Notes under the pieces: model-generated
Database searches by the model: none
Told to the model about the DNA's origin: nothing
The model's input: only the letters and a program-made list of their open reading frames with translations
Translations under genes and position numbers: made by a program
Part shown: positions 1 to 61,468 of the stretch, in pieces
Position numbering within the stretch: position 1 is the first letter of the stretch
Layout of the letters: every line of letters starts with the position of its first letter
IMG/VR virus record: IMGVR_UViG_3300027708_000078
Location: 1-61,468 of that record
Reading direction: 5' to 3' (one strand)
Length of the DNA stretch: 61,468 nucleotides
DNA from: a virus
Taxonomy: Duplodnaviria > Caudoviricetes

Positions 1-2
1 GG

Positions 3-797
3 AAGAATAGAATTATAGTATCAACAGGTGGAACAACAACATTCACAGGTGATACTAATGGTAGTACAGTTTTATCTGTATCAGGTACAAATGGTAATTT
101 ATTATCAGTTGTTGATACTAATACGGGGACATTATTAGAAGTTTTAGATAGTTCAAATAATTTTATATTCCAGGTTGGAACCGTAGATAAAATAAAAATA
201 TCAGGTCTTACTCAATCAACTGACCCAAATGTATTAACAATTGATTCATCGGGTATCGTTCATACGTATCCAATATCAAGTATTGGTTTTACTGGAGGTA
301 CGGTTAATGGTGCAACAAATTTTACAAGTGGTGTAACTGCAAATACATTAACCGTATCTGCGGCAACAAACCCTGTTAAATTTGTAGGATTACAAAGTGC
401 TTCAGACACATCATTATTAACCGTAGATGGAACGGGTGTTGTTCATACAGCATCAACATCATCAATAGGTGGTTTAACATGGAACAATGCAACAACGGCG
501 CAAACGGCGTCTGTTAGTAACGGATACGTTGGAACTGCAACAACATTAACTACAATAACATTACCAACAGGTGCAACATTTGGAACTATAATAGAAGTCG
601 TTGGTACAGGTACAGGACTTTGGAGAATATCACAAAACGCAAATCAATTTATAAAATTTGGTATAACAGGTACAACAACAGGTGTAACAGGATATTTATC
701 AGCAACATCACAATATGATTGTGTTAAACTATTGTGTACGAGTGCAAGCACTGCGTTTGTGGTTACATCGGCAATAGGAAATATATTTTATAACTAA
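3..797 (+). CDS. 5'-truncated Thr/Gly/Ser-rich tail fibre-like protein (not in ORF track)
   Basis: Manual translation: open frame from base 3 (KNRIIVSTGGTTTFTGDTNG...) to TAA at 795-797 (...VVTSAIGNIFYN), with no Met inside the window. Composition is beta-strand rich and fibre-like; it ends 3 nt before the next gene. Confidence 0.7.
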   Translation, partial: KNRIIVSTGGTTTFTGDTNGSTVLSVSGTNGNLLSVVDTNTGTLLEVLDSSNNFIFQVGTVDKIKISGLTQSTDPNVLTIDSSGIVHTYPISSIGFTGGTVNGATNFTSGVTANTLTVSAATNPVKFVGLQSASDTSLLTVDGTGVVHTASTSSIGGLTWNNATTAQTASVSNGYVGTATTLTTITLPTGATFGTIIEVVGTGTGLWRISQNANQFIKFGITGTTTGVTGYLSATSQYDCVKLLCTSASTAFVVTSAIGNIFYN

Positions 798-800
798 TCT

Positions 801-1790
801 ATGGCAGGAATTATTAATAGTATAAACGAAGTCACGGACGTTAAGATTTATACAGGTGGTACAAACACTTGGACTAAACCAACGGGCGTACAATTTGTTT
901 ATGTTGTCTGTATTGGAGGTGGTGGAGGTGGAGGTGGTGGAGGTGCAACAACAGGTGCCGCATTTAGAATGGGTGGCGGTGGAGGTGGAGGTGGTGCAAT
1001 ATCATCAAGATTGTATTCTGCGTCTGATTTATCAACAACTGAAACTGTTATTGTTGCATCAGGCGGAACAGGTGGTAATGGTGGTGCTCCAACAAATACG
1101 GGTCAAGTAGGTTCCGTAGGAGGAAACTCAACGTTTAGTTCGGGAAATAATTTATTGACCGCATTTGGCGGTGGCGGTGGTGCTGGTGGAAGAATTAGTG
1201 GTGTTATTAGTTCAGGTGGTGGAGGTGGTGGTACTGCAAGTGTGGGTACAAATGGTGCCGGCGCTGCCGTTGCGGGAGGAAACCCTGCGGGATTATCGGT
1301 AACTGTTTTATCAATTGGTGGTACAGGTGGAGCAGGTACTGCGGCAACTCCCGGTGGTGGTTCTGCAGAATACGGAGGTGCTGGAGGAGGGGGGAGTTCA
1401 TCAACTGCGGCGAATTTTTCAGGTGGATGTTCATTATATGGTGGTGCCGGTGGTGGGTCAGGTGGAGGTACAAATAACGTACCAACGGCTTATGATGCAC
1501 AACCAGGAGGAAGTTCGGGTGTTTATGCTGGTGTGACAGGTGGTTCTTTTGGAACTAGTGGAGTCTCACCAACATTAGGAGGTAACGGAACAAGTAGAGT
1601 TGGATATGGTTGTGGTGACGGAGGTGGTGGAGGTGGTGGAAGTGCAACTGCAAGTACATCAGGTAGAAATGGTGGAAATGGTGGTTCACCTGGAGGAGGT
1701 GGTGGAGGAGGTGGTGGAGGTACAAATGCCGGTTCAGGTGGTGCCGGAGGAACAGGTGGTGTAGGTGAAGTTAGAGTTTATTCTTGGTAA
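801..1790 (+). CDS. glycine-rich domain protein (polyglycine adhesin/fibre-tip-like), paralog 1
   Basis: TWTKPTG.xFVYVVCIGGGGGGG start, repeated GGGGG tracts, C-terminal GEVRVYSW. Confidence 0.75.
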   Translation: MAGIINSINEVTDVKIYTGGTNTWTKPTGVQFVYVVCIGGGGGGGGGGATTGAAFRMGGGGGGGGAISSRLYSASDLSTTETVIVASGGTGGNGGAPTNTGQVGSVGGNSTFSSGNNLLTAFGGGGGAGGRISGVISSGGGGGGTASVGTNGAGAAVAGGNPAGLSVTVLSIGGTGGAGTAATPGGGSAEYGGAGGGGSSSTAANFSGGCSLYGGAGGGSGGGTNNVPTAYDAQPGGSSGVYAGVTGGSFGTSGVSPTLGGNGTSRVGYGCGDGGGGGGGSATASTSGRNGGNGGSPGGGGGGGGGGTNAGSGGAGGTGGVGEVRVYSW

Positions 1791-1800
1791 AATTTAATAT

Positions 1801-2781
1801 ATGGGAATTTTTAATATAAATGCGGTTAATAGTGCGTTAGACGTACAGATATTTACAACGACAGGTAATTCAACTTGGACGAAACCAACGGGTGCAAAGT
1901 TTGTATATGTTGTTTGTATAGGTGCGGGTGGAGGTGCTGGAGGTGGTGGTTCAAGAGTGTTAAATAGTAACACAAAAGGTGGTGGTGGAGGTGGTGGAGG
2001 AGCTTACGCATATAAAATGATTACTGCGTCTGATTTACCTACAACAGTAACTGTATTTGTCGCATCAGGAGGAACAGGAGGTGCTGGAGGTACAACTGCG
2101 GCAGGTTCAAATGGAACTGTCGGCGGTAACACAACTTTTGGTACGGGAACTACAACATATCTTACAGCATATGGTGGTGGAAATGGTCAAGGAGGTGCGG
2201 CAAATGGTGCTGCAACCGCGGCCGGTGGAGGAGGAGGAACAGGTAGTGCTGGTGCGTTAGGTGCAGGTGCAAATCCAGGCGCAACTACAACAAACGCTGC
2301 AATTGCGGGACAAGGAGCTTTTGCAGCCTCAAACCCTATTGCAGGAAATGCCGAATATGGTGGAGCTGGTGGGGGTTCGATTAGTTCAGGGGCGGTAGTG
2401 GTTGGCGGAGGAAGCTCAACATATGGAGGTGCTGGAGGAGGTTCAGGTGCAAGTTCTTCAGGTGTTGCAAACTCTGATGCATCAGCTGGTGGTACGTCAG
2501 GTTCATATACTGCGGGTGGTGGAGGAGCTTTTGGGACAAGTGCACCTGCGGTTGCGGGAACAAGCGGAACATCAAGGAGTTCAGGTTCAAGATGTGGTGA
2601 CGGTGGTGGTGGTGGAGGTGGTCCTGTATTTAGTAGTGGAGTTGGTGCAAGTGGTGCCAACGGAGGAAATGGCGGTAATCCCGGTGGTGGTGGAGGTGGT
2701 GGAGGATTTGCAGTAAGTCCTGGTACAGGAGGAACGGGTGGAAATGGTGGTAGAGGCGAAATAAGAGTATATACTTGGTAA
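1801..2781 (+). CDS. glycine-rich domain protein, paralog 2
   Basis: Same architecture: TWTKPTGAKFVYVVCIGAGGG ... GEIRVYTW. Confidence 0.75.
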   Translation: MGIFNINAVNSALDVQIFTTTGNSTWTKPTGAKFVYVVCIGAGGGAGGGGSRVLNSNTKGGGGGGGGAYAYKMITASDLPTTVTVFVASGGTGGAGGTTAAGSNGTVGGNTTFGTGTTTYLTAYGGGNGQGGAANGAATAAGGGGGTGSAGALGAGANPGATTTNAAIAGQGAFAASNPIAGNAEYGGAGGGSISSGAVVVGGGSSTYGGAGGGSGASSSGVANSDASAGGTSGSYTAGGGGAFGTSAPAVAGTSGTSRSSGSRCGDGGGGGGGPVFSSGVGASGANGGNGGNPGGGGGGGGFAVSPGTGGTGGNGGRGEIRVYTW

Positions 2782-2793
2782 AATAATTAATTT

Positions 2794-3789
2794 ATGGCAG
2801 TTAACAATATTATAAACGAAGCGAGTGATGTTCAAACTTTTACAGGAACAGGTGTAAACACTTGGGTAAAACCTACGGGTTGTAAATTTGTATATGTGGT
2901 TTGTGTTGGTGCTGGCGGTGGTGGTGGAGGAGCTAGTGCGGGTGGTTCCACAATATCAAGAGCTGGTGGTAGTGGAGGAGGTGGCGGAGCAATATCATCA
3001 AGATTATATAACGCAAATAATTTAAGTGCAACTGAAACTGTATCTGTTGGTTCGGGTGGTACTGCTGGCACAGGAGCAGTTTCTGCTTCAGGTGCGACAA
3101 CTGATGGAGGAGGTGGAAATAATTCAACATTCAGTAGTGGAAATACTTTACTAACATCATACGGAGGAGGTGGAGGGTATAGAGGATTAATAAATGTAAC
3201 GTATCAAGCAAACGGCGGTGGAGGTGGTGGTACAGGGAGTGCAGGCTCAACGGGGGCATCAGGAGTAACTGGAACTGGTGGAGTCGGAGGTTATCCAGGC
3301 GCCGCAGTTGCTTTGGCAATTGGGGGTCACGGTGCGGATGCAAATAATACAGTAACCATTGGTGCTCGTTGTGGTGAATATGGTGGTGGTGCAGGAGGGT
3401 ACGTCAATACCTCCGGAGGTAATATTCTTTGGGCGGGAGGAGGTTCAATTTTTGGGGGTGCGGGTGGAGGTGGAGGAGATTCTTTAGTTGTTGGAAATTC
3501 GGGAGTAGGTCCAACTGCGGGTGGTGGTGTAGGTTCTTATACTTTTGGAGGTGGGGGTGATGCAGGTACATCAAATGTAAGTGGTGGTACAGGCATAGAT
3601 GGAAATTCAACGAAATGTGGTTCAGGTGGCGGAGGTGGTGGTTCAAGTTTTACCGGGACACAAATAGGTAGAAATGGTGGAAATGGTGGTAATCCCGGTG
3701 GAGGTGGAGGCGGTGGTGGTGCGGGTGTTCTTGGAGGAGGAAACGGAGGTACAGGAGGTAGAGGAGAAGTTAGGGTTTACTCTTGGTAA
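2794..3789 (+). CDS. glycine-rich domain protein, paralog 3
   Basis: Same architecture: TWVKPTGCKFVYVVCVGAGGG ... GEVRVYSW. Confidence 0.75.
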   Translation: MAVNNIINEASDVQTFTGTGVNTWVKPTGCKFVYVVCVGAGGGGGGASAGGSTISRAGGSGGGGGAISSRLYNANNLSATETVSVGSGGTAGTGAVSASGATTDGGGGNNSTFSSGNTLLTSYGGGGGYRGLINVTYQANGGGGGGTGSAGSTGASGVTGTGGVGGYPGAAVALAIGGHGADANNTVTIGARCGEYGGGAGGYVNTSGGNILWAGGGSIFGGAGGGGGDSLVVGNSGVGPTAGGGVGSYTFGGGGDAGTSNVSGGTGIDGNSTKCGSGGGGGGSSFTGTQIGRNGGNGGNPGGGGGGGGAGVLGGGNGGTGGRGEVRVYSW

Positions 3790-3809
3790 TAAAATTTTAT
3801 AATAAAACT

Positions 3810-4124
3810 ATGGCAACATACTTAAAAATAAAACCATATTCAGTTTCAAATGACCAAGGATATGGTTTTGCAAACGCAATCTATTGGGTTGTGTCGGAAC
3901 TATATAGAGGTGATGAGAACGCTAAATTATTTTGTAATTTGGTAAATGTTTCTATTAGACAAATTCCCGATGAAAACGGAATATTACAAGATATTGAATT
4001 TATATCACCATCTCTTATGGACTTTCAAATGGATATAACAAAAGAAATGTTGGATGCTTGGGGTCCTGATAGTATAATTGATGATTTTGTATTGTCTTAC
4101 GATTCAAATTTTGAAAAAGAATAA
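3810..4124 (+). CDS. hypothetical protein (possible fibre assembly chaperone)
   Basis: ATG at 3810 after an A-rich leader is more plausible than the track start at 3783; small acidic protein directly after fibre genes. Confidence 0.55.
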   Translation: MATYLKIKPYSVSNDQGYGFANAIYWVVSELYRGDENAKLFCNLVNVSIRQIPDENGILQDIEFISPSLMDFQMDITKEMLDAWGPDSIIDDFVLSYDSNFEKE

Positions 4125-4166
4125 ACTATTTATTTTTTTAAAGTATTTATTAATAAAATTAATATT

Positions 4167-5951
4167 ATGGCTTGCAAAAAATATAACATAGTAAATAGTG
4201 GAGGTTCTGCAATATATTTCAACTATCAAAGATGTAATGATTCAATTTGGGAATATCAAGAATCATTAATGCCCGGAGAAAGTAAAAACTTATGGGTAAT
4301 TCCTGGAACATTTTCTTCCCCATTTAATACGTCTAATTTTCAACTAACAGATGAGGGAGTATTTCCTCCTGTTCCACTATCACCAACACCTTCAAAATCA
4401 CCTGTAACACCAACTCCAACGCCGACAAATACTGAAACTCCAACTCCAACGCCGACAAATACTGAAACTCCAACACAAACACCAACACAAACAAATACTG
4501 AAACACCAACACAAACACCAACTCAAACACAGACTCCAACAAATACTGAAACACCAACTCAAACACCAACTCAAACTACAACACAAACACCAAGTCCAAC
4601 TCCACCACCACCATTTATTAGTATTTGGACCACATCAACTAATGGCGATACGGTAACCTTACCTTTGGAATCAACAGGTACTTATTCTTTTACAGTTGAT
4701 TGGGGCGATGGTTCTATGTTAGATATAATAATGGCTTGGGATGACATGGCGGTAACTCATACATATACAACACAAGGTACATATACCGTAACAATACACG
4801 GAACAATTAATGGATTTACTTTTAATAATGGAGGAGATTGTTTAAAATTAATTGAAATAACTCAGTGGGGTTCTCTTAAATTAGGTAATAGTGGTGGATA
4901 TTTTTATGGATGTAATAACTTAATATTAAGTTCTGTTGTTGACACATTAAATTTAGTCGGAACAACTAATTTATCCAATATGTTTACAAATTGTTATTCA
5001 TTATCAACAATTCAAAATATATCAAATTGGGATGTTTCAAACGTTCAAAATATGTATTGGATGTTTACTAACGCATCATCATTCAATTCAGATATATCAA
5101 ATTGGATTGTTAGTGGTGTTACTAATATGTCACATATGTTTTCTAGCACACCGTATAACAATCCTTTGAGCGGATGGAACGTTTCAAACGTACAAAATAT
5201 GTCTAGTATGTTTTCTAGTTCTTTTTTCGATAGTGATATTAGTGGGTGGGATGTTTCTAATGTTCAGGATATGTCTAGTATGTTTAGTTATTCACAGTTT
5301 AATCAATCTATTAACAATTGGGGTACTCGTCTTGGAAATGTAACTAATATGTCTGGTATGTTTGATACCGCATATAATTTTAATCAGCCCCTTGATAACT
5401 GGAACGTTCAATATGTACAAGATATGAATAATATGTTTGCAAATGAAACACAATTTAACCTACCATTAAGTGCTTGGAATGTAGGGTATTGCACAAACTT
5501 TACAGGTTTTATGTCGGGTAAAGATAGTACTAACTATAGTACTCAAAATATTAGTACATTATTACAAAGTTGGAGTAGTCAAGGTTTACAACCATCTGTT
5601 GTTTTAGATTTAGGTAATATTGATATTCTTGATACGGACTTATCGTATATTTCAACATTACAGGGTAAGGGATGGACGGTTATTTATGGTAATGTAATTT
5701 ACACTTATAGTGCAGGATATGATGTGTCTAATCCAACAAACGCTTGTTCTGCGACACCATCAATATATTATTCTTCAGCATCAACTTTATCAAATTTGGG
5801 ATATATATTTACTGACACAACGTATACAACACCAGCACCTAACGGAGTTTATTGTTTAACTTGTCCAAATAATAGTGGAATTGAAACATTTTCAATTAAT
5901 TCATCATTAGCAAACCCAGGGCAACTTTTTTCTGTAACCACTTGTCCTTAA
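4167..5951 (+). CDS. BspA/DUF285-type leucine-rich-repeat surface protein with Pro/Thr linker and PKD-like domain
   Basis: About 25-aa repeats W(D/N)VSNV(Q/T)(N/D)MxxMF...FN; PKD-like YSFTVDWGDG...THTY...GTYTVTI; N-terminal PTPT/QTPT tract. Confidence 0.85.
   Translation: MACKKYNIVNSGGSAIYFNYQRCNDSIWEYQESLMPGESKNLWVIPGTFSSPFNTSNFQLTDEGVFPPVPLSPTPSKSPVTPTPTPTNTETPTPTPTNTETPTQTPTQTNTETPTQTPTQTQTPTNTETPTQTPTQTTTQTPSPTPPPPFISIWTTSTNGDTVTLPLESTGTYSFTVDWGDGSMLDIIMAWDDMAVTHTYTTQGTYTVTIHGTINGFTFNNGGDCLKLIEITQWGSLKLGNSGGYFYGCNNLILSSVVDTLNLVGTTNLSNMFTNCYSLSTIQNISNWDVSNVQNMYWMFTNASSFNSDISNWIVSGVTNMSHMFSSTPYNNPLSGWNVSNVQNMSSMFSSSFFDSDISGWDVSNVQDMSSMFSYSQFNQSINNWGTRLGNVTNMSGMFDTAYNFNQPLDNWNVQYVQDMNNMFANETQFNLPLSAWNVGYCTNFTGFMSGKDSTNYSTQNISTLLQSWSSQGLQPSVVLDLGNIDILDTDLSYISTLQGKGWTVIYGNVIYTYSAGYDVSNPTNACSATPSIYYSSASTLSNLGYIFTDTTYTTPAPNGVYCLTCPNNSGIETFSINSSLANPGQLFSVTTCP
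4370..4612 (+). repeat. Pro/Thr (mucin-like) coding repeat
   Basis: Tandem units such as ccaactccaacgccgacaaatactgaaact (x2) encoding PTPTPTNTET/QTPT. Confidence 0.9.
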
Positions 5952-5973
5952 TTTATAAAAAAATATTTTCAAT

Positions 5974-6008
5974 AAACCCTCCACTTTTGCTGGAGGGTTT
6001 TTATTTTT
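5974..6008 (+). terminator. rho-independent terminator
   Basis: AAACCCTCCA-cttttgc-TGGAGGGTTT followed by a T-tract. Confidence 0.8.
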
Positions 6009-6029
6009 ACTTAAAATTATATAATAATT

Positions 6030-7298
6030 ATGAGCAAAATTTTTATACAAATTGCATCTTATAGAGACCCGCAATTAGTACCAACAATCAAAGATATGTT
6101 GGCAAATGCGAAAAAACCAAAAAATTTAGTTTTCAGTATTGCAAGACAATACTCGGAAACAGATGGTTTTGATAATTTAGATGAGTGGAGAAATGATAAG
6201 AGATTTAAAATATTAGACATTCCTTATCAAGAGGCCAAAGGAGTTTGTTGGGCGAGAAATCTGACACAACAACTTTATGATGGCGAGGAATATACACTTC
6301 AAATTGATTCTCATATGAGAACTGTTAAAGATTGGGATGATATTCTAATTAAGATGGTTAAGGGTCTTCAAAAGGATGGTTATCCTAAACCTTTACTTAC
6401 GGGTTATGTTCCATCCTTTGACCCTGACAACGACCCTCAAGCAAGAGCTCAAGAGCCTTGGAGAATGGTGTTTGATAGATTTATTCCTGAAGGTGCGGTA
6501 TTCTTTTTACCTGAAACAATTCCAGGTTGGAAAGATGTTAAAAAACCTGTTACATCAAGATTTTATTCTGCCCACTTCTGTTTTACGTTAGGACAATTCT
6601 CAACAGAAGTTCAACACAATCCTGAATATTATTTCCACGGAGAAGAAATTTCAATCGCAGCAAGAGCATATACTTGGGGTTATGATTTATTCCATCCTCA
6701 TATTCCTGTATTTTTCCACGAATACACTCGTAAGGGTAGAACAAAACAATGGGATGACGATAAAGATTGGGGTAAGAAAAATTCAATCTCACATCTAACA
6801 AATAGAAAATTATTTGGTATGGATGGGGAGACTCAGGAAGGCCACGATGGTCAATATGGTTTTGGTGCGATTAGAACACTTAGAGATTATGAAATCTATT
6901 CAGGATTATTATTTAGTGAAAGAGCAATTCAGCAGTGGACAATAGATAAAAATTATCCTCCAAATCCTTATGAATTTAATAATGAACAGGAATGGAAAGA
7001 TAGTTTTGCAAAAATATACAAACACTGTATTGATGTTGGGTACACTCAAGTTCCTGAAAAAGATTATGATTTTTGGGTTGTTGCATTTCACGGAGAAGAT
7101 GATGAGACTTTATTCAGAAAAGATTCTGACAAAAATGAAATTGATTCTTACTTCAGAGACCCTGACGGATATTGTAAAGTTTGGAGAGAATTTCAAACAA
7201 CACATATGCCAAAATATTGGGTGGTATGGCCTCACTCAGAATCAAAAGGGTGGTGTGAAAGAATCACAGGTCAACTAAACCATAACATTATTAGTTAA
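6030..7298 (+). CDS. GT60-like polypeptide/hydroxyproline alpha-GlcNAc transferase (Skp1 Gnt1-like)
   Basis: IFIQIASYRDPQL..TI, GVCWAR, LQIDSHMR..WD, F.GEEISIAARAYTWGYDLF motifs. Confidence 0.8.
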   Translation: MSKIFIQIASYRDPQLVPTIKDMLANAKKPKNLVFSIARQYSETDGFDNLDEWRNDKRFKILDIPYQEAKGVCWARNLTQQLYDGEEYTLQIDSHMRTVKDWDDILIKMVKGLQKDGYPKPLLTGYVPSFDPDNDPQARAQEPWRMVFDRFIPEGAVFFLPETIPGWKDVKKPVTSRFYSAHFCFTLGQFSTEVQHNPEYYFHGEEISIAARAYTWGYDLFHPHIPVFFHEYTRKGRTKQWDDDKDWGKKNSISHLTNRKLFGMDGETQEGHDGQYGFGAIRTLRDYEIYSGLLFSERAIQQWTIDKNYPPNPYEFNNEQEWKDSFAKIYKHCIDVGYTQVPEKDYDFWVVAFHGEDDETLFRKDSDKNEIDSYFRDPDGYCKVWREFQTTHMPKYWVVWPHSESKGWCERITGQLNHNIIS

Positions 7299-7301
7299 CA
7301 A

Positions 7302-8027
7302 ATGGTTACTTGGGATGGTGTTAAAATTGCGGATAGTGGATTTTTAATTAATCTTGAAGAAAGAAAAGATAGGTTAGAGGAATCTTTAAAAGAATTTGAC
7401 AAGAATAATATTGTTGGTGTTGAGAGATTTAAAGCGGTCAAAATTACCGAAGATAGTGAGTTAGGTTGGAAAATAAGAGGGTGTACTCATAGTCATTTGG
7501 AAATTTTAAAAAAACAAGTTGAAAATAATTTTGAAAAAGTAATAATCTTTGAAGATGACTTTTTCTTAGACGTTTGTCAACAAGAAAAATTTGAAATTTC
7601 AGATGATGTTATAAAAAAATTATTTGAATCAAATTTTGATTTGCTTTTTTTAGGTTCTACTTTATTGGAAAAATCAGAACGATATAATGATTTTTTAATA
7701 AAGCCTAACAAATTTGTTCAAGCAACGGTGTATATTACTTCTTTAAAATTTGCAAAATTTGTAATTAATCATTTTAATTATTTGGATAAAAATTCGGTGG
7801 TTTACGGAGAACAGATAGACAGTTATTATAGTTTTTTAGCGACAAAAAACCATTGGAGAATGAACACAAATTTGAAAGGGATAAAAGAACTTTTGGAGCA
7901 TAATTTAAAAATTTATTTTCACTATCCAATACTTTTTAATCAAAGAATGGGGTTTTCTAATATTGAAAATAGATTTACATCTTATTGTGGGTTTAATAAA
8001 TTACAAAATATAAAAAATTATCCTTAA
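7302..8027 (+). CDS. glycosyltransferase family 25
   Basis: INLEERKDR, GCTHSH, IIFEDD motifs. Confidence 0.8.
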   Translation: MVTWDGVKIADSGFLINLEERKDRLEESLKEFDKNNIVGVERFKAVKITEDSELGWKIRGCTHSHLEILKKQVENNFEKVIIFEDDFFLDVCQQEKFEISDDVIKKLFESNFDLLFLGSTLLEKSERYNDFLIKPNKFVQATVYITSLKFAKFVINHFNYLDKNSVVYGEQIDSYYSFLATKNHWRMNTNLKGIKELLEHNLKIYFHYPILFNQRMGFSNIENRFTSYCGFNKLQNIKNYP

Positions 8028-8048
8028 AAGGGATTAGAGAAATTTAAA

Positions 8049-8585
8049 ATGACATTAACCGAAATAGCAAATAAAATAGGTACTGACAAAGGAAATCAAA
8101 ATTTTGAATCCCACTCATATACTGAAATATATGAAAAATACTTTCAAGATATAAAAAATAACCCAATTAAACTTTTAGAAATTGGTGTTTATGACCCAAG
8201 ATTTCCGGGTGCGTCAATACAATTATGGAAAACTTTTTTTTCTGATTTAAAATTAATTGGTTTTGACATCAATCAAGACTCTAAAAAATTTGAAACAAAT
8301 GGTGTTAGTATTTTTATTGGTGACCAAAGTTCTAAAGAAGATTTAAATAAATGTATTGAAACCTATGGTGGTGAATATGACATTATAATTGATGATGGTT
8401 TACATAAACATTCTCATCATATAATAAGTTTTGAAACTCTTATTTCACATTTAAAAAAGGGGGGGTATTATATTATTGAGGACTTACACGCATATGATTG
8501 TTATTTAACAATCGAATGGTTTAAGGAAAATAATTTACCGTATAAATTATATTGTAATAATAAATTATTAATTTATGAAAAATAA
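8049..8585 (+). CDS. class I SAM-dependent methyltransferase (MycE/sugar O-methyltransferase-like)
   Basis: GTDK..HSY..IYE, LLEIGV, GDQS, DIIIDDGLH, GGYYIIEDL. Confidence 0.8.
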   Translation: MTLTEIANKIGTDKGNQNFESHSYTEIYEKYFQDIKNNPIKLLEIGVYDPRFPGASIQLWKTFFSDLKLIGFDINQDSKKFETNGVSIFIGDQSSKEDLNKCIETYGGEYDIIIDDGLHKHSHHIISFETLISHLKKGGYYIIEDLHAYDCYLTIEWFKENNLPYKLYCNNKLLIYEK

Positions 8586-9330
8586 TTTTGACATAGGAAT
8601 AACAACATTTTCATTAAGATATGATTTTGTTGAGAAATTAATTAATAAAATTAGGGAATTAAATATTCCTAATAATATCTTTTTATGTATAAACGGAGAA
8701 AAAGATTCTAATTTTAACGAGGAATATAGAAAAAAAATATTAACGTTGTGTTCATCTCAACCAAATGTATTTCCAATTTTTTTTGTAGAAATGAGGGGGT
8801 TATCCAAAATGTGGAATACATTACTAATACATTCAACTAAAGATGATATTTTATTATTAAATGATGATATTGAGTTAGTTAATGAAAATATGTTTGAGGT
8901 TGTTTCTAATCATATTGAATCTAATGAATATTACGGAATATCTAAAATCAATGGTACCTTTTCATTTTTTGTTGTCAATAAAAATCTTATAGACGAATTA
9001 GGTTATTTTGATGAAAGATTATTAGGGTTTGGCGAAGAAGACGGTGATATAACATATAGAATGTTAGAAAATAGAAATAAAGATGTATATCAATTATATG
9101 TTCAAGGAGTTTATAATATTGTGTCGGACATTAGACACGAACACGTAAAACCTGGCGTGGGTAAATATTCGTTTTTCAACAGAAATTTTACATTTAATTC
9201 TAAATACAATTGTAATAACCCAAAGAGTAATATTTCGGGGATGTTTGGAATGCCTTGTGATAGAGTATTACCTGATATCAATTTATACCCATATGAGAAA
9301 TTTTTTAAAGAAAACAAAAATAATCTATGA
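8575..9330 (+). CDS. GT2-like glycosyltransferase
   Basis: GLSKMWN, LLLNDD, GYFDER..GFGEEDGD. Confidence 0.75.
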   Translation: MKNNFDIGITTFSLRYDFVEKLINKIRELNIPNNIFLCINGEKDSNFNEEYRKKILTLCSSQPNVFPIFFVEMRGLSKMWNTLLIHSTKDDILLLNDDIELVNENMFEVVSNHIESNEYYGISKINGTFSFFVVNKNLIDELGYFDERLLGFGEEDGDITYRMLENRNKDVYQLYVQGVYNIVSDIRHEHVKPGVGKYSFFNRNFTFNSKYNCNNPKSNISGMFGMPCDRVLPDINLYPYEKFFKENKNNL

Positions 9331-9923
9331 TACATTTTATTACTCCATTATACAGATATAATAATATTAAGATTATTTATTCGGCAATTAAAAATCAAGT
9401 AACTGATTTTAACTGGCATTTAATTGAAGGTTCAAATAAAATTGGTGAAGAATCTTTAGATTTTTTAAAATCCGATGAAAGAGTTAAATTTTATAAAATT
9501 GATACTTTCCATCTTTGGGGTCACGAACAAAGAAATTATTTTATTTCTGACATAAAATGTGAAGATAATGATTGGTGTTATTTTTTAGATGATGATAATG
9601 TGGTTACTTGGGATTTAATTAAAACGTATAATGAAGAAAAAGAGACTGATGTTGATTTAGTTTTATTTTCTCAAAAGCAAGGATTAACTGAAAAAGATAG
9701 ATTATGGGGTTATGAAGATAGATTAAGATTAGGTGGTTGTGATATTGGTTCATTTATAATTAGATATAGATTAATTAAAAAAACTTTAATCCCCAATATT
9801 GAATGGAGAAATGCTGATGGTCATTATGCAGAACAAATAAATGGTTTTAGAAATCAACATACTTTTAAATTTTACAGTGATAGATATGTTAGGTATAACT
9901 CACTTTCGTTAGAAATATATTAA
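9327..9923 (+). CDS. GT-A fold glycosyltransferase (GT2/GT43-like)
   Basis: FITPLYR start, EQRN, YFLDDDN (DxD), DIGSF, ADG. Confidence 0.65.
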   Translation: MIHFITPLYRYNNIKIIYSAIKNQVTDFNWHLIEGSNKIGEESLDFLKSDERVKFYKIDTFHLWGHEQRNYFISDIKCEDNDWCYFLDDDNVVTWDLIKTYNEEKETDVDLVLFSQKQGLTEKDRLWGYEDRLRLGGCDIGSFIIRYRLIKKTLIPNIEWRNADGHYAEQINGFRNQHTFKFYSDRYVRYNSLSLEIY

Positions 9924-9926
9924 ACT

Positions 9927-10898
9927 ATGGTTAAAATTAAGCTTGAATGTTGGTGGACAGATACTTCCTCATTAAATGCAAGAATGATAAGACAATTTGT
10001 TTCGGATGAAGATTTAAAACATTTTTCTTTAGTGAATGAAAATCCTGATTATACAATTGTTTTTGGAAGGACTGATTGGGATAAAATAGAGACTCCAAAA
10101 GAAAAAACTTTTTATATTTCACAAGAACCTTTGTGGTCCCCCAACCAACCAAAAGACGGTATACATAATTACTGTTCAAAAATTTTGATTTCAGATAAAA
10201 GAGATTATCCCGATAGAAATGAATATATTGAAACATTATTACCAATGTTTTATGGAGGTAGTGGGGAAAGTGATAGTAGAGAAGAGTGGGATTGGTCTTT
10301 AAAAATTAAAGACAAAGAGTACATAAAAAATAAACCAATCTCAATTATTGTAAGAAGAGATGGCTCAGTACATTATAATCATTTATCTAATCCAAATACT
10401 TCCGAAATAAATTACCCAAAAAGAACTAATTTAGGCGTAAAATTATCTGAAAATGAAAAAATAGATGTTTTTGGAATTCATTGGATAAATAATGGTAAAA
10501 ATATTAAAGGTGATGTTTGGAATAAGCACGTAGGGTTAGATGAATATTTTTTTTCCGTTGCTTGTGAAAACTCAATACAAAAAAATTATATAAGTGAAAA
10601 ATTTTGGGATACAATATTAACAGAATCAATACCGATATATTTGGGGTGTTCAAATATTACGGATTACATACCATCAAATTGTTTTATCAATTTAAACGGT
10701 ATGACTATTGAAGAAATGGTTAAAACAATTGATGATGTCATTTACAATTATTTAGATTATTATAATTTTTACATAAATAACATTAAAAACTTAAAACAAG
10801 ATTTTTTTAAAAATCCAAAATTTAATTTGTGGGAAAGAATAAAATACGAAATAGAATCTAATGAAAAAAATATTATTAACAATGAAATTTTGGACTGA
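9927..10898 (+). CDS. glycosyltransferase family 10 (alpha-1,3/4-fucosyltransferase-like)
   Basis: YFFSVACENSIQKNYISEKFWD...IPIYLG alpha-1,3-FucT motif; EP motif in the N-terminal half. Confidence 0.8.
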   Translation: MVKIKLECWWTDTSSLNARMIRQFVSDEDLKHFSLVNENPDYTIVFGRTDWDKIETPKEKTFYISQEPLWSPNQPKDGIHNYCSKILISDKRDYPDRNEYIETLLPMFYGGSGESDSREEWDWSLKIKDKEYIKNKPISIIVRRDGSVHYNHLSNPNTSEINYPKRTNLGVKLSENEKIDVFGIHWINNGKNIKGDVWNKHVGLDEYFFSVACENSIQKNYISEKFWDTILTESIPIYLGCSNITDYIPSNCFINLNGMTIEEMVKTIDDVIYNYLDYYNFYINNIKNLKQDFFKNPKFNLWERIKYEIESNEKNIINNEILD

Positions 10899-11583
10899 TG
10901 GTCAAGAAAATTCAACAAGAGTCAGAAATGTAAGTTATACTTGGGAAAAATTAAAAATTTTAAAAAATTTTTTATTAGAAAAAAACATAGACTGTGTTGC
11001 CCATTTATATGATTTTTCACCCGAAAAAATATTAGAAGAATCAATTCATATACCATTTGAATTAGGTTCATATATGAAATCCTCAAAAACAAACAAGATA
11101 ATTGAGTCTAATTTAGATTGTGATTTTATGTTTATGTTTGATTGTGACGCATTTTTTCTTGAGGATGATTTTAATTATTTATGTGAATTAATTAAGAACT
11201 TAGAATCTGGTGATTTTGTTACTTTTGATTTGGCAAAATTAGAAGAAGATGATACGGTATCTGTAATTAAAAATGATTTTGTTGATAAGAATTTTAATTG
11301 GTCATATGCATATTCAGGTAATAAAAATAATGGTCCGTTATGTTGCGGACATAGAGGAGGTTTGGGTGGTGTATATATTTGCGATTTAAATCTTTTAAGA
11401 GACTTAGGAGGATTTAATGAAAAATACGTTGGGTGGGGAGGAGAAGATGGGGATATGATTGACAGAATTACAAGCTCTAATAAAAAATATAGACAAATAC
11501 CAATAAATAAAATAGTACCTTTTCATTTATCACATTTTTATGATTGGTCAAGTGAGAAATATAGTAAAAGATTTAATAGTTAA
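10861..11583 (+). CDS. glycosyltransferase with GT7 C-terminal (galactosyltransferase-like) motif
   Basis: FDCD (DxD) and GGFNEKYVGWGGEDGDMIDR, FHLSH. Confidence 0.75.
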   Translation: MKKILLTMKFWTDGQENSTRVRNVSYTWEKLKILKNFLLEKNIDCVAHLYDFSPEKILEESIHIPFELGSYMKSSKTNKIIESNLDCDFMFMFDCDAFFLEDDFNYLCELIKNLESGDFVTFDLAKLEEDDTVSVIKNDFVDKNFNWSYAYSGNKNNGPLCCGHRGGLGGVYICDLNLLRDLGGFNEKYVGWGGEDGDMIDRITSSNKKYRQIPINKIVPFHLSHFYDWSSEKYSKRFNS

Positions 11584-11586
11584 AAA

Positions 11587-12483
11587 ATGAATAAAAAAAT
11601 AAAATTTATTACTGCAATATATTCTAATTTACACGGGACTGAGATTGGCGGTAGGCCAAGTAGGGGGGGTCATTATAAATGGAGTTTATTATCATTATTA
11701 AAAATGACTGATTCGGATTTTATTTGTTACACATCTGAGGAAGAGTTTGATGATTTATATAATTTTTTTCATATCGAAAATAATGTAGATACTGATAAAT
11801 TACAATTAGTAAAATATAATTTATCCGAGCATTATTTCTTAGAATTATTTAAAAAATATAAAGATATTGAAGGTGCAAAAAGAGGTGACAGGTGTATTGA
11901 AATACAATATATGAAATATATTTGGTTTTTATCTGAAGATATGTCATATGATTATTATTTTTGGATTGATGCAGGATTATCTCATTGTGGTTTAATCCCG
12001 AATAAATATTTAACTGCGGGAGGCCCTCATAATAAGGGATATTATGAAAGTCCGTTATTTAACAATACATTTTTAGATAACTTAATAAAAAACACTGAGG
12101 ATAAATTTACAATAATTGGAAAAGAAAATGATAGGAATTATTGGTCAGGAACCGTAGACCCAAAACATTTTTTTAATTATAATAGAAGCTATCATATAAT
12201 AGGAGGTTTATTCGGAGGAAAAAAAGAATTGTGGAATAATATGTTAGAACTGTTCAAAAAATATGTTTATCAAGTTACAGAAGAAGACGGTAGATTATAT
12301 CACGAAGAAGATATAATGACATTGATTTTTAGAAATCACGAAGATATGTTTAAAATGTATGATTTTGACATTTGGTGGCACGAAAACGAAAGAATTCCTG
12401 GTATTGATAATATGGTTGACTACATCAGTACAAGGAAAAGTTTTTATAAAATTTTAGAAGAATTAAACGGAATTTATGAGTAA
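11587..12483 (+). CDS. HtrL/YibB (WlaTC)-like glycosyltransferase
   Basis: YYFWIDAGL, IIGGLFGG, HEEDIM; paralogous to the N-half of the next gene. Confidence 0.65.
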   Translation: MNKKIKFITAIYSNLHGTEIGGRPSRGGHYKWSLLSLLKMTDSDFICYTSEEEFDDLYNFFHIENNVDTDKLQLVKYNLSEHYFLELFKKYKDIEGAKRGDRCIEIQYMKYIWFLSEDMSYDYYFWIDAGLSHCGLIPNKYLTAGGPHNKGYYESPLFNNTFLDNLIKNTEDKFTIIGKENDRNYWSGTVDPKHFFNYNRSYHIIGGLFGGKKELWNNMLELFKKYVYQVTEEDGRLYHEEDIMTLIFRNHEDMFKMYDFDIWWHENERIPGIDNMVDYISTRKSFYKILEELNGIYE

Positions 12484-14149
12484 AATAACATTAGTAACAG
12501 GTTTATGGGATTTAGGTAGAGGTAATTTGAATGAAGGTTGGAGCCGTTCGTTTGAACAATATTTGGATAAATTCAAACAACTTTTACAAGTTGATGAGAA
12601 TATTATAATATTTGGAGATGAAGAGCTTGCTTCTTTTGTTAAAGAACATAGAGCATCTGAAAATACTCAATTTATTTTAAGACCATTAGATTGGTTCAAA
12701 AATAATGATTATTACCCCTTAATTCAAGACATCAGAAATAATCCTGATTGGTATAATCAGGTAGGTTGGTTGACAGATTCAACTCAAGCGAAACTTGAAA
12801 TGTATAATCCATTGGTTATGTCTAAAATGTTTTTATTGCACGACGCCAAGATTATAGATAGATTTAATTCTGAATATATGTTTTGGATTGATGCGGGTTT
12901 GACAAATACAATCCACCCTGGATATTTTACTCACGACAAAGTTTTAGATAGATTAGAAAAATATATTTCAAAATTTTCTTTTATTTGTTTTCCATATGAC
13001 GCAAACACAGAAATACACGGATTCGAATATAATAAATTAAATTCAATTGCAGGTGATAAAGTTAATAAAGTATCGAGAGGAGGATTTTTTGGTGGACCAA
13101 AAGAATCAATCTCTAATATGAATTCAATATATTATGGGTTGTTATTATCTACATTACGGGAAGGTTATATGGGTACAGAAGAAAGTATTTTCACTATAAT
13201 GACATATAAACATTCGGATTTAATAAATTATTTTGAAATTGAAGGTAACGGATTGATGGGTAAATTTTTTGAAGATTTAAAAAATGATAGTTTAAAAGTT
13301 AAATCCGAAAGTAAAATATCTGTAGAAAACACGTTGGACACAAATAAAGTTGGTCTTTATGTTTTAACATTTAACAGTCCAAATCAATTTAGAACTTTAA
13401 TTAAATCGATGTTGGAATATGATAAAGATTTTATTTTAAAAACTACAAAATTTTTATTAGATAACTCTACAGATGAGACAACATTTAATGAATATTCAGA
13501 ACTTTGTAATGAACACGGATTTGAACACATTAAAAAAGATAATTTAGGTATTTGTGGTGGTAGACAATGGATTGCGGAACATTTTGATAAGACTGATTTA
13601 GACTATTATATTTTTAGTGAGGACGATATGTTCTTTCAACATAAACCAAACGAAACTTGTAGAAATGGTTTTAACAGATACTCACCAAATTTATTTTCAA
13701 ATACTTTACAAATAATTAAAAAAGAAAATTTAGATTTTATAAAATATAATTTTAGTGAATTTTATGGAGATAATAGTACTCAATGGTCGTGGTATAACGT
13801 ACCACAATCCGTTAGAGAACAATTTTGGCCTGAAAAAACTAAGTTACCCCAAATAGGATTAGACCCCAACGCACCTAAAACCAAATTCAATAATATTAAA
13901 ATTCATAATGGTTTACCTTATGCTGATGGTGAAATATACTACTGTAATTGGACTCAATTAATTAGTAGGACGGGAAATAAAAAAATGTTTTTAGATATTA
14001 CTTGGGCTCATCCTTTTGAAAATACGTGGATGTCTCATATGTATCAATTAACTAAGAAGGATGAGTTAAAAGGCGGGTTGTTATTACTTACTCCAGTTGA
14101 ACACAATAGATTTGACCATTATGATGGAAAGTTAAGAAAAGAATCATAA
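12476..14149 (+). CDS. HtrL/YibB-like glycosyltransferase fused to a second GT-A domain
   Basis: TLVTGLWDLGR, FWIDAGL, RGGFFGG, GTEESI; second domain with LDNS, NLGICGGRQ, FSEDD. Confidence 0.7.
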   Translation: MSKITLVTGLWDLGRGNLNEGWSRSFEQYLDKFKQLLQVDENIIIFGDEELASFVKEHRASENTQFILRPLDWFKNNDYYPLIQDIRNNPDWYNQVGWLTDSTQAKLEMYNPLVMSKMFLLHDAKIIDRFNSEYMFWIDAGLTNTIHPGYFTHDKVLDRLEKYISKFSFICFPYDANTEIHGFEYNKLNSIAGDKVNKVSRGGFFGGPKESISNMNSIYYGLLLSTLREGYMGTEESIFTIMTYKHSDLINYFEIEGNGLMGKFFEDLKNDSLKVKSESKISVENTLDTNKVGLYVLTFNSPNQFRTLIKSMLEYDKDFILKTTKFLLDNSTDETTFNEYSELCNEHGFEHIKKDNLGICGGRQWIAEHFDKTDLDYYIFSEDDMFFQHKPNETCRNGFNRYSPNLFSNTLQIIKKENLDFIKYNFSEFYGDNSTQWSWYNVPQSVREQFWPEKTKLPQIGLDPNAPKTKFNNIKIHNGLPYADGEIYYCNWTQLISRTGNKKMFLDITWAHPFENTWMSHMYQLTKKDELKGGLLLLTPVEHNRFDHYDGKLRKES

Positions 14150-14165
14150 CAATATATTTATTGTT

Positions 14166-16085
14166 ATGGAATTTTTTATCAAGAGTGGTGCAAATCTACC
14201 GGCACTTAAAATGCAGGTTATCTCTGACGGACGAAGCGATTTTAAGTCAGTAATAGAAAGTTTAGAGCAATCAAAAGTATTTTTATCTATGGTAGATGTT
14301 ACCACAGGTATAAATAAGATTGCATTAGCACCTTGCGATATTATAACTGAAACAAATCCTGACGGAACTTTAAATTATTTTATTTATTATAAGTTCACCA
14401 CAAAAAATACCAACAAGCCAGGTAGATACAAAGTAGAATTTTTCATACAAAATGTGGAAGGTAATTTAAATTTACCAATTAAAGATACGTTATTTGTTAA
14501 CGTTCAAGAATCTTTTGTTAGTATTGCAAATTGTTGTCCTGATAATACAAGAATAAGATTAAGATTATCGGCATACATTAGTTCTGGTTCTATTAACATT
14601 TTATATGTTTTAGAATCAAATAAAGAACTTCCTGTTGGATTTACATTAAATTTCACAAATACATATGATGTTTTTACGGGTCCTCCTATAGTTGTTTCAA
14701 CGGGTGTTACAATTAGTGCTGGTACTAAGTATGGTGAAACAAATGTTTATTTATCTTCTGAAGATTTTAATAATTTAAAAAGTATTGGTAATTTTTCAAA
14801 TCTAACATTTAATCCAAGTTATATTTCAAATATTTTTGATTTAACGGAACAATCATTTTTTGTTACGGCAACTCCTACTCCTACACCTAGTATTACTCCA
14901 ACATTAACATCTACTCCAACACCAACACCAACTCAAACTGAAGAGGTAATTACAGACGCAATTTTAACTACGGATATTGGTTTAATTTCAGTTGGTCTTG
15001 GATTCTACTTAAAATTTGTGGACTTTGAGCCAGAACAAAATATAACGGACGCAATATTAACAAATGATGGTGAATATATTTTGGTTGGAACCGATATGTA
15101 CTTGAGTTTTATTGACCCAACCCCAAATCCAACTCCAACTCAAACACCCACACAATCTAATACACCTACAAATACTTCTACTAATATTCCTATTAATACT
15201 CCTACACCAACTCCCACACCAACTCAAACAGAACAAGTTATAATTGATGCAATATTAACAAATGATGGTAATTATATTCAAGTTGGGAATGAAATATATT
15301 TAAAATATATTAACCCCACACCTCCACCAACACCAACCCAAACACCTACCAATACTCAAACACCCACAAATACACCTACTCCAAGTATAACTCCAACATT
15401 TACTCCAACCAATACTAAAACTCCAACACCTACACCAACAATAGCATCAATAGTTACAGATGGATTAGTGTTGTATTATGATTTTAGTAATCCTTTTAGT
15501 TATTCGGGAAGTGGAGTTAATATAATTGATTTATCACCTTCTAATAATAATGGAATTGTTGTAAATGATTATGTACATATATCTTATGTTAATTCAGGCA
15601 ACACTAGTTATTTTAATTGGGATAGTAACTCAGGTGGTAGTGGAGGAAATTCATTTGGCGGTAGTATACACACAAGTTCAGCAAATACTTATCAAGATTT
15701 TACTATGGTGTTTCAACCTGACTTTTTGGTGGGTGGAATGGCTGGTTTATTTAGTATTCCAAATGATAAAAGTTTAAGGGTTTATGGTAATGGTTGGGGA
15801 TTTCCAAATCCAGGTAATAACGATGATTGGGCAAGTTCATCAGCAACAAACTTCTATATAAATGGACAAGTAAGTAATCAAGCGGTGTCAGGATGGAATA
15901 TTATGGGTGGAGCAACAACCAATAGTAATTTTGCGGGACTTACCCAATTATACGTCGGTACTAGTGGATATCAAGATAGAAATATGCAAGGTAAGATTGC
16001 ATTAGTATTAATGTATAATAGAGCTTTAACAGGTCAAGAACAAATACAAAACTACAATTTCCTTAAAACTAGGTTTGGATTATGA
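14166..16085 (+). CDS. virion/fibre protein: BppU-like N-terminus, Pro/Thr linkers, C-terminal LamG/ConA-like domain
   Basis: IVTDGLVLYYD...YNRALTGQEQIQNYN..K.RFGL; three PT tracts; three I(T/I)DAILT.D..(Y/L)I.VG...YL repeats. Confidence 0.65.
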   Translation: MEFFIKSGANLPALKMQVISDGRSDFKSVIESLEQSKVFLSMVDVTTGINKIALAPCDIITETNPDGTLNYFIYYKFTTKNTNKPGRYKVEFFIQNVEGNLNLPIKDTLFVNVQESFVSIANCCPDNTRIRLRLSAYISSGSINILYVLESNKELPVGFTLNFTNTYDVFTGPPIVVSTGVTISAGTKYGETNVYLSSEDFNNLKSIGNFSNLTFNPSYISNIFDLTEQSFFVTATPTPTPSITPTLTSTPTPTPTQTEEVITDAILTTDIGLISVGLGFYLKFVDFEPEQNITDAILTNDGEYILVGTDMYLSFIDPTPNPTPTQTPTQSNTPTNTSTNIPINTPTPTPTPTQTEQVIIDAILTNDGNYIQVGNEIYLKYINPTPPPTPTQTPTNTQTPTNTPTPSITPTFTPTNTKTPTPTPTIASIVTDGLVLYYDFSNPFSYSGSGVNIIDLSPSNNNGIVVNDYVHISYVNSGNTSYFNWDSNSGGSGGNSFGGSIHTSSANTYQDFTMVFQPDFLVGGMAGLFSIPNDKSLRVYGNGWGFPNPGNNDDWASSSATNFYINGQVSNQAVSGWNIMGGATTNSNFAGLTQLYVGTSGYQDRNMQGKIALVLMYNRALTGQEQIQNYNFLKTRFGL

Positions 16086-16142
16086 TAATAAAAAAGTAAA
16101 TAATAAAATAATAAGAGATATTTATATAAAAAAAGAAAAATT

Positions 16143-19100
16143 ATGTTAACAGGAAAAACAATAGGACAATTAACTTATTTGGAAACACCGACACCGGATA
16201 CTTTAATACCCGTAGAATTAAACGGTGCAACATATCATATTGACTTCTCCGCAATTACTTCTGGAGGATTTATTGAAGTGACTTACTCTGAACTTGTAGA
16301 TAAAATCACGGGTGAAACATTAACAAAAGGTATTCATTATATCATAACAGATTTTAAAACTTGTTATGATGTTCCCGAATATTATTATAATGGTAATCCA
16401 AAAGATAATGGTGTGATTGATTATATGCAAGGTAATGTTGAACCAATTATTGTTTTATCAACAAGCTCAAATACAATTAGTTCAACCGCGTATCAACAAG
16501 CATATCCAAATGATAGAATCCAATATGATTGGACTTTTAGTGCAACTGAAATAACTCAAGGTGTTGCGTATGGTAGAATTTCTGAAAGAATTGATGAATA
16601 TAACAATAGAACCGATTATGACCACAGAAATATCTATTTTAGTAGATTTCAATCATATAATAAGGGTTCTCAATTAACAGGAACTATAGGTAGTTATGAT
16701 AGTGCAACTGGTATAATATCAGGTAATAGTACATTATTTTTATCAGAAGTTTCAATTGGTGATATATTATTTTTTGAATATCAGGGTTATATGGTTGGTG
16801 TTAGGGTTTTTAGTGCTAGTACTAATACTTTAATATATGTTATTGTTGACCCATCATTTGGAAGTCAAGTAAACTTTACAGGAGGACTTATTCCTTTTTA
16901 TAGCTCAACATCAACAGGTGATTATAACGAATATAAAGAAGTATATATTGGACAAAAAATTGAGGAGGACTTTCAAAGAATCCTAACTTTTAATTTAAAC
17001 GGGACTGCGGTACATAACTATGTTGGTGATTATTCTAAATTTTATCTTGAAGACAATGTCAGTACCCCTATATTTTTATTAGCAAACAACGTGTTTTTTG
17101 GTAGTAACACTTACTCAAACACAATCGGTGATTTGTCTTATAATAATACCGCAACATATTCCTTTTCAAATAATAAAATATCCAATCAATTTTATAATAA
17201 TACAATTCATCAGAATGGTTTTTATAGCAATAATATTGGTCTATTATTTAACAATAATATTGTTTATGGTGAATTATGGAGTAATACAATTGAAGAAAAC
17301 TTTAATTCTAACATAATTTATTCTGAATTTTATGATAATCAAATAGGTTTAAATTTTGAAGAAAATACTATCGGTGACAATAGGAATTTAGGTAATTTTA
17401 ATTTTTATAGAAACAAAATAGGAAATGATTTTCGATATAATATCATTAGACAAAATTTCCAAAATAACCAAATTGGTAATCAATTTAACAATAACTTCGC
17501 TAATGGTAATTTTTATAAAAATGTTATTGGAAACGGATTTAATTATAACCGTAATATTGGGTATGATTTTTATGGTAACCACATTGGTAATGGGTTTAAT
17601 AATAATGAATTAATTGGAGATTATTTTCACGACAATCAAATCGGTGAATATTTTGAATATAATAGTATTTCATATAAATTTAATAATAACCAAATTGGTA
17701 ATATTTTTGAAAATAATACTTTAGGTGACACTCAATATTTTAATTGGAATAATACAAGTATTGAAAATTTAACGGCAAGAACTTATAACACATTTTATAA
17801 TTCATTATATGGTGATGGTGGACAAAACGTTGGTAATGTTATTTTAGGTAAGGAACTTATAATGCATTTTTATCGTGATTCAGGTACAACATTAACAAGT
17901 GGTTATTTGGTGGTTGGTGAGACATATGAAATAACAAACGTAGCGTTTGGCGGTGGTGATTTCAGTAATGTCGCCGATGTTCAAAGCGGAACTATTAATC
18001 AAAATGGTTGTATTTTCATCGCAACAGGAACTACACCAAGTAGTTGGTGTGGAATAACAGTAACCGAATTAACCGTTTATAATGAATATCACAAAGTTAA
18101 ATTCACACAATGGACTCAAGGTGGTAATGGTGGTGGTTTTTCGTATGAGAGAACAAAGGTATATCCGACATCGGAACCAACTTTTTATTTTACAAAATTA
18201 AATTACCAAGATATAATTGATATAGTTGTTCCTAGTCGTCTTGAAATAACCAGAAATAATAATGGGGCGATTTATAATGATGTAATAGAAAATGGATGGA
18301 ATCAAAACGTTTCGCCTGAAGGAACTCAATGGAACTCAATTTATACTCAACAATATAATGGTAGTAATTTTAAATATAATACAATTGTCAATGAATTTAA
18401 GGGTAACTATATTCGTGGCGATTTTCAATTAAATTCAATTGAGTCGTATGTTGGTACTAATCAATTTTCTGGTGATACATATCAGAATAAAATTGGTTCG
18501 TATACCTTTGGTAATGACTTTTTGGGTTATATGTTTAATAACTCGTGGATGGGTAGTTTTGATAATAATACCTTTGGATATAATTTAAATGCCAACACAT
18601 TTGGTTCGTCAATTAGCAATAACACAATTGGTTATGATTTCATTAATAATGAAATTAAATCTGATTTTGATAATAATACAATTGGTAATGGTTTTCAAAC
18701 TAATCAAATTGGTAGTAGTTTTACTAACAATACTATTGATGATAATTTTGGTTATGGGGTTTCATACCCACAAGGAAATAAAATAGGTAATAATTTTTAT
18801 AACAATACTGTTGGTGAATATTTCTACAATAACTCTATCCCTGATAATTTTATAGATAACACAATTGATAATTATTTCCAATGGAATATTGTTAACACAG
18901 CAATTAGTGGTGTTTGTTTAAGTACTGGTGCGTTATATCATAATACAACAGTTAATGTATTTAAAAATAAAAATGGTGATAATAGATTATCATATTATGA
19001 TGAATCTGATGTTCTAACAGTAGAAACATTAAATGAAGCGCCTTGTTTAAGTGGATTAAATGCGTTAGATATACCAGAAAATGATTTAAATTTTGGATTG

Positions 19101-19574
19101 GTGTTAAATTCCTCATTTACAGTATATTCTACAGATATTGTAAGTTATGGACAAGGAACTAATATAACGGCAAATGGAACAAGTGGGTTTGATTCAGGTC
19201 CATCTCAAACAGGTGTCGGTAATCAAGAGTATATTATTCAGGATAATATGAGTCAAAGATTAAAAGATGAAATACTTGGTTTATTTATTAGTGAAGGTTT
19301 ATCAACAAATAGTACGGGATATGTCTTTGATGTTACTTGGGGACCAGGTAGTACAATTACAAATGGTAAAGCGATGATAGGTTATTATTGGAATGGTGGA
19401 ACAAATTATGGTAATATACAACTTTCTCCTATTAGTACCGCCAATAATGATTGGATGACATCAGGACAAAATATGTTCACATCACCATTAGCGGCAGTTG
19501 GGACATTTAATTTTCCTGCAACATTTACTTTGTATAAACCAATAATTTCAAACCCAAGCAATTGGTATTGTTAA
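16143..19574 (+). CDS. large tail fibre/spike protein with Asn-rich beta-helix repeats
   Basis: Two long tracts of ~10-aa N.IG..F..N repeats; EVTYSEL...HYIITDF N-terminal fibre motif. Confidence 0.65.
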   Translation: MLTGKTIGQLTYLETPTPDTLIPVELNGATYHIDFSAITSGGFIEVTYSELVDKITGETLTKGIHYIITDFKTCYDVPEYYYNGNPKDNGVIDYMQGNVEPIIVLSTSSNTISSTAYQQAYPNDRIQYDWTFSATEITQGVAYGRISERIDEYNNRTDYDHRNIYFSRFQSYNKGSQLTGTIGSYDSATGIISGNSTLFLSEVSIGDILFFEYQGYMVGVRVFSASTNTLIYVIVDPSFGSQVNFTGGLIPFYSSTSTGDYNEYKEVYIGQKIEEDFQRILTFNLNGTAVHNYVGDYSKFYLEDNVSTPIFLLANNVFFGSNTYSNTIGDLSYNNTATYSFSNNKISNQFYNNTIHQNGFYSNNIGLLFNNNIVYGELWSNTIEENFNSNIIYSEFYDNQIGLNFEENTIGDNRNLGNFNFYRNKIGNDFRYNIIRQNFQNNQIGNQFNNNFANGNFYKNVIGNGFNYNRNIGYDFYGNHIGNGFNNNELIGDYFHDNQIGEYFEYNSISYKFNNNQIGNIFENNTLGDTQYFNWNNTSIENLTARTYNTFYNSLYGDGGQNVGNVILGKELIMHFYRDSGTTLTSGYLVVGETYEITNVAFGGGDFSNVADVQSGTINQNGCIFIATGTTPSSWCGITVTELTVYNEYHKVKFTQWTQGGNGGGFSYERTKVYPTSEPTFYFTKLNYQDIIDIVVPSRLEITRNNNGAIYNDVIENGWNQNVSPEGTQWNSIYTQQYNGSNFKYNTIVNEFKGNYIRGDFQLNSIESYVGTNQFSGDTYQNKIGSYTFGNDFLGYMFNNSWMGSFDNNTFGYNLNANTFGSSISNNTIGYDFINNEIKSDFDNNTIGNGFQTNQIGSSFTNNTIDDNFGYGVSYPQGNKIGNNFYNNTVGEYFYNNSIPDNFIDNTIDNYFQWNIVNTAISGVCLSTGALYHNTTVNVFKNKNGDNRLSYYDESDVLTVETLNEAPCLSGLNALDIPENDLNFGLVLNSSFTVYSTDIVSYGQGTNITANGTSGFDSGPSQTGVGNQEYIIQDNMSQRLKDEILGLFISEGLSTNSTGYVFDVTWGPGSTITNGKAMIGYYWNGGTNYGNIQLSPISTANNDWMTSGQNMFTSPLAAVGTFNFPATFTLYKPIISNPSNWYC

Positions 19575-19578
19575 TAAA

Positions 19579-20250
19579 ATGATTATTCATAGGTTACATA
19601 ATACAAGAGGGAATATTAAAGCGAGTTGGATTAATTCGTATAGGACATTTAGTTTTCCTTCATATTATGATGCTAATTATATGAATTTTGGTGACTTACA
19701 AACCATTAATGATGATAGGGTTCAACCTGGAGGACACGTACCGATACACGAGCACAAAAATATGGAAATATTTGGTTATGTGGTAGAAGGTGTTTGTAGA
19801 CATACTGATAGTCACGGAAAGGTATTAGATATACCATCAGGTGCAGTACAAAGAATGAGTACAGGACGAGGAATAAAACACACAGAAGGTAATGCTTCGG
19901 ACACTCCAAATCGTTATCTCCAACTATGGATTAAACCAAATGTGTTTGATACTGAACCAATACACGAATGGCATCAGTTTACAAGGGAAGATAAGTTAAA
20001 TAAATTTTGTGATATAACTGAAAAATTACCAATTAAACAAGACGCTAAATTATTATCGGGAATATTTACTGAAGATTTTACATTTGAACTTAATAACACA
20101 CGTAGATATTATCTATATGTCGTTTTGGGAGAAACAAATGTAAATAATCATTCATTAATTGAAGGTGATGGTTTAAGTTTTACAAATGAAGATAAAATTG
20201 AGATTCAATCAATAAATGAATCTGAAATAATACTATTTGATTTACAATAA
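19579..20250 (+). CDS. pirin family protein (YhhW/quercetinase-like)
   Basis: TFSF..YYD, INDDRV, H.HKNMEI, H.DSHG, VQRMSTGRGIKHTE, LQLWI. Confidence 0.9.
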   Translation: MIIHRLHNTRGNIKASWINSYRTFSFPSYYDANYMNFGDLQTINDDRVQPGGHVPIHEHKNMEIFGYVVEGVCRHTDSHGKVLDIPSGAVQRMSTGRGIKHTEGNASDTPNRYLQLWIKPNVFDTEPIHEWHQFTREDKLNKFCDITEKLPIKQDAKLLSGIFTEDFTFELNNTRRYYLYVVLGETNVNNHSLIEGDGLSFTNEDKIEIQSINESEIILFDLQ

Positions 20251-20272
20251 ATAAAAATAAAAAAATAAAAAA

Positions 20273-21349
20273 ATGATACAAGGAATTAGATTAACAAGTT
20301 CAAATTTATCAGGTAAAACAGCTGATGTAATTTTCAACCCCTCAACAGGTGGTACAATTAATTTAGGTACACAAACCATACCATTTAACAATATTAGTGA
20401 TTACCCATACGGTACTTATGAATTATCAGTTGTGGAATATGATAGAACATATGAAATAAATGTACCTGCACCATTAGATGGACAAAGTGCTTACACTCTT
20501 ACTGTGAGAGGTGTAACAGTAGATGGCGGCGTTCAACCATTTTCAGGCGCGGTATTATCTGAAGTATGGGGAACATATACAACACAATATATTACAGATG
20601 AAGGTATACCATCAACAGATATTGTTTATGCTCAAGGTATTTGTTCTGATGATGTTGATGCCCCAAAAGTACAAGCAAATATTGGTGGATGGCCAAATAG
20701 TATTAATTCATTTTTAGGACCATTTCAATCGGGTGGTTTGGCTGGATATCCATTTGTCGGTAGTGTTGGTTTTGGAGCATTTGCAAGTCACGTAGCAACA
20801 ACATCTGGTGGAACCTTATTTGTTACAAGTATGCCACATATTGGTGTTACTGAAGAAGGTAGTTCAGGTAGAATGTTACGTAGAGGTAAAGCCGATAGTA
20901 CAAACGATAATACTTGTGGTGCAGTATGGGGAGCAATTAACCAAGTTGTAAATGTATTAAGTGCACCCCCAAGTCAAAGTAATCCGCCATTTGATAATGG
21001 TAATTATTCTTTTTGGAAATTAACAGATATTTTATGGCCGTATAAATCAACCTTAACAGGTTTTACAGGTACTGCCGAACAAATATATAACAAACAAATG
21101 ATATTTGCAACAGAAACTATTAGGGATTCTGCATATGATTATATAATAGCGAATTTACCAGGTGCAACCGAAGCAAACACAGAAAATGATGTGTATTTTT
21201 TAAGTGGTATTTTTATTAATAGTGATGTTAGTGCGGGTACAACACAATATGAATCTTATGTTGTTGTTGATAAAGTTATGAAATATGTGTTTGAGGACCA
21301 ATGGTATGATATAACAGATAATTATAAGGCAGGATTACCAATTGACTAA
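20273..21349 (+). CDS. LCIB/LCIC-like (theta-class) carbonic anhydrase domain with extra N-terminal beta-rich domain
   Basis: CSDD (C124), GGLAGYPFVG..GFGAFASHV, PHIG (H189), GRMLRRG, CGA (C215), matching the Cys-His-Cys Zn ligand pattern of the family. Confidence 0.75.
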   Translation: MIQGIRLTSSNLSGKTADVIFNPSTGGTINLGTQTIPFNNISDYPYGTYELSVVEYDRTYEINVPAPLDGQSAYTLTVRGVTVDGGVQPFSGAVLSEVWGTYTTQYITDEGIPSTDIVYAQGICSDDVDAPKVQANIGGWPNSINSFLGPFQSGGLAGYPFVGSVGFGAFASHVATTSGGTLFVTSMPHIGVTEEGSSGRMLRRGKADSTNDNTCGAVWGAINQVVNVLSAPPSQSNPPFDNGNYSFWKLTDILWPYKSTLTGFTGTAEQIYNKQMIFATETIRDSAYDYIIANLPGATEANTENDVYFLSGIFINSDVSAGTTQYESYVVVDKVMKYVFEDQWYDITDNYKAGLPID

Positions 21350-21367
21350 AATTAAAAAATAACAATT

Positions 21368-21634
21368 ATGAGAATTTGTATATTATGTGAAGAATCAAAG
21401 GTTCTTCAAGCAAGAGAAAAAATGAAAAATAATAATATCTTAAAAATAGATTTATCGCCAACTGGAGAATTGCCTGCAACACATAAATTATGTGTTATGG
21501 CAGTTACCGAAGAAAAGGCCAAACAACTTATGGATTCTGCCGAATTAACAATAATTGAGGCGATGAACCCAAGTGAATTTTTAACAAAACATAATCTAAA
21601 AAAAATCGGTAAATACGGATTTGGAAACTTGTAA
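21368..21634 (+). CDS. hypothetical protein
   Basis: 88-aa ORF in operon context, overlaps the next gene. Confidence 0.6.
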   Translation: MRICILCEESKVLQAREKMKNNNILKIDLSPTGELPATHKLCVMAVTEEKAKQLMDSAELTIIEAMNPSEFLTKHNLKKIGKYGFGNL

Positions 21635-22241
21635 GATAAAAAAAAATTTCATCACACAAGATGAGGCAAACCAAATAGTAAATTGGTTAGATTCTGTTAA
21701 TCATACAGGTAGTGATAGTAATCACCATCTTACAGAATTATCTAAATCTCTAAATGGTGTATCTTATATGTTTGATATTTCAAACACACCTTTAACAAAT
21801 TATATTACAAAATTCCAATCAATATCTGATGTATCAAAAGAGGGTTTGCCCTCTTTTATTTTTAACATAATAGATAGAATATCAGAAGAATTTAATTTTC
21901 CAAAAGATAATGTTTTTCTTCAAGCTGTTGATATGAATAAAGGAGGAAAAATAAATCCCCATTATGACGCATCAATAGATGGATATGTTAATTATAAGTG
22001 TAATATTAGTGTATTATCAGAAGATTATGATTTTTATGTGGATAAAGATTCAGTTAAAATACAAAAAACTGATTTATACGGATTTGAGGCGTCTTTATAC
22101 AAACATTGGACAAACGAATTTAATTCAAGAAGAGTTTTTTTAAGTTTTGGGTTTTTATTAAAATATGAAGATGTGGGTAGAGATATGAATGACCCAAGAG
22201 TTAGGTTAAGTAAAAGAATTGAGAAATACTTTCAAAAATAA
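21621..22241 (+). CDS. 2OG-Fe(II) oxygenase superfamily protein
   Basis: N-terminal KNFIT.DE, GGKINPHYD (HxD), distal H (YKHW), R.F.SFG; TTG start. Confidence 0.75.
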   Translation: METCKIKKNFITQDEANQIVNWLDSVNHTGSDSNHHLTELSKSLNGVSYMFDISNTPLTNYITKFQSISDVSKEGLPSFIFNIIDRISEEFNFPKDNVFLQAVDMNKGGKINPHYDASIDGYVNYKCNISVLSEDYDFYVDKDSVKIQKTDLYGFEASLYKHWTNEFNSRRVFLSFGFLLKYEDVGRDMNDPRVRLSKRIEKYFQK

Positions 22242-22262
22242 AATATTTATAAAAAAAAGAAA

Positions 22263-23498
22263 ATGGCAACAAAATACATTGTAAATGATTTAACAGGACA
22301 AACCATAACGGGTAATTTAACAATTAATGGTAATATAATTGTTACTGGTTCATCAAATAATAGTGGTGTCTATAGGGCATTATTAACTCAAACAGGTTCT
22401 ATTAGTGGTACCACTATAAATACTTTTTATGATGGTTTGATTATTGGTGAAACATATACAATCTCAACGTATAATACAGGTGATGACTTTAGCAATATTG
22501 CAAATATCATAAGTGGTGGAACTCTTATGGATTTTGATTATGTTTGGACCTCATCAGCAGTGCCTTATTCGGGTTTTAATGGTCTTACAGGAACAACAAG
22601 TGGTTCGGGTAGTGGAGCCTCTTTTAATGCTTATTGGTGTGGAGCAACAAATACTCACGTTTATCTTCTAACTAGTGGGGTTGATTACGTCGTAGGAGAT
22701 ACAATAACAATATTAGGAACTGAACTTAGTGGTAATACACCTGAAAATGATATGGTAATTACGGTTACTGAGGTTAATCCCAATGTAACAGGTTGTGTGT
22801 TTATAGCAACAGGTGATACACCATCGGTTTGGTCACATTCTTCTCTATTGGTATCTGATGGTGGTTTGATTGTTGATGTACAAGAAAATACTCTTGGTTA
22901 TGACTTATATTGGCAATTGGGGCTTTTTGGTGGTTATGGTACTTATACTGCGTTTAATAATACTACGGGTTCTGTGTATAACGCTTTTAAAAGAGATAAA
23001 GTAGAAGTAACTACAACAAATACATATGCTTTTGATAATGGTCCTGGGCTTCCAGCATTTATTGTACCGTATGTTTCGAATTCATTTGCTAAAGATGATA
23101 GTATTGCTATAGATACGCTTTATGTAGGTGGTGGACCTGGTGGTTATTCGAATGATTTGTTATACTATACACCAGTTGAAATTAAAATTAAACAAGACTT
23201 GGATACAACACCTGTAGAGATATACGGTGAGATAGGCCCATCATTTCCTTTTTCTTATGTGTATACTAATTTATATTGTAGTGGACGTTTTATACAAGAT
23301 TTTTATGCTGCTAATCAATCGACTGTTAATAATATATCTGAATTAATAACATTATTAAATAATGATATTAATAATGTATATGGATTAGTTTATTCTGAAG
23401 GTGGCCCTGGTGGAATTCAGGTGACTATGCCAACAAGCCTTAAAAATCAATTTTGCGCTAATGGTACACTAACATTTATTATTTATAGCGATGATTAA
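22263..23498 (+). CDS. hypothetical virion/fibre-associated protein
   Basis: T/G/S-rich, QTITGNLTINGN fibre motif; shares a module with the 16143 protein; TATTTAT upstream. Confidence 0.55.
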   Translation: MATKYIVNDLTGQTITGNLTINGNIIVTGSSNNSGVYRALLTQTGSISGTTINTFYDGLIIGETYTISTYNTGDDFSNIANIISGGTLMDFDYVWTSSAVPYSGFNGLTGTTSGSGSGASFNAYWCGATNTHVYLLTSGVDYVVGDTITILGTELSGNTPENDMVITVTEVNPNVTGCVFIATGDTPSVWSHSSLLVSDGGLIVDVQENTLGYDLYWQLGLFGGYGTYTAFNNTTGSVYNAFKRDKVEVTTTNTYAFDNGPGLPAFIVPYVSNSFAKDDSIAIDTLYVGGGPGGYSNDLLYYTPVEIKIKQDLDTTPVEIYGEIGPSFPFSYVYTNLYCSGRFIQDFYAANQSTVNNISELITLLNNDINNVYGLVYSEGGPGGIQVTMPTSLKNQFCANGTLTFIIYSDD

Positions 23499-23521
23499 AA
23501 TAAAAAATAAAAAACAATATT

Positions 23522-23761
23522 ATGATAAAATTAATACAAAGAACAACAGATAACAAATACCTTAAATCAGTTGAAACTGAAACTTGGGTTGAGGATATAA
23601 AAGACGCATTTGAAATGACGTATTTTGAATGTGAAACTGCTAAATCCGCATTGGATGGTGTTTTTCTTCCTGAGCAATTAAAAGAAATTGTTAATATGCG
23701 AAAAATAAAACCAATAACTAAAGAAGAAAAAAAAGAGTTGTTAGATTTATTAAAAAGATAA
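23522..23761 (+). CDS. hypothetical protein
   Basis: 79-aa ORF with an A-rich leader. Confidence 0.55.
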   Translation: MIKLIQRTTDNKYLKSVETETWVEDIKDAFEMTYFECETAKSALDGVFLPEQLKEIVNMRKIKPITKEEKKELLDLLKR

Positions 23762-23769
23762 AATTGATT

Positions 23770-23798
23770 TTGACTTAACTGTTTTGGTTGATTATATT
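23770..23798 (+). promoter_or_regulatory. sigma70-like promoter for DNA polymerase
   Basis: TTGACT-N17-TATATT; the same TTGACTTA occurs at 53151 and 58151. Confidence 0.6.
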
Positions 23799-23864
23799 TA
23801 TAAGTAATGAGTAAGGTGAACTTCACAATGTTGTGAAAGCTAATAAACCACTCCTAATTTATAT

Positions 23865-26627
23865 ATGATAGACAGTCAAGAAATTGAATCGTTCCTCCAC
23901 GGAAACGACCCAGAAGAATTTATTGTTGCACTTGAATACGACTACGCTTCAGAGTGCATTTACAAAATCAAAGAAATCCCCGGTAAAGGTAAAGAGATTA
24001 GAAAAGACACGTTCATCCCGTTTGCGTGGGTTGGTGATTTACGTGGTATGAAGTTCTATAATGATTCCAAGGCATTACAAAAAGAGGCGATGTCTAAATA
24101 CGGAATTACTATAGATAAATTAGAAACGGGTGATAATGAAAGAATGAAAAATGGTTTAACTTATATGGTTAAATCACTTAAAGGTTATAGAGCATTATCC
24201 CAATTTTTCCGTGATGGCGGAATAGACCCCTATGGAGAGAAAGGAAAAGAAAAAATACTTATCCTCCCCCCTATTGAGCAGTATCTAATACAAAAAGAAA
24301 AAAGATTATTCAAAGGTTTTGAAGATTATAATGAAGTCACAAGACTTGTATTTGACTTGGAGACAACATCACTTGAACCCAAAGATGGTAGAATCTTTAT
24401 GATTGGAATTAAAACCAATAAGGGTTACCACAGGGTTATTGAGTGTATTGATGAGTCACAAGAGAGAGGTGCAATCATAGAATTTTTTAAAGTTATAGAT
24501 GAATTAAAACCAAGTATAATTGGTGGTTATAACTCCGCAAACTTTGACTGGCATTGGATATTTGAAAGATGTAAAATCTTGGGACTTGATGCTAAAAAGA
24601 TTTGTAAATCTCTTAACCCCGCAAATTCATTCACAAGAAAAGAAAGTATGTTAAAACTTGCAAATGAGGTTGAGGAGTATACTCAAACGTCAATTTGGGG
24701 TTATAATGTTATTGATATTATTCATGCTGTTCGTAGAGCACAGGCTATTAATTCAAGTATCAAATCCGCAGGACTTAAATATATTACCAAATTTATTAAG
24801 GCAGAAGCTGCAGACCGAGTTTACATCGAACACACAGATATTGGAAAGATGTACACCCAAAAGGAAGAGTATTGGTTAAACGTACAAAATGGTAACTACA
24901 AAAAAGCTTCCGAGTATCAAGATTTAGATGTTAAATTCCCTGGTGTATATAAAAAAATAACAGGTGATAAGATTGTTGAGATGTATCTTGATGATGATTT
25001 GGACGAAACATTAAAGGTAGACCAAGAGTACAATCAAGGTTCTTTCTTACTTGCGTCTATGATTCCAACTTCCTATGAGAGAGTTTCAACTATGGGTACT
25101 GCAACGTTATGGAAAATGTTGATGCTTGCTTGGAGTTATAAGAACGGACTTGCAATTCCCGAGAAAGAAAAGAAAACAGATTTTGTGGGAGGACTTTCAA
25201 GATTGTTAAAAGTAGGTTATTCAAAGAATGTTTTGAAACTTGACTTTAGTTCTCTTTATCCTTCAATCCAACTTGTTCACGATGTATTCCCCGAATGTGA
25301 TATTACAGGTGCGATGAAAGGAATGTTAAAATATTTCCGTGACACCCGTATCAAATACAAACAACTTGCCGAACAGCATTATGAAACCGATAAAAAAAAG
25401 TCGGAGTCGTATGGTAATAAACAACTTCCAATTAAAATTTTCATCAACTCAAAATTTGGTGCTTTATCGGCACCACAAGTATATGCGTGGGGTGATATGA
25501 ATTGTGGAGAACAAATTACCTGTACTGGTAGACAATATCTTCGTCAGATGTTAAAGTTTTTTTCAAAAAAAGGATATACCGCACTTGTTTGTGATACAGA
25601 TGGTATGAACTTCTCAATACCTGAAGGTGTTGAAGAAAGAGTGTATATTGGTAAAGGACTTAATTGGAAAGTTAAAGAAGGTAAAGAGTATAAAGGGTAT
25701 TACGCTGATGTTGCAGAATTTAATGATTTATTTCAAAGAGGGGAAATGGCGTTAGATTGCGACGGGACTTGGGATAGTTGTATTAATCTTGCAAGAAAGA
25801 ATTATGCGGTTATGGAATCTAATGGCAAAATTAAACTTACAGGTAATTCAATTAAATCTAAAAAATTGCCTCTTTATATTGAGGACTTCTTGGATGTGGC
25901 GGTTAAACTTTTACTTGAAGGTAAAGGAAAAGAGTTTGTTGAGTATTATTATGTCTACTTACAAAAGATATATGATAAACAAATTCCACTTATGAAAATC
26001 GCACAGAGAGCGAAAGTAAAACTCACGATGGAGGATTATAAGAAAAGGTCAACACAGAAAACAAAGGCGGGTGGTGCGATGTCTATGATGGCGCATATGG
26101 AACTTGCCCTTCAAAATAAATTAAATGTTAATCTTGGCGATGTAATATATTATGTTAATAATGGGGTTAAGGCATCAAATGGAGATGTTCAAAAAATAAC
26201 CAAACCAACAAAGAAATTACAAGAAGAATATATGTTGACCCACGGAAAACCAATTCCTGAAGGTTATGTTCAAATCAATTGTTATATGTTAGAACAAAGT
26301 AAGATTGAATCAAATCCAAATATGACGGGTGAATATAATGTACCAAGAGCAATTACAACCTTCAATAAAAGAATCGAACCTCTCCTTATTTGTTTTGGAC
26401 AAGAGGTTAGAGATGGATTACTTGTTGATGAACCAAAAGACAGAGGAATATTTACAACTCAACAATGTGAACTCATAAATGGTGTCCCGTTTGAACCTGA
26501 AGACCAAGATAATGTTGAAGATTTATTAACAATAACAGATTCGGAGATATTGTTTTGGGATAGAGTTGGGTTAAGCCCAAACTACATTTATGATTTAGCG
26601 GAACCAGGGTGGGAAAAATTTATGTAA
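23865..26627 (+). CDS. family B DNA polymerase
   Basis: ExoI FDLET, ExoII GYNSANFD, motif A DFSSLYPS, motif B K.FINS.FG, motif C DTDG. Confidence 0.95.
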   Translation: MIDSQEIESFLHGNDPEEFIVALEYDYASECIYKIKEIPGKGKEIRKDTFIPFAWVGDLRGMKFYNDSKALQKEAMSKYGITIDKLETGDNERMKNGLTYMVKSLKGYRALSQFFRDGGIDPYGEKGKEKILILPPIEQYLIQKEKRLFKGFEDYNEVTRLVFDLETTSLEPKDGRIFMIGIKTNKGYHRVIECIDESQERGAIIEFFKVIDELKPSIIGGYNSANFDWHWIFERCKILGLDAKKICKSLNPANSFTRKESMLKLANEVEEYTQTSIWGYNVIDIIHAVRRAQAINSSIKSAGLKYITKFIKAEAADRVYIEHTDIGKMYTQKEEYWLNVQNGNYKKASEYQDLDVKFPGVYKKITGDKIVEMYLDDDLDETLKVDQEYNQGSFLLASMIPTSYERVSTMGTATLWKMLMLAWSYKNGLAIPEKEKKTDFVGGLSRLLKVGYSKNVLKLDFSSLYPSIQLVHDVFPECDITGAMKGMLKYFRDTRIKYKQLAEQHYETDKKKSESYGNKQLPIKIFINSKFGALSAPQVYAWGDMNCGEQITCTGRQYLRQMLKFFSKKGYTALVCDTDGMNFSIPEGVEERVYIGKGLNWKVKEGKEYKGYYADVAEFNDLFQRGEMALDCDGTWDSCINLARKNYAVMESNGKIKLTGNSIKSKKLPLYIEDFLDVAVKLLLEGKGKEFVEYYYVYLQKIYDKQIPLMKIAQRAKVKLTMEDYKKRSTQKTKAGGAMSMMAHMELALQNKLNVNLGDVIYYVNNGVKASNGDVQKITKPTKKLQEEYMLTHGKPIPEGYVQINCYMLEQSKIESNPNMTGEYNVPRAITTFNKRIEPLLICFGQEVRDGLLVDEPKDRGIFTTQQCELINGVPFEPEDQDNVEDLLTITDSEILFWDRVGLSPNYIYDLAEPGWEKFM

Positions 26628-26664
26628 AAATACTACTTTTAATAAAATTAAGATATTTATTATT

Positions 26665-26823
26665 ATGGGAAGACCTAAAAAAAACAAAGAAGAAAAAAAA
26701 ATTAAGGTTAGTATTAGTCTTGATAGAGTTTTGTACAATAAAATAAAAGAGGAAAAAATAATGCCTTCCCGTATGATAGAAAAATTAGTTAGAGAATATT
26801 ATGGAAACAAAAATTTGTTGTAG
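26665..26823 (+). CDS. small ribbon-helix-helix-like DNA-binding protein (52 aa, not in ORF track)
   Basis: MGRPKKNKEEKKIKVSISLDRVLYNKIKEEKIMPSRMIEKLVREYYGNKNLL; overlaps the HNH start. Confidence 0.65.
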   Translation: MGRPKKNKEEKKIKVSISLDRVLYNKIKEEKIMPSRMIEKLVREYYGNKNLL

Positions 26824-27379
26824 GTGTAACTTAGAAAAAAAATATTCAGATTTTAATATTTCAAAAAGAAATAAATCCGGATTGAGGGGTGAGTGTAGAG
26901 ATTGCCAAAAATTAACCTATTCGAATAATTCGGAATATTACAAAGAAAAAAGAAAAAAAAGATATTCCGAAAACCCAAAAAAAGAGTTAATTCGTAATAA
27001 AAAATATTATGAACATAAAAAACCTCAAATAATTGAAAATTTAAAAAATAAAAAGAGAGTTGATGAAATGTTGAGAGTTTCTTCTAATTTACGTAGTAGG
27101 ATATCACAATTTGTTAAATCAAATAAAATTCAAAAAGACAATAAAACTTTAGTTATGTTAGGTATTGATTTACCTAATTTTAAAAAATATCTTGAAGGAC
27201 AATTTAAACCGGGAATGTGCTGGGAAAATTATGGTGAATGGCATATAGACCATATTATCCCTTTATATTACGCCAAAACTACTGAAGATTTAAATAAACT
27301 TTGTTATTACACAAATTTACAACCGCTATGGGGTTTTGAAAATTCTTCTAAAAGAAACAAGTTAATTAGGATTGTTTGA
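26801..27379 (+). CDS. HNH homing endonuclease with N-terminal Cys motif
   Basis: KICCRC...ECRDC; WENYGEWHIDHIIPL...YTNLQPLW..EN..K. Confidence 0.85.
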   Translation: METKICCRCNLEKKYSDFNISKRNKSGLRGECRDCQKLTYSNNSEYYKEKRKKRYSENPKKELIRNKKYYEHKKPQIIENLKNKKRVDEMLRVSSNLRSRISQFVKSNKIQKDNKTLVMLGIDLPNFKKYLEGQFKPGMCWENYGEWHIDHIIPLYYAKTTEDLNKLCYYTNLQPLWGFENSSKRNKLIRIV

Positions 27380-27701
27380 GTCCGTCGCTGGATAAAATAT
27401 ACCAGTTCCCTTCACAGAATCTAAACTCAATACAAGCACCTTTATCGGCAACAATCTCGTCGAATTCTTCGTCAATTTTGCCGATATTGGGTTTGATTGT
27501 TACGTGAGTTAAACATTTAATAACCGTATGTTCCGTAGTTTTGGAATCCAAAATAATTTTTGATTGGGGAACTCCCTTAACAATAATACATTCTTCACCT
27601 GTTGTTGAGTAATTGGTTTCGGAAATAATTGATGTTTCAGAAACATTTACAAGTAAATTATTAACTCTTTTTTGTGTTGGTAGTGATTTTATAATTGCCA
27701 T
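27366..27701 (-). CDS. hypothetical virion protein
   Basis: 111-aa ORF in the same direction, directly downstream of the neck gene. Confidence 0.6.
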   Translation of the reverse strand: MAIIKSLPTQKRVNNLLVNVSETSIISETNYSTTGEECIIVKGVPQSKIILDSKTTEHTVIKCLTHVTIKPNIGKIDEEFDEIVADKGACIEFRFCEGNWYILSSDGLKQS

Positions 27702-27707
27702 ACTAAA

Positions 27708-28835
27708 TTATATTACATATATCTGTCTTTGGAAAGCGTTAAATTTCAATTGCTTATTAAGATTTTCAGCTATCAACGCTTCTTTTTCCATTTGTTTTTC
27801 CGGTCTAAGTCTTGTAAGAAGTCCTTCAGCGCCTGTTAATTCTTCAATTAATTTTGACTTTTCATCTTTACCTTCAGTCGCTAAACTTTGATAATCCATT
27901 GTTAATTCACTATCAGGTGTCTTTAAATTACCGCTATACTTTCCTCTAACTCTACCTAAAGTTTCTTTAGCATATGCAAAGAACCATCTTCTAACCCACT
28001 GTTTTGCGGGTTCATTTAAATCTTCCCAACTCATTTCATCCAACGGAACATCTGATGGTAGTCTTATAATATCAGGATTCATCTTAAGACACTTATTTCT
28101 ATCAGGACCCTCAACTTCATAATACCAATACCAAACTTTTGTTCCCACATATGAACTATAAGCATTCCAATTAAATCTACCACCAGGTGTATTCATAAGA
28201 TGAATAAGTTTTTTTCCGTCTTGAATTGCAGTGATTCTATAAGTTAAACTACCTCCAAGTATTCTATTAAGAATATTTGCCTCCTGTGCTCTAACTAAAT
28301 AATCAAAACCCGACATCATAAAGAATGAGCCTTGCCCACCAAATTGTGCGAATCCTGATTGGTTAGCACCAAGACCAACACCATCGTATCCATATCCCAT
28401 CATACCGAAAGGACCAAATAAAGATGAAGTATTGTTTGAATACCAAAGAAGTTCATTCACTTCTCTACCCGCAGGTATTTCATATGTTTGTTGATTTTGA
28501 ACTAATTCAAAATAATCTAACTTAAGTTCCCAAGGACCAACCGCCTGAAGTCCAACTATTTTTGAATATGAATATTGAAATTGTTTCTCAAAATCGTGAG
28601 TTCTTGTAGAGAGTGCTCTTGCCACAGATTTTTGACTCATATCAAGATTAACCAAATTAGTCCAGTTGGTATCTATTAACCAATTCTGAATATATTGTTC
28701 GTAATCTTGAATGGATAATTCCATCAAGGAATCTAACATTTCGTCTGTTAGTTCAATACTTCTGATTGGTGCACCTAAAACGTGTTTCAATCTTGTATAT
28801 ATTTTGCTTCTTTCTGGTTCTTGGATTACTGGCAT
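27708..28835 (-). CDS. neck/head-tail adaptor protein (T4 gp13-like)
   Basis: LGAPIRSIELTDEMLD N-terminus and KETLGRVRGKYSG C-terminal motif resemble the gp13 family. Confidence 0.7.
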   Translation of the reverse strand: MPVIQEPERSKIYTRLKHVLGAPIRSIELTDEMLDSLMELSIQDYEQYIQNWLIDTNWTNLVNLDMSQKSVARALSTRTHDFEKQFQYSYSKIVGLQAVGPWELKLDYFELVQNQQTYEIPAGREVNELLWYSNNTSSLFGPFGMMGYGYDGVGLGANQSGFAQFGGQGSFFMMSGFDYLVRAQEANILNRILGGSLTYRITAIQDGKKLIHLMNTPGGRFNWNAYSSYVGTKVWYWYYEVEGPDRNKCLKMNPDIIRLPSDVPLDEMSWEDLNEPAKQWVRRWFFAYAKETLGRVRGKYSGNLKTPDSELTMDYQSLATEGKDEKSKLIEELTGAEGLLTRLRPEKQMEKEALIAENLNKQLKFNAFQRQIYVI

Positions 28836-28858
28836 ACTAATAAATATTTACAAAAACA

Positions 28859-30610
28859 TTAATTTCTTAAATTATTAATTTTTTGTAATATTTCTTCTGC
28901 AGTATCTGCGGAGTTTTGGTTATCACCCATTACAGTAGCTATAACTTGTTTTTTCGCATTTATAATATCGTATATCACACCTTCTACTGTATTTTCAAAA
29001 ATTGGATAATAAACAAGTACATTATTTTTTTGTCCGTATCTATACGCTCTGTCTTCAGCTTGTGCGTGGTCTGAAGGTAAAAAAGATAAATCATTCATTA
29101 TAACAACTTCTGCGGATGTTAAAGTAATACCAACACCTGCCGCTTTAATATTCCCAACAAAAACTTTAATTTTTGAGTTTGTTTGAAATTCATCCACCGC
29201 AAATTGTCTTTGTTCTTTGGAACAGGAACCATCAACTCTAACCGCACTCTTACCAAAATGTTCCACAATTCTATTTAATGAATCCGTGAAATTACAAAAT
29301 ATTATAACTTTCTTATCCTGTTCTATAATATTTTCGGCCATCTCAATTGTTTGAGAAATTTTCTCATTTGCAATAACTTGTCTTACTTTTGTAAGTTTTG
29401 AAAATTGAACTGTAAGTGATTTTGATTCCTCGGGATTTTTATCATACCAATCATAATACTCCCCCATAATTTCTTCATATTCTCTTGATTTTAACCTTAA
29501 ATATACCGGAGTTATAATCTTATCAGGTAAGTCCAAAACGTCCTCCTTGAGTCTCCTAAGTATCGTACCTGACGTTCTATCCCTTAACTCCTCAAGATTT
29601 GTTGCACCCATAACATTCCAAACTTTTCTTGGTCCCGCATTAAACTGAAAACCATTACAATATCTTATAACATAAGCCATCCAATTTTTGGCAACAGGAG
29701 AATCCACCAAATTTAATAAGTTATAATAATCAATCGGGCGAGAAGTCATAGGAGTTCCTGTAAGTAACCATAACCTATCAATATCTTTAACAATATCATT
29801 TATAAGTTTTGTTCTTTTTGCTTGTGCGTTTTTGATGTAGTGAGCCTCATCAACAATCACCAAATCAAAATTTGCATTCAACATATCAGAGTTCTTCTTA
29901 TCTTTTGTACTATGGAAGTTTTTGATGATGTCGTAGTTAATAATTACAAAATCGTGTTCTGTTGAAAAACTTTTGCTTTCGGCAATAAAAATACTTCTGT
30001 CTGTGTAGTTCTCAATTTCTCTTTTCCAATTTATTTTAAGGGTTGCTGGACAAACAATTAAAATCTTTTTAGCCCCCGTTTCAAGTGCCGCAATAATGGT
30101 GGATGTTGTCTTACCCAAACCCATATCATCAGCCAAAATAAATTTTTTATTCTCAACTAATTTTTGGATTGATTCTTTTTGATGTGTAAGTGGGGGACGG
30201 TGAGAGTATTTTTCATAATCAATAACAACATCTTTAACCGTATTATCTTTTATGATTGACGCTTTTGGTAACCAAAATTCGTGGAGTTCTTCTCTTTCAA
30301 ACATCTTACCCCAAATGTGATATGCCTTTTCTTTTTCAGCCAATATCTTTTCAACATAAACCTTTTCGGGGGTGACAGGATATAATTTATCATCTGCAAA
30401 CTTCTGTGCAAAATAGGCATCAAGAACCGCCCACTTTCTTGCAACCTTTGGTTGTTTGTTGTGGTTGTTAATAATGTACTCTGCTTGACTTCTTGTGGGG
30501 TAAAACTTTTTATTTATCTGTGACTTTCTTTTTAATTCTAAAATATAGTTGTTACCGCCTTCATAAGTTTCAAGAATAGTTATTGCTTTTGACTCTAAAC
30601 TAATATCCAT
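28859..30610 (-). CDS. SNF2-family helicase (SMARCAL1/HARP-like)
   Basis: LADDMGLGKT, VDEAHY, LTGTP, LRRLK, AAGVGITLT, QAEDRAYRYGQ. Confidence 0.92.
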   Translation of the reverse strand: MDISLESKAITILETYEGGNNYILELKRKSQINKKFYPTRSQAEYIINNHNKQPKVARKWAVLDAYFAQKFADDKLYPVTPEKVYVEKILAEKEKAYHIWGKMFEREELHEFWLPKASIIKDNTVKDVVIDYEKYSHRPPLTHQKESIQKLVENKKFILADDMGLGKTTSTIIAALETGAKKILIVCPATLKINWKREIENYTDRSIFIAESKSFSTEHDFVIINYDIIKNFHSTKDKKNSDMLNANFDLVIVDEAHYIKNAQAKRTKLINDIVKDIDRLWLLTGTPMTSRPIDYYNLLNLVDSPVAKNWMAYVIRYCNGFQFNAGPRKVWNVMGATNLEELRDRTSGTILRRLKEDVLDLPDKIITPVYLRLKSREYEEIMGEYYDWYDKNPEESKSLTVQFSKLTKVRQVIANEKISQTIEMAENIIEQDKKVIIFCNFTDSLNRIVEHFGKSAVRVDGSCSKEQRQFAVDEFQTNSKIKVFVGNIKAAGVGITLTSAEVVIMNDLSFLPSDHAQAEDRAYRYGQKNNVLVYYPIFENTVEGVIYDIINAKKQVIATVMGDNQNSADTAEEILQKINNLRN

Positions 30611-30657
30611 TTTTTATATGATATATAATTATAATAAAAATTTAAGTATTTATCAAT

Positions 30658-31170
30658 ATGGAAAAATTAGTACCAATAACAAGATTAGGTAAGTTCTTTG
30701 GAGCCGAGGATTTTGATTTGGATGTTGAGATGGGAAGGGAGTGGTTAGAGGGTGATATGAACTTTACGGTTATTTTATATAGAGTGGATAGATATAAAAC
30801 CAAAACAGATGATGTTTATGGTGAGGTTGTTGAAGATGGTGTCAAGTTTTTACCCCCAATAGAATTAAAGGGTTTAGTAAAAATTGTTGCACCTACAAAT
30901 ACAAAATTAGGCAGTTCAAAATTAAGACAAGAAGAACCAGGAAATATTACATTTTCAATTTACCAAAAATATTTGGATGAGTTAAATGTTGATATTTTAT
31001 TTGGTGATTATTTGGGATATTATGAGACTGAAAGTAAAGTAAGGTATTATAGTGTGGCTGATGATGGTAGGGTTGTTTCAGATAATAAACACACATATGC
31101 GGGTGTTAAACCTTTTTATAGGACAATTTTAGCAACACCTACAAGTAGAAACGAATTTAAAGGAATATGA
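30658..31170 (+). CDS. putative head closure/neck protein (gp14-like)
   Basis: LYRVD...DDVYGE motif; position between neck and tail genes. Confidence 0.5.
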   Translation: MEKLVPITRLGKFFGAEDFDLDVEMGREWLEGDMNFTVILYRVDRYKTKTDDVYGEVVEDGVKFLPPIELKGLVKIVAPTNTKLGSSKLRQEEPGNITFSIYQKYLDELNVDILFGDYLGYYETESKVRYYSVADDGRVVSDNKHTYAGVKPFYRTILATPTSRNEFKGI

Positions 31171-31589
31171 GGATAATAATTACAGAAACTCAAAGAAGAA
31201 TGTTGGTAGATTCATTAATAGGTGAAAAAGTTAAGGTTTATTATAACTTACATAAACACACTTTTTCAGTTCAAAAAAATGGGTTAGTTGTTATGCATGC
31301 CGATTTTATTAAATTAGAAAACGTAGAATTTAAAGTTAGACCTACAGGAAAAGAAAAAGTTAGACAAGAAAAATCGAAGAATGTTCACGCATTTGTTATT
31401 GGTAACTTGGTTGATTTTTGTGAATATCCTTGTGATGATATTCCTGAAGAACCAACTGGAGATATTGTAACTTATGACCCATACAAGTATGATAGTTTTG
31501 TTTATAAAGAAACTGAAGAACCTGTATTTAACGCTAACGAAGTTGATTTAATAAATTCAAAAAATAAACTATTTGTTATAGAACAATAA
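31167..31589 (+). CDS. hypothetical phage protein
   Basis: VYYNLHK..FSV, KNVHAFV.G, YDPYK; N-terminal MRIIITETQ. Confidence 0.65.
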   Translation: MRIIITETQRRMLVDSLIGEKVKVYYNLHKHTFSVQKNGLVVMHADFIKLENVEFKVRPTGKEKVRQEKSKNVHAFVIGNLVDFCEYPCDDIPEEPTGDIVTYDPYKYDSFVYKETEEPVFNANEVDLINSKNKLFVIEQ

Positions 31590-32629
31590 TGGCATTTCCA
31601 AAACAAATAAAAAAAACATTACCTTTAGTTCCTGATAAAGAATTATCTGAACGTAGAAGAGAACTATCTCAATTTATAACTAAAGATGGAACTTATTTAC
31701 CTAAATCCGTGTTACACGCAGATTTGGATAGGGGTATGCTGGATTTTGTTAAAAATGATTTACAGATTAAATCTGAAGGAAAGATTGTTCCTATGGTTGA
31801 TATTATATTAACTACTCAAAATTGGGCTCAGTTCACAGAAACTTGGAAATTTGTTGATACTGACTTTAACGCTCAACCCCCATTTGTTACTGTGGTTAGA
31901 CAACCTGAAGTTAAATACGGTACAAACCCATCTTTATTATATACAATACCAAACAGAAAACAATTTTATTTCGCAACAGTTCCTACTTGGAACGGAAACC
32001 AACAAGGTATGGATGTGTATACAATACCTCAACCAGTTCCTGTGGATGTTAATTATAATGTTAAAATTGTTTGTAATAGAATGAGAGAGTTAAATCAATT
32101 TAACAAAGTTGTATTACAAAAGTTTTCATCAAAACAAGCTTATACTTTTATTAAAGGACAATATATTCCAATAGTATCTACAAATATTTCAGATGAGTCA
32201 GTTATGGATATTGATAAGAGAAAATATTATATACAAAATTATGACTTTACGATGCTTGGTTATTTGATTGATGAAGAAGAGTTTGAAGTTAAACCAGCAA
32301 TTAACAGAGCATTAATGATGGTTGAAGTGGACACAAGTAATAGAAAACAAAAATTTGTACCTAAACAAGAGAATAAAAATAGTTTTCAGTTGTCCTTTAA
32401 TTTCCCAATCGGTAATGATTCATATATAAAAAGTATGGATTATACAATTAATATGGGTGTGGAAAAAACAAAAAACATCACAACTTACGATGTTTATATT
32501 AATGGTGATTTTTATGGTAGTGATATAACACAAATACCGATAAACACTAATGATACATTACAAATTGATATTACAAGAAACGATGTAAATCAAGAATCAA
32601 ATATTTCTTTTGTAAATAAGTTGGTTTAA
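31589..32629 (+). CDS. putative tail terminator/sheath stabiliser (gp15-like)
   Basis: PQPVPVDVNY.V motif; position immediately before the sheath. Confidence 0.5.
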   Translation: MAFPKQIKKTLPLVPDKELSERRRELSQFITKDGTYLPKSVLHADLDRGMLDFVKNDLQIKSEGKIVPMVDIILTTQNWAQFTETWKFVDTDFNAQPPFVTVVRQPEVKYGTNPSLLYTIPNRKQFYFATVPTWNGNQQGMDVYTIPQPVPVDVNYNVKIVCNRMRELNQFNKVVLQKFSSKQAYTFIKGQYIPIVSTNISDESVMDIDKRKYYIQNYDFTMLGYLIDEEEFEVKPAINRALMMVEVDTSNRKQKFVPKQENKNSFQLSFNFPIGNDSYIKSMDYTINMGVEKTKNITTYDVYINGDFYGSDITQIPINTNDTLQIDITRNDVNQESNISFVNKLV

Positions 32630-32793
32630 TTTTCTCCGTAAATATCCTTACTCACTTTACAGTTTTCTTTAATTAAGTCCTCTAAAAACTTATAAATCTT
32701 AATACCTTTCTTATCACAATACTTTTTTAGTATTGCGTGAACATCTTTTGAAATCTTAATATTTTTTATATCTCTATTATCATTCTGGGACAT
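32626..32793 (-). CDS. small RHH/CopG-like regulator (55 aa, not in ORF track)
   Basis: MSQNDNRDIKNIKISKDVHAILKKYCDKKGIKIYKFLEDLIKENCKVSKDIYGEN; divergent from the sheath gene. Confidence 0.65.
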   Translation of the reverse strand: MSQNDNRDIKNIKISKDVHAILKKYCDKKGIKIYKFLEDLIKENCKVSKDIYGEN

Positions 32794-32909
32794 AAGCAGA
32801 AAATAAGCAGAATTTTAGGCGCTTGTTTATAAATAGTTTTGAAAAAGTAAAGTTTTTTCATTTATTTACTAATATTTATCTATAAAATAAAACTAAATAG
32901 AATAACATA

Positions 32910-35900
32910 ATGGCAACAACTCAAGTTAATCAAAAAGTGTTTGTATCACCAGGTGTGTATACTTCAGAAACGGATTTATCATTCGTAGCTCAAAGTGTCG
33001 GTGTTACTACATTAGGTCTCGTTGGAGAGACTTTAAGAGGTCCAGCATTTGAACCAATCTTCATAACAAATTATGACGAATTCCAAGCGTTTTTTGGCGG
33101 TACGGAACCAACAAAATTTGTGAATACACAAATCCCAAAGTATGAGGCTGCTTATATCGCAAAATCATACTTACAACAATCAAATCAATTGTTCGTAACA
33201 AGAATCCTTGGTTTATCGGGATACGATGCGGGTCCTTCTTGGAGCATCAAAGTAAAGGCAAATGTTAATGGTAATACTGTTGATATTGATTCAAACGTTG
33301 CAACTGCACCGTGGTCTATTGATTTTACAGGTGACACCACTCTTAACACATTTACAATTACAAGTGGTTCATTACCTGCAGAAGTTATTGCTAACTACTA
33401 CACTCAATACAGATTATTAAATGGTAATGTTTCTACTTTATCTTCAGATTTTAATAATATTCTTAATAATTTTGCTAAAGACCCAACAACAACAGGTACG
33501 ACCGCAATTTTATATGGTTCAATACCAAATCCTGATTATAATAATATAATTACAAAATATACTGTTATTAATAATGTATTAAGTACATACGAACCAAGTA
33601 TAAAATATAATGATTTAGCGGCAGGAGATAATGACGCTTGGTACTATGCAAACTTTGAAAACACTATGGGTAATGATTATTCAGGTTATTCATTTGATTA
33701 TGTTGTAACAAGTATGTTTACGGCATCAACCACATTCACAGGTACAGTAACAGGTAATACTTATGTTTTCTCAGGAACTGCTTGGGATGATGTTAATAAC
33801 TTAGTTGTCGCGACAATACGTTCAAGAGGTATTTCCGAATACAACTCAACACAACACGGTCCTCTTTATGAAGTTTCAGGTAGAACAGACCAATTTAATA
33901 CTTATATTGGTGATGATTTACAAATGATATGTTCAGGTAGTTATCAATATGTTACATCAAATCCTTTTGCAACTTTCTTACTTTCAGGTTATACAATAGA
34001 TAATACAAATTTCTCTTATGAAGTTAGTTTGGACCAATCAAGTAGTAAATTTATAACTAAAGTTCTTGGTGAAGATAATTTTGGTAAAAATAGATATCAG
34101 GTTCCAATTTTTGTTGAAGAAATTTATGCAGGAGCTCTTAACTATCTTTATAATAAAAATAAAGTTCGTGGTTTAGATTGTTCTTTAATTGCTCTTCCAA
34201 GTGCAAGAAGTTTAAGTACTCAATCTATTGGTTGGTATTTGGAACAATATCAAACTCCTATGACTCCCTTCTTAGTTTCAGAATTACGTGGTAGCGAAGT
34301 ATTCAACTTATTTAGATTTGTCTCTATTTCAGATGGTAACGCTGCAAATACTGAAATTAAAATTTCAATTATTAACATTTCTTTTAATAATCAAACTTTT
34401 GATGTGTTAGTTAGAAGTTTCTACGATAGTGATAAAAATCCTGTAATTTTAGAAAAATTCACAAACTGTACTTTAGATATAAATTCTAATAGTTTTGTGG
34501 CGAAAAAAATAGGTTCTGTAAATGGTGAGTTCGCTTTAATTTCTAAATATATTATGGTTGAAATGGCGGATGAATTCCCTGTCGATGCGTTACCTTGTGG
34601 ATTCCAAGGATACAATCAAAGAGTTTATGGAAGTGTTGATAACTTACCACCATTACCAGTATATAAACAATATTATTACGACCCAGGTCAAACAGAATAT
34701 AATCCACCATTCAATACTCCTCAAAATTTGTCAAATGTGACTATATCGGCGGGAGATAATGTTAGAAGAACTTATTTAGGTTTTTCTACAAAATATGGTG
34801 TGGATGATTCTTTCTTACAATATAGAGGTAAACAAAACCCTGTAACTAATTTTGGAACTGCAGTAGATGCTAGTGAATGGGGTTATAGAACCAAAGGTTT
34901 CCATATGGATTCGGGTGCAACTGTTGTATCAATCTCAACTAACTTTTTAACAAGTGGTACAACCGCATTTGCTTGTGGAGATGGTAGTTTCCATAGTGAA
35001 CCAACATCACAAACAAATCCATATTATTTCTCGTATTCAAGAAAATTCACAGTATGTTTTGCTGGTGGTTTTGATGGATGGGATGTATACAGAGAATATA
35101 GAACCAACCAAGATAGATTTGGACTTGGTCAGTCAGGTTATTTAGCAGGTGCTGCACCAAGTAGTAGATACCCACAAGCAACAGGTGCAGGTATGTTTAA
35201 ACAAATAACAATTAATCAAAACACAGTTGATTGGGCAAATACTGACTACTACGCTTATATTTTAGGTATTGAAACTTTTGCAAATCCTGAAGCGACAAAC
35301 ATTAATGTATTTGCATTATGTGGTGTTGATTATGTGAATCATTCAAATGTTGTAGAAGCAGCAATTAATATGGTTCAATATCAAAGAGCCGATTCAATAT
35401 TTGTTGGAACAACACCTGATTATAAAATGTTTACACCTGATGCTGGAGACAACACAAATAGAATTTTACCACAAGAGGCGGTTGATAATTTGGATGAAAC
35501 AGGAATTGATTCAAACTACACCGCAACTTATTATCCTTGGATATTAGTTAGAGATACTGTTAATAACACTCAAATATATCTTCCGCCAACAGGTGAAGTT
35601 TGTAGAAACTTGGCGTTGACTGATAATATTGCTTTCCCTTGGTTCGCATCTGCGGGTTACACAAGAGGTTTAGTTAATTCAGTTAAAGCGAGAATTAAAC
35701 TGACCCAAGAAGATAGAGACACACTTTATCAAGGTAGAATCAATCCAATCGCAACCTTCTCTGATGTTGGTACTGTAATATGGGGTAATAAAACTCTTCA
35801 AATTGCTGATACAGCTTTAAATAGAATAAATGTTAGAAGATTATTATTACAAGCTCGTAAATTGATTTCTGCAGTTGCGGTTAGATTACTGTTTGAACAA

Positions 35901-36131
35901 AACGACCAGATAGTAAGACAACAATTCTTGGATAGTGTAAACCCAATCTTAGATGCAATCAGAAGAGATAGAGGTTTGTATGATTTCCGTGTAACGGTTT
36001 CTTCTTCTCCTGAAGATTTGGATAGAAATACTTTAAACGGTAAAATCTATATAAAACCAACAAGAGCACTTGAATTCATTAATATTGAATTCTTGATTAC
36101 TCCAACAGGAGCTTCTTTTGAAAATATATAA
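32910..36131 (+). CDS. contractile tail sheath protein
   Basis: SPGVYTSETDLS, PWFASAGYTRG, RINPI, VIWGNKTL, RINVRRL, IKPTRALEFI. Confidence 0.95.
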   Translation: MATTQVNQKVFVSPGVYTSETDLSFVAQSVGVTTLGLVGETLRGPAFEPIFITNYDEFQAFFGGTEPTKFVNTQIPKYEAAYIAKSYLQQSNQLFVTRILGLSGYDAGPSWSIKVKANVNGNTVDIDSNVATAPWSIDFTGDTTLNTFTITSGSLPAEVIANYYTQYRLLNGNVSTLSSDFNNILNNFAKDPTTTGTTAILYGSIPNPDYNNIITKYTVINNVLSTYEPSIKYNDLAAGDNDAWYYANFENTMGNDYSGYSFDYVVTSMFTASTTFTGTVTGNTYVFSGTAWDDVNNLVVATIRSRGISEYNSTQHGPLYEVSGRTDQFNTYIGDDLQMICSGSYQYVTSNPFATFLLSGYTIDNTNFSYEVSLDQSSSKFITKVLGEDNFGKNRYQVPIFVEEIYAGALNYLYNKNKVRGLDCSLIALPSARSLSTQSIGWYLEQYQTPMTPFLVSELRGSEVFNLFRFVSISDGNAANTEIKISIINISFNNQTFDVLVRSFYDSDKNPVILEKFTNCTLDINSNSFVAKKIGSVNGEFALISKYIMVEMADEFPVDALPCGFQGYNQRVYGSVDNLPPLPVYKQYYYDPGQTEYNPPFNTPQNLSNVTISAGDNVRRTYLGFSTKYGVDDSFLQYRGKQNPVTNFGTAVDASEWGYRTKGFHMDSGATVVSISTNFLTSGTTAFACGDGSFHSEPTSQTNPYYFSYSRKFTVCFAGGFDGWDVYREYRTNQDRFGLGQSGYLAGAAPSSRYPQATGAGMFKQITINQNTVDWANTDYYAYILGIETFANPEATNINVFALCGVDYVNHSNVVEAAINMVQYQRADSIFVGTTPDYKMFTPDAGDNTNRILPQEAVDNLDETGIDSNYTATYYPWILVRDTVNNTQIYLPPTGEVCRNLALTDNIAFPWFASAGYTRGLVNSVKARIKLTQEDRDTLYQGRINPIATFSDVGTVIWGNKTLQIADTALNRINVRRLLLQARKLISAVAVRLLFEQNDQIVRQQFLDSVNPILDAIRRDRGLYDFRVTVSSSPEDLDRNTLNGKIYIKPTRALEFINIEFLITPTGASFENI

Positions 36132-36142
36132 TATATAAAAAT

Positions 36143-36174
36143 GATAGGGGGTAATAAAATACTCCCTATCTTTG
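36143..36174 (+). terminator. hairpin/terminator after the sheath gene
   Basis: GATAGGGGGTA-ataaaa-TACTCCCTATC-TTTG. Confidence 0.6.
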
Positions 36175-36179
36175 TAATT

Positions 36180-37007
36180 ATGAAAAAAATTATATTAGAA
36201 GGTTTTAGGGATGAAAGTAGTCCAGATATGAAATATTATGCGTTTGATTGGGACGATAATATTGTTTCTATGCCGACAAAGATTATATTAAAAAATAGTG
36301 AAGGTGATGAAGTGGGTATGAGTACAACTGATTTTGCTGAACATAGACACGACATCGGAAAAAAAGATTTTGATTATAACGGTGAAACTATTGTTGGTTA
36401 TGGTGAAAATCCATTTAGAAACTTTAGAGTTGAGGGAGACAAACAATTTCTTATTGATGCTATGAGAGCTGAAACAGGTCCAGCATTTGATGATTTTAGA
36501 GACGCTATTAATAATGGTTCGATATTTGCAATCATAACCGCAAGAGGACATAATCCCGAGACAATTAAACAAGGGATTTATAACTACATAGTTTCAGGTT
36601 TTAATGGTATAGATAAAGAACAATTACTTAAGAACTTAAGAAAATATAGAACATTTGCAGATGAAGAGGATTTAAGTGATGAAGAATTAATTAAATCATA
36701 CTTGGAACTCAATAAGTATAACCCCGTCTCTTTTGGTGATGTTAAAGGTGCTGAAAATCCTGAAGAGGCTAAAATAATTGCGATGGATGATTTTGTTTCT
36801 TATATTAGAGCGATGTCCGCATTATTAAATAAGAAGGCATATATAAAGAAAGATTTAGGAAATAAGTTTTCACCAAAGATGCCAAAGGTAGGGTTTTCTG
36901 ACGATGATATTAGAAATTTAGACGCTATGAAAAAGCATTTTGAAGATAAACCAGATAATATTGTTAAAACTATTTCTACTGCTGGAGGTATTAAAAAAGA
37001 ATATTAA
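36180..37007 (+). CDS. HAD-superfamily phosphatase-like protein
   Basis: FDWDDNI (DxD), ITARGH, K, GFSDDD..N; the ATG at 36180 lies downstream of the hairpin. Confidence 0.65.
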   Translation: MKKIILEGFRDESSPDMKYYAFDWDDNIVSMPTKIILKNSEGDEVGMSTTDFAEHRHDIGKKDFDYNGETIVGYGENPFRNFRVEGDKQFLIDAMRAETGPAFDDFRDAINNGSIFAIITARGHNPETIKQGIYNYIVSGFNGIDKEQLLKNLRKYRTFADEEDLSDEELIKSYLELNKYNPVSFGDVKGAENPEEAKIIAMDDFVSYIRAMSALLNKKAYIKKDLGNKFSPKMPKVGFSDDDIRNLDAMKKHFEDKPDNIVKTISTAGGIKKEY

Positions 37008-37153
37008 GTAATTAAGTTAATTTATTTATTAATACTGGATACTAGAACTGGATATAATAAGAATAAAAAAATTAAAATTAAAAGTAAATAGATAAATTTT
37101 TCAAAAAGATACTATTTATAATCAATAAACAAAGAAATTAAAATTTACACAAT

Positions 37154-37642
37154 ATGGCGGATTTATTAATGAAAATGCCCATACCTTATGAACCAAAAAG
37201 GCAGAACCGATTTATATTAAGATTCCCTTCAAGTTTAGGTATTAATGAGTGGTTTGTAGAAAGTACTGCTAGACCGCACATACAAATAAACGCAACTGAG
37301 ATTCCTTTCTTAAATACATCAGTATATGTTGCAGGTAGATTCAACTGGCAAACAATTAATGTTACGTTTAGAGACCCAATAGGACCTTCTGCTGCACAAG
37401 CATTAATGGAGTGGGTTCGTCTACACGCAGAGTCTGTTACAGGTAGAATGGGATACGCCGCGGGTTATAAAAAAGACGTTGACTTGGAAATGCTTGACCC
37501 AACCGGTGTTGTTGTTGAGAAATGGATACTTTATGGTACCTTCTTAACTGATGTTAACTTTAATACACTCGCATATAATCAAGATGGTGTTGCAACAATT
37601 GCGGCAACTTTGAGAATGGATAGATGTGTATTAGTTTACTAG
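37154..37642 (+). CDS. tail tube protein (gp19-like)
   Basis: EPKRQNRF, AGRFNWQTI.VTFRDPI, YKKD..LEMLDPTG.VVEKW.L.G. Confidence 0.88.
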   Translation: MADLLMKMPIPYEPKRQNRFILRFPSSLGINEWFVESTARPHIQINATEIPFLNTSVYVAGRFNWQTINVTFRDPIGPSAAQALMEWVRLHAESVTGRMGYAAGYKKDVDLEMLDPTGVVVEKWILYGTFLTDVNFNTLAYNQDGVATIAATLRMDRCVLVY

Positions 37643-37677
37643 AATTCTATTTATAATAAAAATAAAACAATTATATT

Positions 37678-37720
37678 TAACCGTAGAGAAACTATAAACT
37701 TTCTACGGTTAATTTTTTTT
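37678..37720 (+). terminator. hairpin plus T-tract between tube and chaperone genes
   Basis: TAACCGTAGA...TCTACGGTTA followed by ATTTTTTTTT, ending just before the ATG at 37723. Confidence 0.55.
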
Positions 37721-37722
37721 AT

Positions 37723-38466
37723 ATGGATAATCAATCAAAAGAATATGGACAACAGAATTTAACGTTACCACACGATGTACTACCTTTACCTTCAGGTGGT
37801 ATTTTTTATAAAAACAAAAAGAAATCAGTTAAGGTTGGATATTTAACTGCTGCGGATGAAAATATATTAATGGCGGGTGGAGCTGATTTAACACAAAATT
37901 TATTGAGGGCTAAATTATACGAACCCGATGTTAAAGTTGAAGATTTATTAGAAGGAGATATTGAAGCAATCTTAATTTTTTTAAGAAATACTTCATTTGG
38001 TCCTGAAATGTTATTAAATCTTACAGACCCCATAACAAAGAAACCATTCCAAAGTTCGGTAATGTTAGACCAAATGGCGATTATGCAAGGTAATGAACCA
38101 TCCGAAGATGGCACGTTTACCGTTACGTTACCAAAAAGTAATTCAACAGTTAGGGTTAAACCCTTAACGTATGGTGAGATATTAGGTATCCAAAAAATGG
38201 TTGACTCTTATCCACAAGGTAGAGTTGTTCCAAAAATTACTTGGAGATTAGAGAAAGAAATTATAGATATAGATGGTTCAACAGATAAAGGTGAAATTGC
38301 GAAATTTGTTTCACAATTACCAATATCTGATTCTAAATTTTTAAGGAAATTTATGGATGAAAATGAACCAAGATTAGATATGAAAAAAACAGTTATGACC
38401 CCATCAGGAGAATTACTAACAGTTAACGTTGGTTTTGGGGTAGACTTTTTTCGCCCTTTCTTCTGA
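37723..38466 (+). CDS. baseplate hub/tail assembly chaperone (T4 gp26-like)
   Basis: LPSGG.FY, YLTAADENIL, IFLRNTSFG, LPKS, C-terminal DFFRP; lies between tube and tape measure genes. Confidence 0.7.
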   Translation: MDNQSKEYGQQNLTLPHDVLPLPSGGIFYKNKKKSVKVGYLTAADENILMAGGADLTQNLLRAKLYEPDVKVEDLLEGDIEAILIFLRNTSFGPEMLLNLTDPITKKPFQSSVMLDQMAIMQGNEPSEDGTFTVTLPKSNSTVRVKPLTYGEILGIQKMVDSYPQGRVVPKITWRLEKEIIDIDGSTDKGEIAKFVSQLPISDSKFLRKFMDENEPRLDMKKTVMTPSGELLTVNVGFGVDFFRPFF

Positions 38467-38605
38467 TTATAGAAAAGGACAACTTGATGAATTTTATTAT
38501 TTAAGTAAGTTATTATCGGTATCATACTCTGACTTTCAAAATATGCCGGTTTTTTTTAGGAAATATTTGTTGGATAAATGGGTTGAAGAAAATAAGAAGG
38601 ACTGA
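38444..38605 (+). CDS. start-less extension frame of the tail chaperone (gp51/gpT-like), probably reached by frameshift
   Basis: +1 frame is open from the TAG at 38441-43 to the TGA at 38603-05: ...LSSDYRKGQLDEFYYLSKLLSVSYSDFQNMPVFFRKYLLDKWVEENKKD. Confidence 0.6.
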   Translation, partial: TFFALSSDYRKGQLDEFYYLSKLLSVSYSDFQNMPVFFRKYLLDKWVEENKKD

Positions 38606-38622
38606 GAAAATCAGTCCTTTCT
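38597..38622 (+). terminator. hairpin at the end of the chaperone extension
   Basis: AAGGACTGA-gaaaa-TCAGTCCTT. Confidence 0.6.
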
Positions 38623-38651
38623 CTATTTATAATATATAAATTAATTTAATT

Positions 38652-40367
38652 ATGGCGGCAGAAGAACAATCAATAGAAGAAGCAATAAGACGGTTAACAG
38701 AAGCTATGAGTAATCCACTTAGTTTGGACAAATTTACAGATGCGGTTATTGAAATGAAGGTGGGCGCTAATGAGATTAATAAATATTTTGGACAATCAAG
38801 ACAAAGAATAGAAGAGATATCATTAGCGGTTGCAGATGCCATACCAAGAATTGAAAGATTAGGAGGAAGTCAAGCAGATGCCATAACTACAATAAAAGAA
38901 ATTGCTGAAGGCTCAAGAAAAAATATAATTGCGTCTACTGAGGATGTTGAAAAATTATATTCGGTAAGTCAATTAATGGGACGTAGCGTTGAAGATATTG
39001 TTGATAAATTTACAGATGTTGGTGTTGGATTTACACAAGTTGGAAAACAACTTGAAAGTTCTGTAAAATATATACAAAGTGTTGGTGCTAATGTCGAGCA
39101 AGTTATGTCGACTGTTGTAATCAAAACCGATTCTCTTAATAGGTTTCAATTTGAAGGGGGTGTTCAAGGATTAACTAAAATGGCAGCTCAAGCATCTTTA
39201 TTAAGATTTGATATGCAACAAACTTTTAATTTGGCGGATAAAGTATTGGACCCTGATAAAGCTGTTGAGGTTGCATCCGCATTTCAAAGAATGGGAGTAT
39301 CTGTAGGTAATTTAGTGGACCCATTTCAATTAATGAATCAGTCAATTAATGACCCACAAGGATTACAAACCAGTTTAGCTGAAGTCGCAAAACAATTTAC
39401 ATATTTTGATGAAAAAACAAAAACTTTTAAAATAAATCCTGATGGTGTTTTAAAATTAAGACAATTAGGTCCTGAAATAGGGGTTAGTGCTGATGAAATG
39501 ATGAAGTTAGGGTTGGCGGCAAAAGAAGTGGATACGATTTTTTCTCAAATAAAACCAAATATTGATATTCCCGAGGAAGATAAGACGTACTTATCAAGTA
39601 TTGCTAAGATGGGTGAGGGAGGAGAGTACACAGTTTCTATGGATGGTAAGGATAGAAAAATTAGTGAATTAACAAAAGATGAAATAACAAATTTAATTGA
39701 AGTACAAAAAAAAGCGCCAAAAACATCAGAAGACATTTTAAGAAGTCAATTAAGTTTAACTACGTTAATTCAAGCAGATGTTAAATCATTAGTAGATAGT
39801 GTTTCTTATGGCGCAGCATCTACCAAAGTGGTTAGAAAAGAAAGTGAAGGACTATATAGAGCTATAAGTGCTATTGGAGGTGGATTATCAAAAGCGGGAG
39901 CTAAGCCCGAAATATCAAGAGATATGTTTGATAAACTTATTAATAGTACAGGTGGACTTATAAGCGAATTAAAAAGTGGTAAAACGTTTGGGGAGGCGAT
40001 GACTAATTTTGGAAATAAATTGGAGATTCAAGGTGAAGAGGCTAAAGAAAAATTAAAAAGTGTTGTTAGAGAGTCATTAGGTAATATTGATGATAATTTT
40101 AGGCCTGATGCAAGTATGATAGAATCTATTGCTAATAAATTAATTTTAGAACCAAGTAAAAGGGTTGCAGGACTACCACAGAAAAAAACAACAGAAAATC
40201 AAAATGTTAATGTAAGTGGAGTAGTAACTTTTGACATTAAAGCACCAAATGCGATAACCCAACAAGAATTAAGTTCATATACCAATTCACCAGAATTTAA
40301 AGAATACGTAAAAAAATTAGTTGATAAACATTTTGAAGAAATGGCTCGTCTTAAAAAAGGACAATAA
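38652..40367 (+). CDS. tape measure protein
   Basis: Helical A/K/E/Q-rich 571 aa in the canonical position after tube and chaperone. Confidence 0.7.
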   Translation: MAAEEQSIEEAIRRLTEAMSNPLSLDKFTDAVIEMKVGANEINKYFGQSRQRIEEISLAVADAIPRIERLGGSQADAITTIKEIAEGSRKNIIASTEDVEKLYSVSQLMGRSVEDIVDKFTDVGVGFTQVGKQLESSVKYIQSVGANVEQVMSTVVIKTDSLNRFQFEGGVQGLTKMAAQASLLRFDMQQTFNLADKVLDPDKAVEVASAFQRMGVSVGNLVDPFQLMNQSINDPQGLQTSLAEVAKQFTYFDEKTKTFKINPDGVLKLRQLGPEIGVSADEMMKLGLAAKEVDTIFSQIKPNIDIPEEDKTYLSSIAKMGEGGEYTVSMDGKDRKISELTKDEITNLIEVQKKAPKTSEDILRSQLSLTTLIQADVKSLVDSVSYGAASTKVVRKESEGLYRAISAIGGGLSKAGAKPEISRDMFDKLINSTGGLISELKSGKTFGEAMTNFGNKLEIQGEEAKEKLKSVVRESLGNIDDNFRPDASMIESIANKLILEPSKRVAGLPQKKTTENQNVNVSGVVTFDIKAPNAITQQELSSYTNSPEFKEYVKKLVDKHFEEMARLKKGQ

Positions 40368-40407
40368 AAATATCAATATAATCTATTTATAAGAAACACT
40401 TTAGTAA

Positions 40408-43400
40408 ATGGCAAACAGTCCGTTAGATTTCCCATCAACCCAAACATTTAGAAATCGTCTTAATGTTAGAAATTTAGTGCCATATGCCAAATCACCAACA
40501 AGATATACACCCCCGTTAAATTTTCCATATATACAATCAAACTATGCTGTTATAGATAGTCCTGATTCACTTATAGATACTCCTATATTAGCAAATAGAC
40601 TTTATCCTTTAAATTTTTATGGTGCTAATGGAGGGTTTAATCAGTATGCGGACCCTAACATTTTATTGGGTACTCGTTCAGGTGCTGGTGAATATGGAGT
40701 TCAAAATGCGCATATTATAGATGAGGCGGCAGCACAAGCAAACGGACAAAACGGTTGGAAAGGATTAAATGCTTACGGTGATGGTTTAACATTAATTGAT
40801 TCTGCAGAAGCGTTCTCAACTCTTGAGATAATGCAGATTAACCAAAGTAGACAAGGAAACGCTCAACCATACCCCACAACATTTCTTGCTTCTTTCTATA
40901 ACCCTTTAAATATACTTTTATCCGATAATCCAAGAGGTAGTAACGGTAGTTTAAGTCAAGATTCTTTCTTGGCTAGATTAGGTGCAAAAACTTTAAGAAA
41001 AGAATTTCAAGATAGAATTGCAAGAGAGATTAGAAGACAAACTTTAGGTAGAGCAAACATTTTTAATGCTAATAGTGGTTCTGATATATTGGGAATGGTT
41101 ACAGGTACAATACCTTTAATCGAACCTAACTATCAAATAACCGTACCCGCAAACCCTTTAACAGCCGCAGCTCAACTTGCGCTTAGTTTGGCGGGAAGTA
41201 CATTACCATTATCATTAATACCTGGTTCTTATTTTGATGCATCAATTAATTCAGGACAACCAACAACAACACAACAGTTACAAAACGCATATTTAAATAC
41301 TGCGGGACAATCAAGTATATTGGGTTCGGTATCTTCGTTATTAAGCAATCCAAAAACAGGTTCACAAATATTTTTGGATAATACAGGGGCAGGACAAAAA
41401 TCAAGATTATTTAAAAATTTAGATTACAATAGATTTAAACCTGGTTATGATAGAGGAATCCTTAACAGATTAGGAGGTGCTATTGTAGGTACAACAACAA
41501 ATAATAGTAATTACTATATTGGTTCAACTACATCAGAACCTTCAAGAGTATTATCACCAAGTAGGGATTTACCTGTAAATGAGTTTGGACAAGAACAACA
41601 AAGTGAAGTTTATGGTCCTGTAGAGATTGCAAAATTATATGAAGGTGAGACAAGTAAGAATATTAAATTAGGTTCTAATGGTCCAATATATAGCGATGGA
41701 GGTGGAATAGAGGGAGGTATGACTTGGGTATCACCAAAGTATAAAAATAATGCGGGTAAGAAAGTTGGGGTTGGAGGGGATGTTATAAAGGAAGATAATG
41801 ATTTTAAAGAATCTTCATACGGACCAACAGAATCAACCACATTAAATTTTAAATCGGGGTCTATACTTGATGAAACACAAAGACTTATAAATAGTCAACC
41901 CGAAGGCGCTAAAAGATTACAACACGTAGGTAATGCGATAGACCAAGTTAGTAAAGTGTTTAATGATGGATATAGAGAATTAACAAAAGGTTCAAGAGTA
42001 CTTGCGTATGTTGGTGATATAGGGTTAGAAAAAGGTGCAGAATATTGTAGAGTCTTCGCTAAAGACATACCATATCTTCAGTATAATGATTTACAAAAAA
42101 CTGATGGTATGACCACCGAAGGAAGAAGATTTAGTTTTTCAGTTTTAGATAAGACGTATAATCTTAATATGTATCCAAACAAAAGAGAAGGGGGACAAGA
42201 TTCTACCAATCTTGTTATGGGTGGTGTTAATGGTGAGTATGCTAAAAAATATATGTTCTCATTAGAGAACCTTGCTTGGAGAACCTCGAATAGACCGGGT
42301 TATACCGTGTCAGATTTACCTGTATGTGAAAGAGGACCTAATGGAGGTAGAGTAATGTGGTTTGCTCCGTATGGTTTGACATTTACCGAAGGCTCAAGCG
42401 CAAATTGGAAATCTACAGACTTTTTAGGTAGACCTGAACCTGTATATACGTATAATAATACAAGTAGAACTGGTAGTTTAACTTGGAAAATTGTTGTAGA
42501 CCATCCATCAGTTTTAAACTTGGTTGTGAATAAAGTTTTAGCAAAAGAGACTAATAAAGCGAGAATTGATAGTATATTAGAATCATTTTTTGCAGGATGT
42601 AGAAAGTATGATTTATATGAACTTGCTAAAAAATATTATACTGTTAATCCTAATGATATATTTGAAATACAAAAAGAACTTGAATATAAAGATGTTTCTA
42701 CTGAGAGAGTTGAATATATAAAAAAAGAAGTTACAACGGGTAAAGATGGTTCGACAGACATAACGTCAACAAAAACACAATTACCTGATTTACACGAATT
42801 TAAAGATACTGCAGTATATTTTGGTAATGATTATCCAAAGCCTGGTAATAACGCACAAAACTATACAATAGAATATAATAGGTACACAACACCAAGTAAT
42901 GTTAGTTTATATACCAAGAATAATAGTAACACTGCAACTTTTTTTAGTAGTGTTATTACACCAAATTACCAAGCCATAGAAAAGTTAGCGATAGAAATAG
43001 ATAAATTACTTTCTAATACTCAAAATACAGGTAAGATTACATTAACAATTGAAGGAAGTGCTTCAGCACCTGCAAGTACAACTTATAATAAATCTCTTTC
43101 AGAAAGAAGAATTAATTCATTAAAAACTTACTTCGCAGAAAACCCAAAAACTAAAACACACGTAGCAAGCAAAAGATTACTTTTTAACGAAATTGCTAGT
43201 GGAGAAATTGCGGAAGTTCAACAATTTTCTAATGGTTCTATGCAAGCGGGTGCGAAAGTTAATTGTAGTGATACTAAAACAGTAAATGGTGAAGATAGTG
43301 TTGGACCAAAAGATGTTTTTACAACAAATGCAATGGCTTGTAGACGAGCGGTAATAAAAAACATAGACACAACAACTCTATCTGCTCCCGATACACAAGT

Positions 43401-45387
43401 AACAACTAAAACTGAAAGTACATTAAAAACACAAACAGTTGATGTTGCACAAAATACAACCACCACAACACAAGTGCCGCAAGAAGTTACAAAAACAGTT
43501 ATCAAAGACAACATAACTAAAAGAGTTTTAAGGGCATTACTAACGGAGTGTGATTATTTTGAAACAATTAAAGAAGAAACCCCTATGGTGTATGATAATT
43601 TAAGAGAAAAACTTAAATTTTTTAATCCTGCGTTCCATTCAACAACACCTGAAGGACTTAACTCAAGATTAACATTTTTACAACAGTGTATGAGGCCTGG
43701 AGATACAATACCTGTCGTACAAAAAGATGGACAACTTCAGTATAACAACGCAACAAATACTTCGTTTGGTGCACCACCTGTTCTTATTTTAAGAGTAGGT
43801 GATTTCTTCCATAGTAAAATAATACCCGATAATTTACAATTAACATACGAAAATTTAGATATTAATCCTGAAGGTATTGGTATTCAACCGATGATTGCAA
43901 ATGTTACCTTAAGTTTTAAATTTGTTGGAGGACACGGACTTGCAGCTGCGGTTGATAAGTTACAGAATGCGTTAAGCTTTAATTATTATGCTAATACAGA
44001 AATGTATGATGATAGGTCTGATGTGACAGATACAAGTTATCAAGTTTTAGATAAAGAATTTTTAGATTATTTTAACATACAAGTACCACCACCAACAGTA
44101 AACTCGGTACCAAATATTAATGGCCAAACTAATAATCAAACAATAGGTGTTATCACTTCGGCAACAACAACAACGTCAGGAGAGACAGGACAAATAAATT
44201 ACCAAGGGTATATGAATGGTTTTATTTTATCCACACAAACATACTTCACAAATGTATTAAATAAAAGTAAAGAAGTGTTTTCTCAATATAATAATGGAAT
44301 TAGACAGTTTTGGGCTTCAGATAGAAACTATCAAAAAGGAACAACAAATATTAATAGGACTAAAGATGTTCCTTTATTTGGTAAACCTAAAGATATTGAG
44401 AAAAAAATTGATGGATTGTTTTCAGACTTTATAAGTGATATTAATAATGATAAAGAAGGTCTTATAATTTTCTTAAAAGGAACTCCTGACAACCCAAAAA
44501 ATTTCTCAAGTAAAGTTATTAGGGCTTTAAAAGACAGTTACATAACTTATCTTAAAAGTAAAAAGTCAACATTTGAAAGTTCTTTAACACAAATAACTCA
44601 AAGTTTTTTAACAATACAACAAAATCTAATAAATAATGTTGCAAAAAATAACGTTGTTAACTTTGGACAACCTAATAATGTTTCAGGAACAGATGGTTTA
44701 CAACAAAAAAATGGATTTGTTAAATTGTATGTAACAAGCGGAACCGCATTAACTGAACTTAGTAACGATAGTTTAAAAATATTTGATAGTATTAAAAACT
44801 TTAGAGATGATACTGAAAAAGTTGTTAGTTTTGATAAATATAACGGAAATTTAGTGTATAGTGCTTTACCAACAAATCAAATATTTTCAGTATTTTCTAC
44901 TGACACAACATTTCAAAATGATTTATCATTCCAAAGAAGTTATTGTATTTTAAGTCAAGATATAATTGATGATGTGAAATATACAAAGTTCAAACAACAA
45001 ATTCTTGGGTCTTTAATTACTAATACCGCATTATTTAGTAGTGGTCCTGACGCAACAGAATTACAAGCACAATTTGATGCCTATTGGAAAACTTCGGCGA
45101 AACCAAAATTTGTTGAAGAAAATACAATTACAACATCATTCTATAATGTGTTAGAAAAAACTACTTTAAAAAATTATTTAAATTATAAACCTTTTGATGG
45201 TGCGGAAACTAAAAAATATGAATTAACTTTTACAACAGAACAAGGACCTGCGGAGTTAGCGCTTAAAGATGAAAGAGAAAAACTTATAAAGGCTTTGGGT
45301 GTCTCCCAAAATGAATATAAAACTTTTGATAATTGGGCTGACATTACAACTGGAAGTCTTGTCATATGTAAAGTAAAATTAAACTAA
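40408..45387 (+). CDS. large baseplate/tail-tube initiator protein with an inserted OmpA-like domain
   Basis: FLGRPEPVYTY...R.GSL.WKI and PPVLILRVGDFF (tube-initiator-like); VYFGNDYP...IEGSASAP...YN..LS.RR..S (OmpA-like). Confidence 0.6.
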   Translation: MANSPLDFPSTQTFRNRLNVRNLVPYAKSPTRYTPPLNFPYIQSNYAVIDSPDSLIDTPILANRLYPLNFYGANGGFNQYADPNILLGTRSGAGEYGVQNAHIIDEAAAQANGQNGWKGLNAYGDGLTLIDSAEAFSTLEIMQINQSRQGNAQPYPTTFLASFYNPLNILLSDNPRGSNGSLSQDSFLARLGAKTLRKEFQDRIAREIRRQTLGRANIFNANSGSDILGMVTGTIPLIEPNYQITVPANPLTAAAQLALSLAGSTLPLSLIPGSYFDASINSGQPTTTQQLQNAYLNTAGQSSILGSVSSLLSNPKTGSQIFLDNTGAGQKSRLFKNLDYNRFKPGYDRGILNRLGGAIVGTTTNNSNYYIGSTTSEPSRVLSPSRDLPVNEFGQEQQSEVYGPVEIAKLYEGETSKNIKLGSNGPIYSDGGGIEGGMTWVSPKYKNNAGKKVGVGGDVIKEDNDFKESSYGPTESTTLNFKSGSILDETQRLINSQPEGAKRLQHVGNAIDQVSKVFNDGYRELTKGSRVLAYVGDIGLEKGAEYCRVFAKDIPYLQYNDLQKTDGMTTEGRRFSFSVLDKTYNLNMYPNKREGGQDSTNLVMGGVNGEYAKKYMFSLENLAWRTSNRPGYTVSDLPVCERGPNGGRVMWFAPYGLTFTEGSSANWKSTDFLGRPEPVYTYNNTSRTGSLTWKIVVDHPSVLNLVVNKVLAKETNKARIDSILESFFAGCRKYDLYELAKKYYTVNPNDIFEIQKELEYKDVSTERVEYIKKEVTTGKDGSTDITSTKTQLPDLHEFKDTAVYFGNDYPKPGNNAQNYTIEYNRYTTPSNVSLYTKNNSNTATFFSSVITPNYQAIEKLAIEIDKLLSNTQNTGKITLTIEGSASAPASTTYNKSLSERRINSLKTYFAENPKTKTHVASKRLLFNEIASGEIAEVQQFSNGSMQAGAKVNCSDTKTVNGEDSVGPKDVFTTNAMACRRAVIKNIDTTTLSAPDTQVTTKTESTLKTQTVDVAQNTTTTTQVPQEVTKTVIKDNITKRVLRALLTECDYFETIKEETPMVYDNLREKLKFFNPAFHSTTPEGLNSRLTFLQQCMRPGDTIPVVQKDGQLQYNNATNTSFGAPPVLILRVGDFFHSKIIPDNLQLTYENLDINPEGIGIQPMIANVTLSFKFVGGHGLAAAVDKLQNALSFNYYANTEMYDDRSDVTDTSYQVLDKEFLDYFNIQVPPPTVNSVPNINGQTNNQTIGVITSATTTTSGETGQINYQGYMNGFILSTQTYFTNVLNKSKEVFSQYNNGIRQFWASDRNYQKGTTNINRTKDVPLFGKPKDIEKKIDGLFSDFISDINNDKEGLIIFLKGTPDNPKNFSSKVIRALKDSYITYLKSKKSTFESSLTQITQSFLTIQQNLINNVAKNNVVNFGQPNNVSGTDGLQQKNGFVKLYVTSGTALTELSNDSLKIFDSIKNFRDDTEKVVSFDKYNGNLVYSALPTNQIFSVFSTDTTFQNDLSFQRSYCILSQDIIDDVKYTKFKQQILGSLITNTALFSSGPDATELQAQFDAYWKTSAKPKFVEENTITTSFYNVLEKTTLKNYLNYKPFDGAETKKYELTFTTEQGPAELALKDEREKLIKALGVSQNEYKTFDNWADITTGSLVICKVKLN

Positions 45388-45710
45388 TGGCATTACAATA
45401 TTATAATAGATATAGTGATTTTTTAATAAATGGGCAACAAACCGTTGTTCCTTTCGTGCAAATACCACAAAAAACAACCGACAAAGTTTACATTTATAAA
45501 GTAGGACAAAGTAGGTTAGACAAAATTTCCCAGGAATATTATGGGACACCTGTGTTTGGATGGTTAATATTACAGGCAAATCCACAATACGGAGGATTAG
45601 AAAACTTTATTCCTGATGGCAGTATATTGATTATCCCTTATCCTTTACTACCTTCTTTACAAGACTATAAAGGAGCATTAAATAACCATTTTTATTATTA
45701 TGGCAGGTAA
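45387..45710 (+). CDS. LysM-like baseplate wedge protein (gp53/tail X-like)
   Basis: RLDKISQEYYG...GWLILQANP...IPDG..L.IP. Confidence 0.75.
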   Translation: MALQYYNRYSDFLINGQQTVVPFVQIPQKTTDKVYIYKVGQSRLDKISQEYYGTPVFGWLILQANPQYGGLENFIPDGSILIIPYPLLPSLQDYKGALNNHFYYYGR

Positions 45711-48700
45711 AATTCAAGGGGACAATAGTGGTAATATATTGGTAGAATATGACTACGATAACATTATACTTGTTGACCCAAACAAAACTATTAAGGATGG
45801 TAAAGTATCAGAAAGATTAGTTGACCACGAAAATTTGGTTATGTATGCTAATTTGGAGGCTGAACTATTACCAAGAACTAAGTTAGCAATTGGAAGTTCT
45901 CCTGATAATATCAGGACAGTCGCAATTGCAAAAATTAATTTTTTAAAACCAGGAACAAAAGATTTTCTCAGTACAGGGTATTACGATGAATTGACAGGTA
46001 AAGACACCACACAAGGTAAAGGTACGAACCAACAAAAAAGGGAATATATACCTCCTATGAACGGAGAGAAAGCTTATTATAAAATGAGCTCGATGGTCGG
46101 AGGAGAAGAAGGCTCAATAGATAATGGGTTATTAGGTATTACAAATATTAATATAAGAATATCGGCATCTTTTATACCTTCAGTTACAATAGATTTAGAA
46201 GACGCACAAGGAAGAGCCTTATTCCAACTTGGAGAAGACTCACCATATGCCGCATTTTTTCACTTACCATACCCACCATTTTATTTAACGTTAAAAGGAT
46301 ATTACGGACAAGCAATAAGATACCAACTTAATCTTGAAAAATTTAGTGCAAGTTTCAATTCTTTTAGTGGTAACTATCAAATTAAATTAGAATTCAAAGG
46401 ATACAAGTTCAATATATTAAATGAAATTAATATGGGTCATTTGCTTGCGACCCCCCATATGTATTCATCAAGGTTTGACATATCAAATTCAAGTAATGGA
46501 GAACAATCATCAAACTCATTACAAACCGCGGCAACACAGCAAGGTACTAATATTCCAAATACATCAAATAGTAAGAAAACTATTGTAGAACAAATGTATG
46601 TTGAGAGAGGGTATCAAAAAATTATTGAAGTTTATAGTGAGTATAAAGCGATAGGTTTAATTGATGCTAATTTTCCGGAGTTGACTGTTCAACAACTTAT
46701 GAATAAATTGGATATGTTTGAAAAAAACATAATTGATAACTATGAACCTAAAGTTAATGTTGTTGGATTAACAAATATTAGAAATTATAAGAAAAAATTA
46801 AAAGCGTTATATGATAGTGTTATCGGTGACTCACCTTCTTGGTTTTCTAAAAACTTAAACCCAAAACCATTTATTTTAAAAGAAACAGGACAAAAAATTT
46901 ATGCTTTTAAAAACAATTTTGACCTAACAAAAAAACCAACAGCAAAAACAGAATTATCGGGAATTATTAAAGAATATAATGAAGTTTTAAATAGTAACCC
47001 AACACTTGGGGAAAACGGAACAACAAAAATTACAAATGGTATAAGTATTAACGCAATTACTGCAACAACAACTAAAGATGATATTGATTGGATAAAAACA
47101 ACAACAGAACAAACAGGAATTATCTCTCCAACAACAATACAAGTTGAACAAGTAATAAATCAATACGATAAATTATTTAACGTTGGTTTATTTTCAAAAG
47201 TCGCAGCTCAAGTAACAGAAGCGTTTGTAGGACCTAAAGAACCTGGCCAAACATTTACAACTAAAGGAAACAAAAACACGGATACAACTGTTTTTGATGA
47301 TGTGTTTTTTATTTTTGATGGTAAAAATAGATTTATAAGTACCGTACAAGAAATGGATGCGGAGGCGAGTAAAAAACTTTCAGAGTTAGAAGATACTGTT
47401 AGTAAAGATTTAGCAAAGAAAATAGAAGACCCTGCAACAGGATTGGGTTTTAAACCTACCGTTAGAAATATTATTGCAATTATTATGGCATCTGCAGAGG
47501 CGTTCATAAGACTTATGGATGACTGTCATACAAAGGCTTGGGATGTAAAATATGACCCGGTTAGAAAAAATGCAATTTTAACAAATGAGATTGGTTCGGA
47601 CACTAAAAATATGGTTCAGTCAACATTTGTTAATCAATCCAACGATAGTAATTCACAAATACCCGTTTATCCTTGGCCTCAAGTATTTGTTGAACAAAAT
47701 GATGACAATAAAAAAGGAAAGTATCAATTAAAATATCCGGGAGACCCCTCGATTGTTGATAAAACAAAAGGTTTTTTATATGATAAATGGCCTGAAGTAG
47801 AATTTGTTGAAGAATTTGTAAAAGGATTAACTCAAAAATTTACACCACCAAATACACCGGCACCCTCATCAATAGAACAATTTACAAACATATTAAATAT
47901 AAATTCAATACAATTTCCTTTAGCGGATTTAACGTATCTTAATAAAGAAGAAGTTAAGTTTTTTTATGAAATATGGGAAAGACAATTTTTAACATCAAGA
48001 TATGAGAATTTAGTTAGATTAGGAGGTAACAATTCCGAGTATAATGATTTATTAAATTTACTTGTGGATGTGGAGTATAAAAATGTTTTAAACAGTTTGG
48101 GTAAAAGTAATCCATCTTTAAATTTTAATTTGAAGAATTTTAATTTTACTTCTGCAAACTATATTGATTTTTTCAAACAAATAAAACCTACAAACGTAAG
48201 TGAATCCTATATAAATTTTACTAAAGATAAATTTATAACTTCATACATACAAAATATAACTAATAGTTCCTTTTCAATTTCAAGTTTAACAGATTTAGGA
48301 AAAACACCAACAACCCAATTAGATGACAAAAAACTACAACAAATAGTTAAATCAACAAAAACTAATGAACCAAATATAATGGATTTATATCCATTTACTG
48401 TATCTGCTTGGTGTGATACGAACCTAGTTGATAGAAGCGTTAGTACGGGTAATTTAGTCTACAATACAACAAATTCTTTATTCATATTCAAACAAAGAAA
48501 TGTTATTTCCAATTTTACTGAATTAACAGATTATTCTAAAAATAGACCTGTGACTAATTTTTCTTTTGATAAAGTTTCCAATCCATTATCACAAAGTCAA
48601 TTTTATTCGTCGACAAACCAAACAGTTTTTTTACCGACATTTTATAATAATAGAGTACCTAAAGATTTTATACCGACAGAAGGATATTGTAATTTTAGTG

Positions 48701-51700
48701 TTCCAACATCACAGTTACCTGTTAAAACAACTACATCAATTTTAAACACTCCTTACTTTATAAATTCAATATTGTACGGTGTTAGTAAGTGGAACGGTGG
48801 TCAAAAAACAGAGACTTACGCGACTGCCGCATATCTTTTTATAAATTCATTACCTTTAACTTCGTTAAGAGAAAAATATAAAACAAACGGTACTAACTTA
48901 AACCAACTTGATTATATTTTTGCAACTCTAAAAAAATTCGGAGGAATCCATAAATTACCATACGCTTGGATTTTAAAGTTAGGTTCAATATGGTATAGAT
49001 ATAAAAAATATAAAACAAACGGTACGGATATTTTAAGTAGTGTTTGGGGTAATACAAATTATATTAATAATTTTGACCCCATAACCGCAAATCCAAACAA
49101 AGCTTACACATTAGATTTTAATGGATTAACAGGAAAAACAATACAACTTGAAAGTATCAACACAACAAGCATTTCAGTTCAGGCTGGGTTTTATCCAAAA
49201 CTTATAAATGATTTCAATATTTTTTATAAAGGAAATACATTATATACGACATATAGTGATAGTGAAATTCAAAAAACTATTGATAATGGTTTAAAACTAT
49301 ATAATTTCACACAGTCAAATTTAAACTTAACACAAAATTCATTACCTCTTATATATACAACTTGGTCTGTTCTATTACCAACAGATGATAGTACAGGTTA
49401 TTATTTCATACCATCATTTGGTGGAAATCAAAACCAAATTGTTAACTCATTAACAAGTAATGGTGTTGTTGTAGGAAATCATACCGTAAATGGTAATCCA
49501 TTTGTTTATAATGGCTCAACAAGATTACTTTGGGCGTCATCAAACTATGGGTATTTTGATACAAGTCAAATTGTAAAACCTGATGAGGAATCTTATTTAA
49601 ATAATATTACAGGATTAGGAAATGACTTATCACCTTTCGGATTACTTAATCAAAACAATTATTCAAAAATTGAAGAACTTTTTTCTGTTTTTAATAAAGA
49701 TATTTTAGATTCTTTTGAGAAAGAATTTATAGAATTTTCAAACCCCGCCGATAATATAAAAGTTACATCAACATCCACAACTTACGACCAATCTTTAGGT
49801 GACCCAAATATTAATTTTAAAAACTTCCAATTATTATTTAGAAGTTTGATGTTTATAAATTCACCAAAACAAAGTGATACTAATGATACTTATTTTTCAA
49901 GTTCAATTGCGTCTCAACTTAATAATTTTTCTTTAATAATAAAAAACTTTTTACAGTATGATGTTATTTTTAGATATGGTAATCCTTCAGACTATAATAG
50001 ATATATTTTTGATTCTTTTTTACAACATAATTTAAGTTTAACAAACATACAAACAACGACTAATAGAATTACGGGAGACACATTAAATAATATTTTTGCA
50101 GAAAAGTTTGGACCATATGTTGCAGGAACCTTACCGTCATCAAACGGAACCATAACGTTGAATCAATCAAAAGCCGCTCATTCAAATGAATGGTTGGATT
50201 TAGAACTGTATGTTGGATTCTCAACAATATCACAGTTGGTGTATGATAATAATGGTTCATATATAACTGATTTCTTTATAGATAATAATATTGCTTTTAC
50301 TTCAAGTAATATTAAAAATCTGGCAACAATAATAAAAATGTATGCGACACAAAAATTAAATAACTCAAGGATAACCCCAAAAGAATTTAATACAAAAATT
50401 AATGATTATTTAGGTTTATGTAGTAAATTACAAAACGATACATTAGATGCAATATTAGGTAAATTAAGAAAAGATTTACCTGATTACCAAGAAGTACAAG
50501 AAAAAACAATTGACTCTCAAGTTTCAGGACAACAATCAAAAGTTGATTTATATGAAAACTTTAAAGCATTAAACGATAAATGGATTGCAGGTGGGGATTA
50601 TAAGACAACCACATATTATGAAGATGTTTTATTTTTAGATAGAGCGTCAAGAAATATTGGAGACACCATATTCTTAGATATTTTTTCGCTTAAAGAAGTG
50701 TTAAATGAAAAATCAATAAACGCCACTATGTCAGTTCATACATTTATAAGTGGGTTATTGATTAGAAATAACTTTACAGTAATGAACCTTCCTGCGTATG
50801 TTAATTTTTATAATGTTAGAAATATTGATGGAGTACCAACACCTAAAGCCGACGGCTCAAACGAATTTGCGGATAATATGTGGGGAACATTTTTGAATGT
50901 TGATTATAGAGATTCAGGACCAAAGATGGTGTGTTTTTATGTTGGTAAGCCATCAAGTTATCAAGATATGGATAAGAGTAAAAATTTCTTATTTAGGTCT
51001 GATGCATTCCAAATTGAAAGAAACGATAACCCATTAGTTGAAGACCAAAACGGGAAAAAAGACCATTTATTTTCTAACAAGTGTGTTGGTTTTAATGTTG
51101 ATATTGGTATTAGAAATCAAAACGTATTCAACTCGTTTACTGTTTCTCAAGATAATGGGAAGGCAACCGCAGAATCAATAGACACACTTCTTAATATGGT
51201 TAATCAAGCCACAGGTAGAGATACCGCAACACAAAACGTTAGTCTTTGGAATTACTATAATAATAGGAGTTATGGATGTCAAGTAGTTTCTTTAGGAAAC
51301 GCGTTGATACAACCCACTATGTATTTTAATTTACGACACGTTCCTATGTTTAATGGGCCTTACTTTATAACAGATGTAAGTCACGTAATATCTCCTGGTA
51401 ATTTTCAAACAACGTTCACAGGAACTAGACAGGCCATATTCGATTATCCTGCGTTAGATAGTTTTTTACAAAGTATCAACAGAAATCTTTTAACAAAAAT
51501 AGAACAGGCGATAACACAAAAATCTAGCGATACTGTAAACACAGGAACCGACGAGATTTCAAAATCAAAGTATGTTCAAAAAAATTCTGATATTACAAAA
51601 TCAACGCCAAACAGTTGTGTAAATGTTTTAAACCCAGCATATCAAACTGCAGGATTTACTTCTATAGCGGCTGTCGAAACAAATATTAATGCTCAAGATT

Positions 51701-52194
51701 TGGCAAATCTAATAAAACAATATACAACTGATTTAAATTTACAAGCATATATCTTTACAATTTGTTATACAAAAACATTTAAGTCCAAAGCGTTCAGAAC
51801 TTTTGGACATAATTTTGGACTTGTATCTTTGGAAAACGATTTTTCACCTTTTGTATTTAGTACCAAAAATTATTCTTGTTTAAATATTCCTGTTGTCGGA
51901 GGGTCATATTCCGTTCCTATGGCCAATTTTGAGACACCGAATCAATTTATATTATTTATGATTTCAAGATTACAAAATAATTTGGGTAGAATTGCAAAGA
52001 TAGGTTTATTTAAATATTACAATTGTTATTGGCCGAAAACTTCAATATCTGAAGATGAATTAAATAAAAATGTGAATACGGCACCATATCCTGACATTAG
52101 AAAAAGATTAGAAAACGGATTAGCGGTTGCTAATGCAAATGGTATATCTGTTAATTTAACTAATTTAGCAACAATTATGGATGGTACGGGATAA
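45700..52194 (+). CDS. very large baseplate hub protein (gp27/VgrG-like ends with large insertions)
   Basis: N-terminal LGITNI.I...P.VTI.LED..GRALF; C-terminal LGNALIQPTMYF.L..VPMFNGPY.I..V.H.I.PG.F.T.F.G.R. Confidence 0.6.
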   Translation: MAGKIQGDNSGNILVEYDYDNIILVDPNKTIKDGKVSERLVDHENLVMYANLEAELLPRTKLAIGSSPDNIRTVAIAKINFLKPGTKDFLSTGYYDELTGKDTTQGKGTNQQKREYIPPMNGEKAYYKMSSMVGGEEGSIDNGLLGITNINIRISASFIPSVTIDLEDAQGRALFQLGEDSPYAAFFHLPYPPFYLTLKGYYGQAIRYQLNLEKFSASFNSFSGNYQIKLEFKGYKFNILNEINMGHLLATPHMYSSRFDISNSSNGEQSSNSLQTAATQQGTNIPNTSNSKKTIVEQMYVERGYQKIIEVYSEYKAIGLIDANFPELTVQQLMNKLDMFEKNIIDNYEPKVNVVGLTNIRNYKKKLKALYDSVIGDSPSWFSKNLNPKPFILKETGQKIYAFKNNFDLTKKPTAKTELSGIIKEYNEVLNSNPTLGENGTTKITNGISINAITATTTKDDIDWIKTTTEQTGIISPTTIQVEQVINQYDKLFNVGLFSKVAAQVTEAFVGPKEPGQTFTTKGNKNTDTTVFDDVFFIFDGKNRFISTVQEMDAEASKKLSELEDTVSKDLAKKIEDPATGLGFKPTVRNIIAIIMASAEAFIRLMDDCHTKAWDVKYDPVRKNAILTNEIGSDTKNMVQSTFVNQSNDSNSQIPVYPWPQVFVEQNDDNKKGKYQLKYPGDPSIVDKTKGFLYDKWPEVEFVEEFVKGLTQKFTPPNTPAPSSIEQFTNILNINSIQFPLADLTYLNKEEVKFFYEIWERQFLTSRYENLVRLGGNNSEYNDLLNLLVDVEYKNVLNSLGKSNPSLNFNLKNFNFTSANYIDFFKQIKPTNVSESYINFTKDKFITSYIQNITNSSFSISSLTDLGKTPTTQLDDKKLQQIVKSTKTNEPNIMDLYPFTVSAWCDTNLVDRSVSTGNLVYNTTNSLFIFKQRNVISNFTELTDYSKNRPVTNFSFDKVSNPLSQSQFYSSTNQTVFLPTFYNNRVPKDFIPTEGYCNFSVPTSQLPVKTTTSILNTPYFINSILYGVSKWNGGQKTETYATAAYLFINSLPLTSLREKYKTNGTNLNQLDYIFATLKKFGGIHKLPYAWILKLGSIWYRYKKYKTNGTDILSSVWGNTNYINNFDPITANPNKAYTLDFNGLTGKTIQLESINTTSISVQAGFYPKLINDFNIFYKGNTLYTTYSDSEIQKTIDNGLKLYNFTQSNLNLTQNSLPLIYTTWSVLLPTDDSTGYYFIPSFGGNQNQIVNSLTSNGVVVGNHTVNGNPFVYNGSTRLLWASSNYGYFDTSQIVKPDEESYLNNITGLGNDLSPFGLLNQNNYSKIEELFSVFNKDILDSFEKEFIEFSNPADNIKVTSTSTTYDQSLGDPNINFKNFQLLFRSLMFINSPKQSDTNDTYFSSSIASQLNNFSLIIKNFLQYDVIFRYGNPSDYNRYIFDSFLQHNLSLTNIQTTTNRITGDTLNNIFAEKFGPYVAGTLPSSNGTITLNQSKAAHSNEWLDLELYVGFSTISQLVYDNNGSYITDFFIDNNIAFTSSNIKNLATIIKMYATQKLNNSRITPKEFNTKINDYLGLCSKLQNDTLDAILGKLRKDLPDYQEVQEKTIDSQVSGQQSKVDLYENFKALNDKWIAGGDYKTTTYYEDVLFLDRASRNIGDTIFLDIFSLKEVLNEKSINATMSVHTFISGLLIRNNFTVMNLPAYVNFYNVRNIDGVPTPKADGSNEFADNMWGTFLNVDYRDSGPKMVCFYVGKPSSYQDMDKSKNFLFRSDAFQIERNDNPLVEDQNGKKDHLFSNKCVGFNVDIGIRNQNVFNSFTVSQDNGKATAESIDTLLNMVNQATGRDTATQNVSLWNYYNNRSYGCQVVSLGNALIQPTMYFNLRHVPMFNGPYFITDVSHVISPGNFQTTFTGTRQAIFDYPALDSFLQSINRNLLTKIEQAITQKSSDTVNTGTDEISKSKYVQKNSDITKSTPNSCVNVLNPAYQTAGFTSIAAVETNINAQDLANLIKQYTTDLNLQAYIFTICYTKTFKSKAFRTFGHNFGLVSLENDFSPFVFSTKNYSCLNIPVVGGSYSVPMANFETPNQFILFMISRLQNNLGRIAKIGLFKYYNCYWPKTSISEDELNKNVNTAPYPDIRKRLENGLAVANANGISVNLTNLATIMDGTG

Positions 52195-52232
52195 TTATGT
52201 GATAAGTGAGATATTTATAAATAAAATATATT

Positions 52233-52457
52233 ATGGACTTAACATCAAAATTGAATAACTATCTCGGTAAACAGGGACAGTATTCTGAACAAAGTTTAGG
52301 AAACGGCACTAAAGAAGTTTGTGATTTAGAAACTGGCGACTGTTATGTTGTTAGAGAAAAGGACGGACTTATTGAAAGAGCTGGACACCAAACAACAGTA
52401 AATAGACAAGTAAAAGTAGAAACCGCAAGAGGTATAAAACAATTATTAAACGGATAA
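52233..52457 (+). CDS. hypothetical protein
   Basis: 74 aa, EVCDLETGDCY; TATTTAT upstream. Confidence 0.6.
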   Translation: MDLTSKLNNYLGKQGQYSEQSLGNGTKEVCDLETGDCYVVREKDGLIERAGHQTTVNRQVKVETARGIKQLLNG

Positions 52458-52462
52458 TTAAA

Positions 52463-53113
52463 ATGGCAATAGATAAGAAAATTCTTAGTGAAATAGAAAG
52501 ATATAAAAGTATTAATAAATATATTATGGAGCAAGATGCTCCTCCACCTCCACCCCCACCACCCGGAGGAGATTTAGGGGCGGTGCCACCACCGGCCCCT
52601 GAAGCGGGAGCAACACCCCCACCAGCCGCAGGTGCAGAACCAACACCAATTGATGTTGAGGCGGATGACGAGGTTGAAAAAATTGATGAGAAAGGTAAAT
52701 CAGAAGAAAATAAAGAGGACTCTGAAGAACTTGACGTAACGGATTTAGTTAAGTCTCAAGAAAATATTGAAACAAAACAAGAAGAGTATTTTAATAATTT
52801 ATTTTCACAACTTTCAAATCTTGAAGGTAAACTTAAAGAGATGGATGGTGTTATGGCAAAATTAAATTCCCTTGAAAACAAAATTGAAAAATATAGAGAA
52901 AAAACTCCACAAGAAAAATTGGATTTAAGAAAATATGATTCATATCCTTTTAACCAAAAACTTTCTGATTTCTTTAACGACAAACAAGATGAATTTGAAA
53001 AAACAGGAAAAACAGATTATGTTTTAACTACAGATGATGTTACAGATATATCGGATAGTGAGATTAAAGATACTTTCCTACCAACGGATGAAAAAGATTT
53101 TGAAAAAATGTAA
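52463..53113 (+). CDS. hypothetical Pro-rich/acidic coiled-coil protein (possible head scaffold/internal protein)
   Basis: ILSEIER...IMEQ N-terminus, polyproline tract, coiled coil, DSYPFNQKL. Confidence 0.6.
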   Translation: MAIDKKILSEIERYKSINKYIMEQDAPPPPPPPPGGDLGAVPPPAPEAGATPPPAAGAEPTPIDVEADDEVEKIDEKGKSEENKEDSEELDVTDLVKSQENIETKQEEYFNNLFSQLSNLEGKLKEMDGVMAKLNSLENKIEKYREKTPQEKLDLRKYDSYPFNQKLSDFFNDKQDEFEKTGKTDYVLTTDDVTDISDSEIKDTFLPTDEKDFEKM

Positions 53114-53151
53114 TTAAGAAAGGGAGTCAAAAAAGACTCCCTTTCTTAATT
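53112..53151. terminator. strong, probably bidirectional terminator
   Basis: Perfect inverted repeat AATTAAGAAAGGGAGTC-aaaaaa-GACTCCCTTTCTTAATT. Confidence 0.85.
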
Positions 53152-53179
53152 TGACTTATTCCCAAGTGATTACTATTAT
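53151..53179 (+). promoter_or_regulatory. sigma70-like promoter for SSB
   Basis: TTGACT-N17-TATTAT. Confidence 0.55.
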
Positions 53180-53214
53180 TGTAATATAAATTAAACAATT
53201 AAAATTAAACAACT

Positions 53215-54066
53215 ATGATGAGTTCACTCGACGCCGTATTGGCACAGTATGAGAAATCAACACAAGGGGGCGGGGCCCAAAGCAAAATGTCGCAAGACGA
53301 AAGAATGAAAAAGTATTTCGCTTTATTATTGAACGACAAAGAAAAATCAGGACAAAGAAGAATTAGAATCCTACCAACACCCGACGGTTCTTCACCATTT
53401 AAAGAAGCTTGGTACCACGAAATCCAAGTTGGAGGACAATGGCAAAAATTCTTTGACCCAGGAAAGAACGACAACGAACGTTCACCATTAAATGAGGTTT
53501 ACGAAGAATTAATGTCTACAGGTAAAGATTCTGATAAAGAACTTGCCAAACAATACAAGTCTCGTAAATTCTATATTGTTAAAGTTATAGACAGAGACAG
53601 AGAAGAAGACGGACCAAAGTTTTGGAGATTCAAACACAACTATAAGAATGATGGTATCCTTGATAAAATCATTCCTATTTGGAAGAACAAAGGTGATGTA
53701 ACTGATGCTGAAAAAGGACGTGATTTGATTATTGAATTGGCAAAATCAAAAACAGGTAAAGGTAAAGAATACACTTCCGTTTCAACCATTATGTATGATG
53801 ACGTTCAACCACTTTCGGAGGACAAAGACCAAATGAAAGAGTGGATGAGTGACGAATTAACTTGGAGAGATGTTTATTCTAAAAAACCTGTTGAGTATTT
53901 GGAAGCAATCGCTCAAGGAAAAACTCCAAAATGGGATACTGAAAAAGGTGGATACGTTTATGGAGATAGCGAAGAATCAACCACAACAATTGGTGGAAGT
54001 TCAAAATCTAAATCTTACTCTGACCCACAAATGGATGCTGATGTTGATTCAGACTTACCATTCTAA
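53215..54066 (+). CDS. single-stranded DNA-binding protein (gp32-like)
   Basis: IRILP...PF.E.WYH, YIVKVIDR..E.DGPKFWRF, GRDLII, acidic C-terminal DSDLPF tail. Confidence 0.85.
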   Translation: MMSSLDAVLAQYEKSTQGGGAQSKMSQDERMKKYFALLLNDKEKSGQRRIRILPTPDGSSPFKEAWYHEIQVGGQWQKFFDPGKNDNERSPLNEVYEELMSTGKDSDKELAKQYKSRKFYIVKVIDRDREEDGPKFWRFKHNYKNDGILDKIIPIWKNKGDVTDAEKGRDLIIELAKSKTGKGKEYTSVSTIMYDDVQPLSEDKDQMKEWMSDELTWRDVYSKKPVEYLEAIAQGKTPKWDTEKGGYVYGDSEESTTTIGGSSKSKSYSDPQMDADVDSDLPF

Positions 54067-54092
54067 AGATTTGTTGTTAGATATTTATTCTT

Positions 54093-54791
54093 ATGAATAA
54101 ACAACTAACAATAGTAATACCTTGTAAAAATGAGAGTTCTCTTATAATTGAGACTCTCATTTTTATTTTAGGACAAACCGAAAAATTTAAAATAATTGTT
54201 GCGGACTCATCTACCGATAAAGAAAGTATTGATTTACTTAAAAAGTTTCAAAAAAAATATAAAGAACAAATAAAGATAATTGGTGGAGGATTACCATCTG
54301 TTGCGAGGAACAAAGGAGCGGAGTTAGTTGATACTCCTTATGTGTTATTTTTGGATGCGGATATTCACATTAAACAAGATGATTTAATTGTTAAATGTTT
54401 GAATGAAATGATTGTAGGAAGGTATGATTTGTTAACCTGTAAGTTTAAGACATTAGATGGTAAATTTGATTGGATTTACAAAATATTTAATGTTGTGCAA
54501 TGGGTTAGTTCAAAGACAACACCATTTGCGTTGGGTGGGTTTATGTTGTTTAAAACTGAAACATTTAACAAATTAAAAGGATTTAATAATGAGGATAAAA
54601 TTGCCGAGGACTATCATCTTAGTTCTAAAATTGCTCCGAGTAAATTTAGAGTGGAGAATCTTTTTGTTTATACTCCTTCTAGAAGATTTGAGAAGAAGGG
54701 TGTTTACTGGATGATTAAATTATTAATAATTTGTTGGTGGAATAGAAATAACGATAATTTTTATAAAAAGTCATACGGATATTGGGATTAA
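54093..54791 (+). CDS. GT2 glycosyltransferase
   Basis: IVIPCKNE, VADSSTD, ARNKGA, LFLDAD, GF...AED, SRRF. Confidence 0.88.
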   Translation: MNKQLTIVIPCKNESSLIIETLIFILGQTEKFKIIVADSSTDKESIDLLKKFQKKYKEQIKIIGGGLPSVARNKGAELVDTPYVLFLDADIHIKQDDLIVKCLNEMIVGRYDLLTCKFKTLDGKFDWIYKIFNVVQWVSSKTTPFALGGFMLFKTETFNKLKGFNNEDKIAEDYHLSSKIAPSKFRVENLFVYTPSRRFEKKGVYWMIKLLIICWWNRNNDNFYKKSYGYWD

Positions 54792-54801
54792 TTTTTATTT
54801 T

Positions 54802-55419
54802 ATGGCATACGTATATAGACATATTAGATTGGATAATAATGAACCTTTTTATATTGGAATTGGAAGTGACAACGATTATAAAAGGGCATATAAAAAAACA
54901 CAAAGAACTAAACATTGGAAAAGTGTGAGTGATAAGGGATATGAGGTTGAGATTTTAATTGATGGTTTAACTTGGGAAGAGGCGTGTGAGAAAGAAAAAG
55001 AATTCATTCTTTTATATGGTAGAAAAGATTTAGGTACGGGTAATTTAGTTAATTTAACTGAAGGGGGTGAAGGAACTGTAGGAAGAGTGGTAACTAATAA
55101 AACTAGAAAAATTCTTAAAGAAATATTTACAGGAAGAAAAAGACCTGACTTAAAAGGTAAAAAAAGAGTTATATCCGAAGAGCAAAAACAAAAAACATCA
55201 AATACATTAAAAGGGAGAAAACTCTCAGAACAAACTAAAGACAAAATGAGAGGGTTTAAAAGATTACCAATGTCGGAAGAAACAAAAAGAAAGATAAGTG
55301 AATATAGAAAAGGTAAATCTAACGGGCAAACAGGGTTAAAACGTTCGGAAGAAACTCGGATAAAAATGAGTGAATCACAAAAAATGCAAATCGCACAAAA
55401 AAAAACTAAAAAAAAATAA
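54802..55419 (+). CDS. GIY-YIG-like homing endonuclease with NUMOD3 repeats
   Basis: YVYRH....FYIGIG...R, E..FI..YGR, L.NLT.GGEG, repeated SEE.K.K.S motifs. Confidence 0.8.
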   Translation: MAYVYRHIRLDNNEPFYIGIGSDNDYKRAYKKTQRTKHWKSVSDKGYEVEILIDGLTWEEACEKEKEFILLYGRKDLGTGNLVNLTEGGEGTVGRVVTNKTRKILKEIFTGRKRPDLKGKKRVISEEQKQKTSNTLKGRKLSEQTKDKMRGFKRLPMSEETKRKISEYRKGKSNGQTGLKRSEETRIKMSESQKMQIAQKKTKKK

Positions 55420-55454
55420 TTCATAGTTTTTAAACAAGATTTTAATTATTGAAT

Positions 55455-55547
55455 ATGAAAAAAAAAGTAGATATTAATTTTGAGTTTATTGTTGTATCAA
55501 CTGCAGCAACACTAATAATCCTTACAAAACTAATTTGTGGGATATGA
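55455..55547 (+). CDS. 30-aa putative membrane peptide (not in ORF track)
   Basis: MKKKVDINFEFIVVSTAATLIILTKLICGI; its stop overlaps the next start as ATGA. Confidence 0.4.
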   Translation: MKKKVDINFEFIVVSTAATLIILTKLICGI

Positions 55548-56287
55548 AATATAAAGCAATAATTGTTTCTGACTTACATCTTGGAACAAAGGACTCAAAA
55601 GCCAAAGAGTTTATTGAGTTTATTGATTCTCACCCCACTAATTTATTAATATTAAATGGCGATATTGTTGATGGTTGGGCACTTAAGCGTGGCTCCAAGT
55701 GGAAGAAACCACACACAAAAGTTATTACAAAACTTTTGAAGTTATCAAAAAAAACAAAGATTATATGGATTAGGGGAAACCACGATGAATTCTTAACCGA
55801 TTTTATGGATATTGATTTGGGGAAGATTGAGGTTAGGGAAGATTATATTATTGATGTTTATGATAATACAACAGATGATTTTTTTGTTAAAAAGAGTTAT
55901 TACGTTTTTCACGGGGATAAGATAGATGTGTTCATAACCAAATATAGGTGGTTGGCAAAGATTGGTTCGGTTGGATATGATATGGCGTTATGGTTAAACA
56001 GGTGGTATAATAGATATAGAACGTGGAGGAAATTACCATATAAGTCAATATCACAAGAAATTAAAAATGGGGTTAAAACTGCGACAAACTTTATAAATGA
56101 TTTTGAATCCGAAGCCGTAAAAATGGCTCACAAAAAAGGATGTTATGGTGTTATCTGTGGACACATACACCAACCTTCAAACACGATGACTGACGATGGT
56201 CATTATCTAAATTCTGGTGATTGGGTTGAAAATAGAACCGCAATACTATTGGACAATTCAAATAATTTTACTATATTTAGAATGTAA
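55544..56287 (+). CDS. LpxH-like (UDP-2,3-diacylglucosamine hydrolase family) metallophosphoesterase
   Basis: SDLHLG, NGDIVDGW, GNHD, HGD, CGHIH, NSGDWVE. Confidence 0.85.
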   Translation: MKYKAIIVSDLHLGTKDSKAKEFIEFIDSHPTNLLILNGDIVDGWALKRGSKWKKPHTKVITKLLKLSKKTKIIWIRGNHDEFLTDFMDIDLGKIEVREDYIIDVYDNTTDDFFVKKSYYVFHGDKIDVFITKYRWLAKIGSVGYDMALWLNRWYNRYRTWRKLPYKSISQEIKNGVKTATNFINDFESEAVKMAHKKGCYGVICGHIHQPSNTMTDDGHYLNSGDWVENRTAILLDNSNNFTIFRM

Positions 56288-56300
56288 AATAGTAAAATTT

Positions 56301-57296
56301 ATGGCAGGAATTAAGAAAAAAGATATTGGTGGAATTGGGAACATAAAAGATAAGTTCTCAACCAAAACAAAATATAAAGAAACAAACTACTACAATTGTG
56401 GTGAAGCGTTTCACAACGCTTGTGGAATACCAGGTCCTGTAATGGGTGGTATCAATATGTTCTTGGGACATAGTAATAGTAGTAAAACAACGGCTATGAT
56501 ACTTGCGGCTGCAGATGCTCAAAAGAAAGGACATCTACCTGTGTTTATTATTACCGAAAAGAAATGGAGTTGGGACCACGCAGTTGAGTTAGGATTACAA
56601 GCAACAAAGAATGAGAACGGAGAGTGGGATGGTGATTTTATCTTTAATGATTCGTTTGATTATATTGAGCAAGTAACAGAATTTATAAATAATGTGTTGG
56701 ATGCTCAAGAAAAAGGCGAGGTTCCGTATAACTTACTATTCTTATGGGATTCGGTTGGTTCTATCCCATGTAAAATGACATTTGACGGTAAGGGTGGCAA
56801 ACAACATAATGCGGCAACATTAGCGGACAAGATTGGTATGGGAATTCACTCAAGAATAACCAAATCCAAAAAAGACGATTACCCTTATTATAATACTATG
56901 GTTGTGGTCAATCAGCCTTGGGTTGAGTTACCTGACAATCCTTTTGGACAACCAACAATAAAAAGCAAGGGAGGAGAGGCAATTTGGTTAGCATCATCTT
57001 TAGTGTTTTTATTTGGTAATCAAAAGAATGCAGGTATCAATCATATTACCGCGACTAAAAACGGTAGAACAGTTTCTTATGCGGTAAGAACAAAAGTGTC
57101 TATTCTTAAAAATCACGTAAATGGACTTGGTTATAAGGACGGTAAAGTAATTGCAGTACACAATGGGTATATTCAAGATACTAAAGAAGATTTGGAAAAA
57201 TATAAAAAGGATTATTCACAATATTGGAACGCGATATTATCTGGTGATGGTGATATAAATCTTGAAGAATCTGAAGAAGTAGAAATTACAGAATAA
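56301..57296 (+). CDS. uvsX: RecA/UvsX-like recombinase
   Basis: GIPG..G, Walker A-like GHSNSSKTT, Walker B LFLWDSVG, VVNQ, KGGEA, KNH; the ATG at 56301 is preferred over the track start. Confidence 0.8.
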   Translation: MAGIKKKDIGGIGNIKDKFSTKTKYKETNYYNCGEAFHNACGIPGPVMGGINMFLGHSNSSKTTAMILAAADAQKKGHLPVFIITEKKWSWDHAVELGLQATKNENGEWDGDFIFNDSFDYIEQVTEFINNVLDAQEKGEVPYNLLFLWDSVGSIPCKMTFDGKGGKQHNAATLADKIGMGIHSRITKSKKDDYPYYNTMVVVNQPWVELPDNPFGQPTIKSKGGEAIWLASSLVFLFGNQKNAGINHITATKNGRTVSYAVRTKVSILKNHVNGLGYKDGKVIAVHNGYIQDTKEDLEKYKKDYSQYWNAILSGDGDINLEESEEVEITE

Positions 57297-57348
57297 AAAA
57301 ACTTGTGAATAATCACACTTTTCATAATTATTCAGATATTTATTATAT

Positions 57349-57510
57349 ATGGGACGAGTATTAAAAAAAGAAGAAGAAAAAAAAACAAAAGTATCGGTTG
57401 CCTTGGAACCTGAACTATTAAATTATTATAGAAATCTTCATATAAATTTATCATCCCTTGTAAATAAATTACTTAAAGATTATAGAGAAAATGGAAACAA
57501 AAGTTTGTAG
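57349..57510 (+). CDS. small RHH-like DNA-binding protein (53 aa, not in ORF track)
   Basis: MGRVLKKEEEKKTKVSVALEPELLNYYRNLHINLSSLVNKLLKDYRENGNKSL; paralog of the 26665 ORF; overlaps the HNH start. Confidence 0.65.
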   Translation: MGRVLKKEEEKKTKVSVALEPELLNYYRNLHINLSSLVNKLLKDYRENGNKSL

Positions 57511-58108
57511 TAAATGTAAAGAAGAAAAAGAATTGTGCGAGTTTAATAAAATGTCTAAAGTTAAGTGTGGTGTTAGAAGTTATTGTAGGGAGTGCCAAAG
57601 AGTAGAAAGTAAAAAATATAAATCACAAAACAAAGAAAAGATTAAAGAATACAATCATAAATGGAACTCTGAAAATAAAAAATATTATCAAGATTATAGG
57701 AAAGTATGGGAAGTGGAGAACTATGAAAAAGTATTGGCGAAAAGAAAAAGATTTTGGGATAATAATCCGGGTTACATAAATGAATATTTAAAAAATAGAA
57801 GAAGAGAGGATATTTTATTTGCTTTGCTTGAAAAAATGAGACATTCTGTTAATAGATATTTAAAGTATAAATCAAAAAGAACCTCTGAAATAGTTGGTTG
57901 TACACCACAAGAATTAAAGGAACATTTGGAGAAACAATTTGCTTCGGGAATGAGTTGGGAAAACAGAGCAGAATGGCATATAGACCACATTATTCCATTA
58001 TCGTCCGCAAAGACAGAAGAAGAACTTTACAAACTATGTCATTACACAAATCTCCAACCATTATGGGCTGAGGAAAACCTGAAGAAAAGTAACAAGATAT
58101 TAAATTAA
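57491..58108 (+). CDS. HNH homing endonuclease, paralog of 26801
   Basis: KVCSKC...CREC; WENRAEWHIDHIIPL...HYTNLQPLWAEEN.KK. Confidence 0.85.
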   Translation: METKVCSKCKEEKELCEFNKMSKVKCGVRSYCRECQRVESKKYKSQNKEKIKEYNHKWNSENKKYYQDYRKVWEVENYEKVLAKRKRFWDNNPGYINEYLKNRRREDILFALLEKMRHSVNRYLKYKSKRTSEIVGCTPQELKEHLEKQFASGMSWENRAEWHIDHIIPLSSAKTEEELYKLCHYTNLQPLWAEENLKKSNKILN

Positions 58109-58120
58109 AAATTAAAAATT

Positions 58121-58150
58121 AACCCCTCCCATTAAAGAGGGGTTTTTTAT
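58121..58150 (+). terminator. rho-independent terminator
   Basis: AACCCCTC-ccattaaa-GAGGGGTT-TTTT. Confidence 0.8.
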
Positions 58151-58179
58151 TTGACTTAACACTCGTTAACAATTATACT
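58151..58179 (+). promoter_or_regulatory. sigma70-like promoter
   Basis: TTGACT-N17-TATACT. Confidence 0.65.
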
Positions 58180-58219
58180 TAACAAGTTAACAATATTTTA
58201 TCACCTCACAAATAGATAA

Positions 58220-58276
58220 GTGAAAACACTTTTAATTGACGGTAGATTGCAACTTAATAGGTTTTATATCCTCTAA
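58220..58276 (+). pseudogene. possible N-terminal remnant of a 5'-3' exonuclease/RNase H gene
   Basis: GTG AAA ACA CTT TTA ATT GAC GGT = MKTLLIDG directly after a promoter, then stops after 18 codons. Confidence 0.4.
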
Positions 58277-58543
58277 ATTTAAACGTGCATCAAACCATTT
58301 TTTAATAAGTTGTTGAGTTTCATCATAATCTGATGAAAACATATTGGAAATATCACCCCAAATTGTAAAATTAACTAACAAAAATTTTGATTTTTCTAAT
58401 TCTAATAGTACCTTACCATCTTTTATCCAAAATCTGGAATCGGGATAATCTTCTGATTCAATCTCGTGCATTCCATCAAATAAGTAATCCAAATACTTAA
58501 ACTGAACTTTTCTTAATTGATTCTCCGTTATTAAAATCTTCAT
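58232..58543 (-). CDS. hypothetical protein (MKILITENQ family)
   Basis: 103-aa ORF with TATTTAT upstream on the minus strand. Confidence 0.65.
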   Translation of the reverse strand: MKILITENQLRKVQFKYLDYLFDGMHEIESEDYPDSRFWIKDGKVLLELEKSKFLLVNFTIWGDISNMFSSDYDETQQLIKKWFDARLNLEDIKPIKLQSTVN

Positions 58544-58616
58544 AACATATAAATATTAATATTATATATATTAATACTTTTTTTTGTATTAAATTAATAC
58601 AAACCTAAAAAATAAA

Positions 58617-58647
58617 CTTGTTAAGTTAAATATTTTATGTATTTTTG
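58617..58647 (+). promoter_or_regulatory. Bacteroidota-type (-33/-7) promoter candidate for the small-ORF array
   Basis: cTTG (58617-20), 19 nt, then TATTTTTG (58640-47), matching TAnnTTTG. Confidence 0.4.
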
Positions 58648-58675
58648 TATTCTAAATCAATAAAACTTAAATAAA

Positions 58676-59020
58676 ATGGAAAACAAGACACCAATAGAAA
58701 AATCACAAGAATTAGTTAGTAAATATAGAATGTACACTGAATTTAGTTCTGTTCATGCATCTACACAATGTGCTTTAATAGCAGTAACTGAAATAATTAA
58801 AGTTTTGGAAGAAGTATGTGATGATAGAGGATATGACCCTTTTGAAGCACCATTAGGTCATTTAAAGTATTATAAAGAAGTAAAACAAGAATTATTAAAA
58901 GATGAAATATCAAAGGTAAATAAAGAAAGTGATGAATGTTATTTTGAACCAACATCCAACATAAGTAGTGCTACTATTTGCAAACATTGTGGTAGAGAAA
59001 AATATTTACATAAACTTTAA
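58676..59020 (+). CDS. hypothetical protein with a C-terminal Cys/His module
   Basis: QCALIAV.EI...YY.EVKQE; ends CYFEPTSNISSATICKHCGREKYLH. Confidence 0.7.
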   Translation: MENKTPIEKSQELVSKYRMYTEFSSVHASTQCALIAVTEIIKVLEEVCDDRGYDPFEAPLGHLKYYKEVKQELLKDEISKVNKESDECYFEPTSNISSATICKHCGREKYLHKL

Positions 59021-59032
59021 AACTTAAATAAA

Positions 59033-59245
59033 ATGGAAAACAAACTAATTGCAAAAGGTATAACAACAGACCTTAACTCTTTCATCTTTAGTATTAAAGA
59101 TGAACCTATTATAGTAATAACTGAAGAAGGGTTTAAATACAAAGGAGAATTGATTGAAGATGGTGGTGAAATCTATGAACTATTTAAAGAATTTCTTATC
59201 CAATCTAAAAAAGATAAATTATGCCAACAAAACAATACACAATAA
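59033..59245 (+). CDS. hypothetical protein
   Basis: 70 aa following the junction motif TAAAACTTAAATAAAATG. Confidence 0.65.
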   Translation: MENKLIAKGITTDLNSFIFSIKDEPIIVITEEGFKYKGELIEDGGEIYELFKEFLIQSKKDKLCQQNNTQ

Positions 59246-59373
59246 CCATCTTGAATGGTTTGTTACAAGGAAAAGAAATCATTAAATACTCTACTTATGA
59301 TGTAGATAATACAATAGAATGCCTTAAAGAAATAGGATATTCAGTATCAGTAAAAGAACAATCATTAATTTAA
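59221..59373 (+). CDS. hypothetical 50-aa protein, copy 1
   Basis: MPTKQYTITILNGLLQGKEIIKYSTYDV...; paralog at 61114. Confidence 0.65.
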   Translation: MPTKQYTITILNGLLQGKEIIKYSTYDVDNTIECLKEIGYSVSVKEQSLI

Positions 59374-59385
59374 AACTCAAATAAA

Positions 59386-59601
59386 ATGAATGCAATAAAC
59401 TTCATAAAAGAACAACTTAGCAAGAATAACGATATTAGGTGGAGAGGTACTGATATTGATGTAATATTAGAACAAGCAGAACAAATTTTAGAAAAACAAA
59501 TGATTAGTATAATTGATGAAGTATCACCAAATTGGTACAAGTGTTACACTCAAGAAGATAAAAAAGAACACTTATCAAAAATAATCTCAAAATTTAAATA
59601 A
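59386..59601 (+). CDS. hypothetical protein, copy 1
   Basis: MNAINFIKEQL...; near-identical copy at 61288. Confidence 0.7.
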   Translation: MNAINFIKEQLSKNNDIRWRGTDIDVILEQAEQILEKQMISIIDEVSPNWYKCYTQEDKKEHLSKIISKFK

Positions 59602-59602
59602 A

Positions 59603-59986
59603 ATGGAAAACATGACATCAATAGAATGGTTATGGGAACAGATAGATGGTATTATACCATATCAAGATATTAAAACATCACAACTTTTTAATGGTGTGCT
59701 TGAACAAGCAAAAGAAATACACAAGCAAGAGATAATAGATGCTTATGAGCAAGGTAGTGATGATGAAATTGTTGCCTATGATGGCACAAGAAAATATAAA
59801 CATGGTTTATACTACTATCAAGAAACATTTGTAAGTAAGGGAAAATTAAAAGAATTATACCCTGATGCTTTTAGTATATTGGGTGAAGTACTTTATAAAA
59901 AATGTCAGTTTGAACCAACAACCAACACAAGTAGTGCAACCATTTGTAAACATTGTGGTAGAGATAAATTTTTACATACAACCTAA
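59603..59986 (+). CDS. hypothetical mosaic protein
   Basis: MTSIEWL, AKEIHKQEIIDAY and YYQETFVSKG shared with 60593; CQFEPT..SSATICKHCGR shared with 58676. Confidence 0.7.
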   Translation: MENMTSIEWLWEQIDGIIPYQDIKTSQLFNGVLEQAKEIHKQEIIDAYEQGSDDEIVAYDGTRKYKHGLYYYQETFVSKGKLKELYPDAFSILGEVLYKKCQFEPTTNTSSATICKHCGRDKFLHTT

Positions 59987-59998
59987 AAACAATTAATT

Positions 59999-60253
59999 AT
60001 GGAACAAAATCAAACAAAAATAGTAGATGAGCAAAACTATGAAAATTATGACCCATCAGCAGAACTTACTGACTATTCCTACATTGAAAAAAATAAAAAA
60101 TTAATTTGGTTATTATCCAAGTATGAAATTGCTTCTGATAGATATATGGATGCAGAAAAATTTATACTTGAAATTGCTGAAATGAAATGGTATCAAAGAA
60201 TATTTATTTTTAATAAAATAATGAACTTTTTAAATAGTAGAAAAGAAATCTAA
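59999..60253 (+). CDS. hypothetical protein
   Basis: 84-aa ORF in the array. Confidence 0.6.
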   Translation: MEQNQTKIVDEQNYENYDPSAELTDYSYIEKNKKLIWLLSKYEIASDRYMDAEKFILEIAEMKWYQRIFIFNKIMNFLNSRKEI

Positions 60254-60277
60254 ACAATCACTAAAAAGTTAAATAAA

Positions 60278-60508
60278 ATGAAACAACCAACACCAATAGA
60301 ATGGTTACAAGAACTATATAAAGTAACGGGAGCATTAAAAGAATCAGATTTTGATTATGCAAATAATTGGACTAAAGAACACACCTATACAGAAAAGCAA
60401 GTGTTAGAAATTATTAAACTGTCAAGACAAACAAAAGAAGTAGAGAATATTAGATTTCCTATACCTAAATACACTGAACAAGAAATTATTGATACAATTA
60501 ACAAGTAA
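60278..60508 (+). CDS. hypothetical protein
   Basis: TPIEWL and YTEKQV modules shared with neighbouring ORFs. Confidence 0.65.
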   Translation: MKQPTPIEWLQELYKVTGALKESDFDYANNWTKEHTYTEKQVLEIIKLSRQTKEVENIRFPIPKYTEQEIIDTINK

Positions 60509-60592
60509 AACTTAAATAGTATTCCCACAAGTCCCTGAAGTAATTCAAACTTGTGGGTTAATACTAAACAATAAACCTAAAAAAGATTAATT

Positions 60593-60946
60593 ATGACATC
60601 AATAGAATGGTTAATAGACCAACTGATACCTGAAAATCAACACGAGGGAATAATGGATATTATAGAAGATGCTAAGGAAAGGCACAAGCAAGAGATACTA
60701 GATGCTTATAACAAATCTTTTGAATTAAGAGATAAGCCATATTCAACAGCAGATAAATACTATCAAGAAACATTTGTAAGCAAGGGAATTGATGACCATA
60801 TTTCTGACATCAGCAAAATGGTAGAAGTTCCCCAACAAGAAACTCTATATACAGAGGAACAAGTTAGTAGAGCAATAGCATTATACTTAGAAGGTCATTC
60901 ATTTAGTGAAATTATTCAATTACTTAAACAACCTAAAAAAGATTAA
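60593..60946 (+). CDS. hypothetical mosaic protein
   Basis: MTSIEWL, AKERHKQEILDAY, YYQETFVSKG, YTEEQV, LKQPKKD. Confidence 0.7.
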   Translation: MTSIEWLIDQLIPENQHEGIMDIIEDAKERHKQEILDAYNKSFELRDKPYSTADKYYQETFVSKGIDDHISDISKMVEVPQQETLYTEEQVSRAIALYLEGHSFSEIIQLLKQPKKD

Positions 60947-60948
60947 TT

Positions 60949-61101
60949 ATGACAGACAGAGAATTATCACTATTTCTAAGATGGCTACTTAAACATTACT
61001 CCACCACTACTATTGATGGTATGTTTGGATATGTAGATTCTATGGGTAGAGAAGTAGATATAGAAACAATTATTAACCATTACAAATCAGAAACAATTTA
61101 A
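60949..61101 (+). CDS. hypothetical 50-aa protein (not in ORF track)
   Basis: MTDRELSLFLRWLLKHYSTTTIDGMFGYVDSMGREVDIETIINHYKSETI, between two junction motifs. Confidence 0.55.
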   Translation: MTDRELSLFLRWLLKHYSTTTIDGMFGYVDSMGREVDIETIINHYKSETI

Positions 61102-61113
61102 AACTTAAATAAA

Positions 61114-61266
61114 ATGCCAACAAAACAATACACAATAACCATCTTGAATGGTTCATTACAAGGAAAGCAATACATTAAATATTCTACTTATGAAGTAGAA
61201 GGTATGTTAGAATACCTTGAACAAATGGGATATTCAGCATCAATAAAAGAAGAATCAATCACTTAA
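61114..61266 (+). CDS. hypothetical 50-aa protein, copy 2
   Basis: MPTKQYTITILNGSLQGKQYIKYSTYEV...; paralog of 59221. Confidence 0.65.
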   Translation: MPTKQYTITILNGSLQGKQYIKYSTYEVEGMLEYLEQMGYSASIKEESIT

Positions 61267-61287
61267 ACAACATAAAAAATAAATAAA

Positions 61288-61468
61288 ATGAATGCAATAA
61301 ACTTCATAAAAGAACAACTTAGCAAGAATAACGATATTAGGTGGAGAGGTACTGATATTGATGTAATATTAGAACAAGCAGAACAAATTTTAGAAAAACA
61401 AATGATTAGTATAATTGATGAAGTATCACCAAATTGGTATAAATGTTATACTGAACAAGATAAAAAAG
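61288..61468 (+). CDS. hypothetical protein, copy 2 (3'-truncated by the window)
   Basis: First ~150 nt identical to the 59386 gene. Confidence 0.7.
   Translation, partial: MNAINFIKEQLSKNNDIRWRGTDIDVILEQAEQILEKQMISIIDEVSPNWYKCYTEQDKK

Follow-up and report, generated by a model that had tools for sequence, protein, structure and literature searches.

A divergent LCIB/theta-type carbonic-anhydrase-like domain joined to an exchangeable N-terminal module in a freshwater phage

The stretch of DNA analyzed here, hereafter the window, comprises the 61,468 nucleotides of the IMG/VR virus record IMGVR_UViG_3300027708_000078 (Duplodnaviria; Caudoviricetes), has a G+C content of about 30% and amounts to about 20% of a roughly 300-kb uncultured giant myovirus from fresh water. 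The gene of interest encodes a two-part protein (Table 1), and its immediate neighbors are the gene for a Pirin-family cupin and two small ORFs without a family. The initial annotation had placed it among fiber genes, and the large flanking ORFs (14166-16085, 16143-19574 and 22263-23498) are indeed repeat-rich or Pro/Thr-rich, but support from a known family extends only to the first of these, which matches the 'virion structural protein' family phrog_8510 (2.1e-7) and, under the cut-off of that profile, Laminin_G_3 (E 0.0017). The second, of 1143 residues, belongs to no Pfam or PHROG family, and relatives of it are encoded close to LCIB at 16 of 21 loci. The family B DNA polymerase, which is 22-27% identical to any cultured phage polymerase, is encoded downstream of the LCIB gene in 17 of the 21 related loci.

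Table 1. Features of the LCIB locus, with coordinates in the window
Feature	Coordinates	Strand	Evidence or remark
Two large repeat-rich, Pro/Thr-rich fiber-like ORFs, 639 aa and 1143 aa	14166..19574	+	
Pirin-family bicupin, upstream neighbor	19579..20250	+	Pirin 1.9e-23, Pirin_C_2 1.8e-16
Whole gene, two-part protein of 358 aa (anchor-like N-terminal module and LCIB-type zinc enzyme domain)	20273..21349	+	ORF, ATG start
N-terminal module, residues 1 to ~70, six-stranded beta-sandwich	20273..20485	+	AF2, matches to other N-termini
Linker and lead-in helix, residues ~71-103	20486..20581	+	Alignments A1 and A2
LCIB_C_CA domain, residues 104-333, with C124, S125, D126, H173, H189, R203, C215	20582..21271	+	Pfam
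ORFs of 88, 206 and 411 aa, downstream	21368..23498	+	No family or solved relative; order and presence vary among relatives
Family B DNA polymerase, usual downstream landmark	23865..26627	+	Pfam, PHROG

Several candidate associations in this neighborhood were rejected. The Pirin gene is not a conserved partner, as only two of the 21 related loci (L002 and L005) have it upstream of LCIB, nor is there a conserved small downstream partner, the 77-120-aa ORFs that follow LCIB in other lineages being unrelated to the 88-aa ORF of the window. The reading of the ORF at 21621-22241 as an Fe/2-oxoglutarate oxygenase, based on an H-x-D-like motif, found no support in Pfam, NCBIfam or PDB. Of the nine distant viral loci scanned, five have the LCIB gene only a few genes away from one for the major capsid protein, a head-tail adaptor or the tail sheath. 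Accessory genes of the PhoH type are also found inside the structural modules of these phages, so the position of the LCIB gene is weak evidence for a virion role. In another locus (L080) LCIB stands between the polymerase gene, downstream of it, and a pair of Nol-like carbamoyltransferase genes (1.5e-124 and 6.8e-119) upstream; such carbamoyltransferase genes are absent from all 4 searched records of the window's own lineage.

The C-terminal part of the protein matches the Pfam family PF18599 (LCIB_C_CA) with an E-value of 9.8e-30 and 103.9 bits against a cut-off of 25, the match covering positions 12-217 of the 223 in the profile (206 positions), and the same span scored 105 bits in a six-frame search of the genome. 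A phmmer search against PDB recovered 6kfs (1.5e-14) and PtLCIB4 of Phaeodactylum tricornutum (1.3e-10), and the AlphaFold (AF2) model of the 358-residue protein (pLDDT 85.9) superposes on both. The first eight ranks of a Foldseek search with the model are all LCIB-family structures (E 2.9e-15 to 2.1e-7, target-normalized TM 0.66-0.83), headed by PtLCIB4 (E 2.9e-15, TM 0.81-0.83). The initial annotation, which had recognized an LCIB/theta-class domain from its motifs, is thus borne out by both profile and modeled structure. Each of the six motifs on which it relied occurs once and in the order of the family, namely CSDD at residue 124, GGLAGYPFVG at 154, GFGAFASHV at 166, PHIG at 188, RRG at 203 (R203-R204-G205) and CGA at 215, with the putative zinc ligands C124, H189 and C215 at the places it had given.

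Residues C124, S125, D126, H173, H189 and C215 align with C46, S47, D48, H88, H102 and C126 of PtLCIB4; of these we take C46, H102 and C126 to be its zinc ligands, a numbering whose offset agrees with the S47R and H88A mutant chains in PDB. The phage protein agrees with PtLCIB4 in its zinc ligands, in the Asp two residues beyond the first Cys, in the equivalent of His88 and in the RRG motif, and the first Cys is followed by Ser as in wild-type PtLCIB4, where the S47R chain has Arg. No variation occurs at C124, D126, H173, H189, R203 or C215, either among 30 diverse relatives or among the 24 orthologs. In relation to PtLCIB4 and PtLCIB3 of the diatom and to LCIB and LCIC of Chlamydomonas (PDB 5b5y, 6kfs, 5k5w, 5b5x), the Pfam family and the fold are the same, but identity to the solved LCIB proteins over the fold is only about 20%. 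The Arg at position 52 of PtLCIB4, within 'CSDEVTRP', is not found, its place being taken by Ala130 here and by Ala in 24 of 24 orthologs, and the phage protein reads 'TCGA' where the solved LCIB proteins have 'CCG'. This Arg is not defining for the LCIB_C_CA family as a whole, because it is missing from the bacterial-type members of alignment A1 as well; a 'CSDD[VIL]N' stretch without the eukaryote-type Arg is common to the bacterial and phage proteins.

Canonical β-carbonic anhydrases of the Pro_CA type are marked by the motifs C-x-D-x-R and H-x-x-C. Both are absent here, since C124-S-D-D-V lacks an Arg at +4 and 26 residues separate H189 from C215. The β-CA family is not among the Pfam matches at E <= 1, and β-CA structures are matched weakly by Foldseek (E 4e-4 to 1e-2, TM 0.40-0.56). 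The protein is related in fold to the canonical β-CAs and is not a member of their family. The evidence supports the view that this phage encodes a true LCIB/theta-type carbonic-anhydrase-like domain that retains its zinc ligands and is fused to a distinct N-terminal domain. Judging by these residues, the enzyme is probably active as a carbonic anhydrase, and its chemistry is most likely the interconversion of CO2 and bicarbonate. Diatom and bacterial LCIB homologs are reported to be CA-active (10.1101/2021.03.04.433933), and Chlamydomonas LCIB is described as being without measured in vitro activity (PMC9614477).

Orthologous ORFs are intact in all 24 loci of the set used for dN/dS, from which a 25th locus (L005) was left out, and encode proteins of 356-363 residues. 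The whole-gene dN/dS is 0.208, and the parts of the gene give 0.235 for the N-terminal module, 0.167 for the linker and 0.19 for the LCIB_C_CA domain. As judged by these ratios of about 0.2, the gene is under purifying selection. The linker, which has a pLDDT of 88-93 in the AlphaFold model, holds a conserved 'QSAYT.TVR' stretch that lies N-terminal to the Pfam domain in the viral copies (alignments A1 and A2).

LCIB relatives are encoded by 141 IMG/VR contigs, and homolog clusters at 77-100% identity number at least 120. Four LCIB queries against 50,697 GenBank phage records gave no match. The remark in the initial annotation that these are not typical phage genes therefore holds for those GenBank records of cultured phages, but the 141 contigs speak against the genes being rare. 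In the tree, 17 viral and 11 metagenomic rows split from 8 bacterial and 8 metagenomic rows with support of 100/100, and the branch leading to the viral clade is long (1.25 + 0.57 changes per site). By this tree, a virus-specific and well-separated LCIB clade exists. Its members score 85-116 bits with PF18599 as against 182-264 bits for bacterial ones, and these low family scores, together with the long branch, make a shift to another substrate possible.

A scan of genome contigs with alignment A2 located the nearest cellular homologs found, at 28 loci and with 28-48% identity in the best segment, and these belong mostly to heterotrophic Bacteroidota. The same scan with the window protein alone as the query found no relative, an absence that depends on the search pattern and is weak evidence. 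The bacterial LCIB_C_CA proteins (for example from Runella, Dyadobacter, Hymenobacter, Spirosoma, Chitinophaga and Methylobacter) have the catalytic residues in common with the phage protein, but are only 240-266 residues long, without the N-terminal add-on. A gene for a bestrophin-family anion channel adjoins the LCIB gene in 3 of the 8 bacterial loci examined, which counts in favor of carbonic-anhydrase chemistry in the family; this context is absent in the phage.

The first ~65 residues had been described as a separate β-rich segment, and both AlphaFold models agree in showing six strands across residues 4-64; one of these models is of the module itself (AF2, 47-row alignment, pLDDT 79.7). 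Moreover, this segment alone matches the N-termini of otherwise unrelated proteins of 110-785 residues, the matches beginning at residue 2-3. These carry the module at their extreme N-terminus; among them are leucine-rich-repeat (DUF285), Pro/Thr-linker or Pro/Thr-rich and lectin-like proteins from this phage group. The window holds a single copy of the module, whereas a 272-kb relative that is 91% complete (G005) has six and another (G001) has three. Three of the six module proteins in G005 are large, those of 803 and 744 residues carrying DUF285 repeats, and the large ones lie between the terminase and the T4-type portal in a tandem array that also includes a 69-residue copy.

The Pfam domain begins farther into the protein in the viral ORFs scanned (residue 46-158, 11 of 11) than in the bacterial ones (residue 12-31, 8 of 8). 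An N-terminal add-on is present on every viral copy examined, and by comparison of the sequences it is exchangeable: the proteins of L093 and L094 have unrelated first 25 residues but share 88% identity over the remainder, starting at residue 26, and the N-terminal tag of L094 is found again in L093 (E 4e-16), on the gene that follows LCIB there. Neither PHROG nor Pfam has a family for the module, or one of fiber, anchor or decoration type for the whole 358-residue protein, and the 19-20 module-bearing proteins have none besides the Pro/Thr-linker and lectin matches. The fold of the module has no Foldseek match at E <= 0.001, the matches being generic β-sandwiches only; its best Z with VIA is 6.2, inside the noise range stated for that tool, and the ESM Atlas gave no usable match for it. 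A tblastn search with the N-modules of L094, L083 and the window against the 50,697 GenBank phage records found no match, so a suspected identity of the L093, L094 and L083 modules with known tail-fiber N-termini is not claimed.

Modular phage surface proteins, such as the receptor-binding proteins of multi-fiber phages and the T5 decoration protein pb10, combine variable distal domains with a common N-terminal part that binds the virion. The module described here is likewise shared by paralogs with differing distal domains, as in phage fiber, receptor-binding and decoration proteins with an N-terminal anchor. The presence of tandem paralogs in one genome and recent swapping of the N-terminus are further points of likeness. 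The differences are that here a metalloenzyme for a small molecule takes the distal place of a binding or depolymerase domain, and that the module resembles no known anchor in sequence or, to a significant degree, in structure. The initial annotation had offered two alternatives, a carbon- or pH-related auxiliary gene or an enzyme fold co-opted to decorate the virion. Sharing of the module favors a reading in which the enzyme would be attached to something.

These features may be brought together as follows. The C-terminal 255 residues are a divergent member of the LCIB/theta CA family with the β-CA fold and an intact catalytic site, in which a Cys-His-Cys zinc center is accompanied by the neighboring Asp and by conserved His and Arg residues, and which would most likely interconvert CO2 and bicarbonate. 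The N-terminal module would be a docking domain, and the enzyme one of several cargoes of a common docking site, most probably on the virion; the other module-headed proteins are encoded in head and fiber regions. We give about an even chance to this reading, namely a CO2/bicarbonate enzyme tethered by a shared N-terminal docking module, probably to the particle. That phage particles would bear a working carbonic anhydrase on their surface, with a virus-specific LCIB branch as a plug-in cargo that different freshwater myovirus lineages would mount on anchors of their own beside adhesin-like cargoes, is conceivable but rather doubtful. A surface enzyme could act extracellularly on the host surface, where it might for instance alter local CO2, bicarbonate or pH during adsorption; alternatively, it could be delivered with the particle and act at the very start of infection.

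A serious rival, even if we consider it somewhat unlikely, is that the protein is a soluble auxiliary metabolic enzyme of the infected cell, which would speed the equilibration of CO2 and bicarbonate either to feed the bicarbonate-dependent carboxylations of carbamoyl phosphate, purine and fatty-acid synthesis or to keep pH buffered in a cell heavily engaged in making a 300-kb phage; the N-module would then serve in assembly, regulation or localization within the cell and not on the virion. An intact active site under selection is what such a helper would have. The gene of the window lies beside that for a small enzyme (Pirin) and 2.5 kb from the polymerase, the locus with the two carbamoyltransferase genes fits the same picture, as do the PhoH-type genes within the structural modules, and α-, β- and γ-CA genes have been reported as auxiliary genes on virus contigs (10.64898/2026.01.21.700432). 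The latter are of other CA classes, although viral carriage of a CA is in common, and in the accessible text of that report the term 'LCIB' has 0 occurrences and no N-terminal anchor or structural-module context is described. A purely soluble enzyme leaves unexplained why the add-on is on every viral copy and on no bacterial one, why it is swapped between near-identical enzymes, and why it is common to LRR, Pro/Thr-rich and lectin-like proteins; the absence of carbamoyltransferase genes from the window's lineage also counts against it. Another alternative keeps the attachment but gives up the chemistry: the LCIB fold, retaining its metal site, could have been repurposed to serve as a receptor-binding head or to act enzymatically on another small substrate or a host envelope group, and would belong to a set of alternative tips in a multi-fiber adsorption apparatus. 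Other hydrolases, for example those for CS2 and COS, have arisen within the β-CA fold, and the divergence of the viral clade, an architecture of conserved, exchangeable N-terminus and variable distal domains typical of receptor-binding proteins, and the adjoining adaptor, sheath or capsid genes are all consistent with such a shift. Nevertheless, the invariant residues are exactly the catalytic set found in active PtLCIB4 and also in bacterial members, the domain shows no sign of relaxed selection and there is no candidate ligand, which makes repurposing improbable in our estimate.

The theta-CAs are a subgroup of the β-CA fold, and LCIB/theta proteins are known from the CO2-concentrating mechanisms of algae and diatoms (PMC7215798). 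A few bacterial homologs are also known. By analogy, the phage protein might boost such a mechanism in a photosynthetic host, either a cyanobacterium or an alga, and the habitat would permit this, since all four sequencing runs in which half or more of the sampled words occur are labeled freshwater or lake water. However, psbA is found in none of five related records, one of them 91% complete, by a search whose control was positive for Synechococcus, and no photosynthesis or carboxysome family occurs among the 43 window proteins scanned. The low identity of the polymerase to those of cultured phages, the mostly heterotrophic Bacteroidota among the cellular relatives and the low G+C content argue further against this role, which we regard as very improbable. 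Unlike algal and diatom LCIB, the phage protein has no link to a pyrenoid or thylakoid, carries an extra N-terminal part of 100 residues and belongs to a viral rather than a plastid setting. Contigs identical to parts of the gene occur in three libraries labeled metatranscriptomic, from three studies, in which carry-over of DNA is possible, so the matches may not reflect transcription: X6 has identical contigs at 20216-20480 and 21024-21396, X17 at 20279-20483, and the contigs of X2 cover 30 of 30 bins of an 18-kb stretch.

Among open-access papers and bioRxiv preprints we found none that places the LCIB/theta family in viruses. New here are the virus-side LCIB clade, its exchangeable N-terminal add-ons and a β-sandwich add-on that is common to adhesin-like proteins. 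The LCIB family has a large viral branch that is subject to purifying selection, and the lake phages carrying it likely have heterotrophic hosts, with Bacteroidota suspected; this raises the question of what a phage gains from equilibrating CO2 and bicarbonate. Both the 65-residue module and the enzyme domain are small and easily expressed, so the question is directly testable. The exchangeable N-modules look like a general docking system for cargoes as different as an enzyme, a leucine-rich-repeat adhesin and a lectin, and an enzyme borne on the particle, if true, would be a new class of virion-borne activity.

In the initial annotation, six short motifs in the window protein were taken to indicate a domain of the LCIB family, the theta-class carbonic anhydrases (CA) of algae and diatoms. 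Each of these motifs occurs once, at residues 124, 154, 166, 188, 203 and 215, and both profile and structure searches bore the assignment out. The Pfam LCIB_C_CA profile (PF18599; curated cut-off 25 bits) matched residues 104-333 with an E-value of 9.8e-30 and 103.9 bits, the aligned part of the profile being positions 12-217 of 223; neither PHROG nor NCBIfam yielded a matching family. A phmmer search of PDB sequences recovered only LCIB-family proteins at E <= 0.01, among them 6kfs (1.5e-14), 9vzj (6.4e-11), the solved Phaeodactylum tricornutum member PtLCIB4 (1.3e-10) and Chlamydomonas LCIB (2.6e-3). Likewise, the top eight PDB matches found by Foldseek with an AlphaFold model (mean pLDDT 85.9; 30-row alignment) were chains of the LCIB family without exception (E 2.9e-15 to 2.1e-7; target-normalised TM 0.66-0.83), with canonical beta-carbonic anhydrases ranking below them at E-values of 4e-4 and worse. 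Membership in the LCIB family is secure, and CA activity is no automatic consequence of it.

The residue numbering of PtLCIB4 was fixed from printed alignments, which give 'LCSDEVTRP' for the chain and 'LCRDEVTRP' for its S47R mutant, and residue counting over the aligned sequences puts the H88A site at H173 of the window protein. The putative ligands C124, H189 and C215 align with the zinc ligands of PtLCIB4, which we take to be C46, H102 and C126 (Table). Together with D126, D127, H173 and R203, they are unchanged across 30 aligned relatives, down to 25% identity, and the same seven residues are invariant in 24 orthologues from related contigs, as are S125, A130 and R204. The sole departure from the solved eukaryotic LCIB proteins is the lack of an arginine at position 130, which is likewise missing from the bacterial-type members of the 30-row alignment. 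Median pairwise dN/dS among the 24 intact orthologues (Nei-Gojobori; median dS about 0.5-0.7; the 25th locus, L005, left out) was 0.235 for residues 1-70, 0.167 for 71-103, 0.194 for 104-333 and 0.208 overall; both the N-terminal module and the LCIB domain are maintained by purifying selection. The LCIB-type zinc site of the predicted enzyme domain is genuine and under selection, and the domain's chemistry is probably the interconversion of CO2 and bicarbonate. A preprint (10.1101/2021.03.04.433933) states that CA activity has been demonstrated for diatom and bacterial LCIB homologues, and a review (PMC9614477) describes Chlamydomonas LCIB as having no quantified activity in vitro.

Table. Positions, equivalences and contexts of the features discussed (L-numbers, loci bearing LCIB-gene relatives; G005, a larger record of a related phage)
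Feature	Position	Description
Window protein gene	20273..21349 (+)	ORF, 358 residues
Window protein C124	PtLCIB4 C46	alignment
Window protein S125	PtLCIB4 S47	alignment
Window protein D126	PtLCIB4 D48	alignment
Window protein A130	PtLCIB4 R52	alignment
Window protein H173	PtLCIB4 H88	alignment
Window protein H189	PtLCIB4 H102	alignment
Window protein C215	PtLCIB4 C126	alignment
G005 tandem module copies		803-aa and 744-aa proteins packed with DUF285 leucine-rich repeats (Pfam scores of 782 and 785 bits)
G005 tandem module copy		69-aa stub
G005 tandem module copy		1040-aa Pro/Thr-rich protein
Near-identical LCIB enzymes with differing tags	L093:5656-7116, L094:5710-6798
LCIB gene, L081		between head-tail adaptor and tail sheath/tube/hub
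LCIB gene, L086 and L091		follows portal and major head protein, precedes 'virion structural protein'
LCIB gene, L093 and L094		between major head protein and adaptor
LCIB gene, L064		'virion structural protein' match beside it
LCIB gene, L080	L080:933-5891 (carbamoyltransferase genes)	directly upstream, two Nol-like carbamoyltransferase genes (560 and 1090 aa); downstream, polymerase
Bestrophin-adjacent bacterial LCIB (Dyadobacter, Hymenobacter)	L123:3907-5633, L126:4890-6711, L129:3945-5702
Host-hint sites	L021:3663-5447; window 4167-5951; L130, L131

A homologue search with the window protein yielded 216 proteins, the best 120 of which are 77-100% identical to it, 340-363 aa long and all PF18599-positive; 21 close loci were found in IMG/VR. 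With an alignment as the query, 141 viral contigs were seen to encode an LCIB relative, 80 of which, with 38% to 89% identity, were kept. A search of 1.84 billion cluster representatives gave 838 matches at E <= 0.001 (18 at <= 1e-30). By tblastn, none of four different viral LCIB queries had a match in 50,697 GenBank phage records. One viral protein of 776 aa (L073:5653-7980) has about 130 residues ahead of the LCIB domain and about 400 behind it, and no family was found for either part.

Species-representative genomes searched with the window protein alone gave no relative. A narrower alignment recovered 28 cellular loci with 28-48% identity in the best segment, in a pattern-dependent scan rather than a census; these are mostly from Bacteroidota (Runella, Dyadobacter, Spirosoma, Hymenobacter, Chitinophaga and Fluviicola), the remainder including some Acidobacteriota and Methylobacter. 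A bestrophin-family channel gene adjoins the LCIB gene in 3 of 8 bacterial loci examined (Dyadobacter arcticus, Hymenobacter polaris and H. rubidus). Bestrophins conduct bicarbonate in the algal CO2-concentrating mechanism and, if this role holds, the bacterial LCIB relatives also handle inorganic carbon. Genes for response regulators or SpoIIE-type phosphatases often lie near these bestrophin-adjacent genes. In a maximum-likelihood tree of the domain, whose 44 rows comprise 17 viral-contig, 8 bacterial-genome and 19 metagenomic sequences, the last of unknown origin, with none from algae or diatoms, a branch with 100/100 support separates all 17 viral and 11 metagenomic rows from all 8 bacterial and 8 metagenomic rows. 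Branch lengths at this division are 1.25 and 0.57, and a quick tree is concordant. Because the tree is unrooted, this division is a split, which by itself does not prove a single origin.

The window is an entire IMG/VR virus record, rated 20% complete by CheckV, and contigs bearing close homologues of the window protein reach 320 kb. Its G+C content is about 30% along most of its length, and it encodes structural (tail sheath, tail tube, baseplate hub, head-tail adaptor) and replication proteins (family B polymerase, gp32-like, UvsX-like, SNF2 helicase); it yielded no tRNA and no Rfam match. The phage belongs to an uncultured jumbo myovirus lineage, because its polymerase is at best 22-27% identical to that of any GenBank phage. 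Four public runs, from four studies and one possibly the source sample, contain half or more of the words sampled from a 3.9-kb stretch, and all carry freshwater or lake water labels.

In the window, three tandem Gly-rich paralogues (801-3789; 329, 326 and 331 aa) with a Gly_rich_2 domain match the PHROG 'tail fiber assembly / minor tail protein' and have a G+C of 0.43-0.47 (about 0.30 in the rest of the window). Directly upstream of the Pro/Thr-rich fibre-like ORFs, positions 6030-14149 hold a run of at least six glycosyltransferase-type genes and a methyltransferase-like gene, which may point to glycosylated virion proteins. Within ORF 14166-16085, DNA and RNA library contigs bridge 265-bp and 486-bp parts of a Pro/Thr-rich repeat region (14900-15450) with many loose ends, a pattern suggestive of variants in repeat number, or of relatives, within the population. 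At 1073 aa, the product of the tail sheath gene (32910-36131) is longer than usual, and its sheath-family match is confined to the last ~300 residues. Downstream of the baseplate hub lie two giant ORFs (40408-45387, 45700-52194; 1659 and 2164 aa) for which neither Pfam nor PHROG gave a family. The replication genes are interspersed with two endonuclease-VII/HNH-like paralogues and a NUMOD3 homing-endonuclease-like gene (26801-27379, 57491-58108, 54802-55419).

Searched on their own, residues 3-75 of the window protein align, from residue 2-3 onward, with the start of dozens of proteins of 110-785 aa that are unrelated in the rest of their sequence. Twenty module-bearing proteins were scanned, one of which has a Laminin_G_3 lectin-like domain and another is itself a short LCIB fragment; in several a Pro/Thr-rich linker directly follows the module, and a family of ~690-aa proteins with the module occurs on contigs reaching 332 kb. 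Modelled alone, the module forms a six-stranded beta-sandwich (strands 4-64; pLDDT 79.7; 47 aligned rows). Foldseek gave no match in PDB or BFVD at E <= 0.001, and the top VIA-align score (Z 6.2), to type-IX-secretion C-terminal domains, DUF3244 and FN3, is within that tool's range of common arrangements. The window contains no second copy; the related phage records G005 (272 kb, 91% complete) and G001 contain six and three respectively. Four of the G005 copies stand in tandem between the large terminase and a T4-type portal gene, and a fifth (355 aa) is surrounded by further DUF285 giants.

Such add-ons recur across the viral members. The Pfam LCIB domain starts at residue 46-158 in 11 of 11 viral ORFs scanned, as against 12-31 in 8 of 8 bacterial ones, and the viral N-termini are of at least six unrelated types. 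The enzymes of L093 and L094 share 88% identity from residue 26 on, with unrelated first 25 residues, and the L093 gene just downstream of LCIB begins with a counterpart (65% identity, E 4e-16) of the first 30 residues of the L094 protein; a short N-terminal tag has thus been swapped recently. A PHROG scan placed the LCIB gene within the virion module in 5 of 9 distant viral loci and was uninformative for L073 and L089; four more loci (L083, L084, L088 and L097) resemble L081 or L086 in their pattern of ORF lengths only. Position alone is weak evidence for a virion role because the accessory gene PhoH is also found in these modules.

Universal, exchangeable N-terminal add-ons would best be explained as addressing the protein to a place, a reading supported by the presence of the same module at the head of adhesin-like and lectin-like proteins from head/fibre regions; tentatively, the phage particle is the likeliest such place. 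The chief competing reading, a soluble helper enzyme for bicarbonate supply or pH buffering, agrees with the predicted chemistry and with the carbamoyltransferase neighbours in L080, but leaves the add-ons unexplained, and carbamoyltransferases were not found in any of the four searched records of the window's own lineage. A part in the CO2-concentrating mechanism of a phototrophic host is unlikely, given that psbA was found in none of five related records and that the cellular relatives recovered are mostly heterotrophs. Hints of a Bacteroidota host, none decisive, comprise a signal-peptide protein with an SprB repeat on a related contig, the many DUF285 repeat proteins, A-rich spacers that lack a Shine-Dalgarno-like sequence ahead of the LCIB start, and the type-IX-secretion domains among the weak best folds of the N-terminal module (Z about 6, within noise).

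A preprint (10.64898/2026.01.21.700432) reports virus contigs with alpha-, beta- and gamma-class CA genes, and we found no report of LCIB-type genes in viruses in the open-access literature. The LCIB family itself was already known; what is new is a viral LCIB clade, with its modular N-termini and its structural-module context.
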